Part shown: in pieces, positions 1 through 51,830 of the stretch
Layout: the number at the start of each line of letters is the position of its first letter
Numbering within the stretch: the first letter of the stretch is position 1
The notes under the pieces: model-generated
Seen by the model: only the letters and a program-made list of their open reading frames with translations
Told to the model about the DNA's origin: nothing
Database searches by the model: none
Virus record (IMG/VR): IMGVR_UViG_3300049926_000051
Coordinates: 1 to 51,830 of that record
DNA from: a virus
Lineage: Duplodnaviria; Caudoviricetes
Length of the DNA stretch: 51,830 nucleotides
Strand: one strand, 5' to 3'
Translations under genes and position numbers: made by a program

Positions 1-343
1 AAAACTCCAGCGTCGTGGCCTGGGGAAACTCCAGCGTCGAGGCCCGGGAAAACTCCAGCGTCGAGGCCCGGGAAAACTCCAGCGTCGAGGCCCGGGAAAA
101 CTCCAGCGTCGTGGCCTGGGGAAACTCCAGCGTCGAGGCCCGGGAAAACTCCAGCGTCGAGGCCCGGGAAAACTCCAGCGTCGAGGCCCGGGAAAACTCC
201 AGCGTCGTGGCCTGGGAAAACTCCAGCGTCGTGGCCTGGGGAAACTCCAGCGTCGAGGCCCGGGAAAACTCCAGCGTCGAGGCCCGGGAAAACTCCAGCG
301 TCGAGGCCCGGGAAAACTCCAGCGTCGTGGCCTGGGGAAACTC
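1..343 (+). repeat. 24-nt coding tandem repeat (about 14 units), NSSV[V/E]A[W/R][E/G]
   Basis: Unit aactccagcgtcg(t/a)ggcc(t/c)ggg(a/g)a repeated head to tail. The same repeat occurs at the far end of the window. Confidence 0.97.
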
Positions 344-527
344 GATCATTCACCGTCCCGCTTCGGATTGGAGGCTGCAATCATCCGTCATCAAGGTTAA
401 TGACCGGGCGGTCTTGATTGACCAGACCGGCGCAACTCCGATGGTCTCAACCGCGGCCGGACTTCTGGTTCCAGCTTCGTCGGTCAAGCCCAGAGCGAAG
501 CGCACAAAGAAGACGGTGACGAAATGA
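1..527 (+). CDS. C-terminal half of the octapeptide-repeat (beta-solenoid-like) protein; continues from 51133 across the contig junction
   Basis: Open frame of repeats, then a unique tail to TGA at 527. Bases 1-89 equal 51719-51807. Confidence 0.85.
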   Translation, partial: NSSVVAWGNSSVEARENSSVEARENSSVEARENSSVVAWGNSSVEARENSSVEARENSSVEARENSSVVAWENSSVVAWGNSSVEARENSSVEARENSSVEARENSSVVAWGNSIIHRPASDWRLQSSVIKVNDRAVLIDQTGATPMVSTAAGLLVPASSVKPRAKRTKKTVTK

Positions 528-892
528 GCCCCTTCGACATGATGATTCTGCCTCCGTTGTCAGAAACCGAAGCCGCTTCTCCGCTCGTGGAGTTACTGAA
601 CCGGCCGGTCACTCGGGAACCGGAACGAACAGAACCACAGAAGCCGTTCCGTCGGGCTCCCGATCAGAAGCAGATCGCAGCGGTTTGGCAAGCGAGTTGG
701 AAGGCGCAACAGCCTAAGGAAGAACCGTCGCCGTGGTCTGGCATCGACTTTTCGTATGGCCGAGGTTCAGTCGCTCGGACGCCGATGTCATTTTGGGGTC
801 CGTTGCTAGATGCTGGGCTGGTCGCGCAGCAACTCAACGCAGAACCCGAAAAGGCGTGTGTGATCTGTGGGATGCTTAATTGCCGGCTCTAG
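524..892 (+). CDS. hypothetical protein
   Basis: ATGA overlap with the upstream stop; C-terminal CxxC..C. Confidence 0.6.
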   Translation: MSPFDMMILPPLSETEAASPLVELLNRPVTREPERTEPQKPFRRAPDQKQIAAVWQASWKAQQPKEEPSPWSGIDFSYGRGSVARTPMSFWGPLLDAGLVAQQLNAEPEKACVICGMLNCRL

Positions 893-900
893 GAAATCTG

Positions 901-1116
901 ATGACTCCCAAAACTCGCGCCGCCTGCAATCTCGTTTTCTACTGCAGTATCGAAGCCGGCATTTCTCCCTCTGACGCTCGCGATCTTGTTGTCGCCACGT
1001 TGCTTGCTGGTGCTCGAGCCGCAATCGACCTGAACGCCGAAGAGAAGATTCGCCGCGACATCACTCAACGCACAACTGGAATCGTCTTGGCTCTCCGCGA
1101 AAGAAAGGCGGCCTAG
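901..1116 (+). CDS. hypothetical protein
   Basis: ATG at 901 after AGGA; abuts the next gene. Confidence 0.6.
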   Translation: MTPKTRAACNLVFYCSIEAGISPSDARDLVVATLLAGARAAIDLNAEEKIRRDITQRTTGIVLALRERKAA

Positions 1117-1347
1117 ATGGAAACGCCGTTTGCGCATCCGAAAGATACGCGCTACGTCGATGCTGCCCGTAAGCTTCGCATGAGCCGTCGGGCTTGGTTC
1201 GACGCATGCAAGATGCCCGTTGCTGAAGAGACGGCAACGCAATGGTGCACCGAGGTCGAAACGAGGCACATCGCTTACCTGGTGGCGCTCAACGAGATAC
1301 GCGCTGAAGAGGATCGGATCCTGAGCGAAGAAAGAAGGGTGGCGTAA
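1117..1347 (+). CDS. hypothetical protein
   Basis: Tightly packed between neighbours (TAG-ATG, TAATG). Confidence 0.65.
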   Translation: METPFAHPKDTRYVDAARKLRMSRRAWFDACKMPVAEETATQWCTEVETRHIAYLVALNEIRAEEDRILSEERRVA

Positions 1348-1667
1348 TGCGCGCCAGCGAAATGTATCTCCGCGCGGGCGACATCATCCGCGAGCGGGGA
1401 CATTACAAGGGTTGGTATTCAGACGCTAACACCGGGCGGTGTTGTCTTCTCGGTGCCTGCAATGTCGTCATGAATGGCCAGGCGAACGACTCCAGAAATA
1501 TCCTGCGGAATACGTCGAGCCTAGATGACGTGCTATTGACCTCAGCGCCCTGCGCCTGGAACGACGCTCCCGGGCGCACCGAAGCCGAGGTTCTGATCGC
1601 GCTGGATGCGGCGTTTGTGCTCGCGCTACAAGAAGAAGGCGAAGACCTGGACGAGGTGTTCAAGTGA
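1347..1667 (+). CDS. DUF6197-like phage protein
   Basis: CLLGA ... WNDAPGRTEAEVL motif pattern, recalled from this small phage family. Confidence 0.6.
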   Translation: MRASEMYLRAGDIIRERGHYKGWYSDANTGRCCLLGACNVVMNGQANDSRNILRNTSSLDDVLLTSAPCAWNDAPGRTEAEVLIALDAAFVLALQEEGEDLDEVFK

Positions 1668-2056
1668 GCCTCCGCGGAGCCCAGAACTACGTCCGCGCAT
1701 TCCATCGCAAGTTCGAACAGGGCAACCCGGACGAACCGACGTTGCCTGGCCAAGGGACGATCTTGAACCGAATTCGCTGGATCGATTCCGAGTTGGCCGA
1801 GATCGAGGCAGCCCTTGATATGACGGACGAACGTGAAGCGCTTGCCGGGTTGGCAGACGGCTACATCGACGTCATCGTGTTTGCGCTCGGCGGTCTGGTT
1901 GAATGCGGCGTTGACGGTACGCCATTGTTCGATGAGGTCATGCGCGCCAACATGACGAAAGTGAAAGTTCCGGGAGTGGCCAAAATCCAAAAACCTGCCA
2001 CCTTTGTTCATCCGGACATTGCGACACTGATCGACACGCAACGGAGTCGCAAGTGA
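1664..2056 (+). CDS. MazG-like / PRA-PH all-alpha NTP pyrophosphohydrolase
   Basis: VRAFHRKF, SELAE, LADGYIDVI, FDEVMRANMTK, KIQKP motifs. Confidence 0.85.
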   Translation: MSLRGAQNYVRAFHRKFEQGNPDEPTLPGQGTILNRIRWIDSELAEIEAALDMTDEREALAGLADGYIDVIVFALGGLVECGVDGTPLFDEVMRANMTKVKVPGVAKIQKPATFVHPDIATLIDTQRSRK

Positions 2057-3132
2057 AGAACGACGACGTCAAGATCATCCCGAACCTTCTGCTTTCGCTC
2101 GTGCGTCTCGACGGCGGTACACAGTCGCGGATCGCCATGAATGAAGAGACCATCGAGGAGTATTTCGAGGTCTACAAGGAAGTGCCCGACAAGATGCGGC
2201 CGATCGTCGTCTTCCTGGACACGGACAAGCGCTATTGGTTGGCTGACGGTTTCCACCGTATCTATGCGGCGCAGCGGGCAAGCTTGACGCGCGTCAACGC
2301 CGAGATTCACAAGGGCTCGCTTCGTGACGCGATCTTGTACTCCCTCAAGGCGAACGCGCTTCACGGTCTCAAGAGGACGAACCTGGATAAGCGCCGAGCG
2401 GTCGAGATCCTGTTGCGTGACCCCGAGTGGGGCGTGCGCACTGACCGCTGGATCGGCGAAGCGGGCGGCGTCAGTCACAATTTCGTGAACCGCATTCGTG
2501 ACGACTTGCGCGAATTGGGCGAATTGGCACAAATGCCAATGGGTCTAGTCGGCAAGGACGGACGGCTGTGGAAAGATTTGGAATCCCCTGCGGAAGACAT
2601 GGACACCGCCACAAAAAGAGACTCTATCTCTCGGCAACCGTCCCTGGGCTCGAGCGGAGAATCGGTCCAAATGCGAGAGTCATCGGCGCATGAATCCGAT
2701 GGCGGCGAGAAGGGGGCGGACGATATTCGAGCCGTTCCGGACGGTGTTGTCGGTTCGTCCGCCCCCTGTGTGCCACCGATCGATATGCTCGGCGTGGAAG
2801 CCTCGGATGAGTGGATCGAAAACGTCTCAGCGGTTCGGGCGGAGTTGTCGAAAGTCGATTCGCACCTGCGGGAGAGTCAGAAGATCTTGTCTCCCGTCTT
2901 GGCCGGCGCGCGCAACGAAGAAGAAGCGCGACGATATGGACGACTCATGTCGCAGCTTGCTGATACGCTTGATGTACTTGACGAGGCAACGCCCGAGAAG
3001 ATGTGCCGATGCCAAGATCCCGACGGCACCGCAGGACGACGGTCGCAGTGCCTCGCCTGCCACGACACCGGTTATCTGACCGTCGAGCAAGTGCGCAATG
3101 TCGACGACGCGTTTTGGAAGGGTGCGGCGTAA
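2053..3132 (+). CDS. ParB/Srx-like domain protein with HTH and C-terminal Cys cluster
   Basis: GTQSR, PIVVF, LADGFHR, ANALHGL..DKRRAV, GVSHNFVNRIR, then CRC..CLAC. Confidence 0.85.
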   Translation: MKNDDVKIIPNLLLSLVRLDGGTQSRIAMNEETIEEYFEVYKEVPDKMRPIVVFLDTDKRYWLADGFHRIYAAQRASLTRVNAEIHKGSLRDAILYSLKANALHGLKRTNLDKRRAVEILLRDPEWGVRTDRWIGEAGGVSHNFVNRIRDDLRELGELAQMPMGLVGKDGRLWKDLESPAEDMDTATKRDSISRQPSLGSSGESVQMRESSAHESDGGEKGADDIRAVPDGVVGSSAPCVPPIDMLGVEASDEWIENVSAVRAELSKVDSHLRESQKILSPVLAGARNEEEARRYGRLMSQLADTLDVLDEATPEKMCRCQDPDGTAGRRSQCLACHDTGYLTVEQVRNVDDAFWKGAA

Positions 3133-3162
3133 TGGCGTTCTCGTCGTGCGGTGAGAACATGA

Positions 3163-4893
3163 GTGGGCCTATCACTCACTGAGCAGCTTCCGCTAGACGC
3201 GCTGATCTCGGTCCCTGCGAAGAGAACTCGCAAGGCGCGTGACTATCAGACCGCAGCAGTACGGGCGAATCTAGAGGCACTCTCTCGTGTCCGTGGCGTA
3301 CTGGACGTGTGCGCCACGGGCCTTGGCAAGACAGAGATCGGTTGTTGGACCATCGAGGATTGGGCCGCCCAGCAAGAAGGCGACATTCTGTGGTTGGCCC
3401 ACCGTGAGGAGCTTATTCGCGACGCCGCAACGCGCCTGCATCTTAGGACGGGCCTGCCGGTTTCGATCGAGATGGCAGACGAAGAATCGTGGGGTACCAG
3501 AATCGTTGTCGGCTCGGTCCAAACGCTGCGCGAGAAACGTCTCAAACGATTTCGCCCTGACCGCTTCTCTCTCATCGTCACCGATGAAGCGCACAGAAGC
3601 CCCGCGCCGTCATATCGCACGATCTTCAATTACTTTTCGAAGGCCAAGATCCTTGGGCTAACCGCCACTGCGGATCGGCTTGACGGAGTGGCGCAGGGCA
3701 CGGTCTACGACGAGGTCGCTTTTCGCAAGGACATCGATGAAGGGATCAGCGAAGGCTTCCTGGTCCCGATCGTCCCCATCGCCGCATTCATTGACTCGGT
3801 CAATCTCGGTGGAATCAAGACAGTTGCGGGCGACCTGGCCGAAGGCGAGCTCGAAGACGAGATGGTGCGGTCTGTTGCCGCAATCGCACGCAAGACATTC
3901 GATCTAGTCGGCGACCGTCGTACGCTCGTTTTCACGCCCGGCGTTGGTTCAGCGCACAAAGTCTGCGATGCGCTGAATGAGATCCGTTCAGGCTCGGCAC
4001 GGGTTGTCGACGGTGAGACACCAAAGGACATTCGTCGGGAGATTCTTCGAGCGCACCGCGCTGGAGAGTTTCAGTTTCTCATCAACTGTCTGGTGTTCAC
4101 CGAGGGCTACGATGACCCCGGTATCCAAGCGATAGTCAATGCGCGGCCGACTAAGTCGCGGGCGATGTATGTTCAGATCGCAGGGCGAGGTTTGCGCGTG
4201 CTGCCCGGTATCGGTGAATTGGCAACCGAAGATGAGCGTACCGCAGCGATCGCCGCTTCGCTCAAACCGAACTGTTTGCTCATTGACATCACCGGTCACC
4301 CCGGACGTCACAACCTAATCGGCCCCGTCGATCTCCTTGGCGGCAAGTTCCCTCCCGAGGTCAAGGAACGAGCGAAGAAGATCCTTGAGAAGGAGGGCGG
4401 CGACCTAACCCAAGTCGTTGAGAAAGCACGCAACCAACTCGTCTTCGAGGAATCGGAACGGCGGCGAAAGGCCGATGCCAAGCGAGCCGCGGAGGCCGAG
4501 GTCAACGCGCGAACTGCCGAGTTTGAGTTGTTCCGCGACAACCTCCGCGATCAGGGCATCGGGTTGGGCGACTTCAAGCCCGAGTGGCTAGGGCAGCAAC
4601 TCAATGAACGAGATCGCGAGTGGCTTGGTTCAAACAAGATCCCTGCGAAGGGCTTGTCACATTCTGATGTGCTCAAACTCCAACGATCGGCCGCGATGTG
4701 GCGCAAGATCAATGCTGCGACGTTTGCGCAACGAAGACTGCTTGCGCATCTCGGAATACCTGTTAAGCACAATATGCCACGGTCAGTTGCTGAGACACTG
4801 ATCGCGACCCTGAACGCTGGACCGGGTCCGATCACGAAGAAGCAACTCGACACCGTGTTGACTGCTGGTCGTGACGTAGGGGCCGAAGGATGA
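3163..4893 (+). CDS. SF2 (DEAH) DNA helicase
   Basis: ATGLGKT (Walker A), DEAH, TAT, FTEGYD, QIAGRGLR motifs. Confidence 0.93.
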   Translation: MGLSLTEQLPLDALISVPAKRTRKARDYQTAAVRANLEALSRVRGVLDVCATGLGKTEIGCWTIEDWAAQQEGDILWLAHREELIRDAATRLHLRTGLPVSIEMADEESWGTRIVVGSVQTLREKRLKRFRPDRFSLIVTDEAHRSPAPSYRTIFNYFSKAKILGLTATADRLDGVAQGTVYDEVAFRKDIDEGISEGFLVPIVPIAAFIDSVNLGGIKTVAGDLAEGELEDEMVRSVAAIARKTFDLVGDRRTLVFTPGVGSAHKVCDALNEIRSGSARVVDGETPKDIRREILRAHRAGEFQFLINCLVFTEGYDDPGIQAIVNARPTKSRAMYVQIAGRGLRVLPGIGELATEDERTAAIAASLKPNCLLIDITGHPGRHNLIGPVDLLGGKFPPEVKERAKKILEKEGGDLTQVVEKARNQLVFEESERRRKADAKRAAEAEVNARTAEFELFRDNLRDQGIGLGDFKPEWLGQQLNERDREWLGSNKIPAKGLSHSDVLKLQRSAAMWRKINAATFAQRRLLAHLGIPVKHNMPRSVAETLIATLNAGPGPITKKQLDTVLTAGRDVGAEG

Positions 4894-5324
4894 GTACGAT
4901 AACGCAAGAGCATCTCCCGATGCTGAGCGATCGCGAACGAGAGGTCTGGTCGCTGCGGCTCAGCGGGTTAGAACAGCAGGAGATAGCGGACGCGCTGGGT
5001 TGCACGATCTTCGTTGTGCGTACCGCACTTCGTTCAGGAGCGAACCGGGTCGCCCGCGGTGCGCCGGCCAAGGATCGGAACAGAGACAAGTTTCGTGACC
5101 TAGGCAAACTCGGTCGCTGTCACTGCGGGATGCTTCTTCCTTGCTATCACGAGGACCCCATTGAACTGGCCTCACGACGCCGCTTCTTCGACACCCGATC
5201 CTTGGTCGAAAGTGATCCAGAGATTAGGAAAACGCGTCGTGCGACGAAGCGGCTCAACTACGTTCGCGATATGCCCGGCACACAACGACGACAAAGCGAG
5301 CCTGACGCTACGAAGGGGCGATAA
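4890..5324 (+). CDS. sigma70 region 4 / LuxR-type HTH protein
   Basis: LSDREREVWSLRLSGLEQQEIADALGCT..VR, followed by CHC..PC. Confidence 0.75.
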   Translation: MSTITQEHLPMLSDREREVWSLRLSGLEQQEIADALGCTIFVVRTALRSGANRVARGAPAKDRNRDKFRDLGKLGRCHCGMLLPCYHEDPIELASRRRFFDTRSLVESDPEIRKTRRATKRLNYVRDMPGTQRRQSEPDATKGR

Positions 5325-6048
5325 ATGGTCGGTGCTTCTCTACTGCCACGCCGGTTGCAAGACCGAGGACGTACTTGCGGCGGTCGGTTTAACATGGGCG
5401 GACACGACGAAAGACCGCGCCATGGATAAGCGCATCGTTGCGTCATACCCGTACGTCGACGAGCACGGCGTGGTGCTTTACGAGGTCTTGCGCTACGAGC
5501 CGAAAGACTTCCGCCAGCGACGCATGACTGAACACGGCTGGGAGTGGCAACTGGGAGATGTGCGCCGCGTGCTGTACCACCTGCCAGAACTGCTGAGCAG
5601 CAAGCCTAGGATGGCATTCGTCGTCGAGGGGGAAAGGGATGTCGAATCGCTTGAGCGCCTTGGTTGCATTGCTACGACGAATGCAGGCGGAGCAGGGAAA
5701 TGGCGTCCTGAATACTCTGCAAGCCTTGCGGGTCGTCACGTGGTCATTCTTCCCGACAACGACGAACCAGGGCAACGTCACGCTGAGCTTGTTCGGGACA
5801 GTCTCACGGAAGCCGCAAGCATCAAGATAGTTAAGCTGCCTGGTCTAGGCGAAAAGGCGGACGTCAGCGATTGGTTAGTGGCTGGTAATTCACGTGACAT
5901 CCTCGCGGCCTTGATCAAGGAGACGCCGTCGGTGAAACCGCAGAATCGTGACGATCGGATTCGACGGCGTCTCAAGGAGATCGAGGCGAACCTTGGCAGC
6001 ATTTGTGACGCGCTTAGCGAACTGACCGAATTACTTGGAAGGAACTGA
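5161..6048 (+). CDS. DNA primase (Zn-binding plus TOPRIM)
   Basis: CPAHND..YCHAGC zinc finger; VVEGERD, PDNDEPG and DVSDW TOPRIM motifs; GAGG before the TTG start. Confidence 0.9.
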   Translation: MNWPHDAASSTPDPWSKVIQRLGKRVVRRSGSTTFAICPAHNDDKASLTLRRGDKWSVLLYCHAGCKTEDVLAAVGLTWADTTKDRAMDKRIVASYPYVDEHGVVLYEVLRYEPKDFRQRRMTEHGWEWQLGDVRRVLYHLPELLSSKPRMAFVVEGERDVESLERLGCIATTNAGGAGKWRPEYSASLAGRHVVILPDNDEPGQRHAELVRDSLTEAASIKIVKLPGLGEKADVSDWLVAGNSRDILAALIKETPSVKPQNRDDRIRRRLKEIEANLGSICDALSELTELLGRN

Positions 6049-6050
6049 CC

Positions 6051-6251
6051 ATGTTTGAGTTCAAGAATGTTACCGAATCTTCTCGCACGTACCACTACAG
6101 CGACGGCAAGTGCTTTACGATCAAGAACGTTCGTAAGGTTTACGTCAAGCCCGACACCGGTACTCATCGCATCGAAGACGACGCCGGAACGAAATGGATT
6201 GTACCAACCGGTTGGGTGGCCATCGAGTTCAACGGCGAGTGGGTCTTTTAA
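6051..6251 (+). CDS. small hypothetical protein
   Basis: AGGA then ATG; compact beta-rich 66 aa. Confidence 0.7.
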   Translation: MFEFKNVTESSRTYHYSDGKCFTIKNVRKVYVKPDTGTHRIEDDAGTKWIVPTGWVAIEFNGEWVF

Positions 6252-6257
6252 TGATCC

Positions 6258-6830
6258 ATGCACTGGATCAAATCTAGTCGGTTTGACCCACAAGCATGCG
6301 TAGTTGCTGATCGGCATTACAACCGCCAGAAGATCGGATCGCCTCAATTCGTTCCGCCTGGCGGTTGTCTTGTCCTGGCTACCGCTAGATATGGCGCCTT
6401 GTGGGTTACATCAACGCCAAAACCGGAGTACGTCAAGCACGCGTGGGCTGGGTCCTGGGTCAATTCGCTGTTTCGCAATGAGGATAGGTCGGTTTTGTCA
6501 TCCGCTCTGATTACAGAAGCCGTGTCCGCATCGGTTGCCGTCCTAGGAGCGCCGCCGAAAGAGGGATGGGTCTGCGTCGATACATTGCCAGCCGGGGTCC
6601 ATGGGCCGTTGAGGCATCGGTGGCAAAGGGGCGGAATCGTGACATTCGTAGACGCAGACAAGACAAAGAAGAAGCGCGACCCAGGACGTTGCTATGTCCG
6701 AGCTGGTTGGGAGCATGTTGGTTTCACCAAAGGCGGCCTGTGGGCGTTCCAATTACCCCCTGACAAGTTTCCCGAGCCGATACCACCGATGACGTTTCAG
6801 TTGGATCTTGAAAGCATGGTGTCTCAATGA
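6258..6830 (+). CDS. Mom-like (GNAT-related) DNA-modification protein, putative
   Basis: ADRHY..., FRNE...SSALI, IVTFVD...PGRCY..AGW resemble the Mom-family C-terminal motif. Confidence 0.55.
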   Translation: MHWIKSSRFDPQACVVADRHYNRQKIGSPQFVPPGGCLVLATARYGALWVTSTPKPEYVKHAWAGSWVNSLFRNEDRSVLSSALITEAVSASVAVLGAPPKEGWVCVDTLPAGVHGPLRHRWQRGGIVTFVDADKTKKKRDPGRCYVRAGWEHVGFTKGGLWAFQLPPDKFPEPIPPMTFQLDLESMVSQ

Positions 6831-6988
6831 GCAAGAAAGAACAAACGCTAGAGGAAGCCGAGTCGGATGTTGCAAGGGCCGAACTCGCGTTACAAAAGGC
6901 TCGGTTGAAACATCAACTGGCCGAGCGACGGTATTCGAAGGCCAGAGAATTGCGCGACCTGATCAAGGCGCGCGGATGCCAGCGGTAA
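6827..6988 (+). CDS. small coiled-coil protein (53 aa, not in the ORF track)
   Basis: MSKKEQTLEEAESDVARAELALQKARLK...; ATGA overlap with the upstream stop. Confidence 0.6.
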   Translation: MSKKEQTLEEAESDVARAELALQKARLKHQLAERRYSKARELRDLIKARGCQR

Positions 6989-7740
6989 AGCGACACAAGA
7001 CGCATATCCTAATCCCTGACCTTCAGGTACGAAGCGACATCGACTACTCACACCTGGAGCATATTGGCAATTACATCGTCGACTGCCAGCCGGATGTAAT
7101 CGTCCAGATCGGCGACTGGGCCGATTTACCATCGCTCTCTTCGTACGACGTTGGGCACGCGACGGCCGAGGGTAAGCGGTTCGTCGATGACATCAAAAGC
7201 GTTCGTCACTCGGTCGACTTACTTGAGCGGCCGATCCGCAAATACAATGCGAGGCGGCGCAACAAGTACCAGCCTCGCAAGGTGATTTGCCTAGGAAACC
7301 ACGAACAGCGTCTCTTGAGGCACGTTAACGAACATCCGCACCTGATCGGTCTCATGACCATGGACATGTTCGGGTTTGAGCAAGCCGGCTGGGAGGTCCA
7401 CCCGTTTCTCAAGATCGTGAACATCGACGGTTGCGAGTATACCCACTACGTTCAGTCTGGCGGCAAGAAAGAGAACGCAATTACGACCGCCGCTGGTCTA
7501 TTGCGTAAACGACACAACAGCATTTCTGTCGGGCACACACAAAAGCTTGACATAGCTATTCATGCGGCAACTCACCAGATTGGCCTAATCTCGGGGTGCG
7601 CATACACGCATCACGAAACCTATGCTGGCGAGCAGGGAGATTGCTCGAAGCGCGGCATTTGGCGCAAAAACGAGATGGTTCGGGGTGTGTATGACCCGAT
7701 GTACATCAGTCTTGGGTATCTGAAAAGACGGTGGTCCTAA
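6976..7740 (+). CDS. calcineurin-like metallophosphoesterase
   Basis: PDLQ, IGDWAD, LGNHE, YTH, GHTQ motifs; start placed at ATG 6976. Confidence 0.88.
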   Translation: MPAVKRHKTHILIPDLQVRSDIDYSHLEHIGNYIVDCQPDVIVQIGDWADLPSLSSYDVGHATAEGKRFVDDIKSVRHSVDLLERPIRKYNARRRNKYQPRKVICLGNHEQRLLRHVNEHPHLIGLMTMDMFGFEQAGWEVHPFLKIVNIDGCEYTHYVQSGGKKENAITTAAGLLRKRHNSISVGHTQKLDIAIHAATHQIGLISGCAYTHHETYAGEQGDCSKRGIWRKNEMVRGVYDPMYISLGYLKRRWS

Positions 7741-8079
7741 ATGCGAGTTGTCTATATCGCGGGAAAGTTTTCCGACCTGAATGCATGGCGCATTGAACTC
7801 AATATCCGCAAGGCCGAAGAACTCGGTTTGCAGGTTGCGGAACTCGGCGCATCACCGTTGATTCCACACGCTAATGCCAGATCGTTTCACGGAACGCGCA
7901 CGCCGCAGTTCTGGTATGATGCGACACTAGCTCTTTTGGTGAAGTCAGATGCGGTTCTTACCGTCGACAACTGGCACGACTCGGCCGGAGCGCTCAACGA
8001 AGTCGATACTGCCCTGCGCATGGGCATTCCCGTCTTTCATTCCCTCGACGATCTCGAAAGCTGGCTGCGTCATGGATAG
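7741..8079 (+). CDS. nucleoside 2-deoxyribosyltransferase-like / DUF4406-like protein
   Basis: VYIAG, SDAV...W..SAGA..E motifs. Confidence 0.75.
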   Translation: MRVVYIAGKFSDLNAWRIELNIRKAEELGLQVAELGASPLIPHANARSFHGTRTPQFWYDATLALLVKSDAVLTVDNWHDSAGALNEVDTALRMGIPVFHSLDDLESWLRHG

Positions 8080-8386
8080 ATGCACAAAGAACGCAGGTTG
8101 TTACGGGAAGGCCGGCCATGATGGCGGTTCTTCCGAAGATCGCACGCGACCGTGGTCGCATGATTATCCAGCAGACCCAATCAATCCATCGCATTACAAG
8201 ACCGCCGCCGGCATTGAGGCAATCGACGTCATGGAGGCGTTCGGACTAACCGAAGACGCGTACTTGTGCAACGCGACCAAGTACATCCTTCGGTGCGGCA
8301 AGAAAGACAATGTGCGGACAGAAGTCGCCAAGGCGATTTGGTGGCTAAACCGCAAACTGGAGAGACTTGCAAAAGATGGCTCGTAA
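8072..8386 (+). CDS. DUF3310 (SaV-like) protein
   Basis: DPINPSHY..IEAIDV...NATKYILRCGKK...KAIWWL. Confidence 0.85.
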   Translation: MDRCTKNAGCYGKAGHDGGSSEDRTRPWSHDYPADPINPSHYKTAAGIEAIDVMEAFGLTEDAYLCNATKYILRCGKKDNVRTEVAKAIWWLNRKLERLAKDGS

Positions 8387-8862
8387 TGCCGGCCCAGAAG
8401 CCTGGAAGAAGCGTTCAGGAAGTCGGTACGCCGCGGGAGTTCCTGGACGCGGTTGAAAAGAGGTTCGGCAAACTGCAGTGGGACCTTGCCGCCAATGCTG
8501 ACAACCACGTTACCGATGGCTGGTACGGACCCGGATCGTCGGTAAACGAGGATTCGTTTAGTGCGTGGTGGCATCGTGACGTAAACGGGTTGCTTTGGCT
8601 AAATCCGCCATACGCCAACATCGGAGACTGGGCACACAAGTGCGCCAACGAGTTCGTTGCGGGCGCTAACATACTAATGCTGCTCCCGGCGTCGATCGGG
8701 ACGAACTACTACCGAGAACTCGTTTGGCCCTATGCCAAGACCATCGCCCTTTCGCCTCGATTGACTTTCAATGGCCACTCACAAAGCTATCCGAAGGATC
8801 TTGTCCTAGCTCAATATGCTCCCGGCGCTGCTGGTCAACTTGAGTGCTGGCGCTGGAAGTGA
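8386..8862 (+). CDS. phage DNA N6-adenine methyltransferase
   Basis: TP..F, WDLAA..N and catalytic NPPY; start placed at ATG 8386 (TAATG). Confidence 0.88.
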   Translation: MPAQKPGRSVQEVGTPREFLDAVEKRFGKLQWDLAANADNHVTDGWYGPGSSVNEDSFSAWWHRDVNGLLWLNPPYANIGDWAHKCANEFVAGANILMLLPASIGTNYYRELVWPYAKTIALSPRLTFNGHSQSYPKDLVLAQYAPGAAGQLECWRWK

Positions 8863-9010
8863 TCCGCTCCTGTCTCTACCCGGCCTGTACGACCATCATG
8901 GTCTTCGGCCGTCAGACACACCACTCCGACTATTGCATGGTCCACGAACGAAGACCGCCACGATACGAGACAGACGCACAACGGACTGACCGCATACTTA
9001 GGGAATTGGG

Positions 9011-9385
9011 ATGGCGAAACAAAAGCTATTCACGATAACGCCGCAAGACTGCCGCGAAGAACGCTATCGTGGTTCAGGAACCGGTGGACAGAACCGCAAC
9101 AAGCGCGATACAGGCGTGCGGTTCACTCACGAACCTTCGGGTGCAGTCGGTGAGTCAGAGGCGCAACGAACGCAGATTGCTAACCGACGCGATGCCTTTC
9201 GAAAGATGGCCAGTTCGCCTCGGTTCATTATGTGGGCGAAGGCGCAAGGTCAGGCGCGTATCGAAGGTCACGCTAGCCTAGATCGCAAGATTGACGAGTT
9301 GATGGTCGAGAAGAATCTGCGCATTGAGACGAACGTCGGTTGTGCACCAGGGGAAGCCGCTTGCGACAAGGGCAAAGCACTATGA
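9011..9385 (+). CDS. release-factor-like GGQ peptidyl-tRNA hydrolase domain protein
   Basis: RGSGTGGQNRNK.DTGVR.TH.PSG...RTQ..NR. Confidence 0.9.
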   Translation: MAKQKLFTITPQDCREERYRGSGTGGQNRNKRDTGVRFTHEPSGAVGESEAQRTQIANRRDAFRKMASSPRFIMWAKAQGQARIEGHASLDRKIDELMVEKNLRIETNVGCAPGEAACDKGKAL

Positions 9386-9669
9386 GCATGGAAGAAAAGA
9401 TAGAAGCCGATGGGTGGATTACGGTTTACCAGAGTCCACCGGCGACTGATCCGGCGGTAGGTGTGACGTACGAACACCTTCCACCAGAGAGTCAGTCGTT
9501 CTCGTTATATGGGCGCTCGCGTGCTGTGTTTACGGTTCAATCGGTAGACGGGCAGATCGCCACGGACACCAAAGGCAATGTCTGGGCCTTTGATATCTAT
9601 GGGATACGCGGCGCTTGGCGGTCACCTCTTAACGGCGAATGGTACGGATTCATTCGGGTGCCTAAATGA
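9382..9669 (+). CDS. hypothetical protein
   Basis: ATGA coupling at both ends. Confidence 0.6.
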   Translation: MSMEEKIEADGWITVYQSPPATDPAVGVTYEHLPPESQSFSLYGRSRAVFTVQSVDGQIATDTKGNVWAFDIYGIRGAWRSPLNGEWYGFIRVPK

Positions 9670-9866
9670 AGTCCTGGCTATTCCGCGCGCTCAACCGCGC
9701 TGACATCGAGTTCCCGCGTTTCGAGGGGGCGATCCGATTCGCCAGTACAATCGCGGCGATTGGACTCTATACGGCGACCATGGCTACCGCGGCGTTCCTC
9801 GAATGCGTCGCGGCGCCCGCGGCTAAGACGGCGGCACGAGTTATTGATGAGTTGGTGGATGTCTAG
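9666..9866 (+). CDS. small putative membrane protein
   Basis: Hydrophobic central segment; last gene before the strand switch. Confidence 0.5.
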   Translation: MKSWLFRALNRADIEFPRFEGAIRFASTIAAIGLYTATMATAAFLECVAAPAAKTAARVIDELVDV

Positions 9867-10021
9867 CGGCAACATCGTGTCCGCACGTACTCCGCCAAGG
9901 TGAGTTTTCGCTCCGCGGCGTTAGTCTTGGCTCGGGCGAGTTCGTCTTCGGTGACCGGCGCGGTTATGGTCTTGCGGGTGGCGCGAGTTCGGAGGATGGG
10001 CTTGGGATGTGTGTCAGGCAT
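9863..10021 (-). CDS. ribbon-helix-helix (MobC/CopG-like) DNA-binding protein
   Basis: RKTITAPVTEDELARAKTNAAERKLTLAEYVR pattern. Confidence 0.75.
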   Translation of the reverse strand: MPDTHPKPILRTRATRKTITAPVTEDELARAKTNAAERKLTLAEYVRTRCCR

Positions 10022-10385
10022 CGTCGTCGCCACGCAAGTAATCGGACACTTCACGGTCCCACTCGGCGAAGGTGCGTCGGTCAACACTCTGCACTGGGCG
10101 GTTGAATAACAGCTTGCGGGCTTGTGCCAACTCGCCGATTGGCCAGTTGATGTCTTCGCGGAACTGGTTGTGGACGCGGCTCATGCGCGAGACGCGATCA
10201 AGGCGATAGTGATATCGCATGTGGTACTCGGGATGCTCAATCTCCAGCAGAGACACCGATCCTTGCGGTACGCCTTTCGTCGGGCAATGCGGACATTCCC
10301 ACTGCGACCACAGAGTCGAACCGTCCCGATATTGAGCAACTGGCCCTCCTGTCTTGCCGCATGACTGACATTTGGTTGGTTCCAT
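10014..10385 (-). CDS. Zn-ribbon hypothetical protein
   Basis: CQSC..CPHC; strong GAGGAG site before ATG 10385. Confidence 0.6.
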   Translation of the reverse strand: MEPTKCQSCGKTGGPVAQYRDGSTLWSQWECPHCPTKGVPQGSVSLLEIEHPEYHMRYHYRLDRVSRMSRVHNQFREDINWPIGELAQARKLLFNRPVQSVDRRTFAEWDREVSDYLRGDDDA

Positions 10386-10431
10386 CGTCGCGTCCTCTCC
10401 TCTCTCGTGCGTCCCCACCGGTGGGTTTGAT

Positions 10432-10638
10432 TCAGGCCGTCGGCGGATCAGTGCGCTCCGGTTCGTTGTCGGTGCACTCCGCGCAGTCGCAACTCTCGTC
10501 GTAACAGGAGCCTTCAAGACTATGGCAGCGGTGACCACAACTCCCACAGGGCTTGTCGCAGTCATAGTCTTGCCAGTGGGCGCAGAAGGGGCCGGAGTCG
10601 TAGTCGTCCCATTCGTCCGCGGCGCCATCATCGCACAT
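10432..10638 (-). CDS. small Cys/Asp-rich protein
   Basis: 68 aa with many Cys and Asp residues. Confidence 0.55.
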   Translation of the reverse strand: MCDDGAADEWDDYDSGPFCAHWQDYDCDKPCGSCGHRCHSLEGSCYDESCDCAECTDNEPERTDPPTA

Positions 10639-10674
10639 CGTCGCTACCCTACCGCCGCCGCTTCGCCCTTGGCC

Positions 10675-10956
10675 CTAAAGGTCCGCCGGCCAGTCGTTGA
10701 TCTCCGCCGCACTCAGCCCCATCGCTTCGGCAACGGGGCGCGGCACCGGCTGGCCGATGCGGCCGCCGAGCAATCCACGGATGCTGTCGAGCAGCTCGCG
10801 CTGCCTCACGGCGCTCGTCGTTTCGCGCGCGTACTCCCGAGCCGCCTCCATGGCCAGATCCATCGGCGTCGCCTGGCGCTGCATGGCTGGGCCGGTCGAC
10901 GGTGCGGTATGCTGCGCGCGGTCCAATTGGTTCTTGATCTTGTCGTCGATTTTCAT
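10675..10956 (-). CDS. hypothetical protein, possible C-terminal HTH
   Basis: AAGGAG site; VAEAMGLSAAEINDW. Confidence 0.65.
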   Translation of the reverse strand: MKIDDKIKNQLDRAQHTAPSTGPAMQRQATPMDLAMEAAREYARETTSAVRQRELLDSIRGLLGGRIGQPVPRPVAEAMGLSAAEINDWPADL

Positions 10957-10979
10957 GGGGTCTCCTTTGTCGGCTAGCG

Positions 10980-11420
10980 CTACTGCGCGGTCCAGTCGTT
11001 GCGTCCACGGATCCAGCCGCGCACGGATCCGGTCGTGTCGCGGACAGTGATCGACCCGCCGTCGTAGTCCTCGGGGAGTTGCGCTGCCAGCTCGTCGACA
11101 TTGTCACCCCCGAGGGTTTGGGCGTTGCCGTCGGCGTCGGTGTAGTCGGCATGAAGCAGCGACTCGCTCTGCTGCAGCTCCGGGCACGTCTCGACCGCCG
11201 CGAAGAAATCGTCGGTGTCGCCGGTCACCGGGCCGAGGTCGCGGATCAGCGTCCACTCGACGTTTCCGATCCGGCTGCTTCCATTCGCCTCCACGACGAT
11301 CTCACCGTCGGCGTCGCACAGAGCGACGAGGTTGCCGTCGGCGTCGGTCTCCTGCGCATAGTAGGCGCCCGCGGCTGTCTTCACGAGCGCGTATCGGGCC
11401 TTGGATCCGTTCGTCGCCAT
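10980..11420 (-). CDS. acidic hypothetical protein
   Basis: AGGAG site; 146 aa, D/E-rich. Confidence 0.7.
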   Translation of the reverse strand: MATNGSKARYALVKTAAGAYYAQETDADGNLVALCDADGEIVVEANGSSRIGNVEWTLIRDLGPVTGDTDDFFAAVETCPELQQSESLLHADYTDADGNAQTLGGDNVDELAAQLPEDYDGGSITVRDTTGSVRGWIRGRNDWTAQ

Positions 11421-11456
11421 GGGTCTCTCCTCTGAGTGGGTTAGAAACTGCCGAGT

Positions 11457-11699
11457 CTACGCCGCTACGTTGTCAGCCTGGGACACCAGATTTCGCACCG
11501 TCGCCACGCACATCGCCCACGTGAGCGAGCTCGGCGCCTTGCACCCCGCGAACTCCGCCCACCGCCGCCGCTGCTCGACCGTGAACGCCGCCAGCGTCAT
11601 CGCCAGCCGGGCGGCCTGGTCGCGCGTCTCGGGGCGGGGAACGATGGATACGAGACGGGAGACCTTGCGGGCGCGGGCGGTGCGCTCGAAGGAGGTCAT
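11457..11699 (-). CDS. hypothetical protein
   Basis: ATGA coupling to the upstream gene. Confidence 0.6.
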   Translation of the reverse strand: MTSFERTARARKVSRLVSIVPRPETRDQAARLAMTLAAFTVEQRRRWAEFAGCKAPSSLTWAMCVATVRNLVSQADNVAA

Positions 11700-11986
11700 G
11701 TGCGTTCACCTTGAGTGGCATTCTCCTTTTCCCAACATGCGTCACACGTCCCGCACGCAATGAGAGCGATGACAGCGCCGCACGACGAGCAAGGGACCAG
11801 CGTGTTTCCGCTGCCATCAAGCGGCGCCGAGACCGGGTGCTTGCGGCACGGAGTGCCGTGCGCCCCGCCCGTCCGCCAGAGGCAGCGAGGTACCGCGCAG
11901 AACAGCTCGGGGTGCGCTTCTTTGGCCGCGCGCACCTTGGCGGCGACAGCACCGCGCGACGCCATTACGCCACCGCCTTTCGTCAT
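11696..11986 (-). CDS. Cys-rich hypothetical protein, first gene of the leftward module
   Basis: AAGGAGGAG site before ATG 11986. Confidence 0.6.
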   Translation of the reverse strand: MTKGGGVMASRGAVAAKVRAAKEAHPELFCAVPRCLWRTGGAHGTPCRKHPVSAPLDGSGNTLVPCSSCGAVIALIACGTCDACWEKENATQGERT

Positions 11987-12028
11987 GGTCTCTCCTCCTT
12001 TGGTTGGACTGCCGTGCTGACAAGAACC

Positions 12029-12057
12029 AATCTAACTCCCCGTGAGTCTCACGGCAA
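12029..12057 (-). promoter_or_regulatory. sigma70-type promoter with a palindromic operator in the spacer
   Basis: Minus strand TTGCCG-N17-TAGATT; perfect inverted repeat CCGTGAG-T-CTCACGG at 12040-12054. Confidence 0.7.
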
Positions 12058-12166
12058 CAACTATTTTCACCCTACTGTCGAATTCGACCCACCGCGTCTC
12101 AATCGACCTAGGAACCGAGAAAGGTTTGCGTTCACAAACGCATCGGCGTGAGACGTAAATAATGGC

Positions 12167-12673
12167 TTGAAAATCGAGGTGAAATTTCTCGAAGTCCGTA
12201 CCCGGGCCGACGCTAGGTCGGGCATGGCACCGACGGGTACCAAGACGCTGTCTGTGTCGGACGGACCCGGTTACACTAACCAGCGCAGAATTGTCGGTAA
12301 AACCGCCGAATTGCTCCTAAGACGCGTTTGGAGCATCCGTCTAGCCAAGGATGGTTTCCGCGACTTGGAGAGCGCTGAGGACCCGGACGGGCCGTTGTCG
12401 AATGCTGGCCAGCCGAGCCATCTCGACCTGGTTGACGGGGTCCAAAGTGAGTCGGCCGCGAGTTACTACAGCCGCGTTACCGAACTCGCCGGAAAGCTGC
12501 CGTTTCGTCGTGACGTTGCTATCGCGGAGGAACTAGGCGAAGGTGCAAGCGTGCGAGATATCAAGCTAAAACTCAAGGTTGGCCAAGGTCGAATCGACCG
12601 CGTCAAGAGGACCGTTGAAGCGTGGATCCCGCCCGGTCATTGGGTCGACGACGGAGACGACGGTGGCAACTGA
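12167..12673 (+). CDS. putative transcriptional regulator with C-terminal HTH (start may be 12224 or 12254)
   Basis: RDVAIAEELGEGASVRDIKLKLKVGQGRIDRV resembles a sigma region 4 HTH. Confidence 0.55.
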   Translation: MKIEVKFLEVRTRADARSGMAPTGTKTLSVSDGPGYTNQRRIVGKTAELLLRRVWSIRLAKDGFRDLESAEDPDGPLSNAGQPSHLDLVDGVQSESAASYYSRVTELAGKLPFRRDVAIAEELGEGASVRDIKLKLKVGQGRIDRVKRTVEAWIPPGHWVDDGDDGGN

Positions 12674-12825
12674 CAAGCGTGGCAATTGTGAGCCGCACAA
12701 CAACTGCGGTTGCCCGATTTGCGACGACGCAACGTTTGGGTGGCTCTGCACATTGTCTGCCGCGTTAGTTGTGGCCGTAGAGATTTGGTTGCTTTGTCAA
12801 TGATAGTCGTGAGTTAGGGGAACGA

Positions 12826-13269
12826 ATGAGCACAACGAAGCTAACCGGGTTCATTGATACCGTGTCGCTCGACGTCAAAGAGAAGGGCTCGAGTAAGACG
12901 AGAACTGTCGTCATCAAAGTGGCTCGCGAGTTCGACGAAAGCGTCTCCACAATGCTTGGGGGCGACTCCGCTAAGGCGTTGCATTCATTGCGCAATGGCG
13001 GAATGGACAAGGTCTATTTCAAGACCGACACGGTTGACTGCAGCGCCGAGTTCGTTGGGGCAACCGATCGCGTGAAGGTCTCCGCTCTCCGTGGACGCCA
13101 AGCGGTTTGCGCCGCAGGCGACGGTGACTATGAACCGACGGTACAACTCACATTTGAGTGCGCTTATTCGGATGATGCTTGGTTGTTCTTTGGTCGCCAC
13201 GTTGGCGAAATCATTGAGGTTACGTTGGTTGAACGACAGATTGAATTGCCTGCGATGAGGGTTGCGTGA
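12826..13269 (+). CDS. hypothetical protein
   Basis: AGGGG site; 147 aa with globular composition. Confidence 0.7.
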   Translation: MSTTKLTGFIDTVSLDVKEKGSSKTRTVVIKVAREFDESVSTMLGGDSAKALHSLRNGGMDKVYFKTDTVDCSAEFVGATDRVKVSALRGRQAVCAAGDGDYEPTVQLTFECAYSDDAWLFFGRHVGEIIEVTLVERQIELPAMRVA

Positions 13270-14057
13270 TGGATACAGCGAAGCTAGCCGAGGATATGAA
13301 GAACAGCATGGAAAAGCGCGGAAGAACGCGCGGATATGTCGACGGGATCCCGTGGGAAGCGTTCCTGACCGACGAGTTGCAGCCGCTGTGCTCGCTCCTC
13401 TTCGCAGACAATGTTGGTTCGCCCGAATGGGAGTCATTGCGTAACAATTACGTTATGTTGGCAACTGGCCGCGGCCCGTCGCTTGATCCTGACCCGGGGG
13501 TGCGTAATGGCTAAAATGCCGCATTGGTCCGAGTTGGCAAGCCTCCAACGTGCGGATGTAATCGCGCTGATCGACAAGGCGCGGGAACTTCTGTATACCG
13601 AGCCGGCGGTTGGAGCTAGCGCGACTTCCGGATTCGACAGTGTTCGCGCCTACTTGGGCGCTGCCATCGCGTTGCTTAAGGACGTTGGTTGATGCCCCGT
13701 CCCCGTGACCAGATCCCGCCTCCGGTCATTGCGGATATCGACGCTCAGGGCAAGCAAGGGCTTTTACAACCTAAGCCATTCGATACCGCAACTATCGGTA
13801 AACACGATACAATCGACGTTTCGCCAGCGGCGCTAAAGAAGATCGTTGAGTTGGTTGAGAGCCCCCGCGAACCCCACCCCACGCTCAAGGACGGCATTGG
13901 TTCTATGACCAATGCTACGCAAGGCGTTAGAGTCGGTCCCGAGGTGGCCAAGGAATACGCGGCCGAGGCTGCGCGGCTCATTGGGCCGAACATGATGGGG
14001 CCTTCGTTGGCCAACGTTCGTCGACTGTTGCGACTTGCGTTGGCGCATTTGGAATGA
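13266..14057 (+). other. three small overlapping hypothetical genes (13266-13514, 13507-13692, 13689-14057)
   Basis: Consecutive overlapping start and stop codons. Confidence 0.55.
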
Positions 14058-14217
14058 CGATGAGCAAAGACGAGATTGCGGTTATCATTCGCGACTTTAT
14101 GCACGAAGAGTGTAATTGCCCGACCTGCTTTGACGCCGTTGTCGACGGGCTAGCCGAAGAGTTGTACGACCGGATCAACGGGATTGAAACGTCCGAGGAT
14201 GAAGAGGAGAACGTGAG

Positions 14218-14775
14218 TTGAGGGCTCGAGTCTATAGTTACCCTAGGCGCAAAACCGGGCGACAGGTGATTCCGATTGAGGAACGTCTGACAAGATATAC
14301 GGACAAATATTGTCCGAGTCGCAGAGAGGACCTGGGTCCGTGCTGGATTTGGACCGGAGTCCGTCGCGCAAGAGGCGGTTACGGAACATTTGGCGTCAAA
14401 GGGAAAACTTATGGCGCGCATCGCTTCTATTGGACAGTTCACTACGGCCCAATTCCCGACGGCATGCATGTTCTGCATCAGTGTGATAATCCGCCGTGTG
14501 TTAATCCCGATCACCTCTTTCTTGGCACCAACGCAGAGAACATGGCCGACCGGGACGCGAAAGGAAGACAGCGACCAGGACGCTTGGCCGGACTAGACCA
14601 CCCTCGAGTGAAGCTGTCATACGACAAGGCGGATGAGATACGGGCATTGGTAGCCAGCGGACGCTTCACTAAGGCCGAGATTGGCAGACAATACGGCGTC
14701 AACCGGCGTTCTATCTGGCTGATTGCTGCCGGCCGTAAGTGGGCCAGGAACGAATCGCAGGGCGCTAGTGCCTGA
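14218..14775 (+). CDS. HNH endonuclease with C-terminal HTH
   Basis: CWIWTG, AHR, VLHQCDNPPCVNPDHLFLGT..ENM.D, then AEIGRQYGV. Confidence 0.92.
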   Translation: MRARVYSYPRRKTGRQVIPIEERLTRYTDKYCPSRREDLGPCWIWTGVRRARGGYGTFGVKGKTYGAHRFYWTVHYGPIPDGMHVLHQCDNPPCVNPDHLFLGTNAENMADRDAKGRQRPGRLAGLDHPRVKLSYDKADEIRALVASGRFTKAEIGRQYGVNRRSIWLIAAGRKWARNESQGASA

Positions 14776-15151
14776 TGAACTAACGGTTCCGAAGCGTCGG
14801 CCAGGAAGGCCGCCGAGACCTAAAGTCGATCGAGACAGTATTAATGATCTGTCTCTCGAAGAGATGATCGACCGCCTAAGCGAAAGCTTGACTGTGAATA
14901 TAGAAGAACTTCGTCTCAAGGCCAGACAAGGTCACTTAGCCCCAAAGGAAATAAAAGACGTTGGGACGTTGGCAAGAATGGTCAGCCTGTTGGCGAAGGC
15001 TAGGCGAGATCTGTCACTCGCCTCGATCAAAGACGGCGACCTGTCAAGCATTCCTGCTGGACAATTGGCCTCCATTGTTGTACGGTCTATGAAAGACGAT
15101 GCCGCGCTTAAGGCGGCGGTGATGTCCGAATTGCAGAGACAGGTGGATTGA
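14768..15151 (+). CDS. helical protein with AT-hook-like N-terminus; possible terminase small subunit
   Basis: KRRPGRPPRPK then helices; lies upstream of terL. Function is inferred. Confidence 0.35.
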   Translation: MPDELTVPKRRPGRPPRPKVDRDSINDLSLEEMIDRLSESLTVNIEELRLKARQGHLAPKEIKDVGTLARMVSLLAKARRDLSLASIKDGDLSSIPAGQLASIVVRSMKDDAALKAAVMSELQRQVD

Positions 15152-15513
15152 TGGACGATCGTTTGAAGGATTATAATTGGGAGCACATCTTCGGCGACGA
15201 CAGGGACGAGAAGTACTCCGAGGGCTATTCCGCTCCGACTCACGTCCGCACCAAAGAACAACATCGTGAATACCACCGTTCGGATGTCGCCCACATCATC
15301 GCTATCGAGGACGGTGAGAACGACGGGGACGACTGGCTCGGTGTCTTCGAGATGACCGACGGCAAGTTCTTGGTCATCCGCGCCGGTTGCGACTACACCG
15401 GTTGGGGCTGCAGGGAAGGCGGGTCGTCCGACTTGGCCGACACGCTGGAAGACGCGATCGCGTTTGGGTTGACCGTTGGTGAGCGCGACCGTCTTGCGGC
15501 GCAGTTGCCGTGA
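15148..15513 (+). CDS. hypothetical acidic phage protein
   Basis: GENDGDDW...AGCDYTGWGC motif-like segment. Confidence 0.7.
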   Translation: MMDDRLKDYNWEHIFGDDRDEKYSEGYSAPTHVRTKEQHREYHRSDVAHIIAIEDGENDGDDWLGVFEMTDGKFLVIRAGCDYTGWGCREGGSSDLADTLEDAIAFGLTVGERDRLAAQLP

Positions 15514-15866
15514 GTTCCTCAGGTTGGATCGGCGTTGACTTAGACGGCACGCTTGCCGAGTACAACGGCTGGAAGGGCGAAAGCCATATCGGCGCTCCCA
15601 TTCCTGTAATGGTCGAACGCGTGAAAACGTGGCGCAAGATAGGATGCGACGTGCGTATCTTCACCGCTCGCGTATGCGCTGACGGCGGAAGCGCTCGTGA
15701 TGTCGCTGAGGTGCGTGGGTATATCGATCGTTGGTCTCTTGAGCATATCGGCGAAGTTCTGCCGGTAACCAACGTCAAGGACTACTCGATGGTCGAACTC
15801 TGGGATGACCGCGCCATCCAGGTCATACAGAACACTGGACGTCGTGCCGACGGTAAAGACGATTGA
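15510..15866 (+). CDS. HAD-superfamily phosphatase-like protein
   Basis: GVDLDGTLA (motif I), IFTAR, WDDRA. Confidence 0.82.
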   Translation: MSSSGWIGVDLDGTLAEYNGWKGESHIGAPIPVMVERVKTWRKIGCDVRIFTARVCADGGSARDVAEVRGYIDRWSLEHIGEVLPVTNVKDYSMVELWDDRAIQVIQNTGRRADGKDD

Positions 15867-16345
15867 CCGAATGGCTAAACAACCACCCGCACGAAGTTGA
15901 ACCGGCGGTTACCTTCCGTACGCGCAAGATGCGCAACTCGGACTCCGCATTCCTTTACTCGTCTTTCCTGCGCTCCTACAGGCAAAGCGACTACACCGCC
16001 GGCATCCCTAATGACGTCTTCTTTGATGTCTTCAAGCAAGAGTTTGCCGCCGTCCTGAACCTGTTCAACGTCCTGGTAGCGCATCCTGAGGAAGACGAAG
16101 ACGAGATTGCCGGCTTTATCGCATGGACCGGGCGCACGGTGGCTTGGCTGTACGTGAAGAAAACGCCATGGCGTCGCATGGGACTCGGGCGTCAGTTACT
16201 GACTGAGGCTGGGTTTCTGCCGGGCGAGGAGTTCAACGCGCTGTTTGGTTCGCCGTGGGCGTTGCGGCGCGCTCGTAGTCACGGCTACAAAGTTACGCTC
16301 TGTCCTCACGTTGAAGCCGTCCGTTTACTCCTAGGCGCGAAGTGA
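15863..16345 (+). CDS. GNAT-fold acetyltransferase-like protein
   Basis: EIAGFI...LYVKK.PWRRMGLGRQLL acetyl-CoA binding motif. Confidence 0.75.
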   Translation: MTEWLNNHPHEVEPAVTFRTRKMRNSDSAFLYSSFLRSYRQSDYTAGIPNDVFFDVFKQEFAAVLNLFNVLVAHPEEDEDEIAGFIAWTGRTVAWLYVKKTPWRRMGLGRQLLTEAGFLPGEEFNALFGSPWALRRARSHGYKVTLCPHVEAVRLLLGAK

Positions 16346-17111
16346 CCGATGAACTCTGCCCTCATGGACGTCCGTTGTATCCGCAGTGTTCGCGTTGCTG
16401 CTTGCCCGAGATGATGGATTACCGAGTAATGCCACATGACAAATGGGTTATGCGAATCGAAGCCAGCGCATACGCTTCCGACACTCCGCTGTCGTGCTTC
16501 GAGGTATTCGCACCGTTGGAAACGTGTCAGCAGTTATTTTGTTACGATAACTTGCACGCTGTGCCCAGTAAGGATCGTTCAGAACGTCCCGGTGTGATTT
16601 GTCGTTTGACCAGCGGTGACTTGCTAGTTAGGCCGTCTCGTGCAGACTCTACTGGCCAACAATATGCCCGGATCCGCGTTAACGGAGATGAGATTTCACG
16701 GATTAGAATCGCATGACCGAACTCACAGTTGAATACGACACCGCCCCCGACGTCGTCCCCCATCCCGCCTACGAACAGGGCGTAATCGCCGGCCGTAACC
16801 ACGCTGGTAACGATGCAATCATGTTGGGCGTCATCGATGGAACGTTGGGTTGCGCGCTGGACGAATCGCAACCCGATGACATGCGGGAGAAATCGGCCTG
16901 GTACGGACTCGGTTTTGCCCGCGGTTGGTCCGAGATCATGATGGTCCAGCCGCTGTTTCTCCTAACGCGGCAACAGACGGCGCGGGTTCAGTCGCTGCCT
17001 CGCAGGATTCGCAAGGCATGGGAATCGGAGTACCGACGTGGCGTGCGACAGTGGCAGCGAGCTGGCGGCAACCTGAGCGGCAAGAGACCGATCCTCCCGG
17101 AGATCCCATGA
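16342..17111 (+). other. two hypothetical genes (16342-16716, 16713-17111)
   Basis: GTGA and ATGA coupled ORFs. Confidence 0.55.
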
Positions 17112-17389
17112 AGGCCCGCAAGGTCAGTCTCGCGATCTCGGCGATGACCAAGAACAAAGACGGTTCTCTCAAGATGCACTTCTTTCGGAAACGTCTAAAA
17201 CTCGCTGGCATCCGAGAGAAGGATGCCGTAGTCCATTACGAAGTCGTGATAGTGCGCGGCTAACGTTAGTCCTGCGGTGAGCCAATGCATTGCCCAACGA
17301 AAATGAACTCCTCAAGTACGTCCACATTGAACGCGCGATCAACCGCGTGAAGGAACTACTGCCCGAGTTATTTGGGAAGGCGGCGTAGG

Positions 17390-18373
17390 ATGAACAGCAT
17401 CGCACACATAGATCAGGTTGTTGAAGCGTTCAAGGCTGGTCTCATTTCGCAGGGAGACGCGGAGTCAATTCTTCGTGAGTCGGCGGCTAAGCAGTTGATC
17501 AACAGCCCATTCAGCGCGGTAAAAGACAACCCGTATGCACAGGCTATCGCCGACAAAGAGGCGGCCAAATGGCAGAAGAAAGACCGTGCTGCCTTCGGGG
17601 TTACTGAGGACGCTTTCAAGGCAGTTTACAAGAAGAAGAACGACCGAACTCCCCTCCGTGCCGCCTGCGGTACGCTCATGGAAGCCGATCGACTTGATGC
17701 GCACTTCCCGGGATGCCGTGCTTGCTCAAGCAAGTTAGCAGCCGACGAGAGACTAATCGTCTTCTCTGACGGTCGGGCTATGATCCTGAAAGACGGCCGG
17801 GAGACGTCAACTCGCGAGTGGTGCGCCATGATGGAGAAGACGGGGCCGAAGGAAACGGAACGCAACTCACGGACGCAGCCGGTTGACTGCCAGTATCGCA
17901 AGATGTGGTCCGTTGATGGTGCAAACTGGCTGCGCGGACAAAGTCCATCGGCTCAATATGTGCGCGAGTTTGAATACCGCGATGGTGCCGCCTGGAAGGC
18001 AGAAGAGAGAAAGTTGAGTATCTTCGGAGACAAGGTTTACGCTTTGGCTATACGGCAGGTTCCCCAAACCCTTGCCGAGTTCGACGCGCCAATGGCACAA
18101 GTGCCAGTGATCAAGCGGATCAACGCAGGCAAATTTACGATTGAATTCGACAAGCCGCTATCTACCGCGCCGACGATTAACGGGCTTGACTACTGGCTAT
18201 CGAAGCCACAGCAGTTGCTTACGAAGCGACCTGGTTACCAAGGCATTGCCAACCTAGGGCCAGCGCAACCTCGCTGCTCTCTCGGCCCCGCCTGCAAGGA
18301 ACACAATCCGGCGGCGACCGTTGCGTGGGTGCCTAGCGTCGACGACTATGATCTGTTTGGGCGCCCGGTATGA
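17390..18373 (+). CDS. hypothetical protein (~327 aa)
   Basis: Long ORF; start placed at ATG 17390. Confidence 0.65.
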   Translation: MNSIAHIDQVVEAFKAGLISQGDAESILRESAAKQLINSPFSAVKDNPYAQAIADKEAAKWQKKDRAAFGVTEDAFKAVYKKKNDRTPLRAACGTLMEADRLDAHFPGCRACSSKLAADERLIVFSDGRAMILKDGRETSTREWCAMMEKTGPKETERNSRTQPVDCQYRKMWSVDGANWLRGQSPSAQYVREFEYRDGAAWKAEERKLSIFGDKVYALAIRQVPQTLAEFDAPMAQVPVIKRINAGKFTIEFDKPLSTAPTINGLDYWLSKPQQLLTKRPGYQGIANLGPAQPRCSLGPACKEHNPAATVAWVPSVDDYDLFGRPV

Positions 18374-18460
18374 TCCTGCCCGGCTTCGGTGAATCGCTAG
18401 CGATCGCTGGAACCGCCATCGCGCTTACGTATCTGATCTATTGGCTGGCCACCACATCGC

Positions 18461-18475
18461 GGGAACGGTAGCGCC
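18461..18475 (+). promoter_or_regulatory. late-promoter-like motif, copy 1
   Basis: GGGAACG-GT-AGCGCC, 5 nt before ATG 18481. Confidence 0.6.
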
Positions 18476-18480
18476 AAGAT

Positions 18481-18648
18481 ATGCCACTCATCCCCGGGAA
18501 ATCGAAGGCTGCTTTTTCGCAGAACGTCGCGACTGAAATGAAGGCTGGACGACCGCAACCCCAAGCGCTCGCAATTGCCTTCAGTGAGAAACGACGCGGA
18601 AAGAAACGGCGTACGAGACTGGCCGAGGACATACGGGATCGGAAATGA
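18481..18648 (+). CDS. small basic phage protein (55 aa, not in the ORF track)
   Basis: MPLIPGKSKAAFSQNVATEMKAGRPQPQALAIAFSEKRR; matches a recalled widespread MPL..GKS...QAxAIA phage family. Confidence 0.8.
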   Translation: MPLIPGKSKAAFSQNVATEMKAGRPQPQALAIAFSEKRRGKKRRTRLAEDIRDRK

Positions 18649-18808
18649 GTTTCGACCACTACTGCGCACGACTGAAGAAAGCCGCCTGGAGTTGGCTAGA
18701 GCCCAAGTTCTGCCGTTTCCTGTGTCCACTGCGTAACAAAAACCGTAGATGCGGGCGAGCTGAAAAGCGTGCCGCCCGCCAGGCCGAACGTCGTGAACGG
18801 GAAGCCGA

Positions 18809-19024
18809 TTGAGTCGTCTGGTTCGTGATGCCCTAATCGACACCGCATCCGCTCTCATTGCCGGAGGCGCCAAGGTTACGGGGCAACTGCAGATCAACGA
18901 ATGGACCGGTACGGTTTATGATGACGCCGGGGCGTTTTTGGTGTATATTTACCCGCTCACGGACCACGAAACGTTGAGGATGATCTACCGGCTTGAGTTC
19001 AGCGAAGCCGTGGCCTGTACCTGA
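18809..19024 (+). CDS. hypothetical protein
   Basis: ORF directly upstream of the terminase. Confidence 0.45.
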   Translation: MSRLVRDALIDTASALIAGGAKVTGQLQINEWTGTVYDDAGAFLVYIYPLTDHETLRMIYRLEFSEAVACT

Positions 19025-19037
19025 GCACGTTCGCGCC
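19023..19037 (+). promoter_or_regulatory. late-promoter-like motif, copy 2
   Basis: GAGCACG-TT-CGCGCC, 5 nt before the terL GTG. Confidence 0.6.
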
Positions 19038-19042
19038 CCTAT

Positions 19043-20491
19043 GTGGCGCTAGTTCCTCCCCGTCGAGCCGCTCAAGAACTGATCCGCCGGTCGCGCGTAG
19101 CAGCATTTGACCCGCGGGCGCTTTGCCATGCCGGCCAACTACCGTACACCGTCAGTCGCGCCAAGCGCAAGGTCGTACGTACGCCGAGGCGTGTCGGTAA
19201 GACGTACGCTGAGGCCATGGTGCTATTGCGGGGCGCCATGGAGCCCCCATGGGGCAATCAGTTGTATATCACGCTGAGCCTCAAGAATGCGAAGCGGATG
19301 GCATGGCCGACCATCAAGAAACTTAACAAGGAGTTCGACCTCGGCGGCCAGGTCAACGATGCCGAGGGAATGATTCGGTTTCCGAACCTTCCCAATGAAC
19401 CCATTATCTACCTCGGCGGGTGCAAAGACTCCGCAGAGATTGAGAAAATTCGTGGTTACGAGGGTGGCTTAAAGCGAGTCATCATCGACGAGGCACAGGC
19501 GATTCGCAAATCCCTGTTCGGCCCGCTGATCGAAGAGATCGTCGAGCCGGCCCTACTGGACTACAACGGTGAGTTGGACGTGGTCGGGACTCCCGGCGCC
19601 GTCAAGGCCGGTTACTTCCATGACATCGACGTTGGCGACAAGTCCGCAAGTTGGGAGCACTTCTTTTGGGACGCCTATGCCAATACCTTCCTTGCGGAAA
19701 AGCGAGGCCAGGCGACCGACGAGATGCTCGAGCAAGTCCGGCGAGAACACAACTGGCAAGAGGACTCGCCGCGGTATGTCCGTGAGTACCTTGGGCAGTG
19801 GGTTACCGACACCGACTCGCTTGCGCTGCATTACGATGCGGAGCGCAATAGGTGTGATTGGCAAAACGAACCTGTCCCTGGTTGGACCTACCTCCTGACC
19901 TTCGACATCGGATTTGAGGATGCCGACGCAATAGCCGTTCTGGGCTATCCTCCTAACGCCAGGAAGCTTCATCTCGTTCGCGAACTGATTACCCGCAAGC
20001 AGGGGATAACTGAGCTTGGAACGCAGCTCAAGACGTTATATGAGACCTATCACCCGTTGCAGGTTATCGGCGACTTGGGCGCACTGGGCAAGAAGATCGG
20101 CCACGAGCTAGAAGCGCGGTGGCACCTGCCCGTCGAGGCAGCAGAAAAGAGCCGCAAGGCGGAACACATCGAACTCCTGGACGACGGCTTGCGTACTGGC
20201 GCGATGCTGGCGCCACCTGACTCGGTGTTCGCGCAAGACTGCGCAATCGTGCAATGGGATGCTGACCAAAAAGCGAAGGGTAACCTCGTGTTCGACGCAT
20301 CGTTCCATAGTGACGTTGTAGATGCCTGCCTCTATGGCTACCGCGCTGCCTTCCACTGGACCGTTGACGACTCGGCGCAACCTGACGTCCCGATCGAAGT
20401 AGCGCAGCACCGTGAAGCCGTGCGGGCAGAGTTGCGCGAAGTAAGGCAGCAGGAAGACGACGCGTATGAACGGAACATGGGATGGGGATAA
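19043..20491 (+). CDS. terL: terminase large subunit
   Basis: PRRVGKT Walker A, IIDEAQ Walker B, GTP coupling motif, REYLGQW, and nuclease acids (FDIGFED, HSDVVDA). Confidence 0.93.
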   Translation: MALVPPRRAAQELIRRSRVAAFDPRALCHAGQLPYTVSRAKRKVVRTPRRVGKTYAEAMVLLRGAMEPPWGNQLYITLSLKNAKRMAWPTIKKLNKEFDLGGQVNDAEGMIRFPNLPNEPIIYLGGCKDSAEIEKIRGYEGGLKRVIIDEAQAIRKSLFGPLIEEIVEPALLDYNGELDVVGTPGAVKAGYFHDIDVGDKSASWEHFFWDAYANTFLAEKRGQATDEMLEQVRREHNWQEDSPRYVREYLGQWVTDTDSLALHYDAERNRCDWQNEPVPGWTYLLTFDIGFEDADAIAVLGYPPNARKLHLVRELITRKQGITELGTQLKTLYETYHPLQVIGDLGALGKKIGHELEARWHLPVEAAEKSRKAEHIELLDDGLRTGAMLAPPDSVFAQDCAIVQWDADQKAKGNLVFDASFHSDVVDACLYGYRAAFHWTVDDSAQPDVPIEVAQHREAVRAELREVRQQEDDAYERNMGWG

Positions 20492-20551
20492 AGGATAGGA
20501 ACCAAAAAAGCTGTACGTTCAAAGTCGCGTTGTCGTGCAATCGTTTCTCAT

Positions 20552-20650
20552 CGGGATGGGTGTGTTACTTGGACAAACACGGGCACTGATCAGCCTGCGG
20601 GAGAAAGTGAGACTACCCCGCTTGCAGGTTCGAATCCTGCCGTCCCGACC
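20552..20650 (+). tRNA. tRNA-like cloverleaf, long variable arm, degenerate anticodon arm
   Basis: Acceptor CGGGATG/CGTCCCG, then ACC; D stem GTGTT/AACAC with GG in the loop; T arm GCAGG-TTCGAAT-CCTGC; 8-nt loop ACTGATCA. Confidence 0.6.
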
Positions 20651-20689
20651 TAACGTCCGTCATACCCCGATTGCCCGTTAGTTGCGATC

Positions 20690-21300
20690 GGGTGCGCGCA
20701 AGCCAAGGCGAGCCATGCCTTTGGCACTTGCGAGTTATGGACCGTGGGGTGTCGTTCGTTTGAACGACGATGGCCGTCGTGAAGTTGTAAACCGGGGAAT
20801 GTGTTGGCTCGCGGCTGAAAAGCTCGCTGGAGCCATGCGCGACCAGTCGACGGAGCGAGAAATCGCCGAAGGCTGGAACTATCTCCCCGCAAAAGTTGGC
20901 GTCGTCCAGGACGCTCGGGGCCTTACATCCGCTAAGGGTGGTAGGCGTCAAACCCAAATGGCTGGACTAGACACGGGGCTACTACCTCGTGGTTTTGGGA
21001 TATCTATCCCACGGGAAGGATTGGCTCAGGGTCGCACGCCGCCGGGGACTACCGATAAGCCCCGGTACCAGTCTGATGGTCGCAGTCAGGGACCAGGCCC
21101 GATCAGTCGGAACACCGTAAGCGGTCAGAAGTCCCGCGATGTGCTGGGCTCACGAACTCGGTTCGTTGGTCGAGCACACCCCCGGGACCAGCAGCCGCCA
21201 GGCCGACGCACTACGTTACGGTTCGACTAGGTACGTCACGAGAGTGGGTATCTAGTACCATCTGCCACCCAAAGAATCCGGACAGAGAGCCGGAGACAGA
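20690..21300 (+). ncRNA. candidate large structured non-coding RNA
   Basis: More than a dozen consecutive hairpins, three with GNRA tetraloops, and nested multi-helix domains. Confidence 0.6.
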
Positions 21301-21359
21301 GGGGAGCACGGGGGTGTTAGCGGTCCGCCCAAATGCCAACATCGTAGTAAGGATTACAA

Positions 21360-21599
21360 ATGTTCTGGCACAAGAGAAAGCCTAAACCGCTAGCAAACGA
21401 AGTGGACATGGTTGCTAAGTTTGGCGCACCAGAGGGTTGTCAACTGGCACCGATACATTGCGTCCAACTGTTTCAGTCGATCCGCGAGGCTAGCAACGAA
21501 CCGCCGTTGTGGATCTGGAAGGCGACGATGTGGTGGTTGGATAAACACGGACTGTCCATCGACGCGACGATCAGGAAGGTAACTCACGAGAGCGTTTGA
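21360..21599 (+). CDS. hypothetical protein
   Basis: TAAGGA site before the ATG. Confidence 0.55.
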   Translation: MFWHKRKPKPLANEVDMVAKFGAPEGCQLAPIHCVQLFQSIREASNEPPLWIWKATMWWLDKHGLSIDATIRKVTHESV

Positions 21600-21607
21600 C
21601 CGTACCC

Positions 21608-21622
21608 GGGTGCGCCCGCGCC
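21608..21622 (+). promoter_or_regulatory. late-promoter-like motif, copy 3
   Basis: GGGTGCG-CC-CGCGCC, 6 nt before ATG 21629. Confidence 0.65.
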
Positions 21623-21628
21623 CGGTCA

Positions 21629-21916
21629 ATGGCATTCCCTAGCGCCGAAGAACTACGCGCCCTTCTCTCTGCTGCCCGCGACGCCGGGTGTACTCACCTC
21701 AAGATTTCGCCAACCGGCATCGAGGCGGAGTTTGCGCCCAAGTCGGTCCTCCAGGAGATCAACGAAACCGTCCCGCTGGCTTTCGATCCGCTGGATATCG
21801 TTCGTCGAGAGGTTGCCGCTCAGACGAAGACGTCGGCCGTTGACCTTTTCGACGTGGTCGCCTCCGGTGGTCGTATCGTCGATGCTGGCAACCCTGACCC
21901 GACGGCAGCCCAGTAA
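21629..21916 (+). CDS. small protein upstream of the portal
   Basis: MAFPSAEELRALLSAARDAG...; TAATG coupling to the portal. Confidence 0.7.
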   Translation: MAFPSAEELRALLSAARDAGCTHLKISPTGIEAEFAPKSVLQEINETVPLAFDPLDIVRREVAAQTKTSAVDLFDVVASGGRIVDAGNPDPTAAQ

Positions 21917-23808
21917 TGGGAGCCACGGGCGGCAACGCATTCCTGAGCCAGAACGGCCGCTGGTGGAATTCCGATGAGGCGTCGCTTCCGACCACGCTTG
22001 CCGCAGTGGCGGCTAATCTAGAATCCTACGACTTCGAGCGGCGTGCTCGTAACCTGGTCTTCGCGCGTCTAGCGACGAACCGAGATCTCCCGAACATCTA
22101 CGGCCTGAGCATCACGCGGTCGAACGTCCGCGCGCTGGACTTCAGCGACTGGCGAGCGCCGGTCTTCAATGTCGTTGGCTCGAGTGTCGAAACGCTGGTC
22201 AACAAAGTCGGGCGTAACAAGCCATGGATCCTGTTCTTGACCGACGGTGGCGACTTCAGCGCCCGCATGGCCGGCAAGAAAAAGTCCCGCTTCGTCGACG
22301 GCATCTTCCACGAAACCAACACGTATCGCCTGACTCGCCAGGCTTGCCAGGACGCGCTGACCTACGGCGACGGGCTCATCAAGGTTTCGGCATCGCTCGA
22401 CGGCAAGTCGATCGTCCATGACGTCGTCCTGCCTGACGAGATTCTGATCGACCCGTGGGACGCGCTGTATTTCGGCAAGTGGCCCCGATCTCTCATCCAT
22501 CGCACGTTCGTTTCGCGCACAGAGCTCCTGAGCATCTTCGGCGACGACGAAGCGATCCGCTTCGCGATCGAAACCGCGCCCGGTTCGTACCAAGGCCCGA
22601 TGTGGGCAGGCGGCGCAACCGGCAACCAGCACAACGCAATGGTTGCCGTACTCGAAGGATGGAAGCTTCCCGACGCTGACGGTACACCAGGGCGTCACGT
22701 GCTTTGTATATCGGATCGAGTTGCCCTGATCGACGAAAAGTACAAACGTAAGCGATTCCCGTTCGCCAAGATGGCGTGCGTTAGCGCGGGGCGTGGGTTC
22801 TGGAACATCGGCATCCCTGAGATTCTCGGGCCGTTCCAATCGAACATCAATCGCACTCAGATGGTGATCGACGAATGCCAACGACGCCTTGCGTCAGGGC
22901 GCTGGCTTGTCCCGACCACATCTGGTGTCACCGACGACGCCCTTGGCTCGCGGGCCGCGGGAATCATTCGCCACAACCCGAATCAGCCTCCCGTGTTCAT
23001 TACGCCAGCTGCAGTACCCCCTGAGCTCTATCGGCACCTTGAAGACACGATCCAGCGAGCCTACAAGCGAGTCGGTATCTCCGAACTCGCCGCTCAGGCG
23101 CAGAAGCCCGCTGGCCTGAACTCGGGCGAAGCACTGCGCACGTTCGAGAACAGCGAGTCCGAGCGTTACGTAACCCTCGGCATGGCACTTGAGGATTTCG
23201 TCCAGGATATCGCGACGCTCGATCTTGAATTGGCCGCTGAGATTGAGCCCAAGGTTCGGGCGCCGCGCGGTGGCGGCATCGACGTCATTGATTGGTCCGA
23301 GATCAAGGGACTCCGCGACTCCGACGCCATCATGAAGGCCTTCCCGGTCTCATCGCTTCCGACAACGCCCGCAGGTCGTTTGCAACGTGCGGCTGAGATG
23401 TTCCAGACCGGCCAAATCAGCAAAGACGACTACCTGCGAATCATCGATTATCCCGATACCCAATCGATCATCGATTTGCAGACCGCAAGCCGCGATGCTA
23501 TCGATTTCATGCTGGACAAAATCGTCGAGGAAGGCATGTTTGAGTCGCCCGAGCCCTACATGGACTTGACGCTTGCGATCACCGTGGCGCAAAACCGGTA
23601 CCTGCGCGAACGGACCCAAGGATGTCCGGAAGATCGTCTTGAGTTGCTTCGTCGCTTCATGGACTCCGCCAAGGATCTTCAGGACAAGATCAACGGAACT
23701 GGCCAGAATGCTGCCCCGGGCCAGCCGAACGTGAACCAGGCTCAAGCAACGGCCGCTGGTCTTCCTCCGCCTGTCCCGCCCGTGATTGGTGCGCCGAAGG
23801 CGGCTTAA
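21916..23808 (+). CDS. portal protein
   Basis: 630 aa after terL; FPF..., RVGISEL..QKPAGLNSGEAL portal-like motifs; P/Q/A-rich tail. Confidence 0.85.
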   Translation: MGATGGNAFLSQNGRWWNSDEASLPTTLAAVAANLESYDFERRARNLVFARLATNRDLPNIYGLSITRSNVRALDFSDWRAPVFNVVGSSVETLVNKVGRNKPWILFLTDGGDFSARMAGKKKSRFVDGIFHETNTYRLTRQACQDALTYGDGLIKVSASLDGKSIVHDVVLPDEILIDPWDALYFGKWPRSLIHRTFVSRTELLSIFGDDEAIRFAIETAPGSYQGPMWAGGATGNQHNAMVAVLEGWKLPDADGTPGRHVLCISDRVALIDEKYKRKRFPFAKMACVSAGRGFWNIGIPEILGPFQSNINRTQMVIDECQRRLASGRWLVPTTSGVTDDALGSRAAGIIRHNPNQPPVFITPAAVPPELYRHLEDTIQRAYKRVGISELAAQAQKPAGLNSGEALRTFENSESERYVTLGMALEDFVQDIATLDLELAAEIEPKVRAPRGGGIDVIDWSEIKGLRDSDAIMKAFPVSSLPTTPAGRLQRAAEMFQTGQISKDDYLRIIDYPDTQSIIDLQTASRDAIDFMLDKIVEEGMFESPEPYMDLTLAITVAQNRYLRERTQGCPEDRLELLRRFMDSAKDLQDKINGTGQNAAPGQPNVNQAQATAAGLPPPVPPVIGAPKAA

Positions 23809-24001
23809 GTGTCTGACGCATCGAGTAGCATTGGTCATAAAACTGATGATTCGTTCTGGCCGTCCAAGCCAGATCCGAAGGCGGTTTTTGCCGAGACATT
23901 CCCATCCCCTGTTTCGCGAATCGACTGGACGCTTTTTTGCGACGTCGAAGATCTCGTCAAGCGCAACATTCTGCGACGGGTAACGACTAAACCGTAATAC
24001 C

Positions 24002-24016
24002 GGGTACGGCTACGCC
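24002..24016 (+). promoter_or_regulatory. late-promoter-like motif, copy 4
   Basis: GGGTACG-GC-TACGCC, 6 nt before ATG 24023. Confidence 0.65.
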
Positions 24017-24022
24017 AGGGCA

Positions 24023-25153
24023 ATGGATCCCGTCACGGCCGTTATCACGGACGCAGGTAGCGCGGCAACTGGAACCGCGGACGCCGTCGCTGGCAATCCG
24101 AATCCGTCTCTCAGTGCCGATATGGCAACTGGAACGGACACCGCTTCGACTCAGGGAGAATCGGATTCAAGCGGGGCTCATACCCCCGCCTCAGCGGGTT
24201 CGACTCCCGCCCCTGGCACCACTCCGGGCGAAACTCCGCCCGAGCCGCGCGCCAATGTGACGGCAAGGCTGGCCGCCCTGTCCCGGGAGAACCGGGAGGC
24301 AAAGCGCATCGCGCGCGAAGCCGGGAACGCCCGGAAAGCTGCTGAAGCCAGGGCGGCCGAAGCTGCTGCGAAGATATCGGACTTCGACGCCTTGATCGCC
24401 AAGGCAAAAGCCGACCCGTCAACTATCCCCGCTCTGGTCGATAAACTCGGTATCACGTTCGAGCGCATCGTTGAGTCTTATGCCGCGTCGGGAGAGGAAG
24501 CAACGGCCGAGGCAAAGACCGCGAAGGAATTGGCTGACATTCGCGCCGAACTGGCGGAGACGAAGAAGCTTCGTGAAACTGAACTGGCCGAGAAAACGCG
24601 GCGTGCTGAAGAGTCGCAGCGAACAGAAGTCATCTCGACTATCTCGCAGCGAATCGAAAAAGCAAAAGACAAGTTCGAAATCTGTGCGCGGCTCGGAGAC
24701 GAAGCGGCAAACGATGTTTTTAAGCTCGTGGTCGCGACCTGGGAGAAAGCCGGGCGCCCTGAGTTGATGCCGGGTGAGTTCGAAGAGGCTGTTGACGCGG
24801 CCATGGAAGTCACCGAGGCAGGGTACGAAGATCGCGGTAAGAAGCTCGCGAAGGCAGCGCGCGCAGCGGCTACGCCCGGGGCTACCGCAACCAACGATTC
24901 CAACAAAGGCGGTCTGGTCAAACAGGGCGTTGCTCTGCCTGACTCGCTGACTGCTAAACCACTGAGCGACAAAGATCAGGACATTCTAAGAGGGCTCACC
25001 GACAAGACGGCCCCGGCGTACGACTCCCAACGAGCGAAGCCGAGAACAATCAACTCATCTCTGGGTGGTTCCGCCCCTCCGCGCCAATCGACGCCGGGAG
25101 CGATGGACCCGCGCGACGCACTTAGGGAAGTGCTGCGCCCGTACGTCCGGTAA
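24023..25153 (+). CDS. capsid scaffolding protein
   Basis: Between portal and capsid; disordered N-terminus, A/E/K coiled coils, short C-terminal helix. Confidence 0.78.
   Translation: MDPVTAVITDAGSAATGTADAVAGNPNPSLSADMATGTDTASTQGESDSSGAHTPASAGSTPAPGTTPGETPPEPRANVTARLAALSRENREAKRIAREAGNARKAAEARAAEAAAKISDFDALIAKAKADPSTIPALVDKLGITFERIVESYAASGEEATAEAKTAKELADIRAELAETKKLRETELAEKTRRAEESQRTEVISTISQRIEKAKDKFEICARLGDEAANDVFKLVVATWEKAGRPELMPGEFEEAVDAAMEVTEAGYEDRGKKLAKAARAAATPGATATNDSNKGGLVKQGVALPDSLTAKPLSDKDQDILRGLTDKTAPAYDSQRAKPRTINSSLGGSAPPRQSTPGAMDPRDALREVLRPYVR
24150..24221 (+). tRNA. initiator tRNA-Met(CAT)-like element embedded in the scaffold CDS; D loop truncated
   Basis: Anticodon arm CGGGG-CTCATAC-CCCCG, 5-nt variable loop, T arm GCGGG-TTCGACT-CCCGC, 3' CCCTGGC-A-CCA. 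Confidence 0.6.
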
Positions 25154-25195
25154 CCGCCTCCAATTCGTCTTGTCTCCCTGTAAGGAGCGATCTCC

Positions 25196-26428
25196 ATGAT
25201 CGCTGATATCGTCGCAAACGTAGAGCCTATCTACAAGCAGTGGTACGCGTCCAGCTACGAGAACATGTTTTATCGCGATCGGCCCGCCATGGGCATGATC
25301 GCCAAAGAGCGAGCCGGCGGTGAGCAGGTTAAGCAGCCCATCAAGGTGAGCCAGGGTCCCGGTCAGTCGGCGACCTTTACCAACGCTCAGGGCAATGTCG
25401 GTCTTGCGGTTCGTCGCCCGTTCCTCGGTGATTGGGGCTTGGACTATTCGATCGCTCGTGTCTCCAACACGCTGATTGAGCTTTCGCAGGACAACAAGGG
25501 CGCAATCGTCAAGGCGCTCGCGGATGAGACCGAAACTGCGGTCGATGCTCTGGCGCAGCGCTTTGAGCACGACATGTTCCGTTCGGGCTACGGCGACTGC
25601 GGCGTGATCGCTTCGATCTCGACCACCGTTGTCACTCTGACCCTTCGCGCCGACGCTCAGAACTTCTTCCCCGGGCAGGTTCTTGTTGCTGCACCCGCGG
25701 TCAACACCGGCGTGCTCATCAGCGGTGGCGCGACCGCACTGGTGTCGGCCGTCGATCGCGACGCTGGCACCGTGTCGAGCGCAACCAACTGGACCACGCA
25801 GATCGCTGCGCTTGTCGCTACCAACGTCCTGTTCCAGCAGGGCGACCGTACCTCGGCTGCGACCCCGTCGCCGCTTAAGGTTGTGGGCTTCGCTGGCTGG
25901 CTGCCCCTGACGGCTCCGACCGGCGGTGACAACTTCTTCGGCGTCGATCGTTCGCTCGATCCGGTCTCTCTGGCTGGCGTGCGCGTCGATGGTCGTAGCA
26001 AGCCTATTTCGCAGGCGGTCTATGACCTCGCGGTGCGCATCGGTGAAAACGGTGGCGCTCCTGACACCTGCTTCATCTCGTTCGACTCGTTTGGAAAGCT
26101 CGCCGTCGAGCTCGACAACCGGGCCGTCTACGACAACATCCAGGGCGCGGGCATCACGATCTCGTACGAGGCGATTACTGTCGCCGGTCCGAAGGGTCGT
26201 ATCCGCGTGTTCCCGTCGACGTTCTGCCCGATGGATCGCTTGTTTGTCATCACCAAGCGTGATTGGACGATCTACTGCGGCGGTGGCGCGAACCCGATGT
26301 ATCCCGCGCTCAAGGGCGTCAGCTTGCTCGACGTCTCGAATGCGGACAGCACCGAGGTGCGCCACAAGACGCTGGCCCAACTGATGTGTGCGGCTCCGGG
26401 TCACTCCGGGGTGTCGCAGCTCGCCTAA
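25196..26428 (+). CDS. major capsid protein
   Basis: 410 aa after the scaffold; TAAGGAG site; strong codon bias; FFGVDRS motif. Confidence 0.85.
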   Translation: MIADIVANVEPIYKQWYASSYENMFYRDRPAMGMIAKERAGGEQVKQPIKVSQGPGQSATFTNAQGNVGLAVRRPFLGDWGLDYSIARVSNTLIELSQDNKGAIVKALADETETAVDALAQRFEHDMFRSGYGDCGVIASISTTVVTLTLRADAQNFFPGQVLVAAPAVNTGVLISGGATALVSAVDRDAGTVSSATNWTTQIAALVATNVLFQQGDRTSAATPSPLKVVGFAGWLPLTAPTGGDNFFGVDRSLDPVSLAGVRVDGRSKPISQAVYDLAVRIGENGGAPDTCFISFDSFGKLAVELDNRAVYDNIQGAGITISYEAITVAGPKGRIRVFPSTFCPMDRLFVITKRDWTIYCGGGANPMYPALKGVSLLDVSNADSTEVRHKTLAQLMCAAPGHSGVSQLA

Positions 26429-26436
26429 TCGGCCCT

Positions 26437-26480
26437 GCTGGCGCACCTGGGATTTCTGACGGGGTCCTGGGTGCGCTGGC
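26437..26480 (+). other. ~20-bp G-U-rich hairpin directly after the capsid stop (terminator, stabiliser or processing site)
   Basis: gctggcgcacctgggatttc-tgac-ggggtcctgggtgcgctggc. Confidence 0.65.
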
Positions 26481-26483
26481 GCC
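26469..26483 (+). promoter_or_regulatory. late-promoter-like motif, copy 5 (leadered)
   Basis: GGGTGCG-CT-GGCGCC, 17 nt before ATG 26501, with AAAGG between. Confidence 0.45.
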
Positions 26484-26500
26484 TTATTTGAAAGGTTCCA

Positions 26501-26899
26501 ATGGCGAATCAAAAGCTTTTTTACGAAGAGGGCATCAGTTATACGAAGGGCGCAACCCTCGCGCTGGTGATCCCGATTGGCGCAACCGGGGCGCCCGGCA
26601 CGCCCGTTCTTTCGAACGGCTTTGCCGCCACTCCGTTGACCCGCACTGGCGCTGGGCTCTATACCCTGACGCTGAAAGAGCCTTGGGCTAACCTGCTCTG
26701 GTATTCGATCCTGACTGTTCAGGCCACCGTGGCGGCGGGTGACGGGCTTAACGGCATTATCACCTCGACGGCGTCGTTGGCAACTGCGGGAACGCTCACG
26801 TTCACCATGCTGAACAACTCCAGCGCAGCGGCGGATCCTCGCAACCCATCGACCTTGCAGATTCTGCTTGGCCTCAAGAACAACAGCAACTTTCCGTAA
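26501..26899 (+). CDS. virion structural protein (possible head decoration)
   Basis: T/A/G-rich beta protein, TRTGAGLYTLT; follows the capsid gene. Confidence 0.6.
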   Translation: MANQKLFYEEGISYTKGATLALVIPIGATGAPGTPVLSNGFAATPLTRTGAGLYTLTLKEPWANLLWYSILTVQATVAAGDGLNGIITSTASLATAGTLTFTMLNNSSAAADPRNPSTLQILLGLKNNSNFP

Positions 26900-26912
26900 G
26901 AGGTGAGCCGCA

Positions 26913-27188
26913 ATGGCAATGGACAAGCGACAGCCTCTCTCGGTAATGATTGCGCTTCAGAAGAAGCCGGGAAGCGACAAGGATCGAGGGAGCGATACGT
27001 CTAGCGATGACGCGCCCGATGATTCGGACGACTCGCGTTACGCCGCCCCGGCGCTAATCAGCGCCGCCGAAGACGCAATCGACGCGTTTAAGAACCGTGA
27101 CGCCAAGGCGCTTGTTACTGCGCTCTGTCACTTCCTGGACGCCCACGGTCCGGTCGATCACTCCGAACCTGACGAAGACGACAAGTAA
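26913..27188 (+). CDS. small acidic protein
   Basis: GAGGTG site; D-rich. Confidence 0.7.
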   Translation: MAMDKRQPLSVMIALQKKPGSDKDRGSDTSSDDAPDDSDDSRYAAPALISAAEDAIDAFKNRDAKALVTALCHFLDAHGPVDHSEPDEDDK

Positions 27189-27191
27189 TAC

Positions 27192-27224
27192 GGGCACCCG
27201 CTGGTAACTCGGCGGGTGTTTCTT
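27192..27224 (+). terminator. intrinsic terminator
   Basis: gggcacccgctg-gtaact-cggcgggtgttt followed by a T-rich run. Confidence 0.65.
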
Positions 27225-27226
27225 AA

Positions 27227-27886
27227 TTGGCACAAACCCTCGCCAACCTTAGGCTCGAGTCGCAACAGCGAGCCAATCAGGAAAACAAAACGCTCGTCGC
27301 GACGAGCGAATGGAATCGCTATATCAACCTTGCGATGTCCGAACTCTACGACCTGGTCATCTCGGTCAATCCGCACTACTACGTCTCGTCATCGCCGTTC
27401 ACGCTGACGAGTACGAACTCTCTGGACCTAACCTCGCTTAGTCCGCTTTTCTATAAGCTCCGCGGTCTCGATTACCTGCCGTCGACAACGGGACGCGCGA
27501 TCACGCTGCACCCGTTCAACTTCGCCGAACGTAACAAGCAGGGATACCGCGCCTATGCAATCGAAGGTACGAAGCTAACGATCCTGCCCAACACCAACTT
27601 CGCAGGGCCGTACACCGTCTGGTATACGCCGGTTCCGCCGAGCTTGGTGATCGATGGCGACACACTTGATTCGATTCTTGACGTGTGGGCTGAATACATC
27701 ACGGTCACTGTCGCAATTGTTGCCGGCATCAAGGAGGAGTCGCAGAACCTGCAAGAGTTGATGGCTCTCAAACAAGGGCTGATCGAACGTATGGCCAAGG
27801 CGGCTTCGAATCGAGACGGCGAGCCGGCACAGGCCGCAGATCTCATGTCGCCGTCCACCGCGGTTGACATGGACCTGTGGTACTGA
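27227..27886 (+). CDS. head-tail adaptor (tail tubular protein A-like)
   Basis: TLANLR...EWNRYIN.A.SELYDL, ILP....YTVWY.P, WAEYI; size and position. Confidence 0.75.
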   Translation: MAQTLANLRLESQQRANQENKTLVATSEWNRYINLAMSELYDLVISVNPHYYVSSSPFTLTSTNSLDLTSLSPLFYKLRGLDYLPSTTGRAITLHPFNFAERNKQGYRAYAIEGTKLTILPNTNFAGPYTVWYTPVPPSLVIDGDTLDSILDVWAEYITVTVAIVAGIKEESQNLQELMALKQGLIERMAKAASNRDGEPAQAADLMSPSTAVDMDLWY

Positions 27887-28203
27887 TGGCGGTCAAGTTC
27901 GACAAACTCACCAAGCAGGCAGCCGACACCGTCACAGGCTCGGACCTAAATCGCGTTCAGGCGAACGTTGACGCAACGGTCAAGCAGCTTGGACAGGGCG
28001 ACAAGCTGGTAACCGTCTCGTTCGCGTCGGCGAGCACTGACACCCCGCTCTACCATCACCTCGGACGGCCGATGGTTGGCTACCGCGTGGTCAGATCGGC
28101 CGACTACGTGAACATTCGTGACGGATCTCCCAGTCCGCTGCCCAACGATTTCGCCAACGTCCAGTGCTTGAATATCACGACCGTGACCTTCGAAGTCTTC
28201 TGA
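27886..28203 (+). CDS. small tail/neck protein
   Basis: HHLGRPMVGY motif; TGATG coupling. Confidence 0.65.
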   Translation: MAVKFDKLTKQAADTVTGSDLNRVQANVDATVKQLGQGDKLVTVSFASASTDTPLYHHLGRPMVGYRVVRSADYVNIRDGSPSPLPNDFANVQCLNITTVTFEVF

Positions 28204-28216
28204 ACGCCTGTTCAGG

Positions 28217-28323
28217 CTTGACTAAGCTCATCCAATACGTGATGCTTGAGTCAAGAAAAAACGCCGCCTCGGTCTGATCACCGAGACGGCGCCACCCCAA
28301 AGCCGCTCAAGACGGCAGAGAGG
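28217..28323 (+). promoter_or_regulatory. sigma70-like promoter, minus-strand terminator and ribosome-binding site cassette
   Basis: TTGACT-N17-GATGCT within the inverted repeat CTTGACT/AGTCAAG; A6 plus GC hairpin at 28256-28291; GAGAGG at 28318. Confidence 0.5.
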
Positions 28324-28373
28324 CTACTTCGATGGATACCATGAGGGCGTTTCGGTTTCTAGTTCTGTGGGTC

Positions 28374-28388
28374 GGGTTCATCCGCGCC
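28374..28388 (+). promoter_or_regulatory. late-promoter-like motif, copy 6
   Basis: GGGTTCA-TC-CGCGCC, 6 nt before ATG 28395. Confidence 0.55.
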
Positions 28389-28394
28389 GTGCTG

Positions 28395-31382
28395 ATGGCA
28401 CTCGCGCGCCAAGTTGTACCCGTTCGCCTCCAAGGACTCGATCAGCTTTCGCCCAAGCAGATCGGGATCACTGGCAAGCTCGATTCGCTGGTCAACATGT
28501 ACGCTCAGCAGGGCGATCAGGGAGGCTATGAGTTCGTCCCACGTCCCGGCGTTACGGCGCTCTCGCGAACTGCCGATGTCGGAAGCATCACGACGGGAAT
28601 GCGGCTGGCGACGCTTGGGACGTCGTTGCTGCTTCTTACGGGTGGCGCTTGCTACCGACGGGCCACTGACGAATGGCACTCGGTCAGCCAGACGTATCCT
28701 ATTGTCGGCGTGGACAGTAAGTCGATCAGCACCGGTCAGGTACAGACCTATTCGTGCGACCCCGTCTACGTAAATGGCTTCACGATTCATGTGTGGACCG
28801 AGTTTTCTTTTACGGTTACCGGGAAAGCATATTATTCGGTCTACGACGCTAACGGCAATGCGGCTATCACCCGCGGTCTGCTTGAAGCGCCCGGAGGCAG
28901 CGGAACCTTCGGGATTCGCGTCGTAACGTCTGGCACTACCGCGATTGTTGTTTGGAATTCGCAACTCGGCAGCATCAAGGCCGCCAAGATTGATACGACA
29001 AACCTCAACACTGCGCCGACTCCGGTCGTTGTAACTGCTGGTAGTAACCAGCTGACCTTCGACGCACAAACTGTTGACTCTAGCGGTACCGTCGCCGTCC
29101 TGTATCAGGGCCTAACCGGTCGTATTACTCAGAACTTGATCACGGTGTCATCAATGGCGGTTGGTGCTCCGGTGGACTACGCATCGCTGACGTTCGTTGG
29201 GACGCTGGCATATCTGACGAATGATTTTTCGACCAACGTTCTTTACGTCGCGCTCAGCGACACGACCGCGGGACTGCGAGTTAGTAACTTCAACGGCACG
29301 ACCCTCGCGCTGAACAGTACGTCTACCTTTGATGCCGCCGCAACCGGCAATATGATCAACATTGCCGGCAACCGTACCGGCGGAACGATAACCGTATATT
29401 ATACGGCCGACTCCACAGTCCCTACGCCAAGCCAGCCGATCAATTATAAAATAATGACGTCGACAGGGAGCGGATCGTCGGTCGTTGTCCGCGGTATCCA
29501 ACTGGCGTCACGCGTGATTCCGAGTGGCTCGACGCTGTATGCGATGGCTCGTTATCTTCCGGATTCGACGGCTACAACCGGAGATATGAACTATTTCTTG
29601 CTTGATCTTACCCATGCGCTGGCCATCGGAGAGGCCGCGCATGACGTTGCCGGTTTCTCCGGAAGCGCGGTTCTGCCGAATCTTGCCGCGTCTAGCACAT
29701 CGAACAAATGGCTAACCGCTGGCCAGGTCGTGGTTGGAGAGGGTAGCTCGGGCGGATCTCTTTTTGCCTACACCGGCGCAAATGCGATCACGTTTACCAT
29801 TGCTGATACGTCGGTTGGGCGAGGGGTTGAACTCAATGGCGGACTTATATTGCCCGGGTCGCTGCCGATGTATTACGACGGCTCGACGCTGGTCGAGGCT
29901 GGTTTTCCCATCCCTCCTGCTCAAGCCTTCGCGCCAACCCTGGCAGGCGGCGGGGGGCTAACCGCGAGTTCAACCTATACGTGCCGTTTTATTTACGAGT
30001 GGTTCGACGGCGCGGGTAATCGTCACCAGAGTTCTCCGTCCGCCCCGCAACAGTTCACGTTGGCGGCTGGTCAAACCCAAGCGACGTTCGCGCTTCCAAC
30101 ACTACGGCTAACTCGCAAGACCAACGTCAATATCGTGTTTGAGCGAACGGTTTCGAATGGCGATGGGTCTGCATTCTTTCAAGAAGGTATCGTTGGCAAC
30201 GATCCAACGGTGGATACCGTTTCGTTTGTTTCCACGATCGGGGACACCGCACTGAAGGGAGGTGAACCTCTCTACACGAACGGCTACATCCTCGAGAACA
30301 TCGCTCCCCCGCCCTGCCGGGCCATGGCGATTCATCGCGGTCGTATCCTCGTGGGCGGCATCGACGGGGATCCTACTGCCGTCTGGTTCAGCAAGGATGT
30401 TGAGCCAGGGTTCGGCATCGCGTTCAACGACGGGCTTGTCTCGCGTCTGAACTCTGCCAACGAAACCGTTACCGCCGTTGGCTCGATGGACAACTACGCC
30501 GTCGCTTGCACCAACACAACGACGTGGGCGAGTTCGGACGATTATCCCGACGACACTGGAAATCCAGGCGTTCTCCGCTTCTCTCAATCCTCGTCTGTCA
30601 ACGGCTGCGCTTCCGCGACCACGCTCGCCCGGGACGATGAAGGTATCATGATTTGGAACGCAAAAAAGGCGCCTGGACCATGGCGCCTCGATCGCAGCCT
30701 AAACTGGAGTTGGGTCGGTTCCAAAGATCAGCTCGACGCGGCGAGCCTCGCTCCGGTGGCGATGCTTTCGGTGCCCGGACTGAACCAGGTCCGTGTCGTC
30801 GGCCAGTACGCAACCAACACGGCCGCCGCATTGACGCGAGAGAATGTTTTCGGCACTTGGGCCTTTTGGCAATACCTCAAGTACCCCGTCGGCGGACTTC
30901 CGACGTTTGTCGATGCGATCGTATGGAACGGCAACGTTGCCTACCTAACCACCGACGGTTACGTTACGGTCGAAGACACGACGACGTACGGGGACGAGGG
31001 AACGACGATTATCCACTCAATCGCGTTGTCTAACTTCAATTTTGCCGGCGTGGCAGGGTATCAGCGGATCTACGTGAGTCAGTTCACGGGTCGCGTTATC
31101 GGTAGCGGAACCGGCGTAACGTTGATCGCGTCGCAAACTCCGGACAATATCCTGCTTGTGCCGGACAAGTCCAAGCTAGTTACGGCCTCCGCTAACGGTA
31201 AATTTGGCCTCGAGGTTGACCCGGACGCTTACGGCAAGTGTTCGTCATACACGATCGGGCTTCGCAATGCCGCCGGGAGCGGTAACGATCCCCTGACTGC
31301 CTGGACGCTCTCCGCCGTGACCGCAGTTGTGGGCGTCAAGCCTAACGCCAGCCGTCTGCCGCCTTCGTTCCGTATGACCTAA
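28395..31382 (+). CDS. tail nozzle / tubular protein B-like (DNA stabilisation) protein
   Basis: ~995 aa, all-beta, RPG near the N-terminus, HRGRI...VWFSK; podovirus gene order. Alternative start at 28332. Confidence 0.75.
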   Translation: MALARQVVPVRLQGLDQLSPKQIGITGKLDSLVNMYAQQGDQGGYEFVPRPGVTALSRTADVGSITTGMRLATLGTSLLLLTGGACYRRATDEWHSVSQTYPIVGVDSKSISTGQVQTYSCDPVYVNGFTIHVWTEFSFTVTGKAYYSVYDANGNAAITRGLLEAPGGSGTFGIRVVTSGTTAIVVWNSQLGSIKAAKIDTTNLNTAPTPVVVTAGSNQLTFDAQTVDSSGTVAVLYQGLTGRITQNLITVSSMAVGAPVDYASLTFVGTLAYLTNDFSTNVLYVALSDTTAGLRVSNFNGTTLALNSTSTFDAAATGNMINIAGNRTGGTITVYYTADSTVPTPSQPINYKIMTSTGSGSSVVVRGIQLASRVIPSGSTLYAMARYLPDSTATTGDMNYFLLDLTHALAIGEAAHDVAGFSGSAVLPNLAASSTSNKWLTAGQVVVGEGSSGGSLFAYTGANAITFTIADTSVGRGVELNGGLILPGSLPMYYDGSTLVEAGFPIPPAQAFAPTLAGGGGLTASSTYTCRFIYEWFDGAGNRHQSSPSAPQQFTLAAGQTQATFALPTLRLTRKTNVNIVFERTVSNGDGSAFFQEGIVGNDPTVDTVSFVSTIGDTALKGGEPLYTNGYILENIAPPPCRAMAIHRGRILVGGIDGDPTAVWFSKDVEPGFGIAFNDGLVSRLNSANETVTAVGSMDNYAVACTNTTTWASSDDYPDDTGNPGVLRFSQSSSVNGCASATTLARDDEGIMIWNAKKAPGPWRLDRSLNWSWVGSKDQLDAASLAPVAMLSVPGLNQVRVVGQYATNTAAALTRENVFGTWAFWQYLKYPVGGLPTFVDAIVWNGNVAYLTTDGYVTVEDTTTYGDEGTTIIHSIALSNFNFAGVAGYQRIYVSQFTGRVIGSGTGVTLIASQTPDNILLVPDKSKLVTASANGKFGLEVDPDAYGKCSSYTIGLRNAAGSGNDPLTAWTLSAVTAVVGVKPNASRLPPSFRMT

Positions 31383-31384
31383 TT

Positions 31385-31406
31385 CAACTGACTGTTCAGT
31401 CAGTTG
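31385..31406. other. perfect inverted repeat after the nozzle gene
   Basis: caactgactg-tt-cagtcagttg. Confidence 0.7.
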
Positions 31407-31422
31407 CGGTCTGACCGTACCT

Positions 31423-31437
31423 AGGTACGTGGGCGCC
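31423..31437 (+). promoter_or_regulatory. late-promoter-like motif, copy 7
   Basis: AGGTACG-TG-GGCGCC, 8 nt before ATG 31446. Confidence 0.55.
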
Positions 31438-31445
31438 ATGGCGAC

Positions 31446-32864
31446 ATGGGCCTCAATCCTACTGGCGGAGTCGCCCCCGCGCCCGCCTCCGTCCCTGGCG
31501 GATATCAAACCGGTCAGCATTATGACGCCGCCGGCAACTTAGTTGATATCAACGGAAACATAATCAAGCCGGCCGATCAGGTCGCGCGCGACCAGGCCGC
31601 CGGGCAGACATACGTAAATCAGGAAAACGCCGCAGGCGCACCTGGAGTCTTCGGTAATCAGACCGCACAGACCATCCTGACCAAGGACAACCCGGTAGCC
31701 GGATCGCTTAATGCCATTTCCGATCTAGCGAACGGCAATCCGGGTCAGGCCGCTAGCGATTTCGGCGCTGGGACTTCGGGCGGAACGCTGCCTCAGCTTG
31801 ATGGCAACGGCAATATTATCCCCGGCGACACGATCAGTGCTGCCGCAGGCGCTGCTGGCCTTCCTTCCGGGATACCTGGAATCACGTCTCCCGTTACCGG
31901 ACCCGGCGGCGCCGATATTAGCGGACTGCTAAACGGCCTTGGTGGACTGGTTAGCCCGTCCACGGGCGGCATTGATCAAGCATCCGCCGACGCGCAGGCG
32001 CTTGAAAAACAGTTCATGGCTCGGCTCAATGGGCTGCAGCCTGGCCAGGTTCCCCAACTCGACCCGACGCAACAGGCGCAGTTTCGCGATGCCCAAATGG
32101 GTCTTGTCGGCAACCTGCAAGGCGTTCTCAACGGATCGCAACCGAGCGTCGCGCAAATTCAGCAGAACCAAGCATTCGATCAGCTTAGGGCGCAGCAGCA
32201 AGGGCAAGCTGCGGCAGCTGCGCGGGGCGGCAATCAGGCGCTCGCCATGCGAACGGCTGCGAACAATCTCGGCACACTCGGGGCTCAGCAAGCATCGGCT
32301 TCCGCCCTTTTGCGCGCACAGGAGCAAACGACCGCCCGGGGCCAACTTGGCGACGTAACCAACTCCGGTCGCACCAGCGACATTGGACTTGCTGGTGCAA
32401 ACCAGAACAGCGCAATTAACACGCGCGCGCAGGACATTACGCAGCAGAGCAATCTGGGTAACCAGGCGTTGCAGGCCAACTCGAACGATGTGAACGCGCA
32501 GACGGCGAAATTCAATCAGGGTCAGCAGAAGCTTCAGACCATGGGCAACCTGGTTTCTACCGGTGCAGGCGTGTTGAGCATGCTTAGCGACCGACGCCTA
32601 AAGGAAGACATCGAACCGGAATCTACCGTCGACATTCGAGACTTCCTGAACGCGATCAAACCGTCGGCATATCGCTACAAGGGCGCTGCTGAGCCGAAGG
32701 TTGGTGTAATGGCCCAAGACGTTGAGCGGTCCGGCATGGGTCGCACGATCGTAAAGAACACGCCCATCGGGAAGGCGATCGATATCCCCAGTGCCACAGG
32801 AGCGATGCTCGCGTCGCTTGCCGATCTGAACCGCCGTCTTGCGAAGGTCGAGTCAGGCAAGTGA
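31446..32864 (+). CDS. internal virion (ejection-like) protein with C-terminal peptidase S74 / intramolecular chaperone domain
   Basis: G/Q/A/N-rich body; SDRRLKEDI...YRYK...GVMAQDVE. Confidence 0.78.
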   Translation: MGLNPTGGVAPAPASVPGGYQTGQHYDAAGNLVDINGNIIKPADQVARDQAAGQTYVNQENAAGAPGVFGNQTAQTILTKDNPVAGSLNAISDLANGNPGQAASDFGAGTSGGTLPQLDGNGNIIPGDTISAAAGAAGLPSGIPGITSPVTGPGGADISGLLNGLGGLVSPSTGGIDQASADAQALEKQFMARLNGLQPGQVPQLDPTQQAQFRDAQMGLVGNLQGVLNGSQPSVAQIQQNQAFDQLRAQQQGQAAAAARGGNQALAMRTAANNLGTLGAQQASASALLRAQEQTTARGQLGDVTNSGRTSDIGLAGANQNSAINTRAQDITQQSNLGNQALQANSNDVNAQTAKFNQGQQKLQTMGNLVSTGAGVLSMLSDRRLKEDIEPESTVDIRDFLNAIKPSAYRYKGAAEPKVGVMAQDVERSGMGRTIVKNTPIGKAIDIPSATGAMLASLADLNRRLAKVESGK

Positions 32865-34603
32865 GTGCGGGCTACGCGCCGCAGACCGACGAAGAGAAAC
32901 TGTTCCTTCAGCAACAGCAACAGGATCAGACGCACGGTCCAACCGATGCGTCAGTTCCACCGCCGCCCCAGACCCTGCTTGCCTCTGCGGACAACTTCAC
33001 GAATCTGAACGCGCCACCGCAGAGCCAGGTCTCAGGCGGTCTTCCCGCTGGTCAAACATTCGGTCAGGCGATCGGGATGCCCGCCGCTGCGCCCCCTCCG
33101 CAGGTTCCGCCAGTCTCGCCCGTTCCCGTCCCGGCGACCCCGCTTCCTCTTGCGCCCAAACCACACGCGGGACCAAGGCCACAAACCCCTGGCGGAGGCT
33201 TCAACACGACCGGCGAAGAGCAGCAGATTTACCAGAATCAAAAGACGCTTGACCAGCAGGCGGTAAAAGCCGAGCAAGACGCTGGAGCAGCCCGCAAGGA
33301 ACTCGCCCAAACTGAGGCAACCGGCGCGCAGGATGAAGCCACGCGTCTGGGGGATACGCAGCGCCAGCAGGCCGACGTAATCGACGCGGCCAATAAGCGG
33401 ACGCAAGCGTGGGCCGATCGCGCTCAAGCCGAGTCTGACAAGTACATGAAGATGGACTATCGCGACTATTGGTCGGATAAGTCCACGGGAAACAAGGTTC
33501 TGGCCGGGATTGCCATGTTGACCGGCGCCCTTGGGCGCACGAACAATAAAGACAACCCCGGTATGAATATGATCAACGATGCGATCGAGCGCGACTTTCG
33601 CATGCAGCAAGCGCGTATCGAAAAACAGAAAACCAACGTTTCCGAGGCTCGTGCTCAGTATCAGACCGGCCTTGAGCAGAAACAACAAGATCTGGCCGAC
33701 AACAAACTCAAGGAAGCGGCGGCATACAACACGGCGGCTGCGAAGCTTACCGCGCTGAAGATGAAACAAGGCATGAGCCTAGAACAGGCCAAGACCGACG
33801 GCGATGTTGTAGCGCTGAAGCAGAAGGGTCAGCAGACCGTTCTGGCTACGCTCAAGGACATTCACGGCCAGCACGTCCAGGATGAGCAACTCAAGCTCGA
33901 GCGTCAGAAGGTTGGCATTGAACAGCAGAACGCTTCCAACTCTCGCGATCGTCTCAAGATGGACAAGCAGGATCGCAAAGACGCATCCGAACAAAAGCGT
34001 CAGGACGCCTTTGACGCTCGGACCGTCCGAGACGAAAACGGTAACCCGGTTGGCATGGCCTCTAGTACTCGCACCGTTGCTCAGTACGGCAAGGATATCG
34101 CCGCATCCAAGTCGTACATGGAAAAGGTCGACGAGCTAGCGAAGCACATTGAGAAACATGGGCGCATTCTTAACCCTTACTCCGACGACGCAAAAGAGCG
34201 TCAGTCGCTAATGGCCGAGGTTCAGTCGCTCGGACGCCAGGTATCAGGTATCCAGGCTAGCGATGCCGGCCAGAAACTTGAACACGAGATGATCGGCGGC
34301 AGTGGTATCGGTCTATCAAGCACGGCTAACCCATCTGTGCTTCGTGCACTCGCAGCCCATGCCCACGAAAAGACGATGGCGCAACTCCGATCTAGCCTGA
34401 CTCCTATGTCTGGTCAATCTGGTATTCCTGAAGCAGGCGGAACTCCTCCGGTGCAGCCAACGCGATCGGTAATCCCGACCGAACGATTGACCGACAAAGA
34501 CCGTGCGCTGCGCATTCAAGCAAAGCAGGTGGTTGGAAATCCTAAGGCTGACCCAGCACTAAAACGAGACGCGCAAGCCTATCTTGATGCGACTGGCGGT
34601 TGA
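32861..34603 (+). CDS. internal virion (ejection) protein 2
   Basis: Pro-rich N-terminus, Q/K/A coiled coils, one hydrophobic helix (VLAGIAMLTGALG). Confidence 0.7.
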   Translation: MSAGYAPQTDEEKLFLQQQQQDQTHGPTDASVPPPPQTLLASADNFTNLNAPPQSQVSGGLPAGQTFGQAIGMPAAAPPPQVPPVSPVPVPATPLPLAPKPHAGPRPQTPGGGFNTTGEEQQIYQNQKTLDQQAVKAEQDAGAARKELAQTEATGAQDEATRLGDTQRQQADVIDAANKRTQAWADRAQAESDKYMKMDYRDYWSDKSTGNKVLAGIAMLTGALGRTNNKDNPGMNMINDAIERDFRMQQARIEKQKTNVSEARAQYQTGLEQKQQDLADNKLKEAAAYNTAAAKLTALKMKQGMSLEQAKTDGDVVALKQKGQQTVLATLKDIHGQHVQDEQLKLERQKVGIEQQNASNSRDRLKMDKQDRKDASEQKRQDAFDARTVRDENGNPVGMASSTRTVAQYGKDIAASKSYMEKVDELAKHIEKHGRILNPYSDDAKERQSLMAEVQSLGRQVSGIQASDAGQKLEHEMIGGSGIGLSSTANPSVLRALAAHAHEKTMAQLRSSLTPMSGQSGIPEAGGTPPVQPTRSVIPTERLTDKDRALRIQAKQVVGNPKADPALKRDAQAYLDATGG

Positions 34604-36303
34604 TGGCTGACAATCCCTTCGCCACACGGTTGGCGCAGCTTTCCGCCGGTGCTCCGCAACCTGCAAGCAACCCGTTTGCAACGCGCTTAGCGGAACTCGA
34701 TCAACCAACCACGGATGCTAATAGCCCCGGGACTGGCGAAGCATTCTTGCGTGGTGGTCTTCAGGGCGCTTCACTAGGATTTGGCGACGAAGCGTCTGCT
34801 GCGATCGACACAGGCGTTAGTAAGATCCCTGGTCTGCGCGACGTCGCACAGCTTTTGCACTCCGACAACCTCCCCGCTCTTACTAATTCCGATCTGACAT
34901 ATCAGCAGCGACGAGACGCTTACCGTGCGCGAAACTCCGCGGCTCAAGAAGCTCACGGCGGAGCTTATCTCGGTGGTGAAGTAGCTGGCGGACTAGCAAC
35001 TGCGCCGATCCTCCCTGGCGGGGGTGCTGCTAAAACAGCAGGTCAAGCGCTTATCCAGGGCGCGAAGACTGGGGCCGCGCTTGGGGCGATCCAAGGGCTT
35101 GGTTCGAGCGCCGCCGATCTAACCAACGGCGATTTCAAGCAAGCGGCGGCCGACACAGCTAAGGGCGGTATCGCTGGCGGTCTCGTCGGCGGAGCGCTTG
35201 GCTATCTCGGTAAAAAGCTCGTCACTAAAGCGCCCGAAAAAGAAGCCAACGACATCCTGTCCGGCATCGTCCAAGGCGAAGGCGACAAAGGCGGCGCCAC
35301 GAACAAGCTAAAGAAACTTGTAAACATGGACAAGGACGATATCGTATCCGTTGTCCGCGATGACAAAGAACTGCGAAACGTTATTGCAAAACCAGCGTCC
35401 AAAGCGTTGCCCGTGCTTCACGATCGGCTTGAGGCCGTTGGCTCGCAACTTGACCCGCACTATGCGACCGTCGACAAAGTTACCGGCGGGGTGTCGTTAC
35501 AGAATCTTGCGAACGTTCTCGACGACGAAACGGCCCGACTCGCGAAGACCCCACTTAACGAACAGTATACGAGGGCGGTCCAGGATATCAAAAACTCCAT
35601 CATGAAGGCATGGGCGCCCGAGATGGAGACCGAACTCGCCGCGCAAAAGCGTCTCGTCGACATGGGTCTTACGCCGCACAAAGAGATCCCCGACGTGTTG
35701 GTCCCGACCAAGGACTTGCGCCAGATAGTAACTCGTCTCCAGACCCGCGGCACCGAGGTGATCAACGCACTCAATCCTGGCGAGTCGTCGGTCATGAAAG
35801 CCGACATGGCGAAGATGATGAAAGGCGTTCTTGATGCGCATCTGGACATCGCGGCCGAAGAAGGCGGAGAACAGGTTGCTAAGGCGGTCAACTCCATCCG
35901 AGACCTGAATAGCAAATATTCAGCGCTCGCGACCATGACTCAAGCCGTTGAGCAGCGCGGGCAAAAAGAAGCCACTGGCGCTATGTCGATGGGCGGTCAC
36001 GTCAATAAACTGATCCACCACGGCGGCATGGCTGGCGCCGGCTTGTCGTTGCTGCACGGCAACATCCCTGGCGCGGCGATGTCCTTAGCGGCTCCGTACG
36101 CGATCCCAGCGGCGCAGAAAGCAGGACGTGCGCTAACCGGCAACGTTGCTAACCTGACTCGTGTTGCTTCTGGGGTCGGAGCCGATGCCGCCCGAGCTCA
36201 AGCGATTCTTCGACTGATCCAGCAGGGCATCCCACGGGCCGCCGCCGTTCAAGCGTCGCGCGTCGCTGGTCCTGGCGGCGCCCAAGCGCCGGGTATTCCC
36301 TAA
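34600..36303 (+). CDS. internal virion (ejection) protein 3
   Basis: RGGLQGASLGFGDE motif and G/A-rich helices typical of podovirus ejection proteins. Confidence 0.72.
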   Translation: MMADNPFATRLAQLSAGAPQPASNPFATRLAELDQPTTDANSPGTGEAFLRGGLQGASLGFGDEASAAIDTGVSKIPGLRDVAQLLHSDNLPALTNSDLTYQQRRDAYRARNSAAQEAHGGAYLGGEVAGGLATAPILPGGGAAKTAGQALIQGAKTGAALGAIQGLGSSAADLTNGDFKQAAADTAKGGIAGGLVGGALGYLGKKLVTKAPEKEANDILSGIVQGEGDKGGATNKLKKLVNMDKDDIVSVVRDDKELRNVIAKPASKALPVLHDRLEAVGSQLDPHYATVDKVTGGVSLQNLANVLDDETARLAKTPLNEQYTRAVQDIKNSIMKAWAPEMETELAAQKRLVDMGLTPHKEIPDVLVPTKDLRQIVTRLQTRGTEVINALNPGESSVMKADMAKMMKGVLDAHLDIAAEEGGEQVAKAVNSIRDLNSKYSALATMTQAVEQRGQKEATGAMSMGGHVNKLIHHGGMAGAGLSLLHGNIPGAAMSLAAPYAIPAAQKAGRALTGNVANLTRVASGVGADAARAQAILRLIQQGIPRAAAVQASRVAGPGGAQAPGIP

Positions 36304-37130
36304 GTCGCCGAACCGTCGGCTACCTGTTGTGTCTTCGTCTGAAGATTCGAAGCCGCTTTGCTCGAAGACGTTGCAACAGACGGAGGATTCTGTTTCGGCT
36401 GATTCGCCGCAAGCTTGAAATTGCTTTGGCAGTCTGAGGCAAGTTGTTCGTTCCACGTCACGGCATTGAAGAGAATCTGTGTTTCGCGATCACGCCAGTA
36501 CGACAGTCGCCATGACTTCTTGCGCGCCAAGGCGCTGGCCATCTCGTTAGCCATTGTCTCTTTCATAAGAGCATAGGTTTGCGGATAGCATGCCTCAAGG
36601 TGCTTGATCTGATCGGGCACCAAGATACCGCGTTCCATGTCTCGAAGCGCCGTCATTGGGTCTTCGGCGATGTCAAACGCACGTCGAAACCGCGCTATCT
36701 CTGAGTCACTAGGATCAAGCGTAAACGTCTTGTAGAGTGTCTCTTCGGTGTTGACCGGCATGATGCTTTGCAGGTACGGGACTACGCGCTGAACCTGCAC
36801 CAGGTAATCAGCCGCGAGATCGTGATCTTCTGGCTTAAACGTGTCCGCGATAGCTTGCAGATGCTCTGGCTCCAGGGATCGCTGGACCTCGTCAAGGATG
36901 GTCTCATAATCGAAGACGTCCTGTTTACCGAGTTTACCTAGACCCTGAGTCGCATCTACGAATCTCCGGCACGATCGGCGAATCTCGCGCGGCATCATCT
37001 CGGCACGATCCTGGTCCGCCATTGTGATGCGTTTCGGTCGCGCCTGAAGCAGCCGTCGCACCCCTGTAGCCGCTAGCATCGCTTCACCGGTTAGCGGCGC
37101 GGGTACGTCTTCTTCCTGCTCTAGATCCAC
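36300..37130 (-). CDS. helical protein on the minus strand within the virion module
   Basis: 276-aa protein-like ORF; its stop overlaps the convergent stop; has its own late motif. Confidence 0.8.
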   Translation of the reverse strand: MDLEQEEDVPAPLTGEAMLAATGVRRLLQARPKRITMADQDRAEMMPREIRRSCRRFVDATQGLGKLGKQDVFDYETILDEVQRSLEPEHLQAIADTFKPEDHDLAADYLVQVQRVVPYLQSIMPVNTEETLYKTFTLDPSDSEIARFRRAFDIAEDPMTALRDMERGILVPDQIKHLEACYPQTYALMKETMANEMASALARKKSWRLSYWRDRETQILFNAVTWNEQLASDCQSNFKLAANQPKQNPPSVATSSSKAASNLQTKTQQVADGSAT

Positions 37131-37135
37131 GTCTA

Positions 37136-37150
37136 GGCGTGTCCGTACCT
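37136..37150 (-). promoter_or_regulatory. late-promoter-like motif, copy 8 (leftward)
   Basis: Minus strand AGGTACG-GA-CACGCC, 5 nt before GTG 37130. Confidence 0.65.
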
Positions 37151-37153
37151 CAC

Positions 37154-37168
37154 GGGTACGAACGCGCC
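37154..37168 (+). promoter_or_regulatory. late-promoter-like motif, copy 9 (rightward)
   Basis: GGGTACG-AA-CGCGCC, 6 nt before ATG 37175. Confidence 0.65.
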
Positions 37169-37174
37169 CGAGTG

Positions 37175-37591
37175 ATGCACGTTCAGACGCGGCAAATTGT
37201 CAACAGCGGGACGTCGATGACTGCGATGGGTGCTACGGCTACCGCTGCAACCGGTGACATGTCAGGCGCGATTACGTCTGACCCCGTCGATCTCTTGCAG
37301 TGCATGACCGGTTGTATCGAAGCGATTTGGACAGCGACCAGCACGCCGGTTGGTACCTGGGTTGTAGAGGCCAGTGGCGGGAGTTTCGATCAGAATCGTC
37401 CCGGTAACATCAACTGGTACGACATTACTTCGCTCATTACCCCCGCGCTGGCAGCCGTCAACGGCGCTGGATCGTTTCTGATCAACATCGGGAACCTGGG
37501 CTTCCGTGCCATTCGCGTTCGCTACGTTCGTACATCGGGCGGTCAGGCAGGAAACCTAAACATGTGGTTCTTCGGACACTCGGCCGCGTAA
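37175..37591 (+). CDS. virion beta-sandwich protein
   Basis: W.VEAS...NWYDI...FRAIRVRY pattern; start placed at ATG 37175. Confidence 0.65.
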   Translation: MHVQTRQIVNSGTSMTAMGATATAATGDMSGAITSDPVDLLQCMTGCIEAIWTATSTPVGTWVVEASGGSFDQNRPGNINWYDITSLITPALAAVNGAGSFLINIGNLGFRAIRVRYVRTSGGQAGNLNMWFFGHSAA

Positions 37592-37597
37592 GAACCT

Positions 37598-38365
37598 ATG
37601 GCCAGTATTATCGGGCCACCGCTTGGGTTACGGGCGGGGTTGTATAACCAGATTACGTGGGGAGCGTCGGCATTAACCCCACCTGGATCGCCTCTCATTT
37701 GGTTCGACGCGCAGAACATAGACGGAACGAACAATTCGTCTCTCATTGACGGTCAGAGCATCGGGACCTGGACGAATCTCGGTAGCCTGGGCGCGACCGG
37801 TAATGCCGTTCAGGCCACGGCAGGGCTCAAGCCGATCTTCCGACTGGTCGCCGCCGCCGGCAAGATCAACAACAAAAGCGCCGTGGAATTCACTGCGGCG
37901 AACTCTTCGTGTATGGCCACAACGACATTTGCGGGACAAGGCACGACGATTTACTACGCCGCGATTGTGAAAGCCAAAACGAGTCAGGGTGCAGGCGGAT
38001 GGATAGTCGATGGCTTCGCTGGTAACCGACAACAGTGGGGATTTGTCGCGCTTCAGCACCGCCTCTTTTCGGCCAGTGGAGCGCCCACAACCGGACAGAC
38101 CATCGCATTGAATACCTGGCAGAGCGTTGGTGCTCAGTTCAGCGGAACATCGACGTCGTCGTTCTCGCGACAGGAGGGCGTTTCATCGGCGTTGGTTGAC
38201 ACCAGCCCTGGAGCCAGCCTAACTAACATCGCCCTCGGGTGTGGCGCTGGTGGCGCTGCGACGTTCGACGGGTTTATCGAAGAACTGCTGGTCTATGTTG
38301 GTACACCGTCGATTGCGCCGATTGAGGCGTATCTGACGGCCAAAGTGGGGACAACGCCGCAATGA
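37598..38365 (+). CDS. LamG/concanavalin A-like lectin-fold protein, candidate receptor-binding protein
   Basis: LIWFDAQ...IGTWTN.GS...AVQAT...P...FDGFIEELLVY...IEAYL. Confidence 0.72.
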   Translation: MASIIGPPLGLRAGLYNQITWGASALTPPGSPLIWFDAQNIDGTNNSSLIDGQSIGTWTNLGSLGATGNAVQATAGLKPIFRLVAAAGKINNKSAVEFTAANSSCMATTTFAGQGTTIYYAAIVKAKTSQGAGGWIVDGFAGNRQQWGFVALQHRLFSASGAPTTGQTIALNTWQSVGAQFSGTSTSSFSRQEGVSSALVDTSPGASLTNIALGCGAGGAATFDGFIEELLVYVGTPSIAPIEAYLTAKVGTTPQ

Positions 38366-38658
38366 GCTTGGCGCTTGGTCACACGCCGGCAAATCGTGGT
38401 GTCATTTCCGTTCCAGTTGGGCGCATGTTTGCGATCTCGGCACCTATTGACTGTTGGATCTCGATTAGCACAAACGCCGGTGGCGACGCGCTTCTCTCTA
38501 ACTATCAGTTCGCCTGGATTCTTGCAGGCAAGGTCTACACGTTTCTTATCCCCGCGGCATCCGGTAGCGCGTTTCTCAGTGGCCTTACTACCGCCCTAAA
38601 TGGCGACACTACGCCGACCCAACTCACGTTCATCGATTCGGGAGCAAGCGGGATTTAA
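38362..38658 (+). CDS. small virion-associated protein
   Basis: ATGA coupling; beta-rich. Confidence 0.55.
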   Translation: MSLALGHTPANRGVISVPVGRMFAISAPIDCWISISTNAGGDALLSNYQFAWILAGKVYTFLIPAASGSAFLSGLTTALNGDTTPTQLTFIDSGASGI

Positions 38659-38661
38659 CCT

Positions 38662-38835
38662 ATGACCTGGCGTCACGTTGCTTGCATTATTGCCGCTTGC
38701 GCCCTGCCGGTGGTTTGCGGTTTTTCGGCTCAGTGTTCGGCTACTTCGCTCAAGGAAGTAATTGGGCTGAGCAGCATTGTAGTCGCTGGAATCCTGGGAA
38801 ACGCGATGCAAAGCAAGTCCGAGTCGCCCAAGTGA
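38662..38835 (+). CDS. holin-like protein (57 aa, not in the ORF track)
   Basis: MTWRHVACIIAACALPVVCGF...VIGLSSIVVAGILG then a polar tail; two hydrophobic segments upstream of the lysin. Confidence 0.55.
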   Translation: MTWRHVACIIAACALPVVCGFSAQCSATSLKEVIGLSSIVVAGILGNAMQSKSESPK

Positions 38836-38838
38836 ACA

Positions 38839-39117
38839 ATGGATATAGGAAATGATGACCCCACTGTCGTCGAGTCTATTGCGGCCTTACGCGCTCGAGC
38901 CACGGAACGGCTCATTGCCAGCGCAGAACTTCGAGCGCAAGCAAGTAGACAGCTTCTCAGCGGCATCACGTGCATTGCTAGGGCTATCCCGTTGCTCGAT
39001 CTCCTTGACGGAACTGAGCACGAACATTTTGCAAGCCGCCTCGCGGAAGACATGGCGGACGTCCGACGGTTCATGGAAGACCTCGAATTGTCAGTTCGTT
39101 TCTCCGGTCCCAAATGA
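38839..39117 (+). CDS. hypothetical helical protein
   Basis: Fills the gap between the holin-like and lipoprotein genes. Confidence 0.5.
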   Translation: MDIGNDDPTVVESIAALRARATERLIASAELRAQASRQLLSGITCIARAIPLLDLLDGTEHEHFASRLAEDMADVRRFMEDLELSVRFSGPK

Positions 39118-39127
39118 AAGGAACAGT

Positions 39128-39484
39128 ATGTCAAAGGTTCTGAAGGTTCTCATGATCGCAGGCGCCGTCCTCGCGGCGATCATCATGTTTCTCATGACGC
39201 ACGGGTGCGCGACCACGGCGAAGGTCGTCCCTATCGTCAAGGCATGCGAGCCGACGACGTCGCAGGAATCGGCCATTCTCGGTGCGCTCTCAAATCCCGC
39301 TCAAGCAGCCGCCATGGTCGAAATGGACGCCCTAGACTTCGGTCTGTGCGTGCTTCAAAAGGGCGTTGATGAAATCATTGAGGCAGTGACGCCGAAATCT
39401 GGGACCACGGCGCAGGCGCTAACGGCGGCCGCTTACAGCCCTGTCCTGGACAATGCGCGCGCGTGGCGAGCGGCTCACCCATGA
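39128..39484 (+). CDS. membrane-anchored protein / lipoprotein, spanin-like candidate
   Basis: MSKVLKVLMIAGAVLAAIIMFLMTHG-C signal-like segment; AAGGA site. Confidence 0.55.
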   Translation: MSKVLKVLMIAGAVLAAIIMFLMTHGCATTAKVVPIVKACEPTTSQESAILGALSNPAQAAAMVEMDALDFGLCVLQKGVDEIIEAVTPKSGTTAQALTAAAYSPVLDNARAWRAAHP

Positions 39485-40074
39485 AGTGTCTGGCGGCTCT
39501 GACGGGCCTTGTGCTCTGGCTCGGATGCGGGGCGGCTCCGGTTGGTGTCTCGGAACAGGCTGACCAACGGCCACCCGGCGTGATTTGCGGACCGTCGACA
39601 TGGCAACCCAGCGCTGAACCTCCAATGACGGGCGGATGCTTATGGGTCCCGAACGCTTACGGGCCTCAGGCAAACGTGCAGGCTTGCGATACCAGGTGGG
39701 ACGTCCCATCGGGCTACATCGATATCTTCGACCGGCCCTACACACTTTCCGGCGGCATCTACTCACCGCCATATGGGACGGCGAACTGCGCGCGGCTAAA
39801 TGACAGCGTCGGTGGCTTTTTCGATTGGACGACGTTCCAGTATTTTGGCTGGGCCAATCCCGGGTCTCCGATTCGCAGCGTCAGAATCGGCCCGCATACC
39901 ACCGTCGTGTTCGGCGACAAGGCCTTCGATAGTCACGCGCCCGATTACTGTGATGAGACGGGCCACTGCTACGGCTGGGCTGGCGGGTCGATGATTCCAG
40001 CGAACATCGTCGACACGTGGACAGCGGCGTTCTCGGGCTTCGCAATGGCTTCAGTCTGGGTCCACAGGCCGTGA
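39481..40074 (+). CDS. Cys-containing lipoprotein, possible beta-gamma-crystallin-like domain
   Basis: MKCLAALTGLVLWLG-C lipobox-like; IRSVRIGPHTTVVF segment. Confidence 0.55.
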   Translation: MKCLAALTGLVLWLGCGAAPVGVSEQADQRPPGVICGPSTWQPSAEPPMTGGCLWVPNAYGPQANVQACDTRWDVPSGYIDIFDRPYTLSGGIYSPPYGTANCARLNDSVGGFFDWTTFQYFGWANPGSPIRSVRIGPHTTVVFGDKAFDSHAPDYCDETGHCYGWAGGSMIPANIVDTWTAAFSGFAMASVWVHRP

Positions 40075-40541
40075 CGCCACTCGCAGCAAAGACTCTCGAA
40101 CTCGCCGCCGCGTGTATCGGGACGCACGAGGAACCGCCAGGTAGCAACCGCAGCCCGCGCATCGACGAATGGCTACGGCGTAGGGGCCTTGATCCGGAGA
40201 AGGGTTCGTATCCCTGGTGCGCTGCTTTCGCGTGCGCCATGATCGAAGATGCCGCAAATGCGCTTCCTGAGCTACTCCAGCTGCACCGCTCCGCGCGCTG
40301 CAAGAACCTCGTCGAGCTGAATCACGAGTTCTATCTTGCGGCCCCCGAGCCTGGCTGCATATTCGTGCACCTGAACGCCGACGGGACGGGTCACACGGGG
40401 TTCATAGAGACGGTAAACGCGGATGGCTCACTCTCGAGCCTGGAGGGCAACACGGACGCAGCCGGTGGTCGTACAGGCGGCCAGGTGATGCGGCAGACGC
40501 GCAGCCCTGGATACGCGCAGGTGTTCATTCGGATCGCCTAG
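40071..40541 (+). CDS. CHAP-domain endolysin
   Basis: PWCAAF (Cys), GHTG (His), EGNT; start placed at GTG 40071. Confidence 0.87.
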   Translation: MTPLAAKTLELAAACIGTHEEPPGSNRSPRIDEWLRRRGLDPEKGSYPWCAAFACAMIEDAANALPELLQLHRSARCKNLVELNHEFYLAAPEPGCIFVHLNADGTGHTGFIETVNADGSLSSLEGNTDAAGGRTGGQVMRQTRSPGYAQVFIRIA

Positions 40542-40785
40542 CGCGCTGACACGCGCGATGAAGCTGCGACGGACTCATCCTGGTCATCATCTCGGCGGCG
40601 CGGATGCACAGCTCATGGCCATTTTCGCGAGCCCATTTCAGACAGAACTCGGCGCAGTCGTAGTTTCCGTCGTCGACGAGAACATGCAGACAGCATCCGA
40701 CGCCGCCCTCTGGCGAGGCGTAAATCTGCCGTACTAGAGCCGCGACCTCGGGCACCTTGGGCCGGTCGGGAGGGTATCTTGTCAT
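40525..40785 (-). CDS. hypothetical phage protein
   Basis: GCCLHVLVDDGN motif; last gene of the leftward arm. Confidence 0.65.
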   Translation of the reverse strand: MTRYPPDRPKVPEVAALVRQIYASPEGGVGCCLHVLVDDGNYDCAEFCLKWARENGHELCIRAAEMMTRMSPSQLHRACQRARRSE

Positions 40786-41198
40786 CCCTCATCCTCCATC
40801 GGTTCGATCGTGAGTTCAACGCGCGGGTTCTTGCGGTCCAGTCTTAAGCGCGAGCCGTCCCAACTCTTGATCTGAGAATCGTCGGCCAGTACGCACGGGA
40901 CACGGTTCCTTCGCCCGCCGCCGCCCTGTAGCGCATCGCCGATGGCCTGGAAAAAGTTGTGGATGTCACCGGTGTCGCGCGCGCGATAGATTTGGGCGTT
41001 TACGGTGACATCGCTCCAGAATGTCGGCAGACCAGGGACCGCGCGCGGAAGCACCTGTCGCCGCAACTGTCCTATCGCGTCCTTCTCCCAGTCCTTCGAC
41101 TTCTTCGACGGCATGACTCGGATACCGCCGCCCTTAGGACGGAAGATGCGCTGACTGGTTTTCTTCGTGGCAGGCGACCCGATTATCGTGAGCTTCAA
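40782..41198 (-). CDS. rusA: RusA-like Holliday junction resolvase
   Basis: GSPATKK, DIHN....IGDAL, VLADDSQI, NPRVEL; start placed at TTG 41198. Confidence 0.85.
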   Translation of the reverse strand: MKLTIIGSPATKKTSQRIFRPKGGGIRVMPSKKSKDWEKDAIGQLRRQVLPRAVPGLPTFWSDVTVNAQIYRARDTGDIHNFFQAIGDALQGGGGRRNRVPCVLADDSQIKSWDGSRLRLDRKNPRVELTIEPMEDEG

Positions 41199-41497
41199 GC
41201 TCGCTTCTCCTTGGTTGCGACGGTTTCGATAGCAGCATCGGCGGCCACGAACCAACTGTCAGACGGTTGCTTGTCATCACATTGGCCATGGCGATACGCG
41301 GCCCACACCCGGCGTTGCAACTCTCGCGGCACCATGCGCCAGTGCCGTAGGCACATGAGCATCTCTGGCTTCGTCTGAACTGTGCAGCCTCGCGCATGGC
41401 AGTGGTGAGCGCCGACTAGGCTGTGCTTGGTAGCCGGAAAGTGCCCATCCTCAAGGACGCACTGGCCGCCACTTGAATGAACAAGAGGGCACCTCAT
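41195..41497 (-). CDS. Cys/His-rich hypothetical protein
   Basis: HCHARGC...LMCLRHW.MVP motif. Confidence 0.65.
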   Translation of the reverse strand: MRCPLVHSSGGQCVLEDGHFPATKHSLVGAHHCHARGCTVQTKPEMLMCLRHWRMVPRELQRRVWAAYRHGQCDDKQPSDSWFVAADAAIETVATKEKRA

Positions 41498-41546
41498 CTC
41501 CGCCTCCACAGTCCCGCTCGCCGCTTCTCCTGCTGGGTACGGCTGA

Positions 41547-42215
41547 TCATGGCGCCCTGCCAGTCTCGGGGAAATTCAGCGCTGCAAACTCACCGAACAC
41601 GGCCAGTGCCCATGCGTCATAGACCCGTGCCGCTGCTTCTGGATTGTCGAATGTCCCCAGCCAGCGACGGCGGCGGTAGAACCTAATATTTGCGATCCAC
41701 CGATTGGCCTTCTTGTGGAAATGAACGCCTCGATATCCGCTTCGATTGTTCTTATTGATTCTCGCGTTGGCCGAGTTCTGTGTGTGCGTAGCCGGCCTCA
41801 GATTGGAGATTCGACAGTCAAGCCGATTGCGGCTCTCGTGATCGAGTATCGCCGCGTCCTGTTTGCGGGCCAGTCTCCAGACAAAGCTGTGTAACGACAG
41901 GAGAACGCGCCTGCCATCCAGTGAGCGCACGGTGGTCGTCGCGTAATGAAAACCCTCCCTGGTCTTGTGCGCATACCAGGCGTGGCGACCAACCTCGCTT
42001 GCGAACTCGGTATCGATGAGCGCCTGCATACCCTTGTCGAGTTGCACGATCGAAACGCTGGCCACAACATCATGCTGAACGATCGGGCGCAGTTCTCTCG
42101 TCTTCAGCGGGGCCAATGGCCTTCCTGTCTGCGATTGTCGCCAGTGAGACATGCAGTATCCGTGCGCCATGTGTTTTCTGACGCAACCACCAAAAACACA
42201 GAGGCGCGCGCTCAT
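41547..42215 (-). CDS. HNH-AP2 homing endonuclease
   Basis: LDHESRNRLDCRISNLR (HNH), SGYRGV...W.A.I...LG.F...AAARVYD (AP2); N-terminal C/H finger. Confidence 0.92.
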   Translation of the reverse strand: MSARLCVFGGCVRKHMAHGYCMSHWRQSQTGRPLAPLKTRELRPIVQHDVVASVSIVQLDKGMQALIDTEFASEVGRHAWYAHKTREGFHYATTTVRSLDGRRVLLSLHSFVWRLARKQDAAILDHESRNRLDCRISNLRPATHTQNSANARINKNNRSGYRGVHFHKKANRWIANIRFYRRRRWLGTFDNPEAAARVYDAWALAVFGEFAALNFPETGRAP

Positions 42216-43069
42216 TTCCGCCTCCAAAGACCAGAACGCCACCCGGCGGCGTAGGCGAGGCGCTGGTGCTCAGCGAGAGTGACATCGAGGAAGTTGCCGT
42301 TCTCGTTGCTCCACCAATAGCAGCCGCCCTGTGCGCCGCAGTCGCACGCATCGCGAAACCTCACTTGCGCCCCCGCCTCGCGCGCGTGGCGCACGCTTCC
42401 ATCGAAACGATACACCGCTTGCAATCGACCTCGGCGAGCTGACTCGTGCAGAACACGCCCGCAGCCCCCGACGTAGTGCCGCATAAAGCTCGGTAGTCGT
42501 CAGTTTCCCGGTCGATAGCTAGCAGGTGCGTTTTCATCGCTTGACCCGCCTCGCGCGCGTGGCGCGGTCGAGCGTTACAACCAGGACTGTCAGCGCCATT
42601 CTGCCCGCGTCAATCGCCAAGCCGTCGCGCACGGCCCGCAGCGTCTTCAGCGCCTCCCGTTGCAGCGCGCGGATTCGACGGCGTTCAAGAGTAGCGCCAT
42701 CCTCCTCGCCAACCTCGAAACCGGCGTCCCACGCGGCATCGACTCGCTTGTCGGTTTCGCTTTTCAAGCTCCCTCCGTTCCGCGGCGCTTGAGGCTGGCG
42801 CAGTACAGACAGTTGCCAACGTCTCTATCAGCTCGTGATAGCGCCATACATTCGACCGAGCAGTAGTCGTCGTTGCGTAGGTCGCGACTAGCCTCACCCC
42901 GTTCCCGCGCCTCGGCGATGGTTTGGGTATACGATTCCGCAAGTTGGTCGCAGTGCCAGCCATGCGACCACCCATGCGATGCGCACCACGGCATACCGTT
43001 ACGCTCGGCCCAGTCGTGCGCCAGTCGCCGACCGTGCCGCCTATCCTCATCGGTGATACGGGAGCTCAT
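42212..43069 (-). other. four small coupled hypothetical genes (42212-42364, 42361-42537, 42534-42767, 42764-43069)
   Basis: Successive ATGA, GTGA and TTGA overlaps. Confidence 0.55.
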
Positions 43070-43404
43070 GTGCGGGCCTTTGCTCGGTGTCTTTCCCAGA
43101 CGTCGGGGTGAATTGCGCCCGGAGGGATCGGAGCTTCAAGCAGCGCGATCAACGCCAGCTCCGGCGTTAGGTAGTCATCGCCGTAGACGTCCCAAATGTG
43201 TCCTTGGCCAGGTCCTTTCGAGTATCGAAGATATACCTCCCCAAAACGCACGACGGTTCTGGGTCGTGTGTCGGGCTGCGGAAACGGAGGCATGTGCCCC
43301 ACAATGATTTCGGCGTGGCTGCGCCAGATGTCGCGATTGCCGTGCCGGGTGTCGAACAGCTCGGCCAGGAGCTTCTCAACGGTGAAAAGCTTCGGGTCAA
43401 TCAT
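43066..43404 (-). CDS. hypothetical protein
   Basis: AAGGAG site before ATG 43404. Confidence 0.65.
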   Translation of the reverse strand: MIDPKLFTVEKLLAELFDTRHGNRDIWRSHAEIIVGHMPPFPQPDTRPRTVVRFGEVYLRYSKGPGQGHIWDVYGDDYLTPELALIALLEAPIPPGAIHPDVWERHRAKART

Positions 43405-43423
43405 GGTCGCTCCTTTCGGGCGC

Positions 43424-45165
43424 TCACGGCTTACCTCGGGCGGCGATGCGGTTGCGTGCTCGAATGACACCTGCTCTGGTGATTTCGATTGTCTCTAGCT
43501 CTTCGTCGCTGGCCTTCCGTTGGGCGGCAACCTCGTACTCCTCATCCATCGCCCCGACGAGTCTTTCTATGTCCACGCGTATTTCCTTCCGTTCCGCCCG
43601 CGCCCCCTCTTCGCGTCCGGCACGGACCAGCTTCATCGCGAAACTAAGTTCACCGGGTCGCGCTCCGAAACTGATCGCTATCTCCCGTACCTTCGCCTCG
43701 TTGTCGCCCAAGAACGCGTTGACCCGCGCCGCGAGACACTCCCTGTATTGTCCGCACGCCCCGGGCGAGTTGCACGCGCCAGTTGCGGATGCGCAGGGGC
43801 GAGGAGCAGTGTCGGGCGGGGATGCTATTCGCGCGCGGTTGCATGCCAGGCAGTCCTCGGTGCAGTTCGGGCACGATAGGCGTGGGAACTCGCACGAGCA
43901 CGCTACCGCATCGCCGAGCACGTCTCCATCGCCCGTGAGTGTCGGCGGAATCGAGATGGGCGGCTCGACGAACTCATGGTCAATCAGGTGCGCATTGGCG
44001 GCGTGATTCGCGCGCGAAGTTCCACAGCGCGCGCGCCTATCCTCGCCGCTCATCGCTCGCCATCCCAGCAAGAGGCCATGTCGTAATGCGGCCTGCGGTC
44101 CAGCAGCTCACCGGGGCGCGACGCGACGTCGGGAGGGCGTGGGTAGTCGGTGTAGGCGATTTCGAGCCGCTTGCGCCAATCGGAGTCAGGTGTGCATGCC
44201 GTGACCGTCGAGCCGTACCGCCGCCCGCATGCGAGACACAGGCGCACGACATCGCCAAAATATTGCGTCGCACAATACGGATCGCTGAAGTCGTGGGCGC
44301 GCGGGGGAGGGGCCTTTTTGCGTTCGGCCGCAATTGCTCGCGCAATGTCGCAGTCGGCGCAGTGGTATCGATGGCCGTGATCGCAGAGCTTATTCTCGAC
44401 CGGCGCAGGCGCGTCGGCGATGAGGGTCCAGTTCGCGGTTAGCCATTCCTCGGCGACCACATTGCTAGTTATGTCGCGAGGCTCATAAAGCCAGTAGCCG
44501 TCCTTTTGGCGGCTTACAATTGTAACGACTTTGTCACCAGGGCGCCGGTAGCGCTGCCCGATTCGGTTTGGCACATTCGCCCTCCGCTCGACGGGCACCG
44601 GCGAAGAGGGAAGGGGAGGGACGCGGGCGGTCATACAAGCCTGCGTGCACCACACCTCCCTGACGCCGACCCCATTGACCGTGAATCCAGCCAGTGTCGG
44701 GCGACCCATGCGCTTGTCATCGCTCTCCATCCACGTCTTGCGTCCGCACCACACCTTGCATCCGCTCCGGTCGGGCGTGGGATGGGCGAGTGGTATGAAG
44801 TCGGGCGTGCTCAACTTCGGAACGGCGGAGCACTTGTTACACAAAATGTGTGGTGTCCAAGTTGCGCAACCGCTCGGCAGTTGGCACTTCTCGTATCCCT
44901 CAGGACATCCTTCAGGTCTAGTCGTTTCCATCTATCGTCCTCCTGTCAAAACTCGCATTCGTACGCTTGCCGCGATGTCGCTAGCCATCGATGACAGAAA
45001 CCCACGGTCGATCAGATCATCAACTAATGCCGACAGCGTCATCTCGATCGCCAAGTCGTATGGCGACAGTTCCAGCGTCGGCGGTTCGAAAACTACGATC
45101 TTGTCAGTGTCAAGGGCCTCAAGAATCTCCATCGTCCACCCGCCCGGTTTTGTGTTATCGTTCAC
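43424..45165 (-). other. three hypothetical genes, two Cys-rich (43424-44053, 44050-44931, 44932-45165)
   Basis: Coupled ORFs; multiple CxxC units in the first two. Confidence 0.55.
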
Positions 45166-45325
45166 GCGCCAGTGTCCAAGCCGTTAGAACAGGAAATAGC
45201 CGCCGCTCGAGCGAGGCGCGAGCGTACCGCCGCTCAACTTCACGCCGAGGACATCGCCCTGGAACGGTTGATCGAGGCCCAGCAGGCTTTAATCTCGGCG
45301 GTTATCGAAGAACATCGAGATACAG

Positions 45326-45375
45326 TATTGCACAATAGACACGGACGTGCAATAGAAATAGACACGATGGACACG
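45326..45375. promoter_or_regulatory. operator/promoter cluster of the divergent switch
   Basis: Inverted repeat TATTGCAC/GTGCAATA; AATAGACACG twice; GGACACG. Confidence 0.55.
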
Positions 45376-45618
45376 ACGACTACGACGCGAGGACCCAAGC
45401 TTGAAACCTCACATGTAGGAGCCAAGAGAATCCGCAAGGTAGATGGTTCGATATCAGCGTTCGCCAGAAAACACGGCCTGCATCGCACTACGGTGCGCAG
45501 CTGGTATGCGACAGAAGGAGATGCCGCAAGACGAATTCCACGAAAGTGGGCGAACCTGCTTGCCAAACCTCCCTATGAGATCCCAGAAATCGCCTGGCGT
45601 AACGGCATAGAAGATTAA
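45367..45618 (+). CDS. Cro-like HTH regulator (frame open from 45172)
   Basis: GSISAFARKHGLHRTTVRSW...RRIP. Confidence 0.75.
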   Translation: MDTTTTTRGPKLETSHVGAKRIRKVDGSISAFARKHGLHRTTVRSWYATEGDAARRIPRKWANLLAKPPYEIPEIAWRNGIED

Positions 45619-45622
45619 AATC

Positions 45623-45680
45623 GACACAGCCTGTGTCTTTTTTCTTGCCCGCGCTGTGTTCAATGTGTCAGTATCTGAAT
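45623..45680 (+). promoter_or_regulatory. operator palindrome and probable promoter
   Basis: GACACAG-C-CTGTGTC, further TGTGTY copies; TTGCCC-N18-CAGTAT, 6 nt before ATG 45681. Confidence 0.5.
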
Positions 45681-45884
45681 ATGTCGAATGGACACGACAC
45701 TGAAGCGACGGCGGTAACCGACTCTCGTCGCCTGAACTCGCGGACAGCTCCCGATGAGCAACTGTGGTCGGCGATTCGTACCGCGAAGGATCGCCTGATC
45801 TCGGCACTCGAAGCCGAGCCGGTAATGGCGAAGGTTCACACCATGGCGGCGCTGTCGGCGTTGCGCGGTATTGCTGAGGAATGA
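45681..45884 (+). CDS. hypothetical protein
   Basis: ATG just after the putative promoter. Confidence 0.55.
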   Translation: MSNGHDTEATAVTDSRRLNSRTAPDEQLWSAIRTAKDRLISALEAEPVMAKVHTMAALSALRGIAEE

Positions 45885-46360
45885 CCATGTGTTACTTCTG
45901 CGTCGAACAGACTTGCGATCCCTGCGAAGACTTCAGCGTCGACGAGTCCGAGGAGTGCGACGAAGCGCCGATTGAGGGTTCACCGCACGATCGTGACGTT
46001 CAGACCGATCATTGCGTCAACTGCAAGCGGGAGTTGCGGCCATGAAAGCCCGTCCTCTGTTCTGCGTCCGCTGCAAGTTCCAGCGCTTGACCCACGACGT
46101 GCTCAAAGGCGCGTGTATCAAGTTTGTTGAACCGGGATCAAAAGAGGCGAAGTCGCTGAAGGCTAAGCAACTTGAGGTAGTCAGATGAACCTGGACAACC
46201 GAGCCGTTATTGTCGCGATCCGTAACTCACGTCCCGCCCGTCGCATCCGTTGGTTCTGGCCGCTGTTTGTGGTCAGGGTTACCGGTATCGTGCTTGCCGG
46301 TACATTCGTGATGTTGGTCCTCGCAGCGGCTGAGAACGTCATTGCACGGAGATTGGGGCG

Positions 46361-47102
46361 GTGAAAATCAACGGCGAAGACGTCGAGCTCGTCACTGACT
46401 TCGCGACATTGCGGAGCGGGATGATTGTATGGGTTACGGCGTGCGGCGGGTGCCAAGGGTTTCACCGTGTAATTCTAATAAAACACACCCCTTGGCCGGT
46501 TCTGTTTCACCCGCCGGGCACGAAGGCGTGGCTGTTTCTTCCGACCGTGCACGGACTTGACAGATTAGTGGTCGCTCCCAGTGCAGTCTCTAATGGCATC
46601 GTCTTTCGCGTCGTTGACGGATTCTCTCAATCGTCCGGGCACAAGGAGCACATTGGCACTAAACCCAATGCTCGGGTGCGCGCGTGATCTCTGACGATAT
46701 CGCCCGGGTTCTGGCCGATCGCTTTTGGGAACGTGATCCGCTCAGTTTCCTCGGTCTGTGCGCCGAGTGCCGCGACCACGGAATCACGCTTCTGGATTTC
46801 ATCAAACAACGGACCGAAGAACTGCGAGAGATGCGAAAGAAGGTTGCAGCATGAAAACGCTTGAGGAGTTTACGGGAACGATGTTGGCGATGTCCGCCGC
46901 GCTGCTCATGGGCCGCATGTACGACGACGCAAGGGCCATTGTGGCGTTTCCTGCGCCTGTTGGCACCAACGCATCAGCCAACGCGGCATGGGTAAAGTTC
47001 CAGGCCGCGTCCAAAGCGCTAATCGCGGCGCTGGACGAATGCGAATCTGTCGGCGGTGATTTGCAGCAGGCGGAAAAGGCCGCTGCTGGAGGCATGCAGT
47101 GA
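46361..47102 (+). other. hypothetical genes (46361-46687, 46851-47102)
   Basis: ORFs in the rightward early operon. Confidence 0.5.
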
Positions 47103-47329
47103 AGCGTCTCATCCTTGGTCTGTCGCTTCTTTTTGCGGGTTGTGAGTCGTCGACTCAGTTTGGCAAGTGCGTCGATATCGCCAAGGACAATGCCGATCCG
47201 AAGCTGGAATATGAGCTTTCGGCGCACAACGTGATTCTTGGAATCGTGTTCGTTGAGATGGTTTTTCCACCGCTCATTGTTGCGCTGTCGGAGACGTATT
47301 GCCCGACAGGGATTAAGGCGAAGCCGTGA
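47099..47329 (+). CDS. small lipoprotein / membrane protein
   Basis: MKRLILGLSLLFAG-C lipobox plus a second hydrophobic segment. Confidence 0.75.
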   Translation: MKRLILGLSLLFAGCESSTQFGKCVDIAKDNADPKLEYELSAHNVILGIVFVEMVFPPLIVALSETYCPTGIKAKP

Positions 47330-48981
47330 CCGCCGCCCCGTCAGAAGCGCCTAAACAGCGCGTCGTATTGATCGACCTTTCGTCCCTGTTCTGGTCCGCC
47401 TGGATGGTCACCAAGGACGTCTCTGCGGTCAACATCGTGCGCGGCAATGTCCGTAGGTGCTTTCAGCCGGGCGATCTCGTCATGGTCTGCACCGACGAAG
47501 GTCGATCGTTTCGTAAGGATCTACATCCCGATTACAAAGCGACGAGAGAAGAGAAAGAGCAGTCCGCGCTAGGTGAGTTGGCACGCCTCAAGGATATCCT
47601 CAAGCGTGACGGTTACCTACTGACGGGGGCAAAAGGCTTCGAGGCCGACGATGTCATCGCAACGGCGACCGAGAAAGCGGTCTCGGCGGGTCACGAGGTT
47701 CTGATCTGTTCGTCGGACAAAGATCTTGTGCAGTTGCTTCGACCCGGCGTACGCGCATTGCGAACTCACGTGTGGCAAGAATTCAGCGCCGATGAAATGG
47801 CGGAAAAGTTCGGGGTACAGCCACGACAGATAGGAGACTTACTTGCGCTGACCGGCGACACCAGCGACAACATCAAAGGTGCTCCTGGCGTTGGCATGAA
47901 GAACGCGGCTTCTGCGTTGTTGCAGTGGGACAACCTTGACGCGCTAGGGGTCGCTCTTGAGCAAGACCCTGGCGCTTGCGGTCGAACTCAGCCAAAGAAG
48001 AAGGGCGAGCTCGGCGAGCCGTTCAAGTGGGCCAAGTCGATCAACGACAACTGGGATCAGGTGTTGTTGGCCCGTAAGCTTGTCGAGCTTCGCAAAGACG
48101 CTCCGATCGACTTCGAGCAAATCTATGTGCGGCGCGATCCGCAGCCGCTTGTGTCCGTCGATGAAGAAGAGGAAGACCAAAGCGTGAACTTTCAGGACGA
48201 TCGAATCAGCGGGACAACTCCCGCTAAAGAGCTTGCGCCGACTACCGCCGTTCCTCCTACGGCAAACAGTCGGCCTGCAACGTCGGAGACCACTGACGGC
48301 AAGGCAAATGGTGTCCAGAAGGGGGCAGATACGGGCGAACCGAGGCCATCCCACAACCGGGACGCTCAAACGACCCAGGCAGGCGCCGTATCTGCCCCCG
48401 ATGTGACCAAGCAAACGCAGTCCGGCGAGGACTTGCTTGCGTCGTTGCTCAATCAAAAAGGCTTCGTCCCGGTCGAGTATCACCAGGCGCTTGAGCCCCG
48501 CAACGCATCGGAGTCGGAACGCCTTGCAAAGAACCTGTTCAACTCTCGCGTCTACAAGAAGTTCCCGACGTGGGAGTCAATCCACGCGACGATCTTGCGT
48601 GGTCGTACGATGGGCGTATCGGCTATCGCGTCGCTTGACGTGTTCCACATCGTCGACGACAGGCCTTGTCCTCTCGCGTGGCTATTGATCTCGCTTGCCG
48701 AACGTGACCCAAATTGCGAATACATCTACTGCACTGAGACCACGGCGACCTCGAGCACCTGGGAGGCGAAGTCGAAAAAGAACCCAAAGCCGCAGCGTTT
48801 CATGTTTACTGAGGAAATGGCTCGCAAGGCTGGGTTGTTTGACAAACCCAAGTCCGCATGGATTACGAGACAGCAACAAATGTTGATCAAGTCGTGCGGG
48901 TCGATTATGGCTCGCATGGCATTCCCGACGGCTACCCTTGGTCTCTACTCCGCTGAGGAGATGGGAGGCAGTGAAGAATGA
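47326..48981 (+). CDS. 5'-3' exonuclease (Pol I N-terminal / FEN family) fused to a RecT-like single-strand annealing domain
   Basis: LIDLS, FRK..PDYKA.R, EADD, SDKD, GDTSDNIKGAPGVG; C-terminal FT.EMA.KAGL...W....QML...AR.AFP....GLYSAEEM. Confidence 0.85.
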   Translation: MTAAPSEAPKQRVVLIDLSSLFWSAWMVTKDVSAVNIVRGNVRRCFQPGDLVMVCTDEGRSFRKDLHPDYKATREEKEQSALGELARLKDILKRDGYLLTGAKGFEADDVIATATEKAVSAGHEVLICSSDKDLVQLLRPGVRALRTHVWQEFSADEMAEKFGVQPRQIGDLLALTGDTSDNIKGAPGVGMKNAASALLQWDNLDALGVALEQDPGACGRTQPKKKGELGEPFKWAKSINDNWDQVLLARKLVELRKDAPIDFEQIYVRRDPQPLVSVDEEEEDQSVNFQDDRISGTTPAKELAPTTAVPPTANSRPATSETTDGKANGVQKGADTGEPRPSHNRDAQTTQAGAVSAPDVTKQTQSGEDLLASLLNQKGFVPVEYHQALEPRNASESERLAKNLFNSRVYKKFPTWESIHATILRGRTMGVSAIASLDVFHIVDDRPCPLAWLLISLAERDPNCEYIYCTETTATSSTWEAKSKKNPKPQRFMFTEEMARKAGLFDKPKSAWITRQQQMLIKSCGSIMARMAFPTATLGLYSAEEMGGSEE

Positions 48982-49346
48982 TCCAGGAACAAAATACGTT
49001 CACGTTTGCCGGCACCGTTGTTAAGCGATGGGTCGCAACATCAGGCAAGTTCGCGACGCTCAAGGTATCGAATGTTACCGACGGCAGAGCAACGAAGATG
49101 GACTTCGTGAGTTTCGACTGCGTCAACGACATTGCGACACTGAGCGAAAACGACACCGTCAAGGTAACTGGACGCATGGGGATCAAGAAATTGACGAGCA
49201 AAGATCGTCAGGACGTCATGATCGACGGCTACGCCGCGTGGGTGCCCCAACTGGTCATAACAAAGGTCGAATCGCAAAAGGCGAGCAAGATTCCGGTTGA
49301 CGACGGTGACGCTTCGCCTACCGACGACGATCAAATACCGTTCTGA
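48978..49346 (+). CDS. ssb: single-stranded DNA-binding protein
   Basis: OB-fold-like pattern (V.VTGR) and acidic tail ending DDDQIPF. Confidence 0.8.
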   Translation: MIQEQNTFTFAGTVVKRWVATSGKFATLKVSNVTDGRATKMDFVSFDCVNDIATLSENDTVKVTGRMGIKKLTSKDRQDVMIDGYAAWVPQLVITKVESQKASKIPVDDGDASPTDDDQIPF

Positions 49347-49349
49347 CCA

Positions 49350-49562
49350 ATGCCCCCCAACGGAATGTTCGGCTCGATCAAGGCGATACGCGATGATATT
49401 GCGAGCCTTGATCGAGCCGTCCTGAGGTTGATCCGTCGCCAGGACGAAGCCGCTAGATGCCTCCGTGTGATCTTACGCCTCCTGCGTCGCCTACATGATG
49501 CGAGCGCGCGCCAGGAAGCTCGGCGCCAGTCGCTAAAGGCCAAAAAGCGACTCGGGTTGTGA
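49350..49562 (+). CDS. small basic helical protein
   Basis: ORF between ssb and the integrase. Confidence 0.5.
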   Translation: MPPNGMFGSIKAIRDDIASLDRAVLRLIRRQDEAARCLRVILRLLRRLHDASARQEARRQSLKAKKRLGL

Positions 49563-49619
49563 AACCGTAGCAGCGACACGCGGCTCAATCCCCGCTACGA
49601 GGGGGAAAACTAACGGGGG

Positions 49620-50594
49620 TTGGGTATTACCGACGACGAGTTAATAGCTCGCGCGCTGGAGATAGTTAAGCAGAGAGTTGCGGGTACTAGCGCACCTTCG
49701 CTTACCGTCGCGCAGTTGTACGACCTATATGAGGCGGATCACAACCATACGCGTGGGTGGCGTGTGGTTGGTGGTCGCCTGCGCATGCTTCGGGATACCG
49801 TCTACGCTGACGGCATCCCATGCATTGGTGTGCGCGATGTGATGAGCCTCCGCCCTCTCGACTGGGAGGACTACCGGCGATATCTCGCGGCGCAGGAGTT
49901 CGCCGTTGGACGAAAGCGATCGGCTTGGACGGTCGCCTTACACCTGATCTCGCTCAAGACGATGATCAATTGGGCGGTTGAATCGGGACGCTTGCCGTAC
50001 AACCCGCTCGACCGGGCGAAAGCTAACGCCAAGAGCAAGCGAGAGATCGCGCCGACAGAGGCGCAGATATCGCTGCTACTGTCGCAGGCTGACCTACGTA
50101 TGCGCTATGTGATCTTGGCCGCATGCGACGCGGGCATGCGCCGAGACGAACTCCGGCTCTGCGAACGCGCCTGGGTAGACCGCAAGGCGAAGCAGATCAA
50201 GCTAGACGCCAAGGTCTGTAAGCTTCGTAAGGGCCGTGTCGTCCCGGCTACCACGCGTCTCCTGGACGCAATAGCCGCGATTCCTGAGCATGTTCGGCTC
50301 CCTTGGATACTGACCAACCCAGTGACAGAAGCGGCCTACAGCGACAGCCTGTTGGATCGCAATTTTCGCGATCTCGCCGATAGCGTCGGCCTGATCGGAG
50401 TGCGTATCCACGACTTGCGGCATGCGTGCGCAACTCACATGGTCGCACGCGGTATTCGCCTAACTCGCGTGCAGAAGATCCTTGGCCACGAGCGGCTTGA
50501 GACGACATTCCGTTACGTCAATGATCAGGCCGAAGACCTGAGCGAGGTCATCGCCGTCTTTGAAGCCGGGATCGAAAAAGACAAGCGGCGCTAG
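49620..50594 (+). CDS. int: tyrosine recombinase / integrase
   Basis: GMRRDEL (R), K, HDLRH, LGH, RY catalytic residues. Confidence 0.93.
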   Translation: MGITDDELIARALEIVKQRVAGTSAPSLTVAQLYDLYEADHNHTRGWRVVGGRLRMLRDTVYADGIPCIGVRDVMSLRPLDWEDYRRYLAAQEFAVGRKRSAWTVALHLISLKTMINWAVESGRLPYNPLDRAKANAKSKREIAPTEAQISLLLSQADLRMRYVILAACDAGMRRDELRLCERAWVDRKAKQIKLDAKVCKLRKGRVVPATTRLLDAIAAIPEHVRLPWILTNPVTEAAYSDSLLDRNFRDLADSVGLIGVRIHDLRHACATHMVARGIRLTRVQKILGHERLETTFRYVNDQAEDLSEVIAVFEAGIEKDKRR

Positions 50595-50610
50595 TCATTA
50601 GTTCGATTTT

Positions 50611-50723
50611 GTCAATGCTTGGTAAGCATTGGTAACGACTACAGAATTTAATGTAGTTAGGTGTCGTTGCCGCTGTAAGCCAGCAAACAATCGATTGACA
50701 CCGAAAGCTGATTGTGGCATCTA
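50611..50723. other. AT-rich region with nested inverted repeats (candidate attP) and a TTGACA promoter element
   Basis: CAATGCTT-GGT-AAGCATTG; ACTACA-N8-TGTAGT; TTGACA at 50695. Confidence 0.4.
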
Positions 50724-50836
50724 ATAAGCCTGCCCGCCGCATCAGCATCAGTCGCTAGACGCTAGACGGTATCGCGCGACGGGCTAAGAGAACAGGGGAC
50801 GTCGGCGTCTCGGTGATTGATGGATACAGGTGATTC

Positions 50837-51136
50837 ATGCGACGCACACCGACTCAGTACATGAGCAGCATGTATGGACAGGCCACGGTTGGCCCACAGA
50901 ACCCGCCATCTTCCGACAACTCGCACGTCAGTGATTCAGATCGCGTTCCAGATTTGGCCGTGCAGTTCATTGCCGAAGGCGTGCCCCAACTGTGGGCATT
51001 GTCACTGACGCGGGCGATTCAACGGACGCTCAAAAAGCTACAGGACGGCGACCTCACGGAGGACCGCGCGGTCGAGATCATTGATCGCTTGGCCGGGTCT
51101 GTTTTTCTGGCGAAGAAAGCCCGGGTGGCAGCGTGA
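50837..51136 (+). CDS. hypothetical protein
   Basis: AGGTGA site; GTGA coupling to the next gene. Confidence 0.6.
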   Translation: MRRTPTQYMSSMYGQATVGPQNPPSSDNSHVSDSDRVPDLAVQFIAEGVPQLWALSLTRAIQRTLKKLQDGDLTEDRAVEIIDRLAGSVFLAKKARVAA

Positions 51137-51807
51137 GTCTCCCGGTTGGTTTCTGGCTGAAGATTCTCATCAACGGCGAGAGTTGCCACGGCGGATCTCT
51201 CAAGTGGTCACTCCCGAAAGACGGTCAGCCGGGCGATTGGCACGAAGTTAGCGGCCCGGTACGTACGTGCCAAAACGGCTTCCACCTGACGCGGCAACCG
51301 GTTGAATGGTGGCCGGCCGCCGCCACTGCATATCTCGCGGAGCCTGACGGAAAAGGAGATTCGGAAGGCGATTCTGACGTCAAGACCGCGTTCCCTCGGT
51401 GCCGATTGATTCGCGAAGTGACTACCGCAGAACTCGCCGAACTGGGCGTTTTTCTGGCTGGGCAGCACGGATCGATAAAGAACAGAAAAGGCATTGCGCT
51501 TCCAGGCTCCAGCGTCGTGGCCTGGGAAAACTCCAGCGTCGTGGCCCGGGGAAACTCCAGCGTCGAGGCCCGGGAAAACTCCAGCGTCGTGGCCTGGGGA
51601 AACTCCAGCGTCGTGGCCTGGGGAAACTCCAGCGTCGTGGCCTGGGAAAACTCCAGCGTCGAGGCCCGGGAAAACTCCAGCGTCGTGGCCTGGGAAAACT
51701 CCAGCGTCGTGGCCTGGGAAAACTCCAGCGTCGTGGCCTGGGGAAACTCCAGCGTCGAGGCCCGGGAAAACTCCAGCGTCGAGGCCCGGGAAAACTCCAG
51801 CGTCGAG
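51133..51807 (+). CDS. N-terminal half of the octapeptide-repeat protein (globular domain plus repeats)
   Basis: GDWHEV.GPV..C.NGFH domain (DUF7666-like, recalled), then NSSV repeats running off the contig end. Confidence 0.85.
51508..51807 (+). repeat. 24-nt coding tandem repeat (about 12.5 units)
   Basis: Same unit as 1-343. Confidence 0.97.
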
Positions 51808-51813
51808 TGCGGG

Positions 51814-51828
51814 AGAGCACACGTCTGA
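51814..51828 (+). other. Illumina TruSeq adapter remnant (artefact)
   Basis: AGAGCACACGTCTGA is part of AGATCGGAAGAGCACACGTCTGAAC. Confidence 0.92.
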
Positions 51829-51830
51829 GA

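What the first reader, a model, noticed from the sequence alone, without database searches (positions are those of the whole stretch)
20690..21300. Large, densely structured RNA candidate between terminase and portal
Seen: about 600 nt that fold by eye almost end to end. Hairpins at 20697-20732 and 20751-20768. A three-way junction closed by CGGGGA(20793)/TCCCCG(20884) carries two GAAA-capped helices (20805-20835, 20843-20876). Further hairpins at 20920-20946, 20972-20991, 20996-21011, 21042-21065, 21067-21080, 21099-21110 and 21114-21125. A three-tier helix at 21131-21188 (GTCCCG/CGGGAC, TGTGCT/AGCACA, ACGAAC/GTTCGT), a GAGA-capped long helix at 21226-21256, and 21277-21295. Known: GNRA loops mark tertiary-folded RNAs; GOLLD and ROOL are large phage RNAs near tRNAs; phi29 uses a packaging RNA. 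Inference: a possibly new large phage ncRNA, whose position between terL and the portal suggests a role in packaging or head assembly.
Basis: partly seen in the sequence, partly recalled or inferred. Interest (0 to 1): 0.88.

Follow-up and report, generated by a model that had tools for sequence, protein, structure and literature searches.

The report
Small phage gene plus structured RNA
The supposed 600-base phage RNA is really a small conserved protein gene followed by a roughly 300-base folded non-coding RNA element of unknown family that is so far seen in only one other phage.

Summary
It is not one 600-nt RNA.

**Coding part.** The 5' third (about 20715-20903) encodes a small protein domain with 65 homologues. 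Identity by codon position is coding-like. The three-way junction with GAAA loops is not kept in 7 homologous genes.

**RNA part.** The 3' half (about 21027-21326) is non-coding. All six frames carry stops, and the indels against its homologue break frame. One otherwise unrelated viral contig (L134) shares it, again just after the same small gene. There it is more conserved (67-73% nt) than the gene (52% nt).

**Structure.** A consensus fold of 54 pairs has 5 compensatory changes and no broken pair. The 107-nt central arm (21105-21211) beats all 500 column shuffles (z -4.6). The whole element is only marginal (z -1.7).

**Family and function.** No Rfam family matches, even at E 10. With two sequences and no RNA data, function is inferred: a structured RNA travelling with the small protein as a portable cassette, probably its binding or regulatory target. 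A packaging role is unsupported. A degenerate tRNA-Pro-like element lies at 20551-20648.

The parts
19043..20491 (+). Large terminase gene (terL), left neighbour.
   Evidence: 267 homologues at E <= 0.001, several carrying terminase Pfam domains. Pfam Terminase_6N scores 20.6 bits, just under its cut-off of 22.
20551..20648 (+). tRNA-like element derived from tRNA-Pro. The 9-bp acceptor stem and the T arm are intact. The D and anticodon parts are replaced, and there is no canonical anticodon loop.
   Evidence: Rfam tRNA-Sec 24 bits (gathering 47), E 0.045. ARAGORN does not call it. Its 3' 25-mer is identical to the 3' end of tRNA-Pro(TGG) genes in two viral contigs, L128 and L129. Fold z is -1.86.
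20715..20903 (+). Small protein gene. The ATG at 20715 has AAGG 6 nt upstream. The conserved domain is about 20742-20900 (W.VVRVNDDGRREVVN.GMC..AAEKVAGA.RD.STE.EI..GWNYLP). The formal ORF runs on to the TAG at 21228-21230 through the RNA. That tail looks non-coding.
   Evidence: 65 homologues at E <= 0.001 and 15 at <= 1e-10 among 1.84 billion representatives, all matching query residues about 20-75; tails after GWNYLP are unalignable. Identity by codon position is 2 > 1 > 3 against all 7 homologous loci. GC by codon position of aa 79-182 (0.68/0.63/0.54) is unlike the phage's genes. AlphaFold gives a beta-beta-alpha-alpha-beta fold with pLDDT 79-86 over the domain. No Pfam or PHROG family.
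20904..21026 (+). Spacer between the domain and the RNA core. It has local hairpins (for example 20920-20946) and is poorly conserved against L134.
   Evidence: Alignment A3. Sliding z for the windows starting 20950 and 21025 is -0.84 and +0.28.
21027..21326 (+). Conserved structured non-coding RNA core (homologue: L134 3289-3556).
   Evidence: blastn 72.7% over 183 nt, E 6e-20, plus a 29-nt block at 86%. 178 of 267 ungapped columns are identical. The consensus fold has 54 pairs, 5 compensatory and 0 broken. Every one of the six frames has at least one stop in both sequences, and 6 of 7 indels are not multiples of three. No Rfam match at E <= 10.
21033..21044 (+). 5' strand of the proposed closing helix P1. 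It pairs with 21309-21322.
   Evidence: Predicted by RNAalifold and independently in the single-sequence MFE folds of both the window and L134. All 9 pairs are invariant, so there is no covariation for or against it.
21045..21062 (+). It competes with P1 for CCG.
   Evidence: The stem is invariant in the two sequences.
21078..21104 (+). Hairpin P3.
   Evidence: 7 pairs, 2 of them changed on one side only.
21105..21211 (+). Central arm. This is a long irregular hairpin made of P4 21106-10/21203-07, P5 21115-16/21201-02, P6 21121-25/21194-98, P7 21131-34/21184-88 and P8 21141-56/21162-77. Its unpaired AACA, GUAA and a 5x5 internal loop (CAGAA opposite CAGCA) are near-identical in the two sequences.
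   Evidence: All 5 compensatory pairs lie here: 1 in P4, 1 in P6 and 3 in P8. Alignment column-shuffle z is -4.59, 0 of 500 (+ strand), and -2.93, 2 of 500 (- strand). Both single-sequence MFE folds give the same architecture.
21212..21296 (+). Variable region. It includes the window-specific GAGA-capped helix 21226-21256 and the hairpin 21277-21295.
   Evidence: L134 has 7-nt and 21-nt deletions here and a CAGG loop in place of GAGA.
21297..21326 (+). Conserved 3' block (GAGCACGGGGGU..UAGCGGU) holding the 3' strand of P1 (21309-21322).
   Evidence: 86% identity over 29 nt against L134. Alignment A5.
21360..21599 (+). orf79, the first ORF after the RNA (AAGGA 6 nt before the ATG). It is not homologous to the ORF that follows the RNA in L134.
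   Evidence: No Pfam or PHROG family.
21596..21916 (+). orf106, conserved immediately upstream of the portal gene in relatives L097 and L115.
   Evidence: tblastn 37% and 55% identity. ORF maps.
21916..23808 (+). Portal gene, right neighbour.
   Evidence: Pfam SU10_portal, 34 bits (cut-off 30), E 1.5e-8.

Best explanation
The finding covers two different things on the + strand of a temperate soil phage, both inside a lineage-specific insert between terL and the portal gene.

1. 20715 to about 20903 is a real small protein gene. It belongs to an unnamed family with the motifs NDDGR and GWNYLP. Its local RNA folds are incidental.
2. About 21027-21326 is a structured non-coding RNA of roughly 300 nt. 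A closing helix encloses two hairpins and a 107-nt irregular arm whose internal-loop nucleotides are nearly invariant.

Shown: the gene is coding. The 300-nt element is non-coding. It is more conserved than the gene. It keeps its pairs through compensatory changes. It has travelled together with the gene between two otherwise unrelated phages.

Inferred: it is transcribed as part of the rightward late transcript. It acts as an RNA whose conserved loops are recognised by a partner, most likely the small protein encoded just upstream. The pair would then be a portable protein-plus-RNA-target cassette that sets expression or processing of whatever lies downstream. I put about 0.3 on that specific mechanism. 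The stated confidence refers to the composite anatomy (coding gene plus genuine conserved structured RNA).
For: Coding part:
- 65 homologues align only to residues about 20-75.
- Identity by codon position is 2 > 1 > 3 in 7 of 7 comparisons.
- The window's own fold of 20745-20903 is kept in only 57% of cells over 8 genes, window included, against 34-44% for slid controls; its closing helix is kept in 40%.

RNA part:
- Homology to L134 at 72.7% over 183 nt, E 6e-20.
- Between the same two phages, nt identity is 67% for the core, 71% for the arm (76 of 107 columns) and 52% for the coding domain.
- L134's small ORF stops 112 nt before the element.
- There are stops in all six frames of both copies, plus indels of 1, 1, 4, 1, 7, 21 and 1 nt.
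- 54 consensus pairs, 5 compensatory, 0 broken. 8 pairs use G-U in at least one sequence, which only works on the + strand.
- Slid controls give 0 compensatory pairs, and 12 of 500 shuffles reach the observed value.
- The arm has z -4.59, 0 of 500.
- The window core folds at z -2.72 on + and -0.39 on -.

Module:
- tblastx and blastn of the whole 31-kb L134 contig against the window give only the gene and the RNA as clear matches.
- That contig has no relative of this terL.
- A second, different conserved non-coding stretch of about 300 nt follows the same gene family in L131-L133 (77-78% identity with 1-nt indels; z -3.03, 0 of 200).
Against: - There are only two sequences, and the consensus structure was derived from those same two. 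The compensatory count is therefore partly circular.
- The whole-element column-shuffle test is marginal: z -1.72, 7 of 200.
- L134's copy alone folds no better than its shuffles: z -0.46, 68 of 200 on +, and -1.23 on -.
- The arm is also better than shuffles on the - strand (z -2.93). A DNA-level or antisense reading is therefore not excluded by energy alone.
- P1 and P2 never vary.
- There is no expression data.
- In the window the small ORF has no stop before 21228. Ribosomes would read through two thirds of the RNA, which fits poorly with a stably folded RNA on the same transcript.
- Three of the seven other viral loci with the gene (L135, L136, L137) have no such conserved non-coding stretch after it, so protein and RNA are not obligate partners.
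- No promoter-like or + strand terminator-like site flanks the element.
Confidence: 0.62

Rival explanations
1. Stand-alone trans-acting or self-assembling non-coding RNA. It would be an orphan in the manner of GOLLD or ROOL, processed out of the late transcript, with the upstream tRNA-like element as a possible processing signal. Its function would not depend on the small protein.
For: - Near-invariant loop nucleotides with covarying helices.
- A tRNA-like element with an intact acceptor and T arm 380 nt upstream.
- No expression platform touches the next gene's ribosome-binding site.
- The gene family often occurs without this RNA.
Against: - In both known cases the RNA follows the same small gene at similar spacing (124 and 112 nt).
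- L134 has no tRNA-like element.
- No promoter or terminator defines a separate transcript.
- No Rfam model matches.
Confidence: 0.2
2. Cis-regulatory leader (riboswitch-like or translational operator) for the ORF that follows it: orf79 in the window, and a different 79-aa ORF in L134.
For: In both phages the conserved 3' block ends shortly before the next ORF's Shine-Dalgarno sequence and ATG: 37 nt before the ATG in the window and 28 nt in L134. Many phage candidate RNAs lie directly upstream of genes (PMC10690425: passages and section 2.5 read).
Against: - The two downstream ORFs are unrelated.
- No + strand terminator-like site was found, and the last conserved helix does not reach the ribosome-binding site.
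- The element tracks the upstream gene, not the downstream one.
Confidence: 0.15
3. A DNA-level site rather than an RNA. Examples are a terminase recognition (pac/cos-like) region, a promoter/operator cluster for late genes, or an origin whose inverted repeats are kept for protein binding.
For: - The small gene usually lies 0.6-5 kb upstream of terL in other phages, that is, in the packaging or late-control neighbourhood.
- The arm also beats shuffles on the - strand (z -2.93), and so does the L131/L132 element (z -2.36).
Against: - Compensatory changes occur in pairs about 100 nt apart (P4, P6), and G-U pairs are valid only on the + strand.
- The two phages share no detectable terminase, so a shared terminase site is unlikely.
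- The window's - strand fold is at shuffle level.
Confidence: 0.1
4. The whole ORF 20682-21230 is a genuine 171-182-aa protein. On this reading the apparent RNA conservation is conservation of its C-terminal region.
For: - The frame is open for 182 codons, and the source's own gene call (P0121, 171 aa) covers it.
- tblastn aligned residues 22-168 to L134 at 36%.
Against: - In L134 that frame is closed by TGA at 3175 and again inside the conserved block.
- Frame-breaking indels occur inside conserved blocks.
- No homologue aligns to the tail in 1.84 billion representatives.
- GC by codon position is non-coding-like.
- 73% nt identity against 36% apparent aa identity is the reverse of what coding gives.
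Confidence: 0.04

Closest known systems
GOLLD and ROOL (large ornate RNAs, often in phages or prophages and near tRNA genes)
   Same: Phage-borne, multi-helix, conserved unpaired nucleotides, unknown biochemical role, and a tRNA-like element nearby. That these RNAs are phage-associated and form RNA-only assemblies is taken from the abstract of PMC12286853 in the search listing and from recall.
   Different: No match to any Rfam model, even at E 10. It is about 300 nt rather than about 600-800 nt (sizes recalled). It is tied to a specific small protein gene. Only two examples are known.
phi29-type packaging RNA (pRNA)
   Same: A phage RNA near head and packaging genes.
   Different: No Rfam match. 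The element is absent from the closest terL/portal relatives and present in a phage with an unrelated terminase. There is thus no link to a particular portal or motor. Ring formation and portal binding could not be tested.
Autoregulatory protein-RNA operator pairs (ribosomal-protein leaders, T4 RegA or gp32 operators, lambda N-nut; all recalled)
   Same: A small protein is encoded next to a structured RNA with conserved loops on the same transcript. This is the proposed way of working.
   Different: Here the RNA lies downstream of the protein gene, is far larger than typical operators, and binding is untested. The protein has no known RNA-binding fold: best Foldseek E 0.38 and no Pfam family.
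Candidate structured RNAs (csRNAs) predicted from IMG/VR intergenic regions (PMC10690425)
   Same: The same kind of object from the same data source: conserved intergenic phage structures, many tRNA-like or upstream of structural genes (passages and section 2.5 read).

Membership tests
Any Rfam 15 family (by recall this includes GOLLD, ROOL, OLE, RNase P, group I/II introns, tmRNA, SRP RNA, phage pRNA) | Match to the family covariance model at or above its gathering score. | tested here: not met
   0 matches at gathering over the whole window. 0 matches at E <= 10 for window 21020-21340 and for L134 3280-3575. Over 20350-21500 only the tRNA-like hit and one E 9.7 hit appeared.
phi29-type pRNA | Conserved association with one portal/terminase lineage, and binding to the portal as an oligomeric ring. 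| tested here: not met
   The association fails. The element is absent in L115 and L097 (portal segments 85% and 79% identical). It is present in a contig without a related terL. Ring formation and binding are not testable with these tools.
tRNA (for 20551-20648) | Full cloverleaf with a 7-nt anticodon loop, called by tRNA finders or by Rfam tRNA at gathering. | tested here: not met
   ARAGORN makes no call. The best clan member is tRNA-Sec at 24 bits against a gathering score of 47. The acceptor and T arm are identical to phage tRNA-Pro(TGG) genes, but the middle is replaced.
NDDGR / GWNYLP small protein family (unnamed; no Pfam or PHROG) | A domain of about 53 aa with the near-invariant NDDGR, AG..RD and GWN motifs. 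| tested here: met
   65 hits at E <= 0.001. D29, G31, A45, A49, G50, R53, D54, G64 and W65 are invariant in 23 sequences. The codon-position pattern is coding-like.
Protein-coding sequence (for 21027-21326) | An open frame kept between homologues, with indels in multiples of three. | tested here: not met
   There are 1-5 stops in every one of the 6 frames of both copies. Indels are 1, 1, 4, 1, 7, 21 and 1 nt. No protein homologue was found for the frame-2 translation.
Conserved structured RNA (generic) | Statistically supported covariation over many independent sequences. | tested here: inconclusive
   Only 2 sequences are available. 5 compensatory pairs, 0 broken, of 54; 12 of 500 shuffles reach this. 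The arm has z -4.59, 0 of 500. The whole core has z -1.72, 7 of 200.
Riboswitch or attenuator-type leader | An expression platform: an intrinsic terminator, or a helix that sequesters the ribosome-binding site of the next gene. | tested here: not met
   No + strand terminator-like site in window 20300-22000 or L134 2700-3900. The last conserved helix ends 37 nt (window) and 28 nt (L134) before the ATG and does not reach the Shine-Dalgarno sequence.

The most novel reading that the evidence does not exclude
A new class of roughly 300-nt ornate phage RNA forms a specific ribonucleoprotein with a new family of about 60-aa phage proteins. The pair moves between unrelated soil phages as a self-contained cassette that controls late or packaging-module expression. 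On this reading the different conserved RNA after the same gene in L131-L133 is a second member of the same protein-plus-RNA system.
Probability: 0.25. Interest if true: 0.65.

Novelty: new member of a known kind. Interest (0 to 1): 0.42.

Why it matters
If the 300-nt element is confirmed, it adds a phage structured RNA that no Rfam model matches. It comes with an unusually clear handle for experiments: a small, well-conserved protein encoded right beside it, and a second lineage (L131-L133) in which the same gene family is followed by a different conserved folded stretch. That would make "small phage protein plus cognate RNA" cassettes directly testable. The practical lesson for the scan is that GC-rich phage DNA gives convincing hairpins by eye even inside real genes. 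A third of this "RNA" is a protein gene.

Tried and rejected
**Searches for more homologues**
- blastn 'distant' of 20492-21360 against 50,697 phage records: no match.
- blastn and nhmmer against 125 loci around terL relatives: no hit.
- nhmmer profile of the two-sequence alignment against all 142 loci then held: only the window (as L001) and the L134 contig (L134, L141).
- Covariance model R1 over 32 sources (290 kb): only the window and L134. Other hits were at most 8 bits.
- R1 with filters off on L131 and L132: nothing real.
- Pattern scans of viral contigs with three conserved blocks: only L134's contig is a true homologue. The other four loci share only about 16-24 nt around the pattern.
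- Genome contigs: 0 for the RNA pattern and 0 confirmed relatives of the small protein.
- Frame-2 translation of the RNA as a protein query: no hit.

**Expression and earlier notes**
- Sequencing runs: one DNA run, possibly the source sample. No RNA holder is listed.

**The small protein**
- No Pfam or PHROG family.
- Foldseek against the PDB: best E 0.38.
- The Atlas gave only leads under 0.9, apart from an unnamed viral cluster at 0.90.

**Ideas rejected**
- Mobile-element ends: only short two-copy repeats, judged chance.
- Homology between the window/L134 RNA and the L131-L133 stretch: they share a few words, but MAFFT and R1 give no credible alignment.
- A resemblance of the 5x5 internal loop to the protein-binding loop of SRP RNA domain IV is recall only. 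No SRP model matched, so it is not claimed.
- attP reading of the tRNA-like element: the integrase is 29 kb away, and both acceptor strands are present.

Full report
**Setting**

The window is a whole IMG/VR virus record of 51,830 bp, rated 98% complete. It carries an integrase, a helicase, a primase and an HNH endonuclease.

The large terminase gene is at 19043-20491 and the portal gene at 21916-23808, both on the + strand. Between them lie:
- a tRNA-like element (20551-20648);
- ORF 20682-21230;
- a gap;
- orf79 (21360-21599);
- orf106 (21596-21916).

Yes as to the hairpins.

| Test | + strand | - strand |
|---|---|---|
| 611 nt, 20 shuffles | z -3.62, 0 of 20 as good | z -0.54, 5 of 20 |

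In 150-nt windows the + strand excess sits at 20800-20949 (z -4.0) and 21100-21399 (z -2.4 to -3.5). It does not run through the whole stretch.

**The 5' third is a gene**

An exhaustive HMMER search with the 182-aa ORF found 65 proteins at E <= 0.001 (15 at <= 1e-10). Nearly all match only residues about 20-75, typically at the N-terminus of proteins of 57-174 aa.

The alignment shows a domain of about 53 aa with near-invariant NDDGR, AG..RD and GWN(Y)LP motifs. The tails after it cannot be aligned.

Seven viral loci carry the gene. Against each of them, identity to the window by codon position is 2 > 1 > 3.

The window's fold of 20745-20903 includes the junction with the two GAAA loops. It is kept in only 57% of cells over the 8 genes, window included. 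Slid controls give 34-44%, and the closing helix is kept in 40%. These folds are therefore incidental to a GC-rich coding sequence.

AlphaFold with 63 sequences gives a beta-beta-alpha-alpha-beta domain with pLDDT about 80-86. There is no significant PDB match and no Pfam or PHROG family.

**The ORF tail is not coding**

- GC by codon position for aa 79-182 is 0.68/0.63/0.54. The phage's genes show a low second and a high third position.
- No homologue aligns to the tail.
- In the homologous locus L134 the small ORF ends with TGA at 3175-3177, 112 nt before the shared downstream sequence.

**The 3' half is a conserved non-coding element**

L134 (IMGVR_UViG_3300006854_000042) matches window 21027-21205 at 72.7% over 183 nt (E 6e-20) and 21297-21324 at 86% (alignments).

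Over the core, 178 of 267 ungapped columns are identical (67%), and 76 of 107 columns in the arm. The coding domain of the same two phages is only 52% identical in nucleotides and 40% in amino acids.

All six frames have stops in both copies. The indels are 1, 1, 4, 1, 7, 21 and 1 nt.

The rest of the 31-kb L134 contig shows no clear similarity to the window and has no relative of this terL. Gene and RNA have therefore moved together between dissimilar phages.

The closest available relatives of the window's terL and portal lack the insert. L115 has terL, 23 nt, an orf106 homologue and the portal. L097 has other ORFs there, including an HNH endonuclease.

**Structure**

RNAalifold on the pair gives 54 pairs:
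- a closing helix P1 (21033-21044 with 21309-22);
- hairpins P2 and P3;
- a long arm P4-P8 (21105-21211);
- two small hairpins in a variable region.

Five pairs changed on both sides and stayed paired: one in P4, one in P6 and three in P8. Six changed on one side only. None is broken. Eight use G-U, which fits only the + strand.

| Test | Result |
|---|---|
| Pairs slid by 1-3 columns | 0 compensatory pairs |
| 3'-letter shuffles reaching the observed values | 12 of 500 |
| Arm, column shuffle, + strand | z -4.59, 0 of 500 |
| Arm, column shuffle, - strand | z -2.93, 2 of 500 |
| Whole core, column shuffle, + strand | z -1.72, 7 of 200 |
| Whole core, column shuffle, - strand | z -0.82 |
| Window core alone, + / - | z -2.72 / -0.39 |
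| L134 copy alone, + / - | z -0.46 / -1.23 |

Both single-sequence MFE folds independently give P1, P2 and the same arm.

The support is good for the arm, suggestive for the whole, and limited by having two sequences from which the structure itself was derived.

**Known families**

No Rfam 15 family matches at gathering. None matches at E <= 10 on either copy.

A large survey has predicted thousands of candidate structured RNAs in IMG/VR (PMC10690425; passages and section 2.5 read). Its lists are in supplements I could not open, so prior prediction of this element cannot be excluded.

**How far it spreads**

Model R1, profile searches and three pattern scans found no third copy in the loci held, in IMG/VR or in one genome per prokaryote species.

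No RNA sequencing run holding the stretch is listed.

**A parallel case**

In L131-L133 the same gene family is followed by a different conserved stretch of about 300 nt. L131 and L132 are 77% identical with single-base indels. Column-shuffle z is -3.03, 0 of 200 on +, and -2.36 on -.

R1 does not match it.

In L135-L137 no such stretch is seen.

In most loci the gene lies 0.6-5 kb upstream of terL.

**Interpretation**

Shown: a coding small gene followed by a conserved, non-coding, + strand element with a well-supported 107-nt arm. The two are co-inherited.

Inferred: the element is transcribed within the rightward late transcript, because no promoter-like or + strand terminator-like site flanks it. 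Its near-invariant loops (AACA, GUAA, CAGAA opposite CAGCA, and the 3' block) are then read by a partner. The adjacent protein is the most economical candidate. That gives a portable protein-plus-RNA cassette acting on downstream expression or processing.

I give that mechanism about 0.3. The rivals are:

| Rival | Probability |
|---|---|
| Stand-alone ncRNA | 0.2 |
| Leader for the next ORF | 0.15 |
| DNA-level site | 0.1 |
| Genuine long protein | 0.04 |

The rest of the probability goes to no function.

A packaging role, as in phi29 pRNA, has no support. The element does not track any terminase or portal lineage.

One point against a stably folded RNA is that the window's small ORF has no stop until 21228. 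Translating ribosomes would then unfold two thirds of the element.

**Verdict**

What remains is a candidate new phage RNA of about 300 nt, not 600. It is attached to a new small-protein family and is known from two phages.

Noticed in passing
window 20551-20648: A tRNA-like element. Its 5' acceptor strand and its 3' 25 nt (T arm plus acceptor) match phage tRNA-Pro(TGG) genes exactly, but the D and anticodon region is replaced (98 nt, no canonical anticodon loop). Two other viral contigs (L127, L130) carry only the 3' half of the same tRNA.
   Followed up: partly
window 24150-24221: ARAGORN calls a tRNA-Met(cat) here, inside ORF 24023-25153. Rfam's tRNA model gives only 20.8 bits (gathering 29), so the call is doubtful.
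   Followed up: partly
L131 1905-2240; L132 1420-1760; L133 3220-3560: A second, different conserved and well-folding non-coding stretch of about 300 nt directly after the same small-gene family. Gene callers have translated it as odd R/G/P-rich protein tails.
   Followed up: partly
L097 716-2254 and L115 528-864: The terL-portal interval is a variable insertion hot spot in this phage lineage. L115 has only an orf106 homologue there. L097 has extra ORFs, including an HNH endonuclease.
   Followed up: partly
L134 3174-3177: The small gene's TGA stop overlaps an ATG (ATGA) that opens a 91-codon frame running through the RNA. Its composition looks non-coding, and the frame is not kept in the window.
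   Followed up: partly
window 49620-50594 and 41547-42242 (-): An integrase and an HNH endonuclease, so the phage is probably temperate. The integrase is 29 kb from the tRNA-like element.
   Followed up: no

Follow-up and report, generated by a model that had tools for sequence, protein, structure and literature searches.

The closest precedent for a nested tRNA gene is selC, the gene for tRNA-Sec, which has been predicted inside the selB ORF of Alphaproteobacteria (Mukai 2021, PMC8124441). As far as that paper's account of selC goes, the whole tRNA lies on the sense strand inside a non-conserved extension of a protein ORF, its processing is proposed to yield a non-stop mRNA with the tRNA and the full-length protein as alternatives, and the case is known from bioinformatic prediction only. 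These features are shared by a phage locus in the window considered here (the whole stretch of 51,830 nucleotides that was analysed, a Caudoviricetes genome with the IMG/VR identifier IMGVR_UViG_3300049926_000051). According to the same account, the selC arrangement is cellular, occupies a C-terminal extension and pairs the tRNA with its own elongation factor, whereas the element in the window belongs to a phage and occupies a linker, N-terminal or internal, of a gene for head assembly that has no evident functional connection with the tRNA. Unlike selC-in-selB, the pattern in the window is also repeated across four clades that diverged deeply, and in ORFs of other types. In full-text searches of the literature, selC-in-selB was the one comparable bacterial case and no phage case was found; the nesting of a tRNA gene in frame inside a protein gene is very rarely reported.

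Two other kinds of known RNA invite comparison. Viral tRNA-like structures and RNase P-cleaved mRNAs resemble the window element in that a tRNA-shaped fold within a viral messenger could recruit tRNA enzymes. Unlike the viral tRNA-like structures, however, the element is homologous to real tRNA genes rather than a mimic of them, is internal to an ORF and is found in a DNA phage, and it scores 23.3 bits against the Rfam Tymo_tRNA-like model (RF00233), below the gathering score of 40. Bacterial tRNA-fMet, in turn, is set apart by the lack of a Watson-Crick 1-72 pair and by three G-C pairs beside the anticodon loop. The window copy shares with it the CAU anticodon, the unpaired 1-72 positions, A73, the three G-C pairs (GGG/CCC) next to the anticodon loop and an A-U at the second D-stem pair, but departs from it in a much reduced D arm with a 3-nt loop and A8 in place of U8. 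Phage tRNA-Met genes of canonical size and initiator-like appearance, in L088 and PA5oct, have the same acceptor stem.

The cloverleaf and its host reading frame

The cloverleaf at 24150-24221 (+) coincides with codons 43-67 of a 376-aa ORF that lies between the portal and major capsid genes. The relevant features of the window are as follows:

21916..23808, + strand: portal gene, 630 aa, upstream neighbour (PF23899 SU10_portal, 34 bits, cut-off 30)
24023..25153, + strand: scaffold-position ORF, 376 aa, containing the tRNA, between the portal and major capsid genes
24023..24250, + strand: low-complexity N-terminal region, residues 1-76, host of the tRNA, predicted disordered
24150..24221, + strand: nested 72-nt tRNA-Met(CAU) with short D arm (ARAGORN, minimum-free-energy cloverleaf, covariation, model R1)
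24150..24156, + strand: 5' strand of the acceptor stem, CTCAGGG, pairing with 24211-24217
24158..24168, + strand: short D arm, 4-bp stem GAAT/ATTC and 3-nt loop CGG
24172..24188, + strand: anticodon arm CGGGG-CTCATAC-CCCCG, anticodon CAT at 24179-24181
24194..24210, + strand: T arm GCGGG-TTCGACT-CCCGC
24211..24221, + strand: 3' strand of the acceptor stem, CCCTGGC, discriminator A (24218) and encoded CCA (24219-24221)
24257..24259, + strand: in-frame GTG downstream of the tRNA, start of the public gene call (298-aa product)
25196..26428, + strand: major capsid gene, 410 aa, next gene downstream, with a start of its own (major head protein phrog_14242, E 3.4e-4)

The original prediction of a cloverleaf with arms of tRNA spacing, an encoded CCA, a terminal mismatch and a shrunken D arm was borne out in every detail by the sequence. 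The acceptor stem CTCAGGG/CCCTGGC spans 7 bp, with six pairs including a U2.G71 wobble and a C1.C72 mismatch, and is combined with a 5-bp anticodon stem and 7-nt loop, a variable loop of 5 nt, and a 5-bp T stem and 7-nt loop. ARAGORN, one of the checks that had been proposed, called a tRNA-Met(cat) at exactly 24150..24221 (+); the minimum-free-energy fold of the element is the cloverleaf, which was also predicted independently by RNAalifold. The canonical tertiary nucleotides of tRNAs are U8, A14, G18 G19, T54 U55 C56 and A58. Against this background the T loop of the window copy, TTCGACT, is canonical, whereas U8 is replaced by A8 and the usual D loop is reduced to CGG. Position C1 is the second base of codon 43, the frame across the element reads SSGAHTPASAGSTPAPGT, and the anticodon CAT is a His codon in that frame.

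Two measures taken on the element by itself are weaker. It scores 20.8 bits with the Rfam tRNA model (RF00005), below the gathering score of 29, so that there is no Rfam tRNA match for the window copy at gathering level; the nested copy of the relative G003 reaches 26.2 bits. Its folding energy is likewise ordinary (z -1.5), with 16 of 200 shuffles folding as well. The conclusion that the element is more than a chance occurrence comes from comparison, namely its recurrence with compensatory changes. A minus-strand match to the Rfam tRNA-Sec model (23.1 bits) was rejected as the mirror of the plus-strand fold, the T-loop motif and CAT being on the plus strand. The promoter and terminator scan found neither kind of signal around the element.

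The host ORF had no Pfam or PHROG match, and tblastn recovered no homologue from GenBank phages; a metagenome search with the scaffold alignment yielded at least three loci, two of them already known. We infer that it encodes the head scaffold, the name being taken only from its position and fold. In the AlphaFold2 model (alignment A2) the protein is helical from residue 79 on, while pLDDT stays below 50 across residues 1-76, which lack secondary structure. A low-complexity stretch rich in A/P/G/T/D/E precedes a conserved [LV]T.R[LM]A motif in all 24 retrieved homologues, as read by eye, and is shortest in P0014 (315 aa). Downstream, the major capsid protein has 109 relatives in viral contigs.

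The extent of the ORF bears on whether the element is translated. The 'MDP' start of the window ORF resembles the 'MDP...' starts of the homologues P0004, P0011, P0012, P0018 and P0023, and the type of ORF start is conserved in the clade of the window. The public gene product P0001, in contrast to the full ORF, has 298 aa and matches it with 100% identity over 79% of the length of the ORF. Relatives have CTG in place of the GTG at 24257, which is thus not a conserved start, though it is a possible start of a short isoform. Given that the public gene call begins after the element, translation through the element in the window phage is argued from comparison alone.

Recurrence of the nested copies and the wider tRNA-Met family

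The same 72-nt element, always in the same frame with C1 as the second base of a codon, is found in scaffold-position ORFs of four clades, the capsid proteins of the other element-bearing clades being 26%, 30% and 35% identical to that of the window. Two further types of ORF also harbour it, one of 2015 aa and the other of 94-96 aa and located upstream of a portal-like gene, and L147, L151 and L153 form a further nested group. All 15 nested loci examined have the frame open and in phase, the whole tRNA lying on the sense strand within the translated frame. In clade B, conserved protein segments flank the element on both sides within a single ORF and are also present in relatives without the element, which indicates that it is truly inside translated sequence. 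In the frame in use, 204 of 253 residues are G/S/T/P/A and only one is basic; the other two frames would each give 55 Arg/Lys, and one of them has stops.

An alignment of relatives for compensatory pairs had been suggested along with the dual-coding claim, and its outcome supports that claim. Among the 11 distinct ORF-nested copies (alignment A6), 93.5% of cells are paired and both-side, compensatory changes occur at 8 pairs in 29 cells. The covariation score of 0.367, compared with 0.117 for shuffles, was reached by none of 500 shuffles, and register slides of the alignment gave at most 5 both-side-changed cells. The encoded amino acids vary freely, with differences at many codons, but all 11 copies retain the anticodon loop and CAT. 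Between the window and L006 the element is identical at 58 of 72 positions, as against 16 of 56 and 33 of 56 in its flanks and 67% DNA identity in the rest of the scaffold gene. Model searches gave independent hits of 70-87 bits in other clades. On these alignments the nested fold is under selection, and is neither chance nor fossil.

Certain nested copies look slightly degraded. The 3' end reads CCG in 7 of the 11 and CCA in the remaining 4, including the window; the universal U55 is replaced by G in L124 and L129, the T stem of L008 contains an A.C, and the D stem of L117 needs a shifted register. The distribution is also patchy, with the element present in 4 of 8 assessable close relatives and 6 of 12 members of clade B, absent from the 24 other scaffold homologues retrieved, and without a copy anywhere in the complete relatives G002 and G011. 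G001, the closest relative, has no nested copy, but a CAU tRNA-like gene is among those of its tRNA array. The element is dispensable. Some relatives lack it altogether, yet where it is present it has not mutated freely, the pairs being kept through compensatory changes.

Beyond the nested copies, the family includes members that are free-standing in tRNA arrays (L141, L144, L145, L150, L156, L157 and L158), 4 nt from a tRNA-Thr, with Rfam tRNA scores of 32.4, 29.7 and 26.8 bits. A scan in which the anticodon was left free recovered CAT in 30 of 30 copies. Across 23 distinct family members (alignment A5), 94.2% of cells are paired and both-side changes occur at 13 of 21 pairs, a result reached by none of 500 shuffles; the D stem alone has both-side changes at 3 of its 4 pairs. 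C13 and G15 of the D loop are invariant and G14 is conserved in at least 90%, position 8 is A in all 23 members, and T50, C52, A54 and C55 in the T arm are invariant, the 3' half (T arm and acceptor strand) being the most invariant part of the element. The three G-C pairs and the unpaired position 1 (C1.C72), two of the tRNA-fMet determinants singled out in the original prediction and both present in the window, are not uniform across the family: positions 1-72 are unpaired in 18 of the 23 members and paired or wobble in 5, and the pairs next to the anticodon loop vary among G-C, C-G, A-U and G-U.

An annotated member of the family is the 68-nt tRNA-Met(cat) gene of Bacillus phage vB_BsuM-Goe3 (KY368640.1, 32240-32307), which model R1 scores at 58.8 bits. 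It shares with the window copy A8, the 4-bp D stem GAAT/ATTC and a small GG-containing D loop, and with the family the CUCAUA anticodon loop, the T arm and the acceptor stem NGCAGGG. It has a U1-A72 pair in contrast to the C1.C72 mismatch of the window copy, and it is free-standing between ORFs near other tRNA genes, with a tRNA-Arg about 400 nt downstream, whereas the window copy is inside a coding sequence. In the three genomes searched whole, namely the window, G003 and Goe3, there is a single copy per genome.

A probable working tRNA gene and the alternatives

Taken together, the fold, its selection while nested, the membership in a phage tRNA-gene family and the reading frame point to a bona fide, working, initiator-like phage tRNA gene that is nested in the scaffold ORF and cut from the late transcript, and we consider this reading probable. 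Of the options listed in the original prediction, a real processed tRNA is favoured because related copies belong to tRNA arrays, the Goe3 gene is annotated as tRNA-Met, and CAT is kept in 30 of 30 copies even when unconstrained; cutting by RNase P and RNase Z would then be a consequence. A decoy for anticodon nucleases, another of those options, is speculative. The DNA is dual-coding, ribosomes reading from it a harmless Gly/Ser/Thr/Pro/Ala linker and its RNA folding as a cloverleaf. The tRNA would be carried on the late portal-scaffold-capsid transcript, and upon folding its 5' end would be cut by RNase P and its 3' end by a 3' nuclease, releasing a tRNA that could be charged by MetRS through its CAU anticodon and may act as an initiator. 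After the cut the 5' fragment would lack a stop and the scaffold body its start codon, while the downstream capsid gene would keep its own start. Excision would come at the cost of that scaffold message, so that the tRNA and the full-length scaffold would be alternative products of one transcript, with a possible effect on the scaffold-to-capsid ratio. A search for sequencing runs that contain this phage found one of DNA and none of RNA.

A more speculative version, which we put forward tentatively as fairly unlikely, regards the nested tRNA as a switch in the head operon. Each late transcript would become either a full-length scaffold message or an initiator-type tRNA plus a cut message still making capsid, and a race between unfolding by ribosomes and cutting by RNase P would set the scaffold-to-capsid ratio. 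The same arrangement would also supply a short-D-arm initiator tRNA late in infection, one that possibly escapes recognition by host nucleases acting on tRNA-fMet. Were this so, the recurrence in four deeply diverged clades would reflect selection for the coupling rather than accident.

The working tRNA gene has to be weighed against other readings. The element could be a tRNA-like processing signal only, an RNase P/RNase Z site at which the late transcript is split, so reducing scaffold relative to capsid, with the RNA never being charged or used in translation. RNase P needs mainly the acceptor and T-arm half, the nested copies depart from tRNA norms in the CCG ends (7 of 11), G55 in L124 and L129, A8 and the 3-nt D loop, and all its positions in four clades fall within a highly expressed head-module ORF. 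A pure cleavage signal, however, would need neither the anticodon loop nor the CAT that are kept in all nested copies and, for CAT, throughout the free scan, and the same RNA sits in tRNA arrays where there is no ORF to regulate; we therefore regard this reading as unlikely. More improbable still is a mobile or passenger cassette derived from a tRNA, which would pass from phage to phage and persist where it falls in frame in tolerant disordered linkers, with little benefit to the phage, in the manner of the in-frame palindromic elements of Rickettsia. Its patchiness within clades would fit such a cassette, as would the presence in ORFs of three unrelated kinds, each time in the only frame that gives a bland peptide, and an element identity across clades (52-64 of 72) as high as that within clades (52-62 of 72), which reaches 64 of 72 between L006 and L118 with capsid proteins only 24% identical. 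Yet tRNA genes are normally strongly conserved, and high identity across clades needs no transfer; there is only one copy in each genome searched whole, the flanks inspected showed no obvious terminal repeats or target duplications, and the compensatory changes speak for selection on the fold.

The original prediction had also allowed for an attP core that matches a host tRNA-Met; as such a core, or a recombination core, the element would serve the phage integrase. The window does encode a tyrosine integrase (49620-50594; PF00589, 64 bits), and the 3' half of the element is its most invariant part, but this reading is very improbable. Some 25 kb separate the element, which is placed amid the head operon, from the integrase gene, the complete relatives G001 and G002 have integrase homologues without the nested element, an att core would not need the compensatory changes found in the D arm, in the anticodon stem and in the acceptor strand on the 5' side, and the same element occurs in tRNA arrays. 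No tRNA-like match was found near the integrase gene, and a search of genome contigs with the capsid protein found no prophage of this clade, there being no relative above 37% identity. Scarcely credible, finally, is the reading that a captured tRNA gene is decaying here, or that the cloverleaf arose by chance in G+C-rich coding DNA. The sub-threshold Rfam score and unremarkable folding energy would agree with it, as would the readiness of ARAGORN to make a doubtful 93-nt call in L004 and L005; this last, a minus-strand 'tRNA-Ala' without Rfam support, is likely a false call. The reading is already contradicted by the covariation, with 29 compensatory cells among the nested copies and no shuffle reaching their score, by the 70-87-bit matches in other clades and by the invariant loops, and the proposal of a captured fossil is not supported, the nested fold being still under selection.

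In annotation, tRNA predictions within ORFs are routinely thrown out, and the window provides a case in which a prediction of this sort can be genuine. Here one stretch of DNA is under constraint as tRNA and protein linker alike, offering a compact system for the competition between translation and tRNA processing on one RNA and raising the question of whether phages tune head-protein ratios by that competition. It further suggests that the disordered linkers of phage proteins are hiding places for non-coding genes. The short-D-arm tRNA-Met ranges from Bacillus phages to uncultured soil phages, and shows what a tRNA-Met with so reduced a D arm can still do.

The element in the scaffold-position ORF

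The original prediction of an initiator-like cloverleaf within the scaffold frame proved accurate in its listed pairings and loops, all of which are present in the window. ARAGORN reports a tRNA-Met(cat) at exactly 24150-24221 (+), the sole tRNA call in the window, and the minimum-free-energy fold of this 72-nt element is the cloverleaf. Its folding energy is unremarkable (z -1.5), and the general tRNA model of Rfam gives it 20.8 bits, under the 29-bit threshold; viewed in isolation, this copy would count as a borderline ORF-internal call of the kind that annotators usually throw out. Judged by sequence comparison, the scaffold ORF nevertheless most likely harbours a nested, working tRNA-Met gene with a short D arm. 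The window (IMG/VR virus record; 51,830 bp, ~59% G+C, estimated completeness 98%) carries the following features around it:

19043-20491, large terminase
21916-23808, SU10-type portal (PF23899)
24023-25153, 376-aa ORF ("scaffold"), no family match
25196-26428, major capsid gene
49620-50594, tyrosine integrase (PF00589, 64 bits)

The name "scaffold" has no family assignment behind it and is inferred from the position of the ORF and a structural model predicted to be helical from residue 79 onward. A GGGTAC-containing motif in the stretch 23982-24022, ~15-25 nt 5' of its start codon and common to matching stretches in three related loci (L002, L006 and L008), bears no resemblance to a Shine-Dalgarno sequence. 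The tyrosine integrase, homologues of which (29-48% identity) occur in the relatives G001, G002, G003 and G006, makes a temperate lifestyle probable. Tandem copies of a 24-nt repeat (positions 5-496 and 51363-51830; 17 in register) run off both record ends within open frames reaching the window ends, which probably reflects an assembly break inside one repeat-bearing gene; a circular or terminally redundant genome is possible.

In the frame used, 204 of 253 encoded residues are G, S, T, P or A and one is basic, as against 55 Arg/Lys in each of the other two frames, one of which also contains stops. Residues 1-76, the segment hosting the element, are predicted to be disordered (pLDDT <50), and a low-complexity N-terminal stretch is found in all 24 retrieved scaffold homologues, none of which contains the element. 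This bland, disordered and generally low-complexity setting makes it plausible that the element sits safely in a permissive linker of a strongly transcribed operon. The public gene call in the window starts 3' of the element, at GTG 24257 (P0001, 298 aa); relatives have CTG at that position, and the "MDP" start of the window ORF matches the starts of several homologues. Translation through the element is thus likely in this phage, as judged from these comparisons.

Nested copies and pair-preserving change

A capsid-protein search yielded 109 related viral contigs, the best 80 of which were retained. At a capsid identity of 83% or more, eight loci were assessable (the window, L003-L008 and L010; L009 was left out since its contig is cut inside the scaffold gene), and four of these, namely the window, L006, L007 and L008, contain the element, in every case inside the scaffold ORF with the frame unchanged. 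The three distinct sequences among them show six pair-keeping double changes, in the D stem, the anticodon stem and pair 2-71, a number reached in 0/500 shuffles and by none of the register slides, which give no such change. Many residues of the encoded peptide differ among these close relatives. The window and L006 agree at 58/72 positions of the element, as compared with 16/56 and 33/56 in its flanks and 67% in the remaining scaffold gene.

Further copies were found by pattern scans built from the alignment and confirmed at 63-87 bits by R1, a covariance model built from the first four sequences. Three clades beyond that of the window have nested copies in scaffold-position ORFs immediately 5' of the capsid gene: L117, L118 and L124 (capsid protein 26% and portal 24% identical to those of the window), L138 and L140 (capsid 30%), and L147, L151 and L153 (capsid 35%). 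Other copies are nested in a 2015-aa ORF (L132) and in a 94-96-aa ORF 5' of a portal-like gene (L130 and L137). The first base of the element, C1, is the second codon base in every nested copy. In the clade of L117, where 6 of 12 assessable members have the element, conserved protein segments lie on both sides of it in one ORF, and hence it is truly within translated sequence; in relatives lacking it, another linker of about the same length occupies this position.

Across 23 distinct family members 94.2% of cells are paired, 13 of 21 pairs are changed on both sides, 87 cells are so changed and the covariation score is 0.505 (shuffled mean 0.156), with 0/500 shuffles reaching any of these last three values; sequence relatedness is not removed by these controls, here or in the nested set below, but is retained in the register slides. 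The 11 distinct nested copies give a comparable picture (93.5% of cells paired; score 0.367 against a shuffled mean of 0.117, 0/500): eight pairs are changed on both sides (reached by 8/500 shuffles), and the relatives keep the fold through 29 doubly changed cells (0/500; register slides give at most 5). Invariant or near-invariant positions family-wide include A8, G9, the D-loop C-G-G, T50, C52, A54 and C55 of the T loop, and C30, A31, T32 and A33 of the anticodon loop. In L124 and L129 (both 2164-2235) the D loop reads CAG, not CGG, and the T loop TGC, not TTC; both sides of the usual D-loop/T-loop contact are altered together, and ARAGORN no longer calls these copies.

Anticodon, alternative explanations and precedent

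Three of the four scans fixed CTCATA and are uninformative on the anticodon; the fourth fixed only the 5' part, with the acceptor strand and D loop, and the T loop. CAT is present in all 30 stretches from this anticodon-free scan, which favours a decoded or charged RNA over a mere cleavage signal; the latter has low odds. Bacterial initiator tRNAs are distinguished by an unpaired 1-72, A73, GGG/CCC beside the anticodon loop and an A-U second pair in the D stem, all of which the window copy shows (with C1.C72 as the unpaired position). Since positions 1 and 72 are unpaired in 18 of 23 family members and the three G-C pairs vary across the family, we term the element "initiator-like"; an actual initiator role is somewhat less probable than not.

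The dual-coding, initiator-like cloverleaf of the original prediction stands, and its interpretation is supported in part; two of its suggested origins are not supported. The element is unlikely to be an attP core: it lies 25 kb from the integrase, the integrase-bearing relatives G001 and G002 lack it, and an att core would need no covariation in the 5' half. The covariation contradicts a captured tRNA fossil, or any relic or chance fold. A selfish cassette has low odds. Processing and charging of the nested tRNA-Met, a role as initiator and an influence on head-protein ratios are inferred.

In Mukai 2021 (PMC8124441), selC is predicted to be nested in selB and presented as the first example of a tRNA nested within a bacterial ORF, with processing of the tRNA proposed to yield non-stop mRNA. 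No phage tRNA nested in an ORF was found in full-text searches of mostly open-access literature. According to van den Berg 2023, phage tRNAs evade host anticodon nucleases and VapC targets tRNA-fMet, which here is a lead on function rather than evidence.

Free-standing copies and distribution

Free-standing copies occur in tRNA arrays of larger, lower-G+C phages (one lies 4 nt from a tRNA-Thr), singly behind a stop codon (seven contigs of ~60% G+C), and just 5' of a gene start in L133. The window element matches 11 Bacillus phage records at 78-80% over positions 3-66; the match in vB_BsuM-Goe3 is an annotated 68-nt tRNA-Met(cat) (R1, 58.8 bits) that shares A8 and the GAAT/ATTC D stem and has the D loop TGGT. 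Canonical-size phage tRNA-Met genes in L088 (61.7 bits on Rfam) and PA5oct have the same acceptor stem as the element. Identity between clades (52-64/72) is no lower than within them, as expected either if the element is strongly conserved, as tRNA genes usually are, or if phages exchange it.

The element has a patchy distribution and can be dispensed with. Two relatives with complete genomes, G002 and G011, are devoid of it, and the closest relative, G001 (contig of L003; 93% capsid identity), lacks the nested element. G001 has an array of ~28 tRNA genes at 27204-31128 (-), which the window lacks. In several short ones among these (e.g. a 67-nt tRNA-Arg(ccg)) the anticodon occupies position 27-31, and thus reduced D arms are not confined to tRNA-Met in this phage group. 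The array includes a 96-nt CAU tRNA-like gene (G001 28929-29024; L190 1501-1596, -) with a 31-nt D-region insert, which scores 41.5 bits with R1 and is uncalled by ARAGORN.

Elsewhere in G001, a tRNA match of 44.5 bits (42393-42514, +; L110 594-715), also uncalled by ARAGORN, has ~50 extra bases in the anticodon region and may represent a tRNA interrupted by an intron or in some other way. For a 93-nt tRNA-Ala called by ARAGORN in L004 and L005 (2678-2770, -), Rfam gives no match up to E 5, and this G+C-rich DNA has probably produced a false positive. In G009, a ~41% G+C phage (contig of L141), the array includes, at L163 1072-1146 and L167 1051-1129, a tRNA of the amber-suppressor type with anticodon CTA, labelled "tRNA-Pyl" by ARAGORN, and a call with a four-base anticodon, which hints at stop-codon recoding in that phage.

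Follow-up and report, generated by a model that had tools for sequence, protein, structure and literature searches.

The window analysed here, a 51,830-nucleotide (nt) stretch of DNA, is the 98%-complete genome of a temperate soil phage. It encodes a single-frame open reading frame (ORF) in which a Pol I-type flap endonuclease (FEN) domain is joined through a long linker to a RecT/Red-beta-type annealase core, followed directly by an SSB-like gene. The features of the locus, and two further genes that bear on its interpretation, are as follows.

47326 to 48981, plus strand: fusion ORF, 551 residues in a single frame, comprising FEN nuclease, linker and RecT/Red-beta-type annealase core
47350 to 48135, plus strand: Pol I-type 5′–3′ exonuclease/flap endonuclease domain (residues 9 to 270), matching Pfam PF02739 and PF01367, active site intact
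48136 to 48477, plus strand: low-complexity linker (residues 271 to 384, 114 residues), lying between the two HMM envelopes
48478 to 48966, plus strand: predicted RecT/Red-beta-fold single-stranded DNA (ssDNA) annealing core (residues 385 to 547, 163 residues), from Pfam RecT, phrog_561 and fold matches
48978 to 49346, plus strand: translationally coupled SSB-like gene, 122 residues, ATGA overlap, probable OB fold, tail DDDQIPF
49620 to 50594, plus strand: tyrosine integrase (PF00589, E = 6e-17), indicating a temperate phage
40785 to 41255, minus strand: RusA Holliday-junction resolvase (PF05866, 23.9 bits, above the cut-off), the other recombination gene of the genome

The envelopes of the FEN domain and the C-terminal core were set by custom HMMs. 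The fusion ORF begins with a GTG codon that overlaps the stop codon of a preceding small ORF (GTGA) and has AAGG 8 nt upstream. Its product ends in ...ARMAFPTATLGLYSAEEMGGSEE, the ending given in the original prediction, which had also described one 551-residue ORF combining a 5′ nuclease with an annealase; the ORF is as described, and its active site is intact. As judged by eye, none of the in-frame GTG or TTG codons at 48403, 48433 and 48445, where a free annealase domain might be initiated internally, has a well-spaced Shine–Dalgarno sequence.

Continuity of the frame through the linker, a point raised from the outset, was found in the window, in homologues of very different linker length and in contigs of a second assembly. 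That the fusion is an artefact of misassembly, of a frameshift merging two genes, or a decaying gene is scarcely credible. The sequence is present in one run only, probably its source, and as contigs rather than reads, but a 51,223-nt contig produced from that run by a second assembler spans positions 47326 to 49346 with no differences. Furthermore, among 259 stored homologous proteins from the searches, 227 carry both domains in a single chain, all in one frame, on many contigs and at 35–57% identity, and the catalytic residues are invariant. These numbers rule out chance by a wide margin as the origin of the architecture, and we regard the fusion itself as confirmed.

The N-terminal domain matches Pfam 5_3_exonuc_N (PF02739; residues 38 to 163, 90.5 bits, E = 1.3e-25, gathering cut-off 34.3) and the H3TH domain 5_3_exonuc (PF01367; residues 164 to 264, 65.7 bits, E = 5.4e-18, cut-off 40), and its matches in the PDB include Taq Pol I (E = 2e-25) and Xni (E = 1.6e-21). 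Nine carboxylates (D17, D57, E106, D108, D109, D131, D133, D178 and D181) show no variation across 64 homologues, and their counterparts in the Taq alignment are D18, D67, E117, D119, D120, D142, D144, D188 and D191, which we take to be catalytic. The basic and aromatic residues of the helical arch (Y70, K71 and R74, aligned with Taq Y81, K82 and R85) are likewise invariant in these homologues. The full set of Pol I-type exonuclease motifs initially noticed at about residues 10 to 270 is thus borne out by Pfam and by the invariant carboxylates, and the conservation of every catalytic residue indicates a catalytically equipped 5′ nuclease, whose activity is predicted. The Pol I 5′ nuclease domain, Escherichia coli Xni and phage T5 D15 share both Pfam domains with the fusion FEN and have identical metal-binding carboxylates and arch residues, but, unlike the fusion, they carry no annealase. 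Pol I-type FENs are mostly distributive, and long-tract resection by such an enzyme is uncertain.

The linker was first described as a low-complexity segment of about 100 residues and measures 114. Across the 227 homologues with both domains its length ranges from tens of residues to a maximum of 280 (median 72) with the frame kept, and its composition includes 15% alanine, 15% proline and 11% glutamate; it is a flexible, disordered segment of variable length.

The C-terminal domain is recognizable by sequence only marginally. Pfam RecT (PF03837) matches residues 491 to 549 with 24.1 bits, barely over the cut-off of 24, and covers only profile positions 131 to 190 of 198 (60 positions); bet_lambda scores 17 bits, under its 77-bit cut-off; and RecT, phrog_561 and bet_lambda all match the same 55–60 residues. 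In the wider family, Pfam RecT was found in eight of ten short members (best E = 9e-9), and precomputed PF03837 matches are present in about 45 of the 120 best homologues. A profile of the C-terminal family searched against 177,635 PDB sequences retrieved lambda Red-beta (7UJL) alone, with a marginal E value of 0.0055, whereas the full-length profile retrieved FEN matches only, the annealase signal being seen only with the C-terminal profile.

An AlphaFold (AF2) model of residues 385 to 551 has a pLDDT of 93.1, and Foldseek matched it to 7UJL (E = 1.1e-4, probability 1.00, TM 0.60/0.62, 13% identity) and to Listeria-phage RecT (7UB2, E = 8.5e-3), with the next match at E = 0.15. By VIA, 135 residues align with 7UJL at 3.3 Å (Z 9.3; model residues 11 to 154 against chain residues 3 to 169) and 147 residues with 7UB2 (Z 6.5); lower scores went to RAD52 (Z 5.3), Sak (Z 4.0) and dsRNA-binding domains (Z 5–5.7). 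Identity to characterised annealases is 12–14%, and a motif common to Red-beta and the family, W...ML(R)K...AR..(F/Y)P...G(L/I)Y..EE, is nearly invariant. Only four residues follow the core in the window, and across the 227 fusions the post-core tail is 3 residues long at the median and 24 at most, so that a Red-beta/RecT-type C-terminal domain is missing from the fusions; by comparison, the stand-alone relatives P0176 and P0205 have an extension of about 110 residues past the core. In Red-beta the corresponding domain binds Exo and SSB, according to PMC9772228, and the Red-beta core (residues 1 to 177) alone forms the annealing intermediate, as stated in PMC9512822. The model therefore shows a Red-beta/RecT annealase core fold that lacks the partner-binding domain and is predicted to anneal ssDNA. 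The annealase originally proposed for this end of the protein thus has 7UJL and 7UB2 as its best fold matches, with none other close.

The joined form is widespread. All of the best 120 full-length homologues listed have a length in the fusion range and a FEN domain, and, of the 3,391 representatives that match the C-terminal domain on its own, 120 of the best 150 carry a FEN domain too. The architecture that the original prediction suggested looking for elsewhere thus recurs in 227 homologues, which indicates, at the level of sequence, a large conserved family in which fusion is selected rather than accidental. Among 50,697 GenBank phage records, 989 match the FEN part and none covers at least 80% of the query. 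A scan of GTDB contigs with the full-length alignment, in which cellular Pol I saturates the results and which is uninformative on hosts, found the C-terminal domain in none of 80 kept loci. The only names attached to relatives are the MAG labels Dormibacteraeota and Mycobacterium sp.

Separately encoded versions give no support to a link between nuclease and annealase. Among virus records that encode a FEN standing alone, 2 of 50 have a RecT match, in neither case near the FEN; this count covered 50 stand-alone-FEN loci, with 14 further FEN loci (L067–L080) lying outside it. Around four relatives of the annealase domain that stand alone, neither a FEN (within 4 kb) nor any recognizable nuclease neighbour is seen, 10 ORFs scanned around three of them (L169–L171) included no recognized nuclease, and no viral relatives of P0205 were found.

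The FEN domains of the fusions have a history of their own. A midpoint-rooted tree covering 101 FEN domains, obtained by a quick search from a random sample, groups 30 FENs from RecT-type fusions and 20 from Rad52-type fusions in a single clade (SH-aLRT 99), with 30 cellular Pol I and 21 stand-alone viral FENs falling outside it. The Rad52/Sak-type fusions, which account for 46 of the 120 protein clusters listed and include proteins of 582 (L015) and 575 (L019) residues, are encoded in virus genomes of roughly 48 kb and share with the window fusion its FEN lineage, an extended linker of low complexity and an annealase at the C terminus. Their annealase, however, belongs to a different family: it matches phrog_3290 ('single strand annealing protein', E = 6.5e-50), is Rad52_Rad22-like by ESM Atlas features, and has no detectable relation to the C-terminal domain of the window protein (hhalign probability 0.03). 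Because one FEN clade holds both annealase types, unrelated in sequence, the annealase module appears to have been swapped on a dedicated FEN scaffold, and this FEN lineage is, on phylogenetic grounds, one dedicated to annealases. In addition, this same Rad52-type annealase is joined to a YqaJ exonuclease in one protein on one contig (P0319), which suggests that the FEN occupies the slot of a classical resection nuclease. Two other FEN proteins, L026 (438 residues) and L025 (621 residues), contain additional regions that match neither Pfam nor PHROG.

The two annealase families also bear on whether the C-terminal domain might use a Red-beta fold purely for DNA binding or oligomerisation, giving the nuclease higher affinity or processivity, without annealing. 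The low identity to characterised annealases, the missing partner-binding domain and the partial presence of the fold in dsRNA-binding domains would suit such a role, but we give it little credence: the entire N-terminal domain of Red-beta is matched, its motif is nearly invariant, and, were annealing not what selection maintains, the joining of the same FEN lineage to a second, different annealase family would be difficult to account for.

The gene downstream was originally described as a coupled, SSB-like gene. The coupling stands, as the ATG overlaps the stop codon of the fusion (ATGA) with GGGAGG 9 nt upstream, and so does the SSB-like acidic C-terminal tip, which ends in DDDQIPF; canonical SSBs adjoining related fusions end in DDIPF, DDLPF or DDSIPF. 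No family match to SSB was found: PF00436 has no match at E ≤ 1 anywhere in the window, and no homologue of the protein was found among 5.8 billion clusters. An hhalign comparison with five downstream ORFs of related loci (A4; four are canonical SSBs by Pfam) gave a probability of 4.6. The AF2 model is all-beta and of low confidence (pLDDT 59), and its top Foldseek match is an SSB (7vum, E = 0.01) among many OB proteins; an ESM Atlas structure has a TM of 0.66 to a PF00436 cluster. The models thus point to a probable OB fold. A 38%-identical gene, a P0002 homologue, lies at the equivalent position in one related locus (L001), and a metagenome scan that gave seven loci yielded no further homologue. 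A canonical SSB is encoded in 4 of 16 related virus records, always zero to one gene downstream of the fusion, and an SSB-like gene is absent beside the fusion in 10 of the 16. A predicted complex between the entire fusion and the SSB-like protein scored 0.01, which is evidence neither way.

Sequence searches revealed neither an alternative nuclease partner nor a reason for a polymerase-linked FEN. YqaJ, PDDEXK_1 and DNA_pol_A (family-A polymerase) have no match in the 98%-complete genome, including a Pfam scan of 61 further ORFs. Neither YqaJ nor DNA_pol_A was found in any of the 16 related virus records that carry the fusion, a set that includes 7 records with a completeness of 90% or more. 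The genome encodes a helicase and a Toprim protein with no polymerase match, which suggests that lagging strands are made with host enzymes.

Taken together, these observations lead us to propose that the ORF is probably a single-chain phage 'exonuclease plus annealase' recombinase, an activity predicted from its parts. The FEN domain would thread a free 5′ end and degrade that strand in the 5′ to 3′ direction, exposing a 3′ single strand at which the tether would hold the annealase core, so that the covalent link would stand in for the contact between Red-beta, via its C-terminal domain, and lambda Exo. According to PMC9772228, the exonuclease is believed to deliver the annealase to the 3′ overhang, and Red-beta has contacts with both Exo and SSB. 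The annealase would then oligomerise on ssDNA, kept unfolded by the coupled SSB-like protein, and pair it with a complementary strand, either another resected end or the lagging-strand template. The same FEN domain could trim 5′ flaps from the annealed joint so that ligatable nicks remain, much as flap cutting has been proposed for Pol I in the resolution of Red joints (PMC7496540), and RusA might resolve branched products. Genome circularisation or concatemer formation, recombination-dependent replication and repair are likely uses, for which this temperate phage would rely on host polymerases. A 1:1 fusion places one nuclease on each subunit of what is expected to be a many-subunit annealase filament, which counts against this mechanism.

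As a family, FEN enzymes cleave flaps and remove primers in a structure-specific manner, and the protein could instead process joints or replication intermediates: the annealase would bind annealed or lagging-strand intermediates and simply guide the FEN domain to its 5′-flap and RNA-primer substrates, while host nucleases resect double-stranded DNA ends. The known activities of the FEN family fit this role, as do the presumably host-made lagging strands of a genome with a helicase and Toprim protein but no polymerase, and a flap endonuclease was already required to finish joints in early Red models (PMC7496540). We nevertheless consider it unlikely as the main function. Stand-alone phage FENs need no annealase to remove primers; the fusion FENs group in a clade apart and are always joined to an annealase; in one protein the equivalent annealase has a YqaJ resection exonuclease as its fusion partner; and no YqaJ or PDDEXK_1 family match was found in 17 genomes. 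Joint processing and end resection are not exclusive roles.

Our proposed single-chain recombinase resembles lambda Red (Exo and Red-beta) and Rac RecE/RecT ('SynExo') in combining a phage-borne 5′–3′ nuclease with a Red-beta/RecT-fold annealase and a link to SSB. It differs in that those systems comprise two proteins, with a PD-(D/E)XK nuclease, whereas here one polypeptide carries a FEN/PIN-like nuclease, and in that the window annealase lacks the C-terminal domain through which Red-beta binds its partners. FEN-type nucleases do act in viral recombination, as in the T7 gene 6 exonuclease with gp2.5. The FEN1-like nuclease G5 of vaccinia virus is a further precedent for this fold in viral homologous recombination (PMC9415595); both systems use separate proteins and different annealing partners, with no covalent fusion reported for them. 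The literature searched yielded no description of the fusion architecture, and a thorough earlier description would, by the original prediction, have counted against it. The fusion proteins are annotated only as '5′–3′ exonuclease', which leaves the annealase half invisible in databases. The joined FEN–annealase form is common in uncultured phages but apparently undescribed. The pairing of an exonuclease with an annealase is itself known; what is new is that the FENs of these fusions form one clade, shared with the Rad52/Sak-type fusions.

We judge the chances to be about even that this dedicated FEN-fold lineage ranks with lambda Exo/YqaJ and RecE as a third class of exonuclease in phage recombination, acting solely as the covalent partner of an annealase, with RecT/Red-beta and Rad52/Sak modules interchangeable, and providing a one-gene 'resect, anneal and trim' function widespread in uncultured soil phages. 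Recombineering rests on phage exonuclease–annealase pairs, and one reason for its limited performance outside E. coli is that the protein partners must match. An enzyme that naturally unites both in one chain would reveal to what extent a tether can replace the exonuclease–annealase contact, would establish that a FEN-fold nuclease can stand in for lambda Exo or RecE, and would offer a one-gene system in which the cognate SSB is optional. If the proposal is correct, such proteins may yield compact recombineering tools for hosts in which lambda Red and RecET work poorly, and the two annealase families on one FEN scaffold would represent a natural experiment on the requirements for pairing.

The 51,830-bp window is a single contig and an entire virus record (CheckV completeness of 98%). 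It carries, at 47326–48981, the 551-residue ORF that the original prediction described as a Pol I-type exonuclease, a linker and a C-terminal domain, and all of these elements are present. The GTG start codon is preceded by AAGG 8 nt to its 5′ side and overlaps the stop codon of a small preceding ORF. A 51,223-nt contig from a second assembler covers 47326–49346 with 0 differences and no gaps, in agreement with an open frame through the linker; it derives from the single run with this DNA, probably the source of the record. The features considered here are as follows.

Features of the window
47326–48981, + strand, fusion gene, 551 aa, GTG start
48978–49346, + strand, SSB-like gene (protein P0002), 122 aa; its ATG overlaps the fusion-gene stop (ATGA), with GGGAGG 9 nt upstream
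49620–50594, integrase (PF00589, E = 6e-17)
3163–4893, SF2 helicase
5161–6048, Toprim protein
8266–8862, Dam
19043–20491, large terminase
21916–23808, portal
40785–41255, − strand, RusA

A Pfam scan of 61 further window ORFs recovered only RF-1, Peptidase_S74, CHAP, DUF4406, SU10_adaptor, RusA and DUF7768 families, the RF-1 domain (peptide chain release factor/peptidyl-tRNA hydrolase) lying in one ORF (E = 2.6e-15). A tRNA-Met (CAT) at 24150–24221 (+) is located among the structural genes and overlaps the mechanical ORF 24023–25153. Two HNH_3 endonuclease genes (41547–42242, −, and 14218–14775, +), one with a C-terminal AP2 DNA-binding domain, are probably homing endonucleases. The 76-aa ORF preceding the fusion gene (47099–47329, +), whose stop overlaps the GTG, starts MKRLILGLSLLFAGC and by eye resembles a lipoprotein signal with a lipobox cysteine. 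Both ends of the window (51133–51830 and 1–527) lie in a single 24-nt tandem repeat of at least 17 copies, encoding 8-aa units such as ENSSVVAW within a gene whose N-terminal part is a DUF7666 domain; the record, though classed as 'linear', is probably a complete circularly permuted genome opened within this repeat.

The N-terminal half of the fusion protein comprises the Pfam domains 5_3_exonuc_N (aa 38–163, E = 1.3e-25) and the H3TH domain 5_3_exonuc (aa 164–264, E = 5.4e-18), and matches phrog_107 'exonuclease' (PHROGs, E = 1.2e-34) and, partially, the Pol I, Xni and 5′-3′ exonuclease models of NCBIfam. By sequence, its nearest PDB relatives are the Pol I enzymes of Mycobacterium and Thermus, Xni, and the T5 and T4 flap nucleases. 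The full exonuclease motif set that had been claimed is borne out: across 64 aligned full-length homologues, D17, D57, E106, D108, D109, D131, D133, D178, D181, Y70, K71 and R74 are invariant, and HMMER aligns them with Taq Pol I D18, D67, E117, D119, D120, D142, D144, D188, D191, Y81, K82 and R85, which we take to be metal ligands and arch residues. Because the active-site positions are invariant and align in this way, the nuclease looks fully functional. A FEN-type nuclease active in viral recombination is the T7 gene 6 exonuclease. Vaccinia G5 provides another precedent (PMC9415595).

Six-frame family searches found no YqaJ, PDDEXK_1, family-A polymerase or canonical SSB in the window, and neither YqaJ nor DNA_pol_A occurs in any of 16 related fusion-bearing virus records, 7 of them at least 90% complete. 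Since DNA_pol_A is lacking from the window and from all 16 records, the FEN domain does not appear to be the 5′ nuclease of a phage polymerase. Judged by searches covering YqaJ, PDDEXK_1 and the Pfam scan, it appears to be the sole recognisable nuclease for the annealase to use.

The sequence evidence for the C-terminal domain as a RecT-type annealase is marginal. The Pfam RecT model scores 24.1 bits, with its cut-off at 24, over profile positions 131–190 of 198, phrog_561 'RecT-like ssDNA annealing protein' matches with E = 0.0028, and TIGR01913 bet_lambda reaches 17 bits, far under its cut-off, all on the same last 55–60 residues; together with an identity of 12–14% to solved annealases, this counts against the recombinase interpretation given below. 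Of ten short family members, eight match Pfam RecT, with E values down to 9e-9 and always within the final third of the profile. A profile built from the domain and 29 relatives gave one match at E ≤ 10 among 177,635 PDB sequences, lambda Red-beta 7UJL (E = 0.0055), with the aligned motif W...ML(R)K...AR..(F/Y)P...G(L/I)Y..EE.

The predicted structure agrees with the annealase fold originally proposed. An AlphaFold2 model from the same alignment (mean pLDDT 93.1, pTM 0.86) returned, in a Foldseek search of the PDB, the Red-beta N-terminal domain 7UJL at rank 1 (E = 1.1e-4, probability 1.00, TM 0.60/0.62 over 165 columns) and Listeria-phage RecT 7UB2 at rank 2 (E = 8.5e-3, probability 1.00), the following match having E = 0.15. 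A second structure search, independent of Foldseek and covering 48,161 chains, also placed 7UJL (Z 9.3, 135 residues, 3.3 Å) and 7UB2 (Z 6.5, 147 residues) above dsRNA-binding domains (Z 5–5.7), RAD52 (Z 5.2–5.3) and Sak (Z 4.0). From its modelled fold we conclude that this is a divergent annealase core of the Red-beta/RecT type. In Red-beta, a small C-terminal domain binds lambda Exo and SSB (PMC9772228), whereas the fusion has the core without that domain. Such a core would be plausible as an annealase, because Red-beta 1–177 by itself forms the annealing intermediate in a solved structure (PMC9512822).

HMMs cut from the 64-homologue alignment delimit the FEN at aa 9–270 and the core at aa 385–547, leaving a linker of 114 residues and 4 residues after the core. 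In the 227 proteins that carry FEN and core together, the linker measures up to 280 aa (median 72 aa; overlapping envelopes made one row negative) and is rich in A (15.3%), P (14.5%) and E (10.8%). Beyond the core, these proteins end in a tail of up to 24 aa (median 3 aa). As linker length differs this widely, the frame has been kept across a freely varying region, which in these sequences is the mark of a genuine disordered tether and not of two erroneously joined genes.

The architecture, for which a search had been proposed, recurs. When aa 385–551 were compared by full HMMER search with 1.84 billion representatives, 3,391 proteins matched at E ≤ 1e-3, 1,067 of them at E ≤ 1e-10 and 33 at E ≤ 1e-30; 120 of the best 150 carry a FEN domain (our HMM, E ≤ 1e-5), and several of the other 30 start within the FEN or linker and are fragment-like. 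Querying with the full-length protein gave 1,607 matches at E ≤ 1e-3 among 8,000 candidates; the best 120 of these measure 439–583 aa and all have both FEN Pfam domains, RecT is among the precomputed domains of about 45, and those that are named are called '5′-3′ exonuclease' or a similar Pol I-type name. In two of the 30 representatives without a FEN match in the search with aa 385–551 (P0176 and P0205), the core is N-terminal and an extension of ~110 aa follows, a layout like that of classical RecT or Red-beta. The complete fusion occurs at 16 IMG/VR loci; 80% query coverage is reached by none of 50,697 GenBank phage records, of which 989 match the FEN half only. No adjacent split FEN and RecT gene pair was found among 50 stand-alone-FEN virus records, 2 of which have RecT, neither adjacent. 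The gene neighbours of stand-alone annealase relatives were uninformative.

The downstream gene was predicted to be SSB-like and coupled to the fusion. The ATGA overlap, the C-terminal end DDDQIPF and the best Foldseek match of its product P0002 (SSB 7vum, E = 0.01, with further SSBs and other OB proteins lower) support this, but P0002 has no Pfam SSB match, its only OB-type matches being at E ~0.1. AlphaFold predicts an all-beta protein with five main strands, at a pLDDT of only 59, and the ESM Atlas model of P0002 aligns (TM 0.66) with a cluster composed 100% of PF00436. P0002 has no homologue in a 5.8-billion-cluster collection, and its profile does not resemble that of five aligned downstream ORFs from related loci, four of them canonical SSBs (probability 4.6). 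Canonical SSBs 3′ of related fusions end in DDIPF, DDLPF or DDSIPF; they occur in 4 of the 16 related records, in each case immediately after the fusion or one gene further on. Another locus (L001) has a 38% identical P0002 homologue in the same overlapping position, and 10 of the 16 have no SSB or SSB-like gene beside the fusion. The association is recurrent, not obligatory.

Two complete virus genomes among the 'FEN-only' matches encode a second kind of annealase fusion.

FEN–Rad52-type annealase fusions (phrog_3290)
L015, 4977–6725, 582 aa
L019, 5028–6755, 575 aa

Their last 170 residues, preceded by a long low-complexity stretch, match phrog_3290 'single strand annealing protein' (E = 6.5e-50 and 1.9e-49) and show no relation to the C-terminal domain of the window (hhalign probability 0.03); 22 of the 30 nearest named ESM Atlas clusters carry Rad52_Rad22 (scores 0.95–0.96). 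At fusion lengths, a search with the annealase domain yielded 591 proteins with E ≤ 1e-3; FEN domains are present in 46 of the 120 listed, and most others are stand-alone proteins of ~320–345 aa. In P0319 (455 aa), an N-terminal Rad52-type annealase is followed by a YqaJ exonuclease domain (aa 254–386, E = 1.5e-25); this single case (one cluster, one 53-kb contig) may be a gene-call or frameshift artefact. Other Rad52-type relatives contain intein/Hint domains (PF14890, PF13403; P0327, P0331, P0335, P0339, P0340, P0344 and P0347) or, in P0330, a fused C-5 cytosine methylase. Two further viral FEN proteins have additional segments with no Pfam or PHROG match, 168 aa at the C terminus (L026, 1980–3296) and ~180 aa on either side (L025, 4341–6206).

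We compared 101 FEN domains in a tree (IQ-TREE quick search, LG+G4, midpoint root), picked at random as 30 of 214 RecT-type fusions, 20 of 48 Rad52-type fusions, 21 of 21 stand-alone viral proteins and 30 of 80 cellular Pol I enzymes after leaving out domains covering <180 HMM positions. All 50 fusion FENs form a single clade (SH-aLRT 99) with no other row within it, and the Rad52-type FENs nest inside the RecT-type, their most recent common ancestor subtending 23 rows, 3 of them RecT-type. The simplest reading would be that one FEN lineage has specialised as a covalent annealase partner, with the annealase module exchanged between families.

The intact FEN, the flexible tether, the core without a partner-binding domain, the coupled SSB-like gene and the lack of a YqaJ or PDDEXK_1 match point to a probable single-chain recombinase that resects, anneals and trims. 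Starting from a DNA end or nick, the FEN would digest the 5′ strand, and the tether would keep the annealase at the emerging 3′ strand, in place of the Exo/Red-beta contact; the annealase would then pair this strand with a complementary one, and the FEN would trim 5′ flaps at the joint, with the SSB-like protein and RusA assisting. Flap activity of Pol I was invoked for trimming at the joint in an early Red model (PMC7496540). In the main rival, which is compatible with the single-chain recombinase and which we consider rather unlikely, the FEN merely processes flaps and primers at annealed joints, and host nucleases perform the resection. Against the single-chain recombinase speaks its stoichiometry, since one nuclease per annealase is unusual in a protein that forms filaments (1:1), as do the missing split FEN and RecT gene pair, the uninformative neighbours of stand-alone annealase relatives and the fact that the YqaJ fusion is known from one case.

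Literature searches that covered few subscription journals brought up no annealase joined to a FEN or 5′-3′ exonuclease, and none was found in the available text of annealase surveys (PMC11783212, PMC8093625) or of reviews of exonuclease/annealase pairs (PMC11611040, PMC7496540); an already well-described architecture would have spoken against the original interpretation. The fusion is real, and the original interpretation passes the tests proposed for it (annealase fold, recurrence of the architecture, open linker and literature). It is a variation on the known two-component phage recombinase, made more interesting by how large the family is and by the proposed exchange of annealase modules on a dedicated FEN scaffold.
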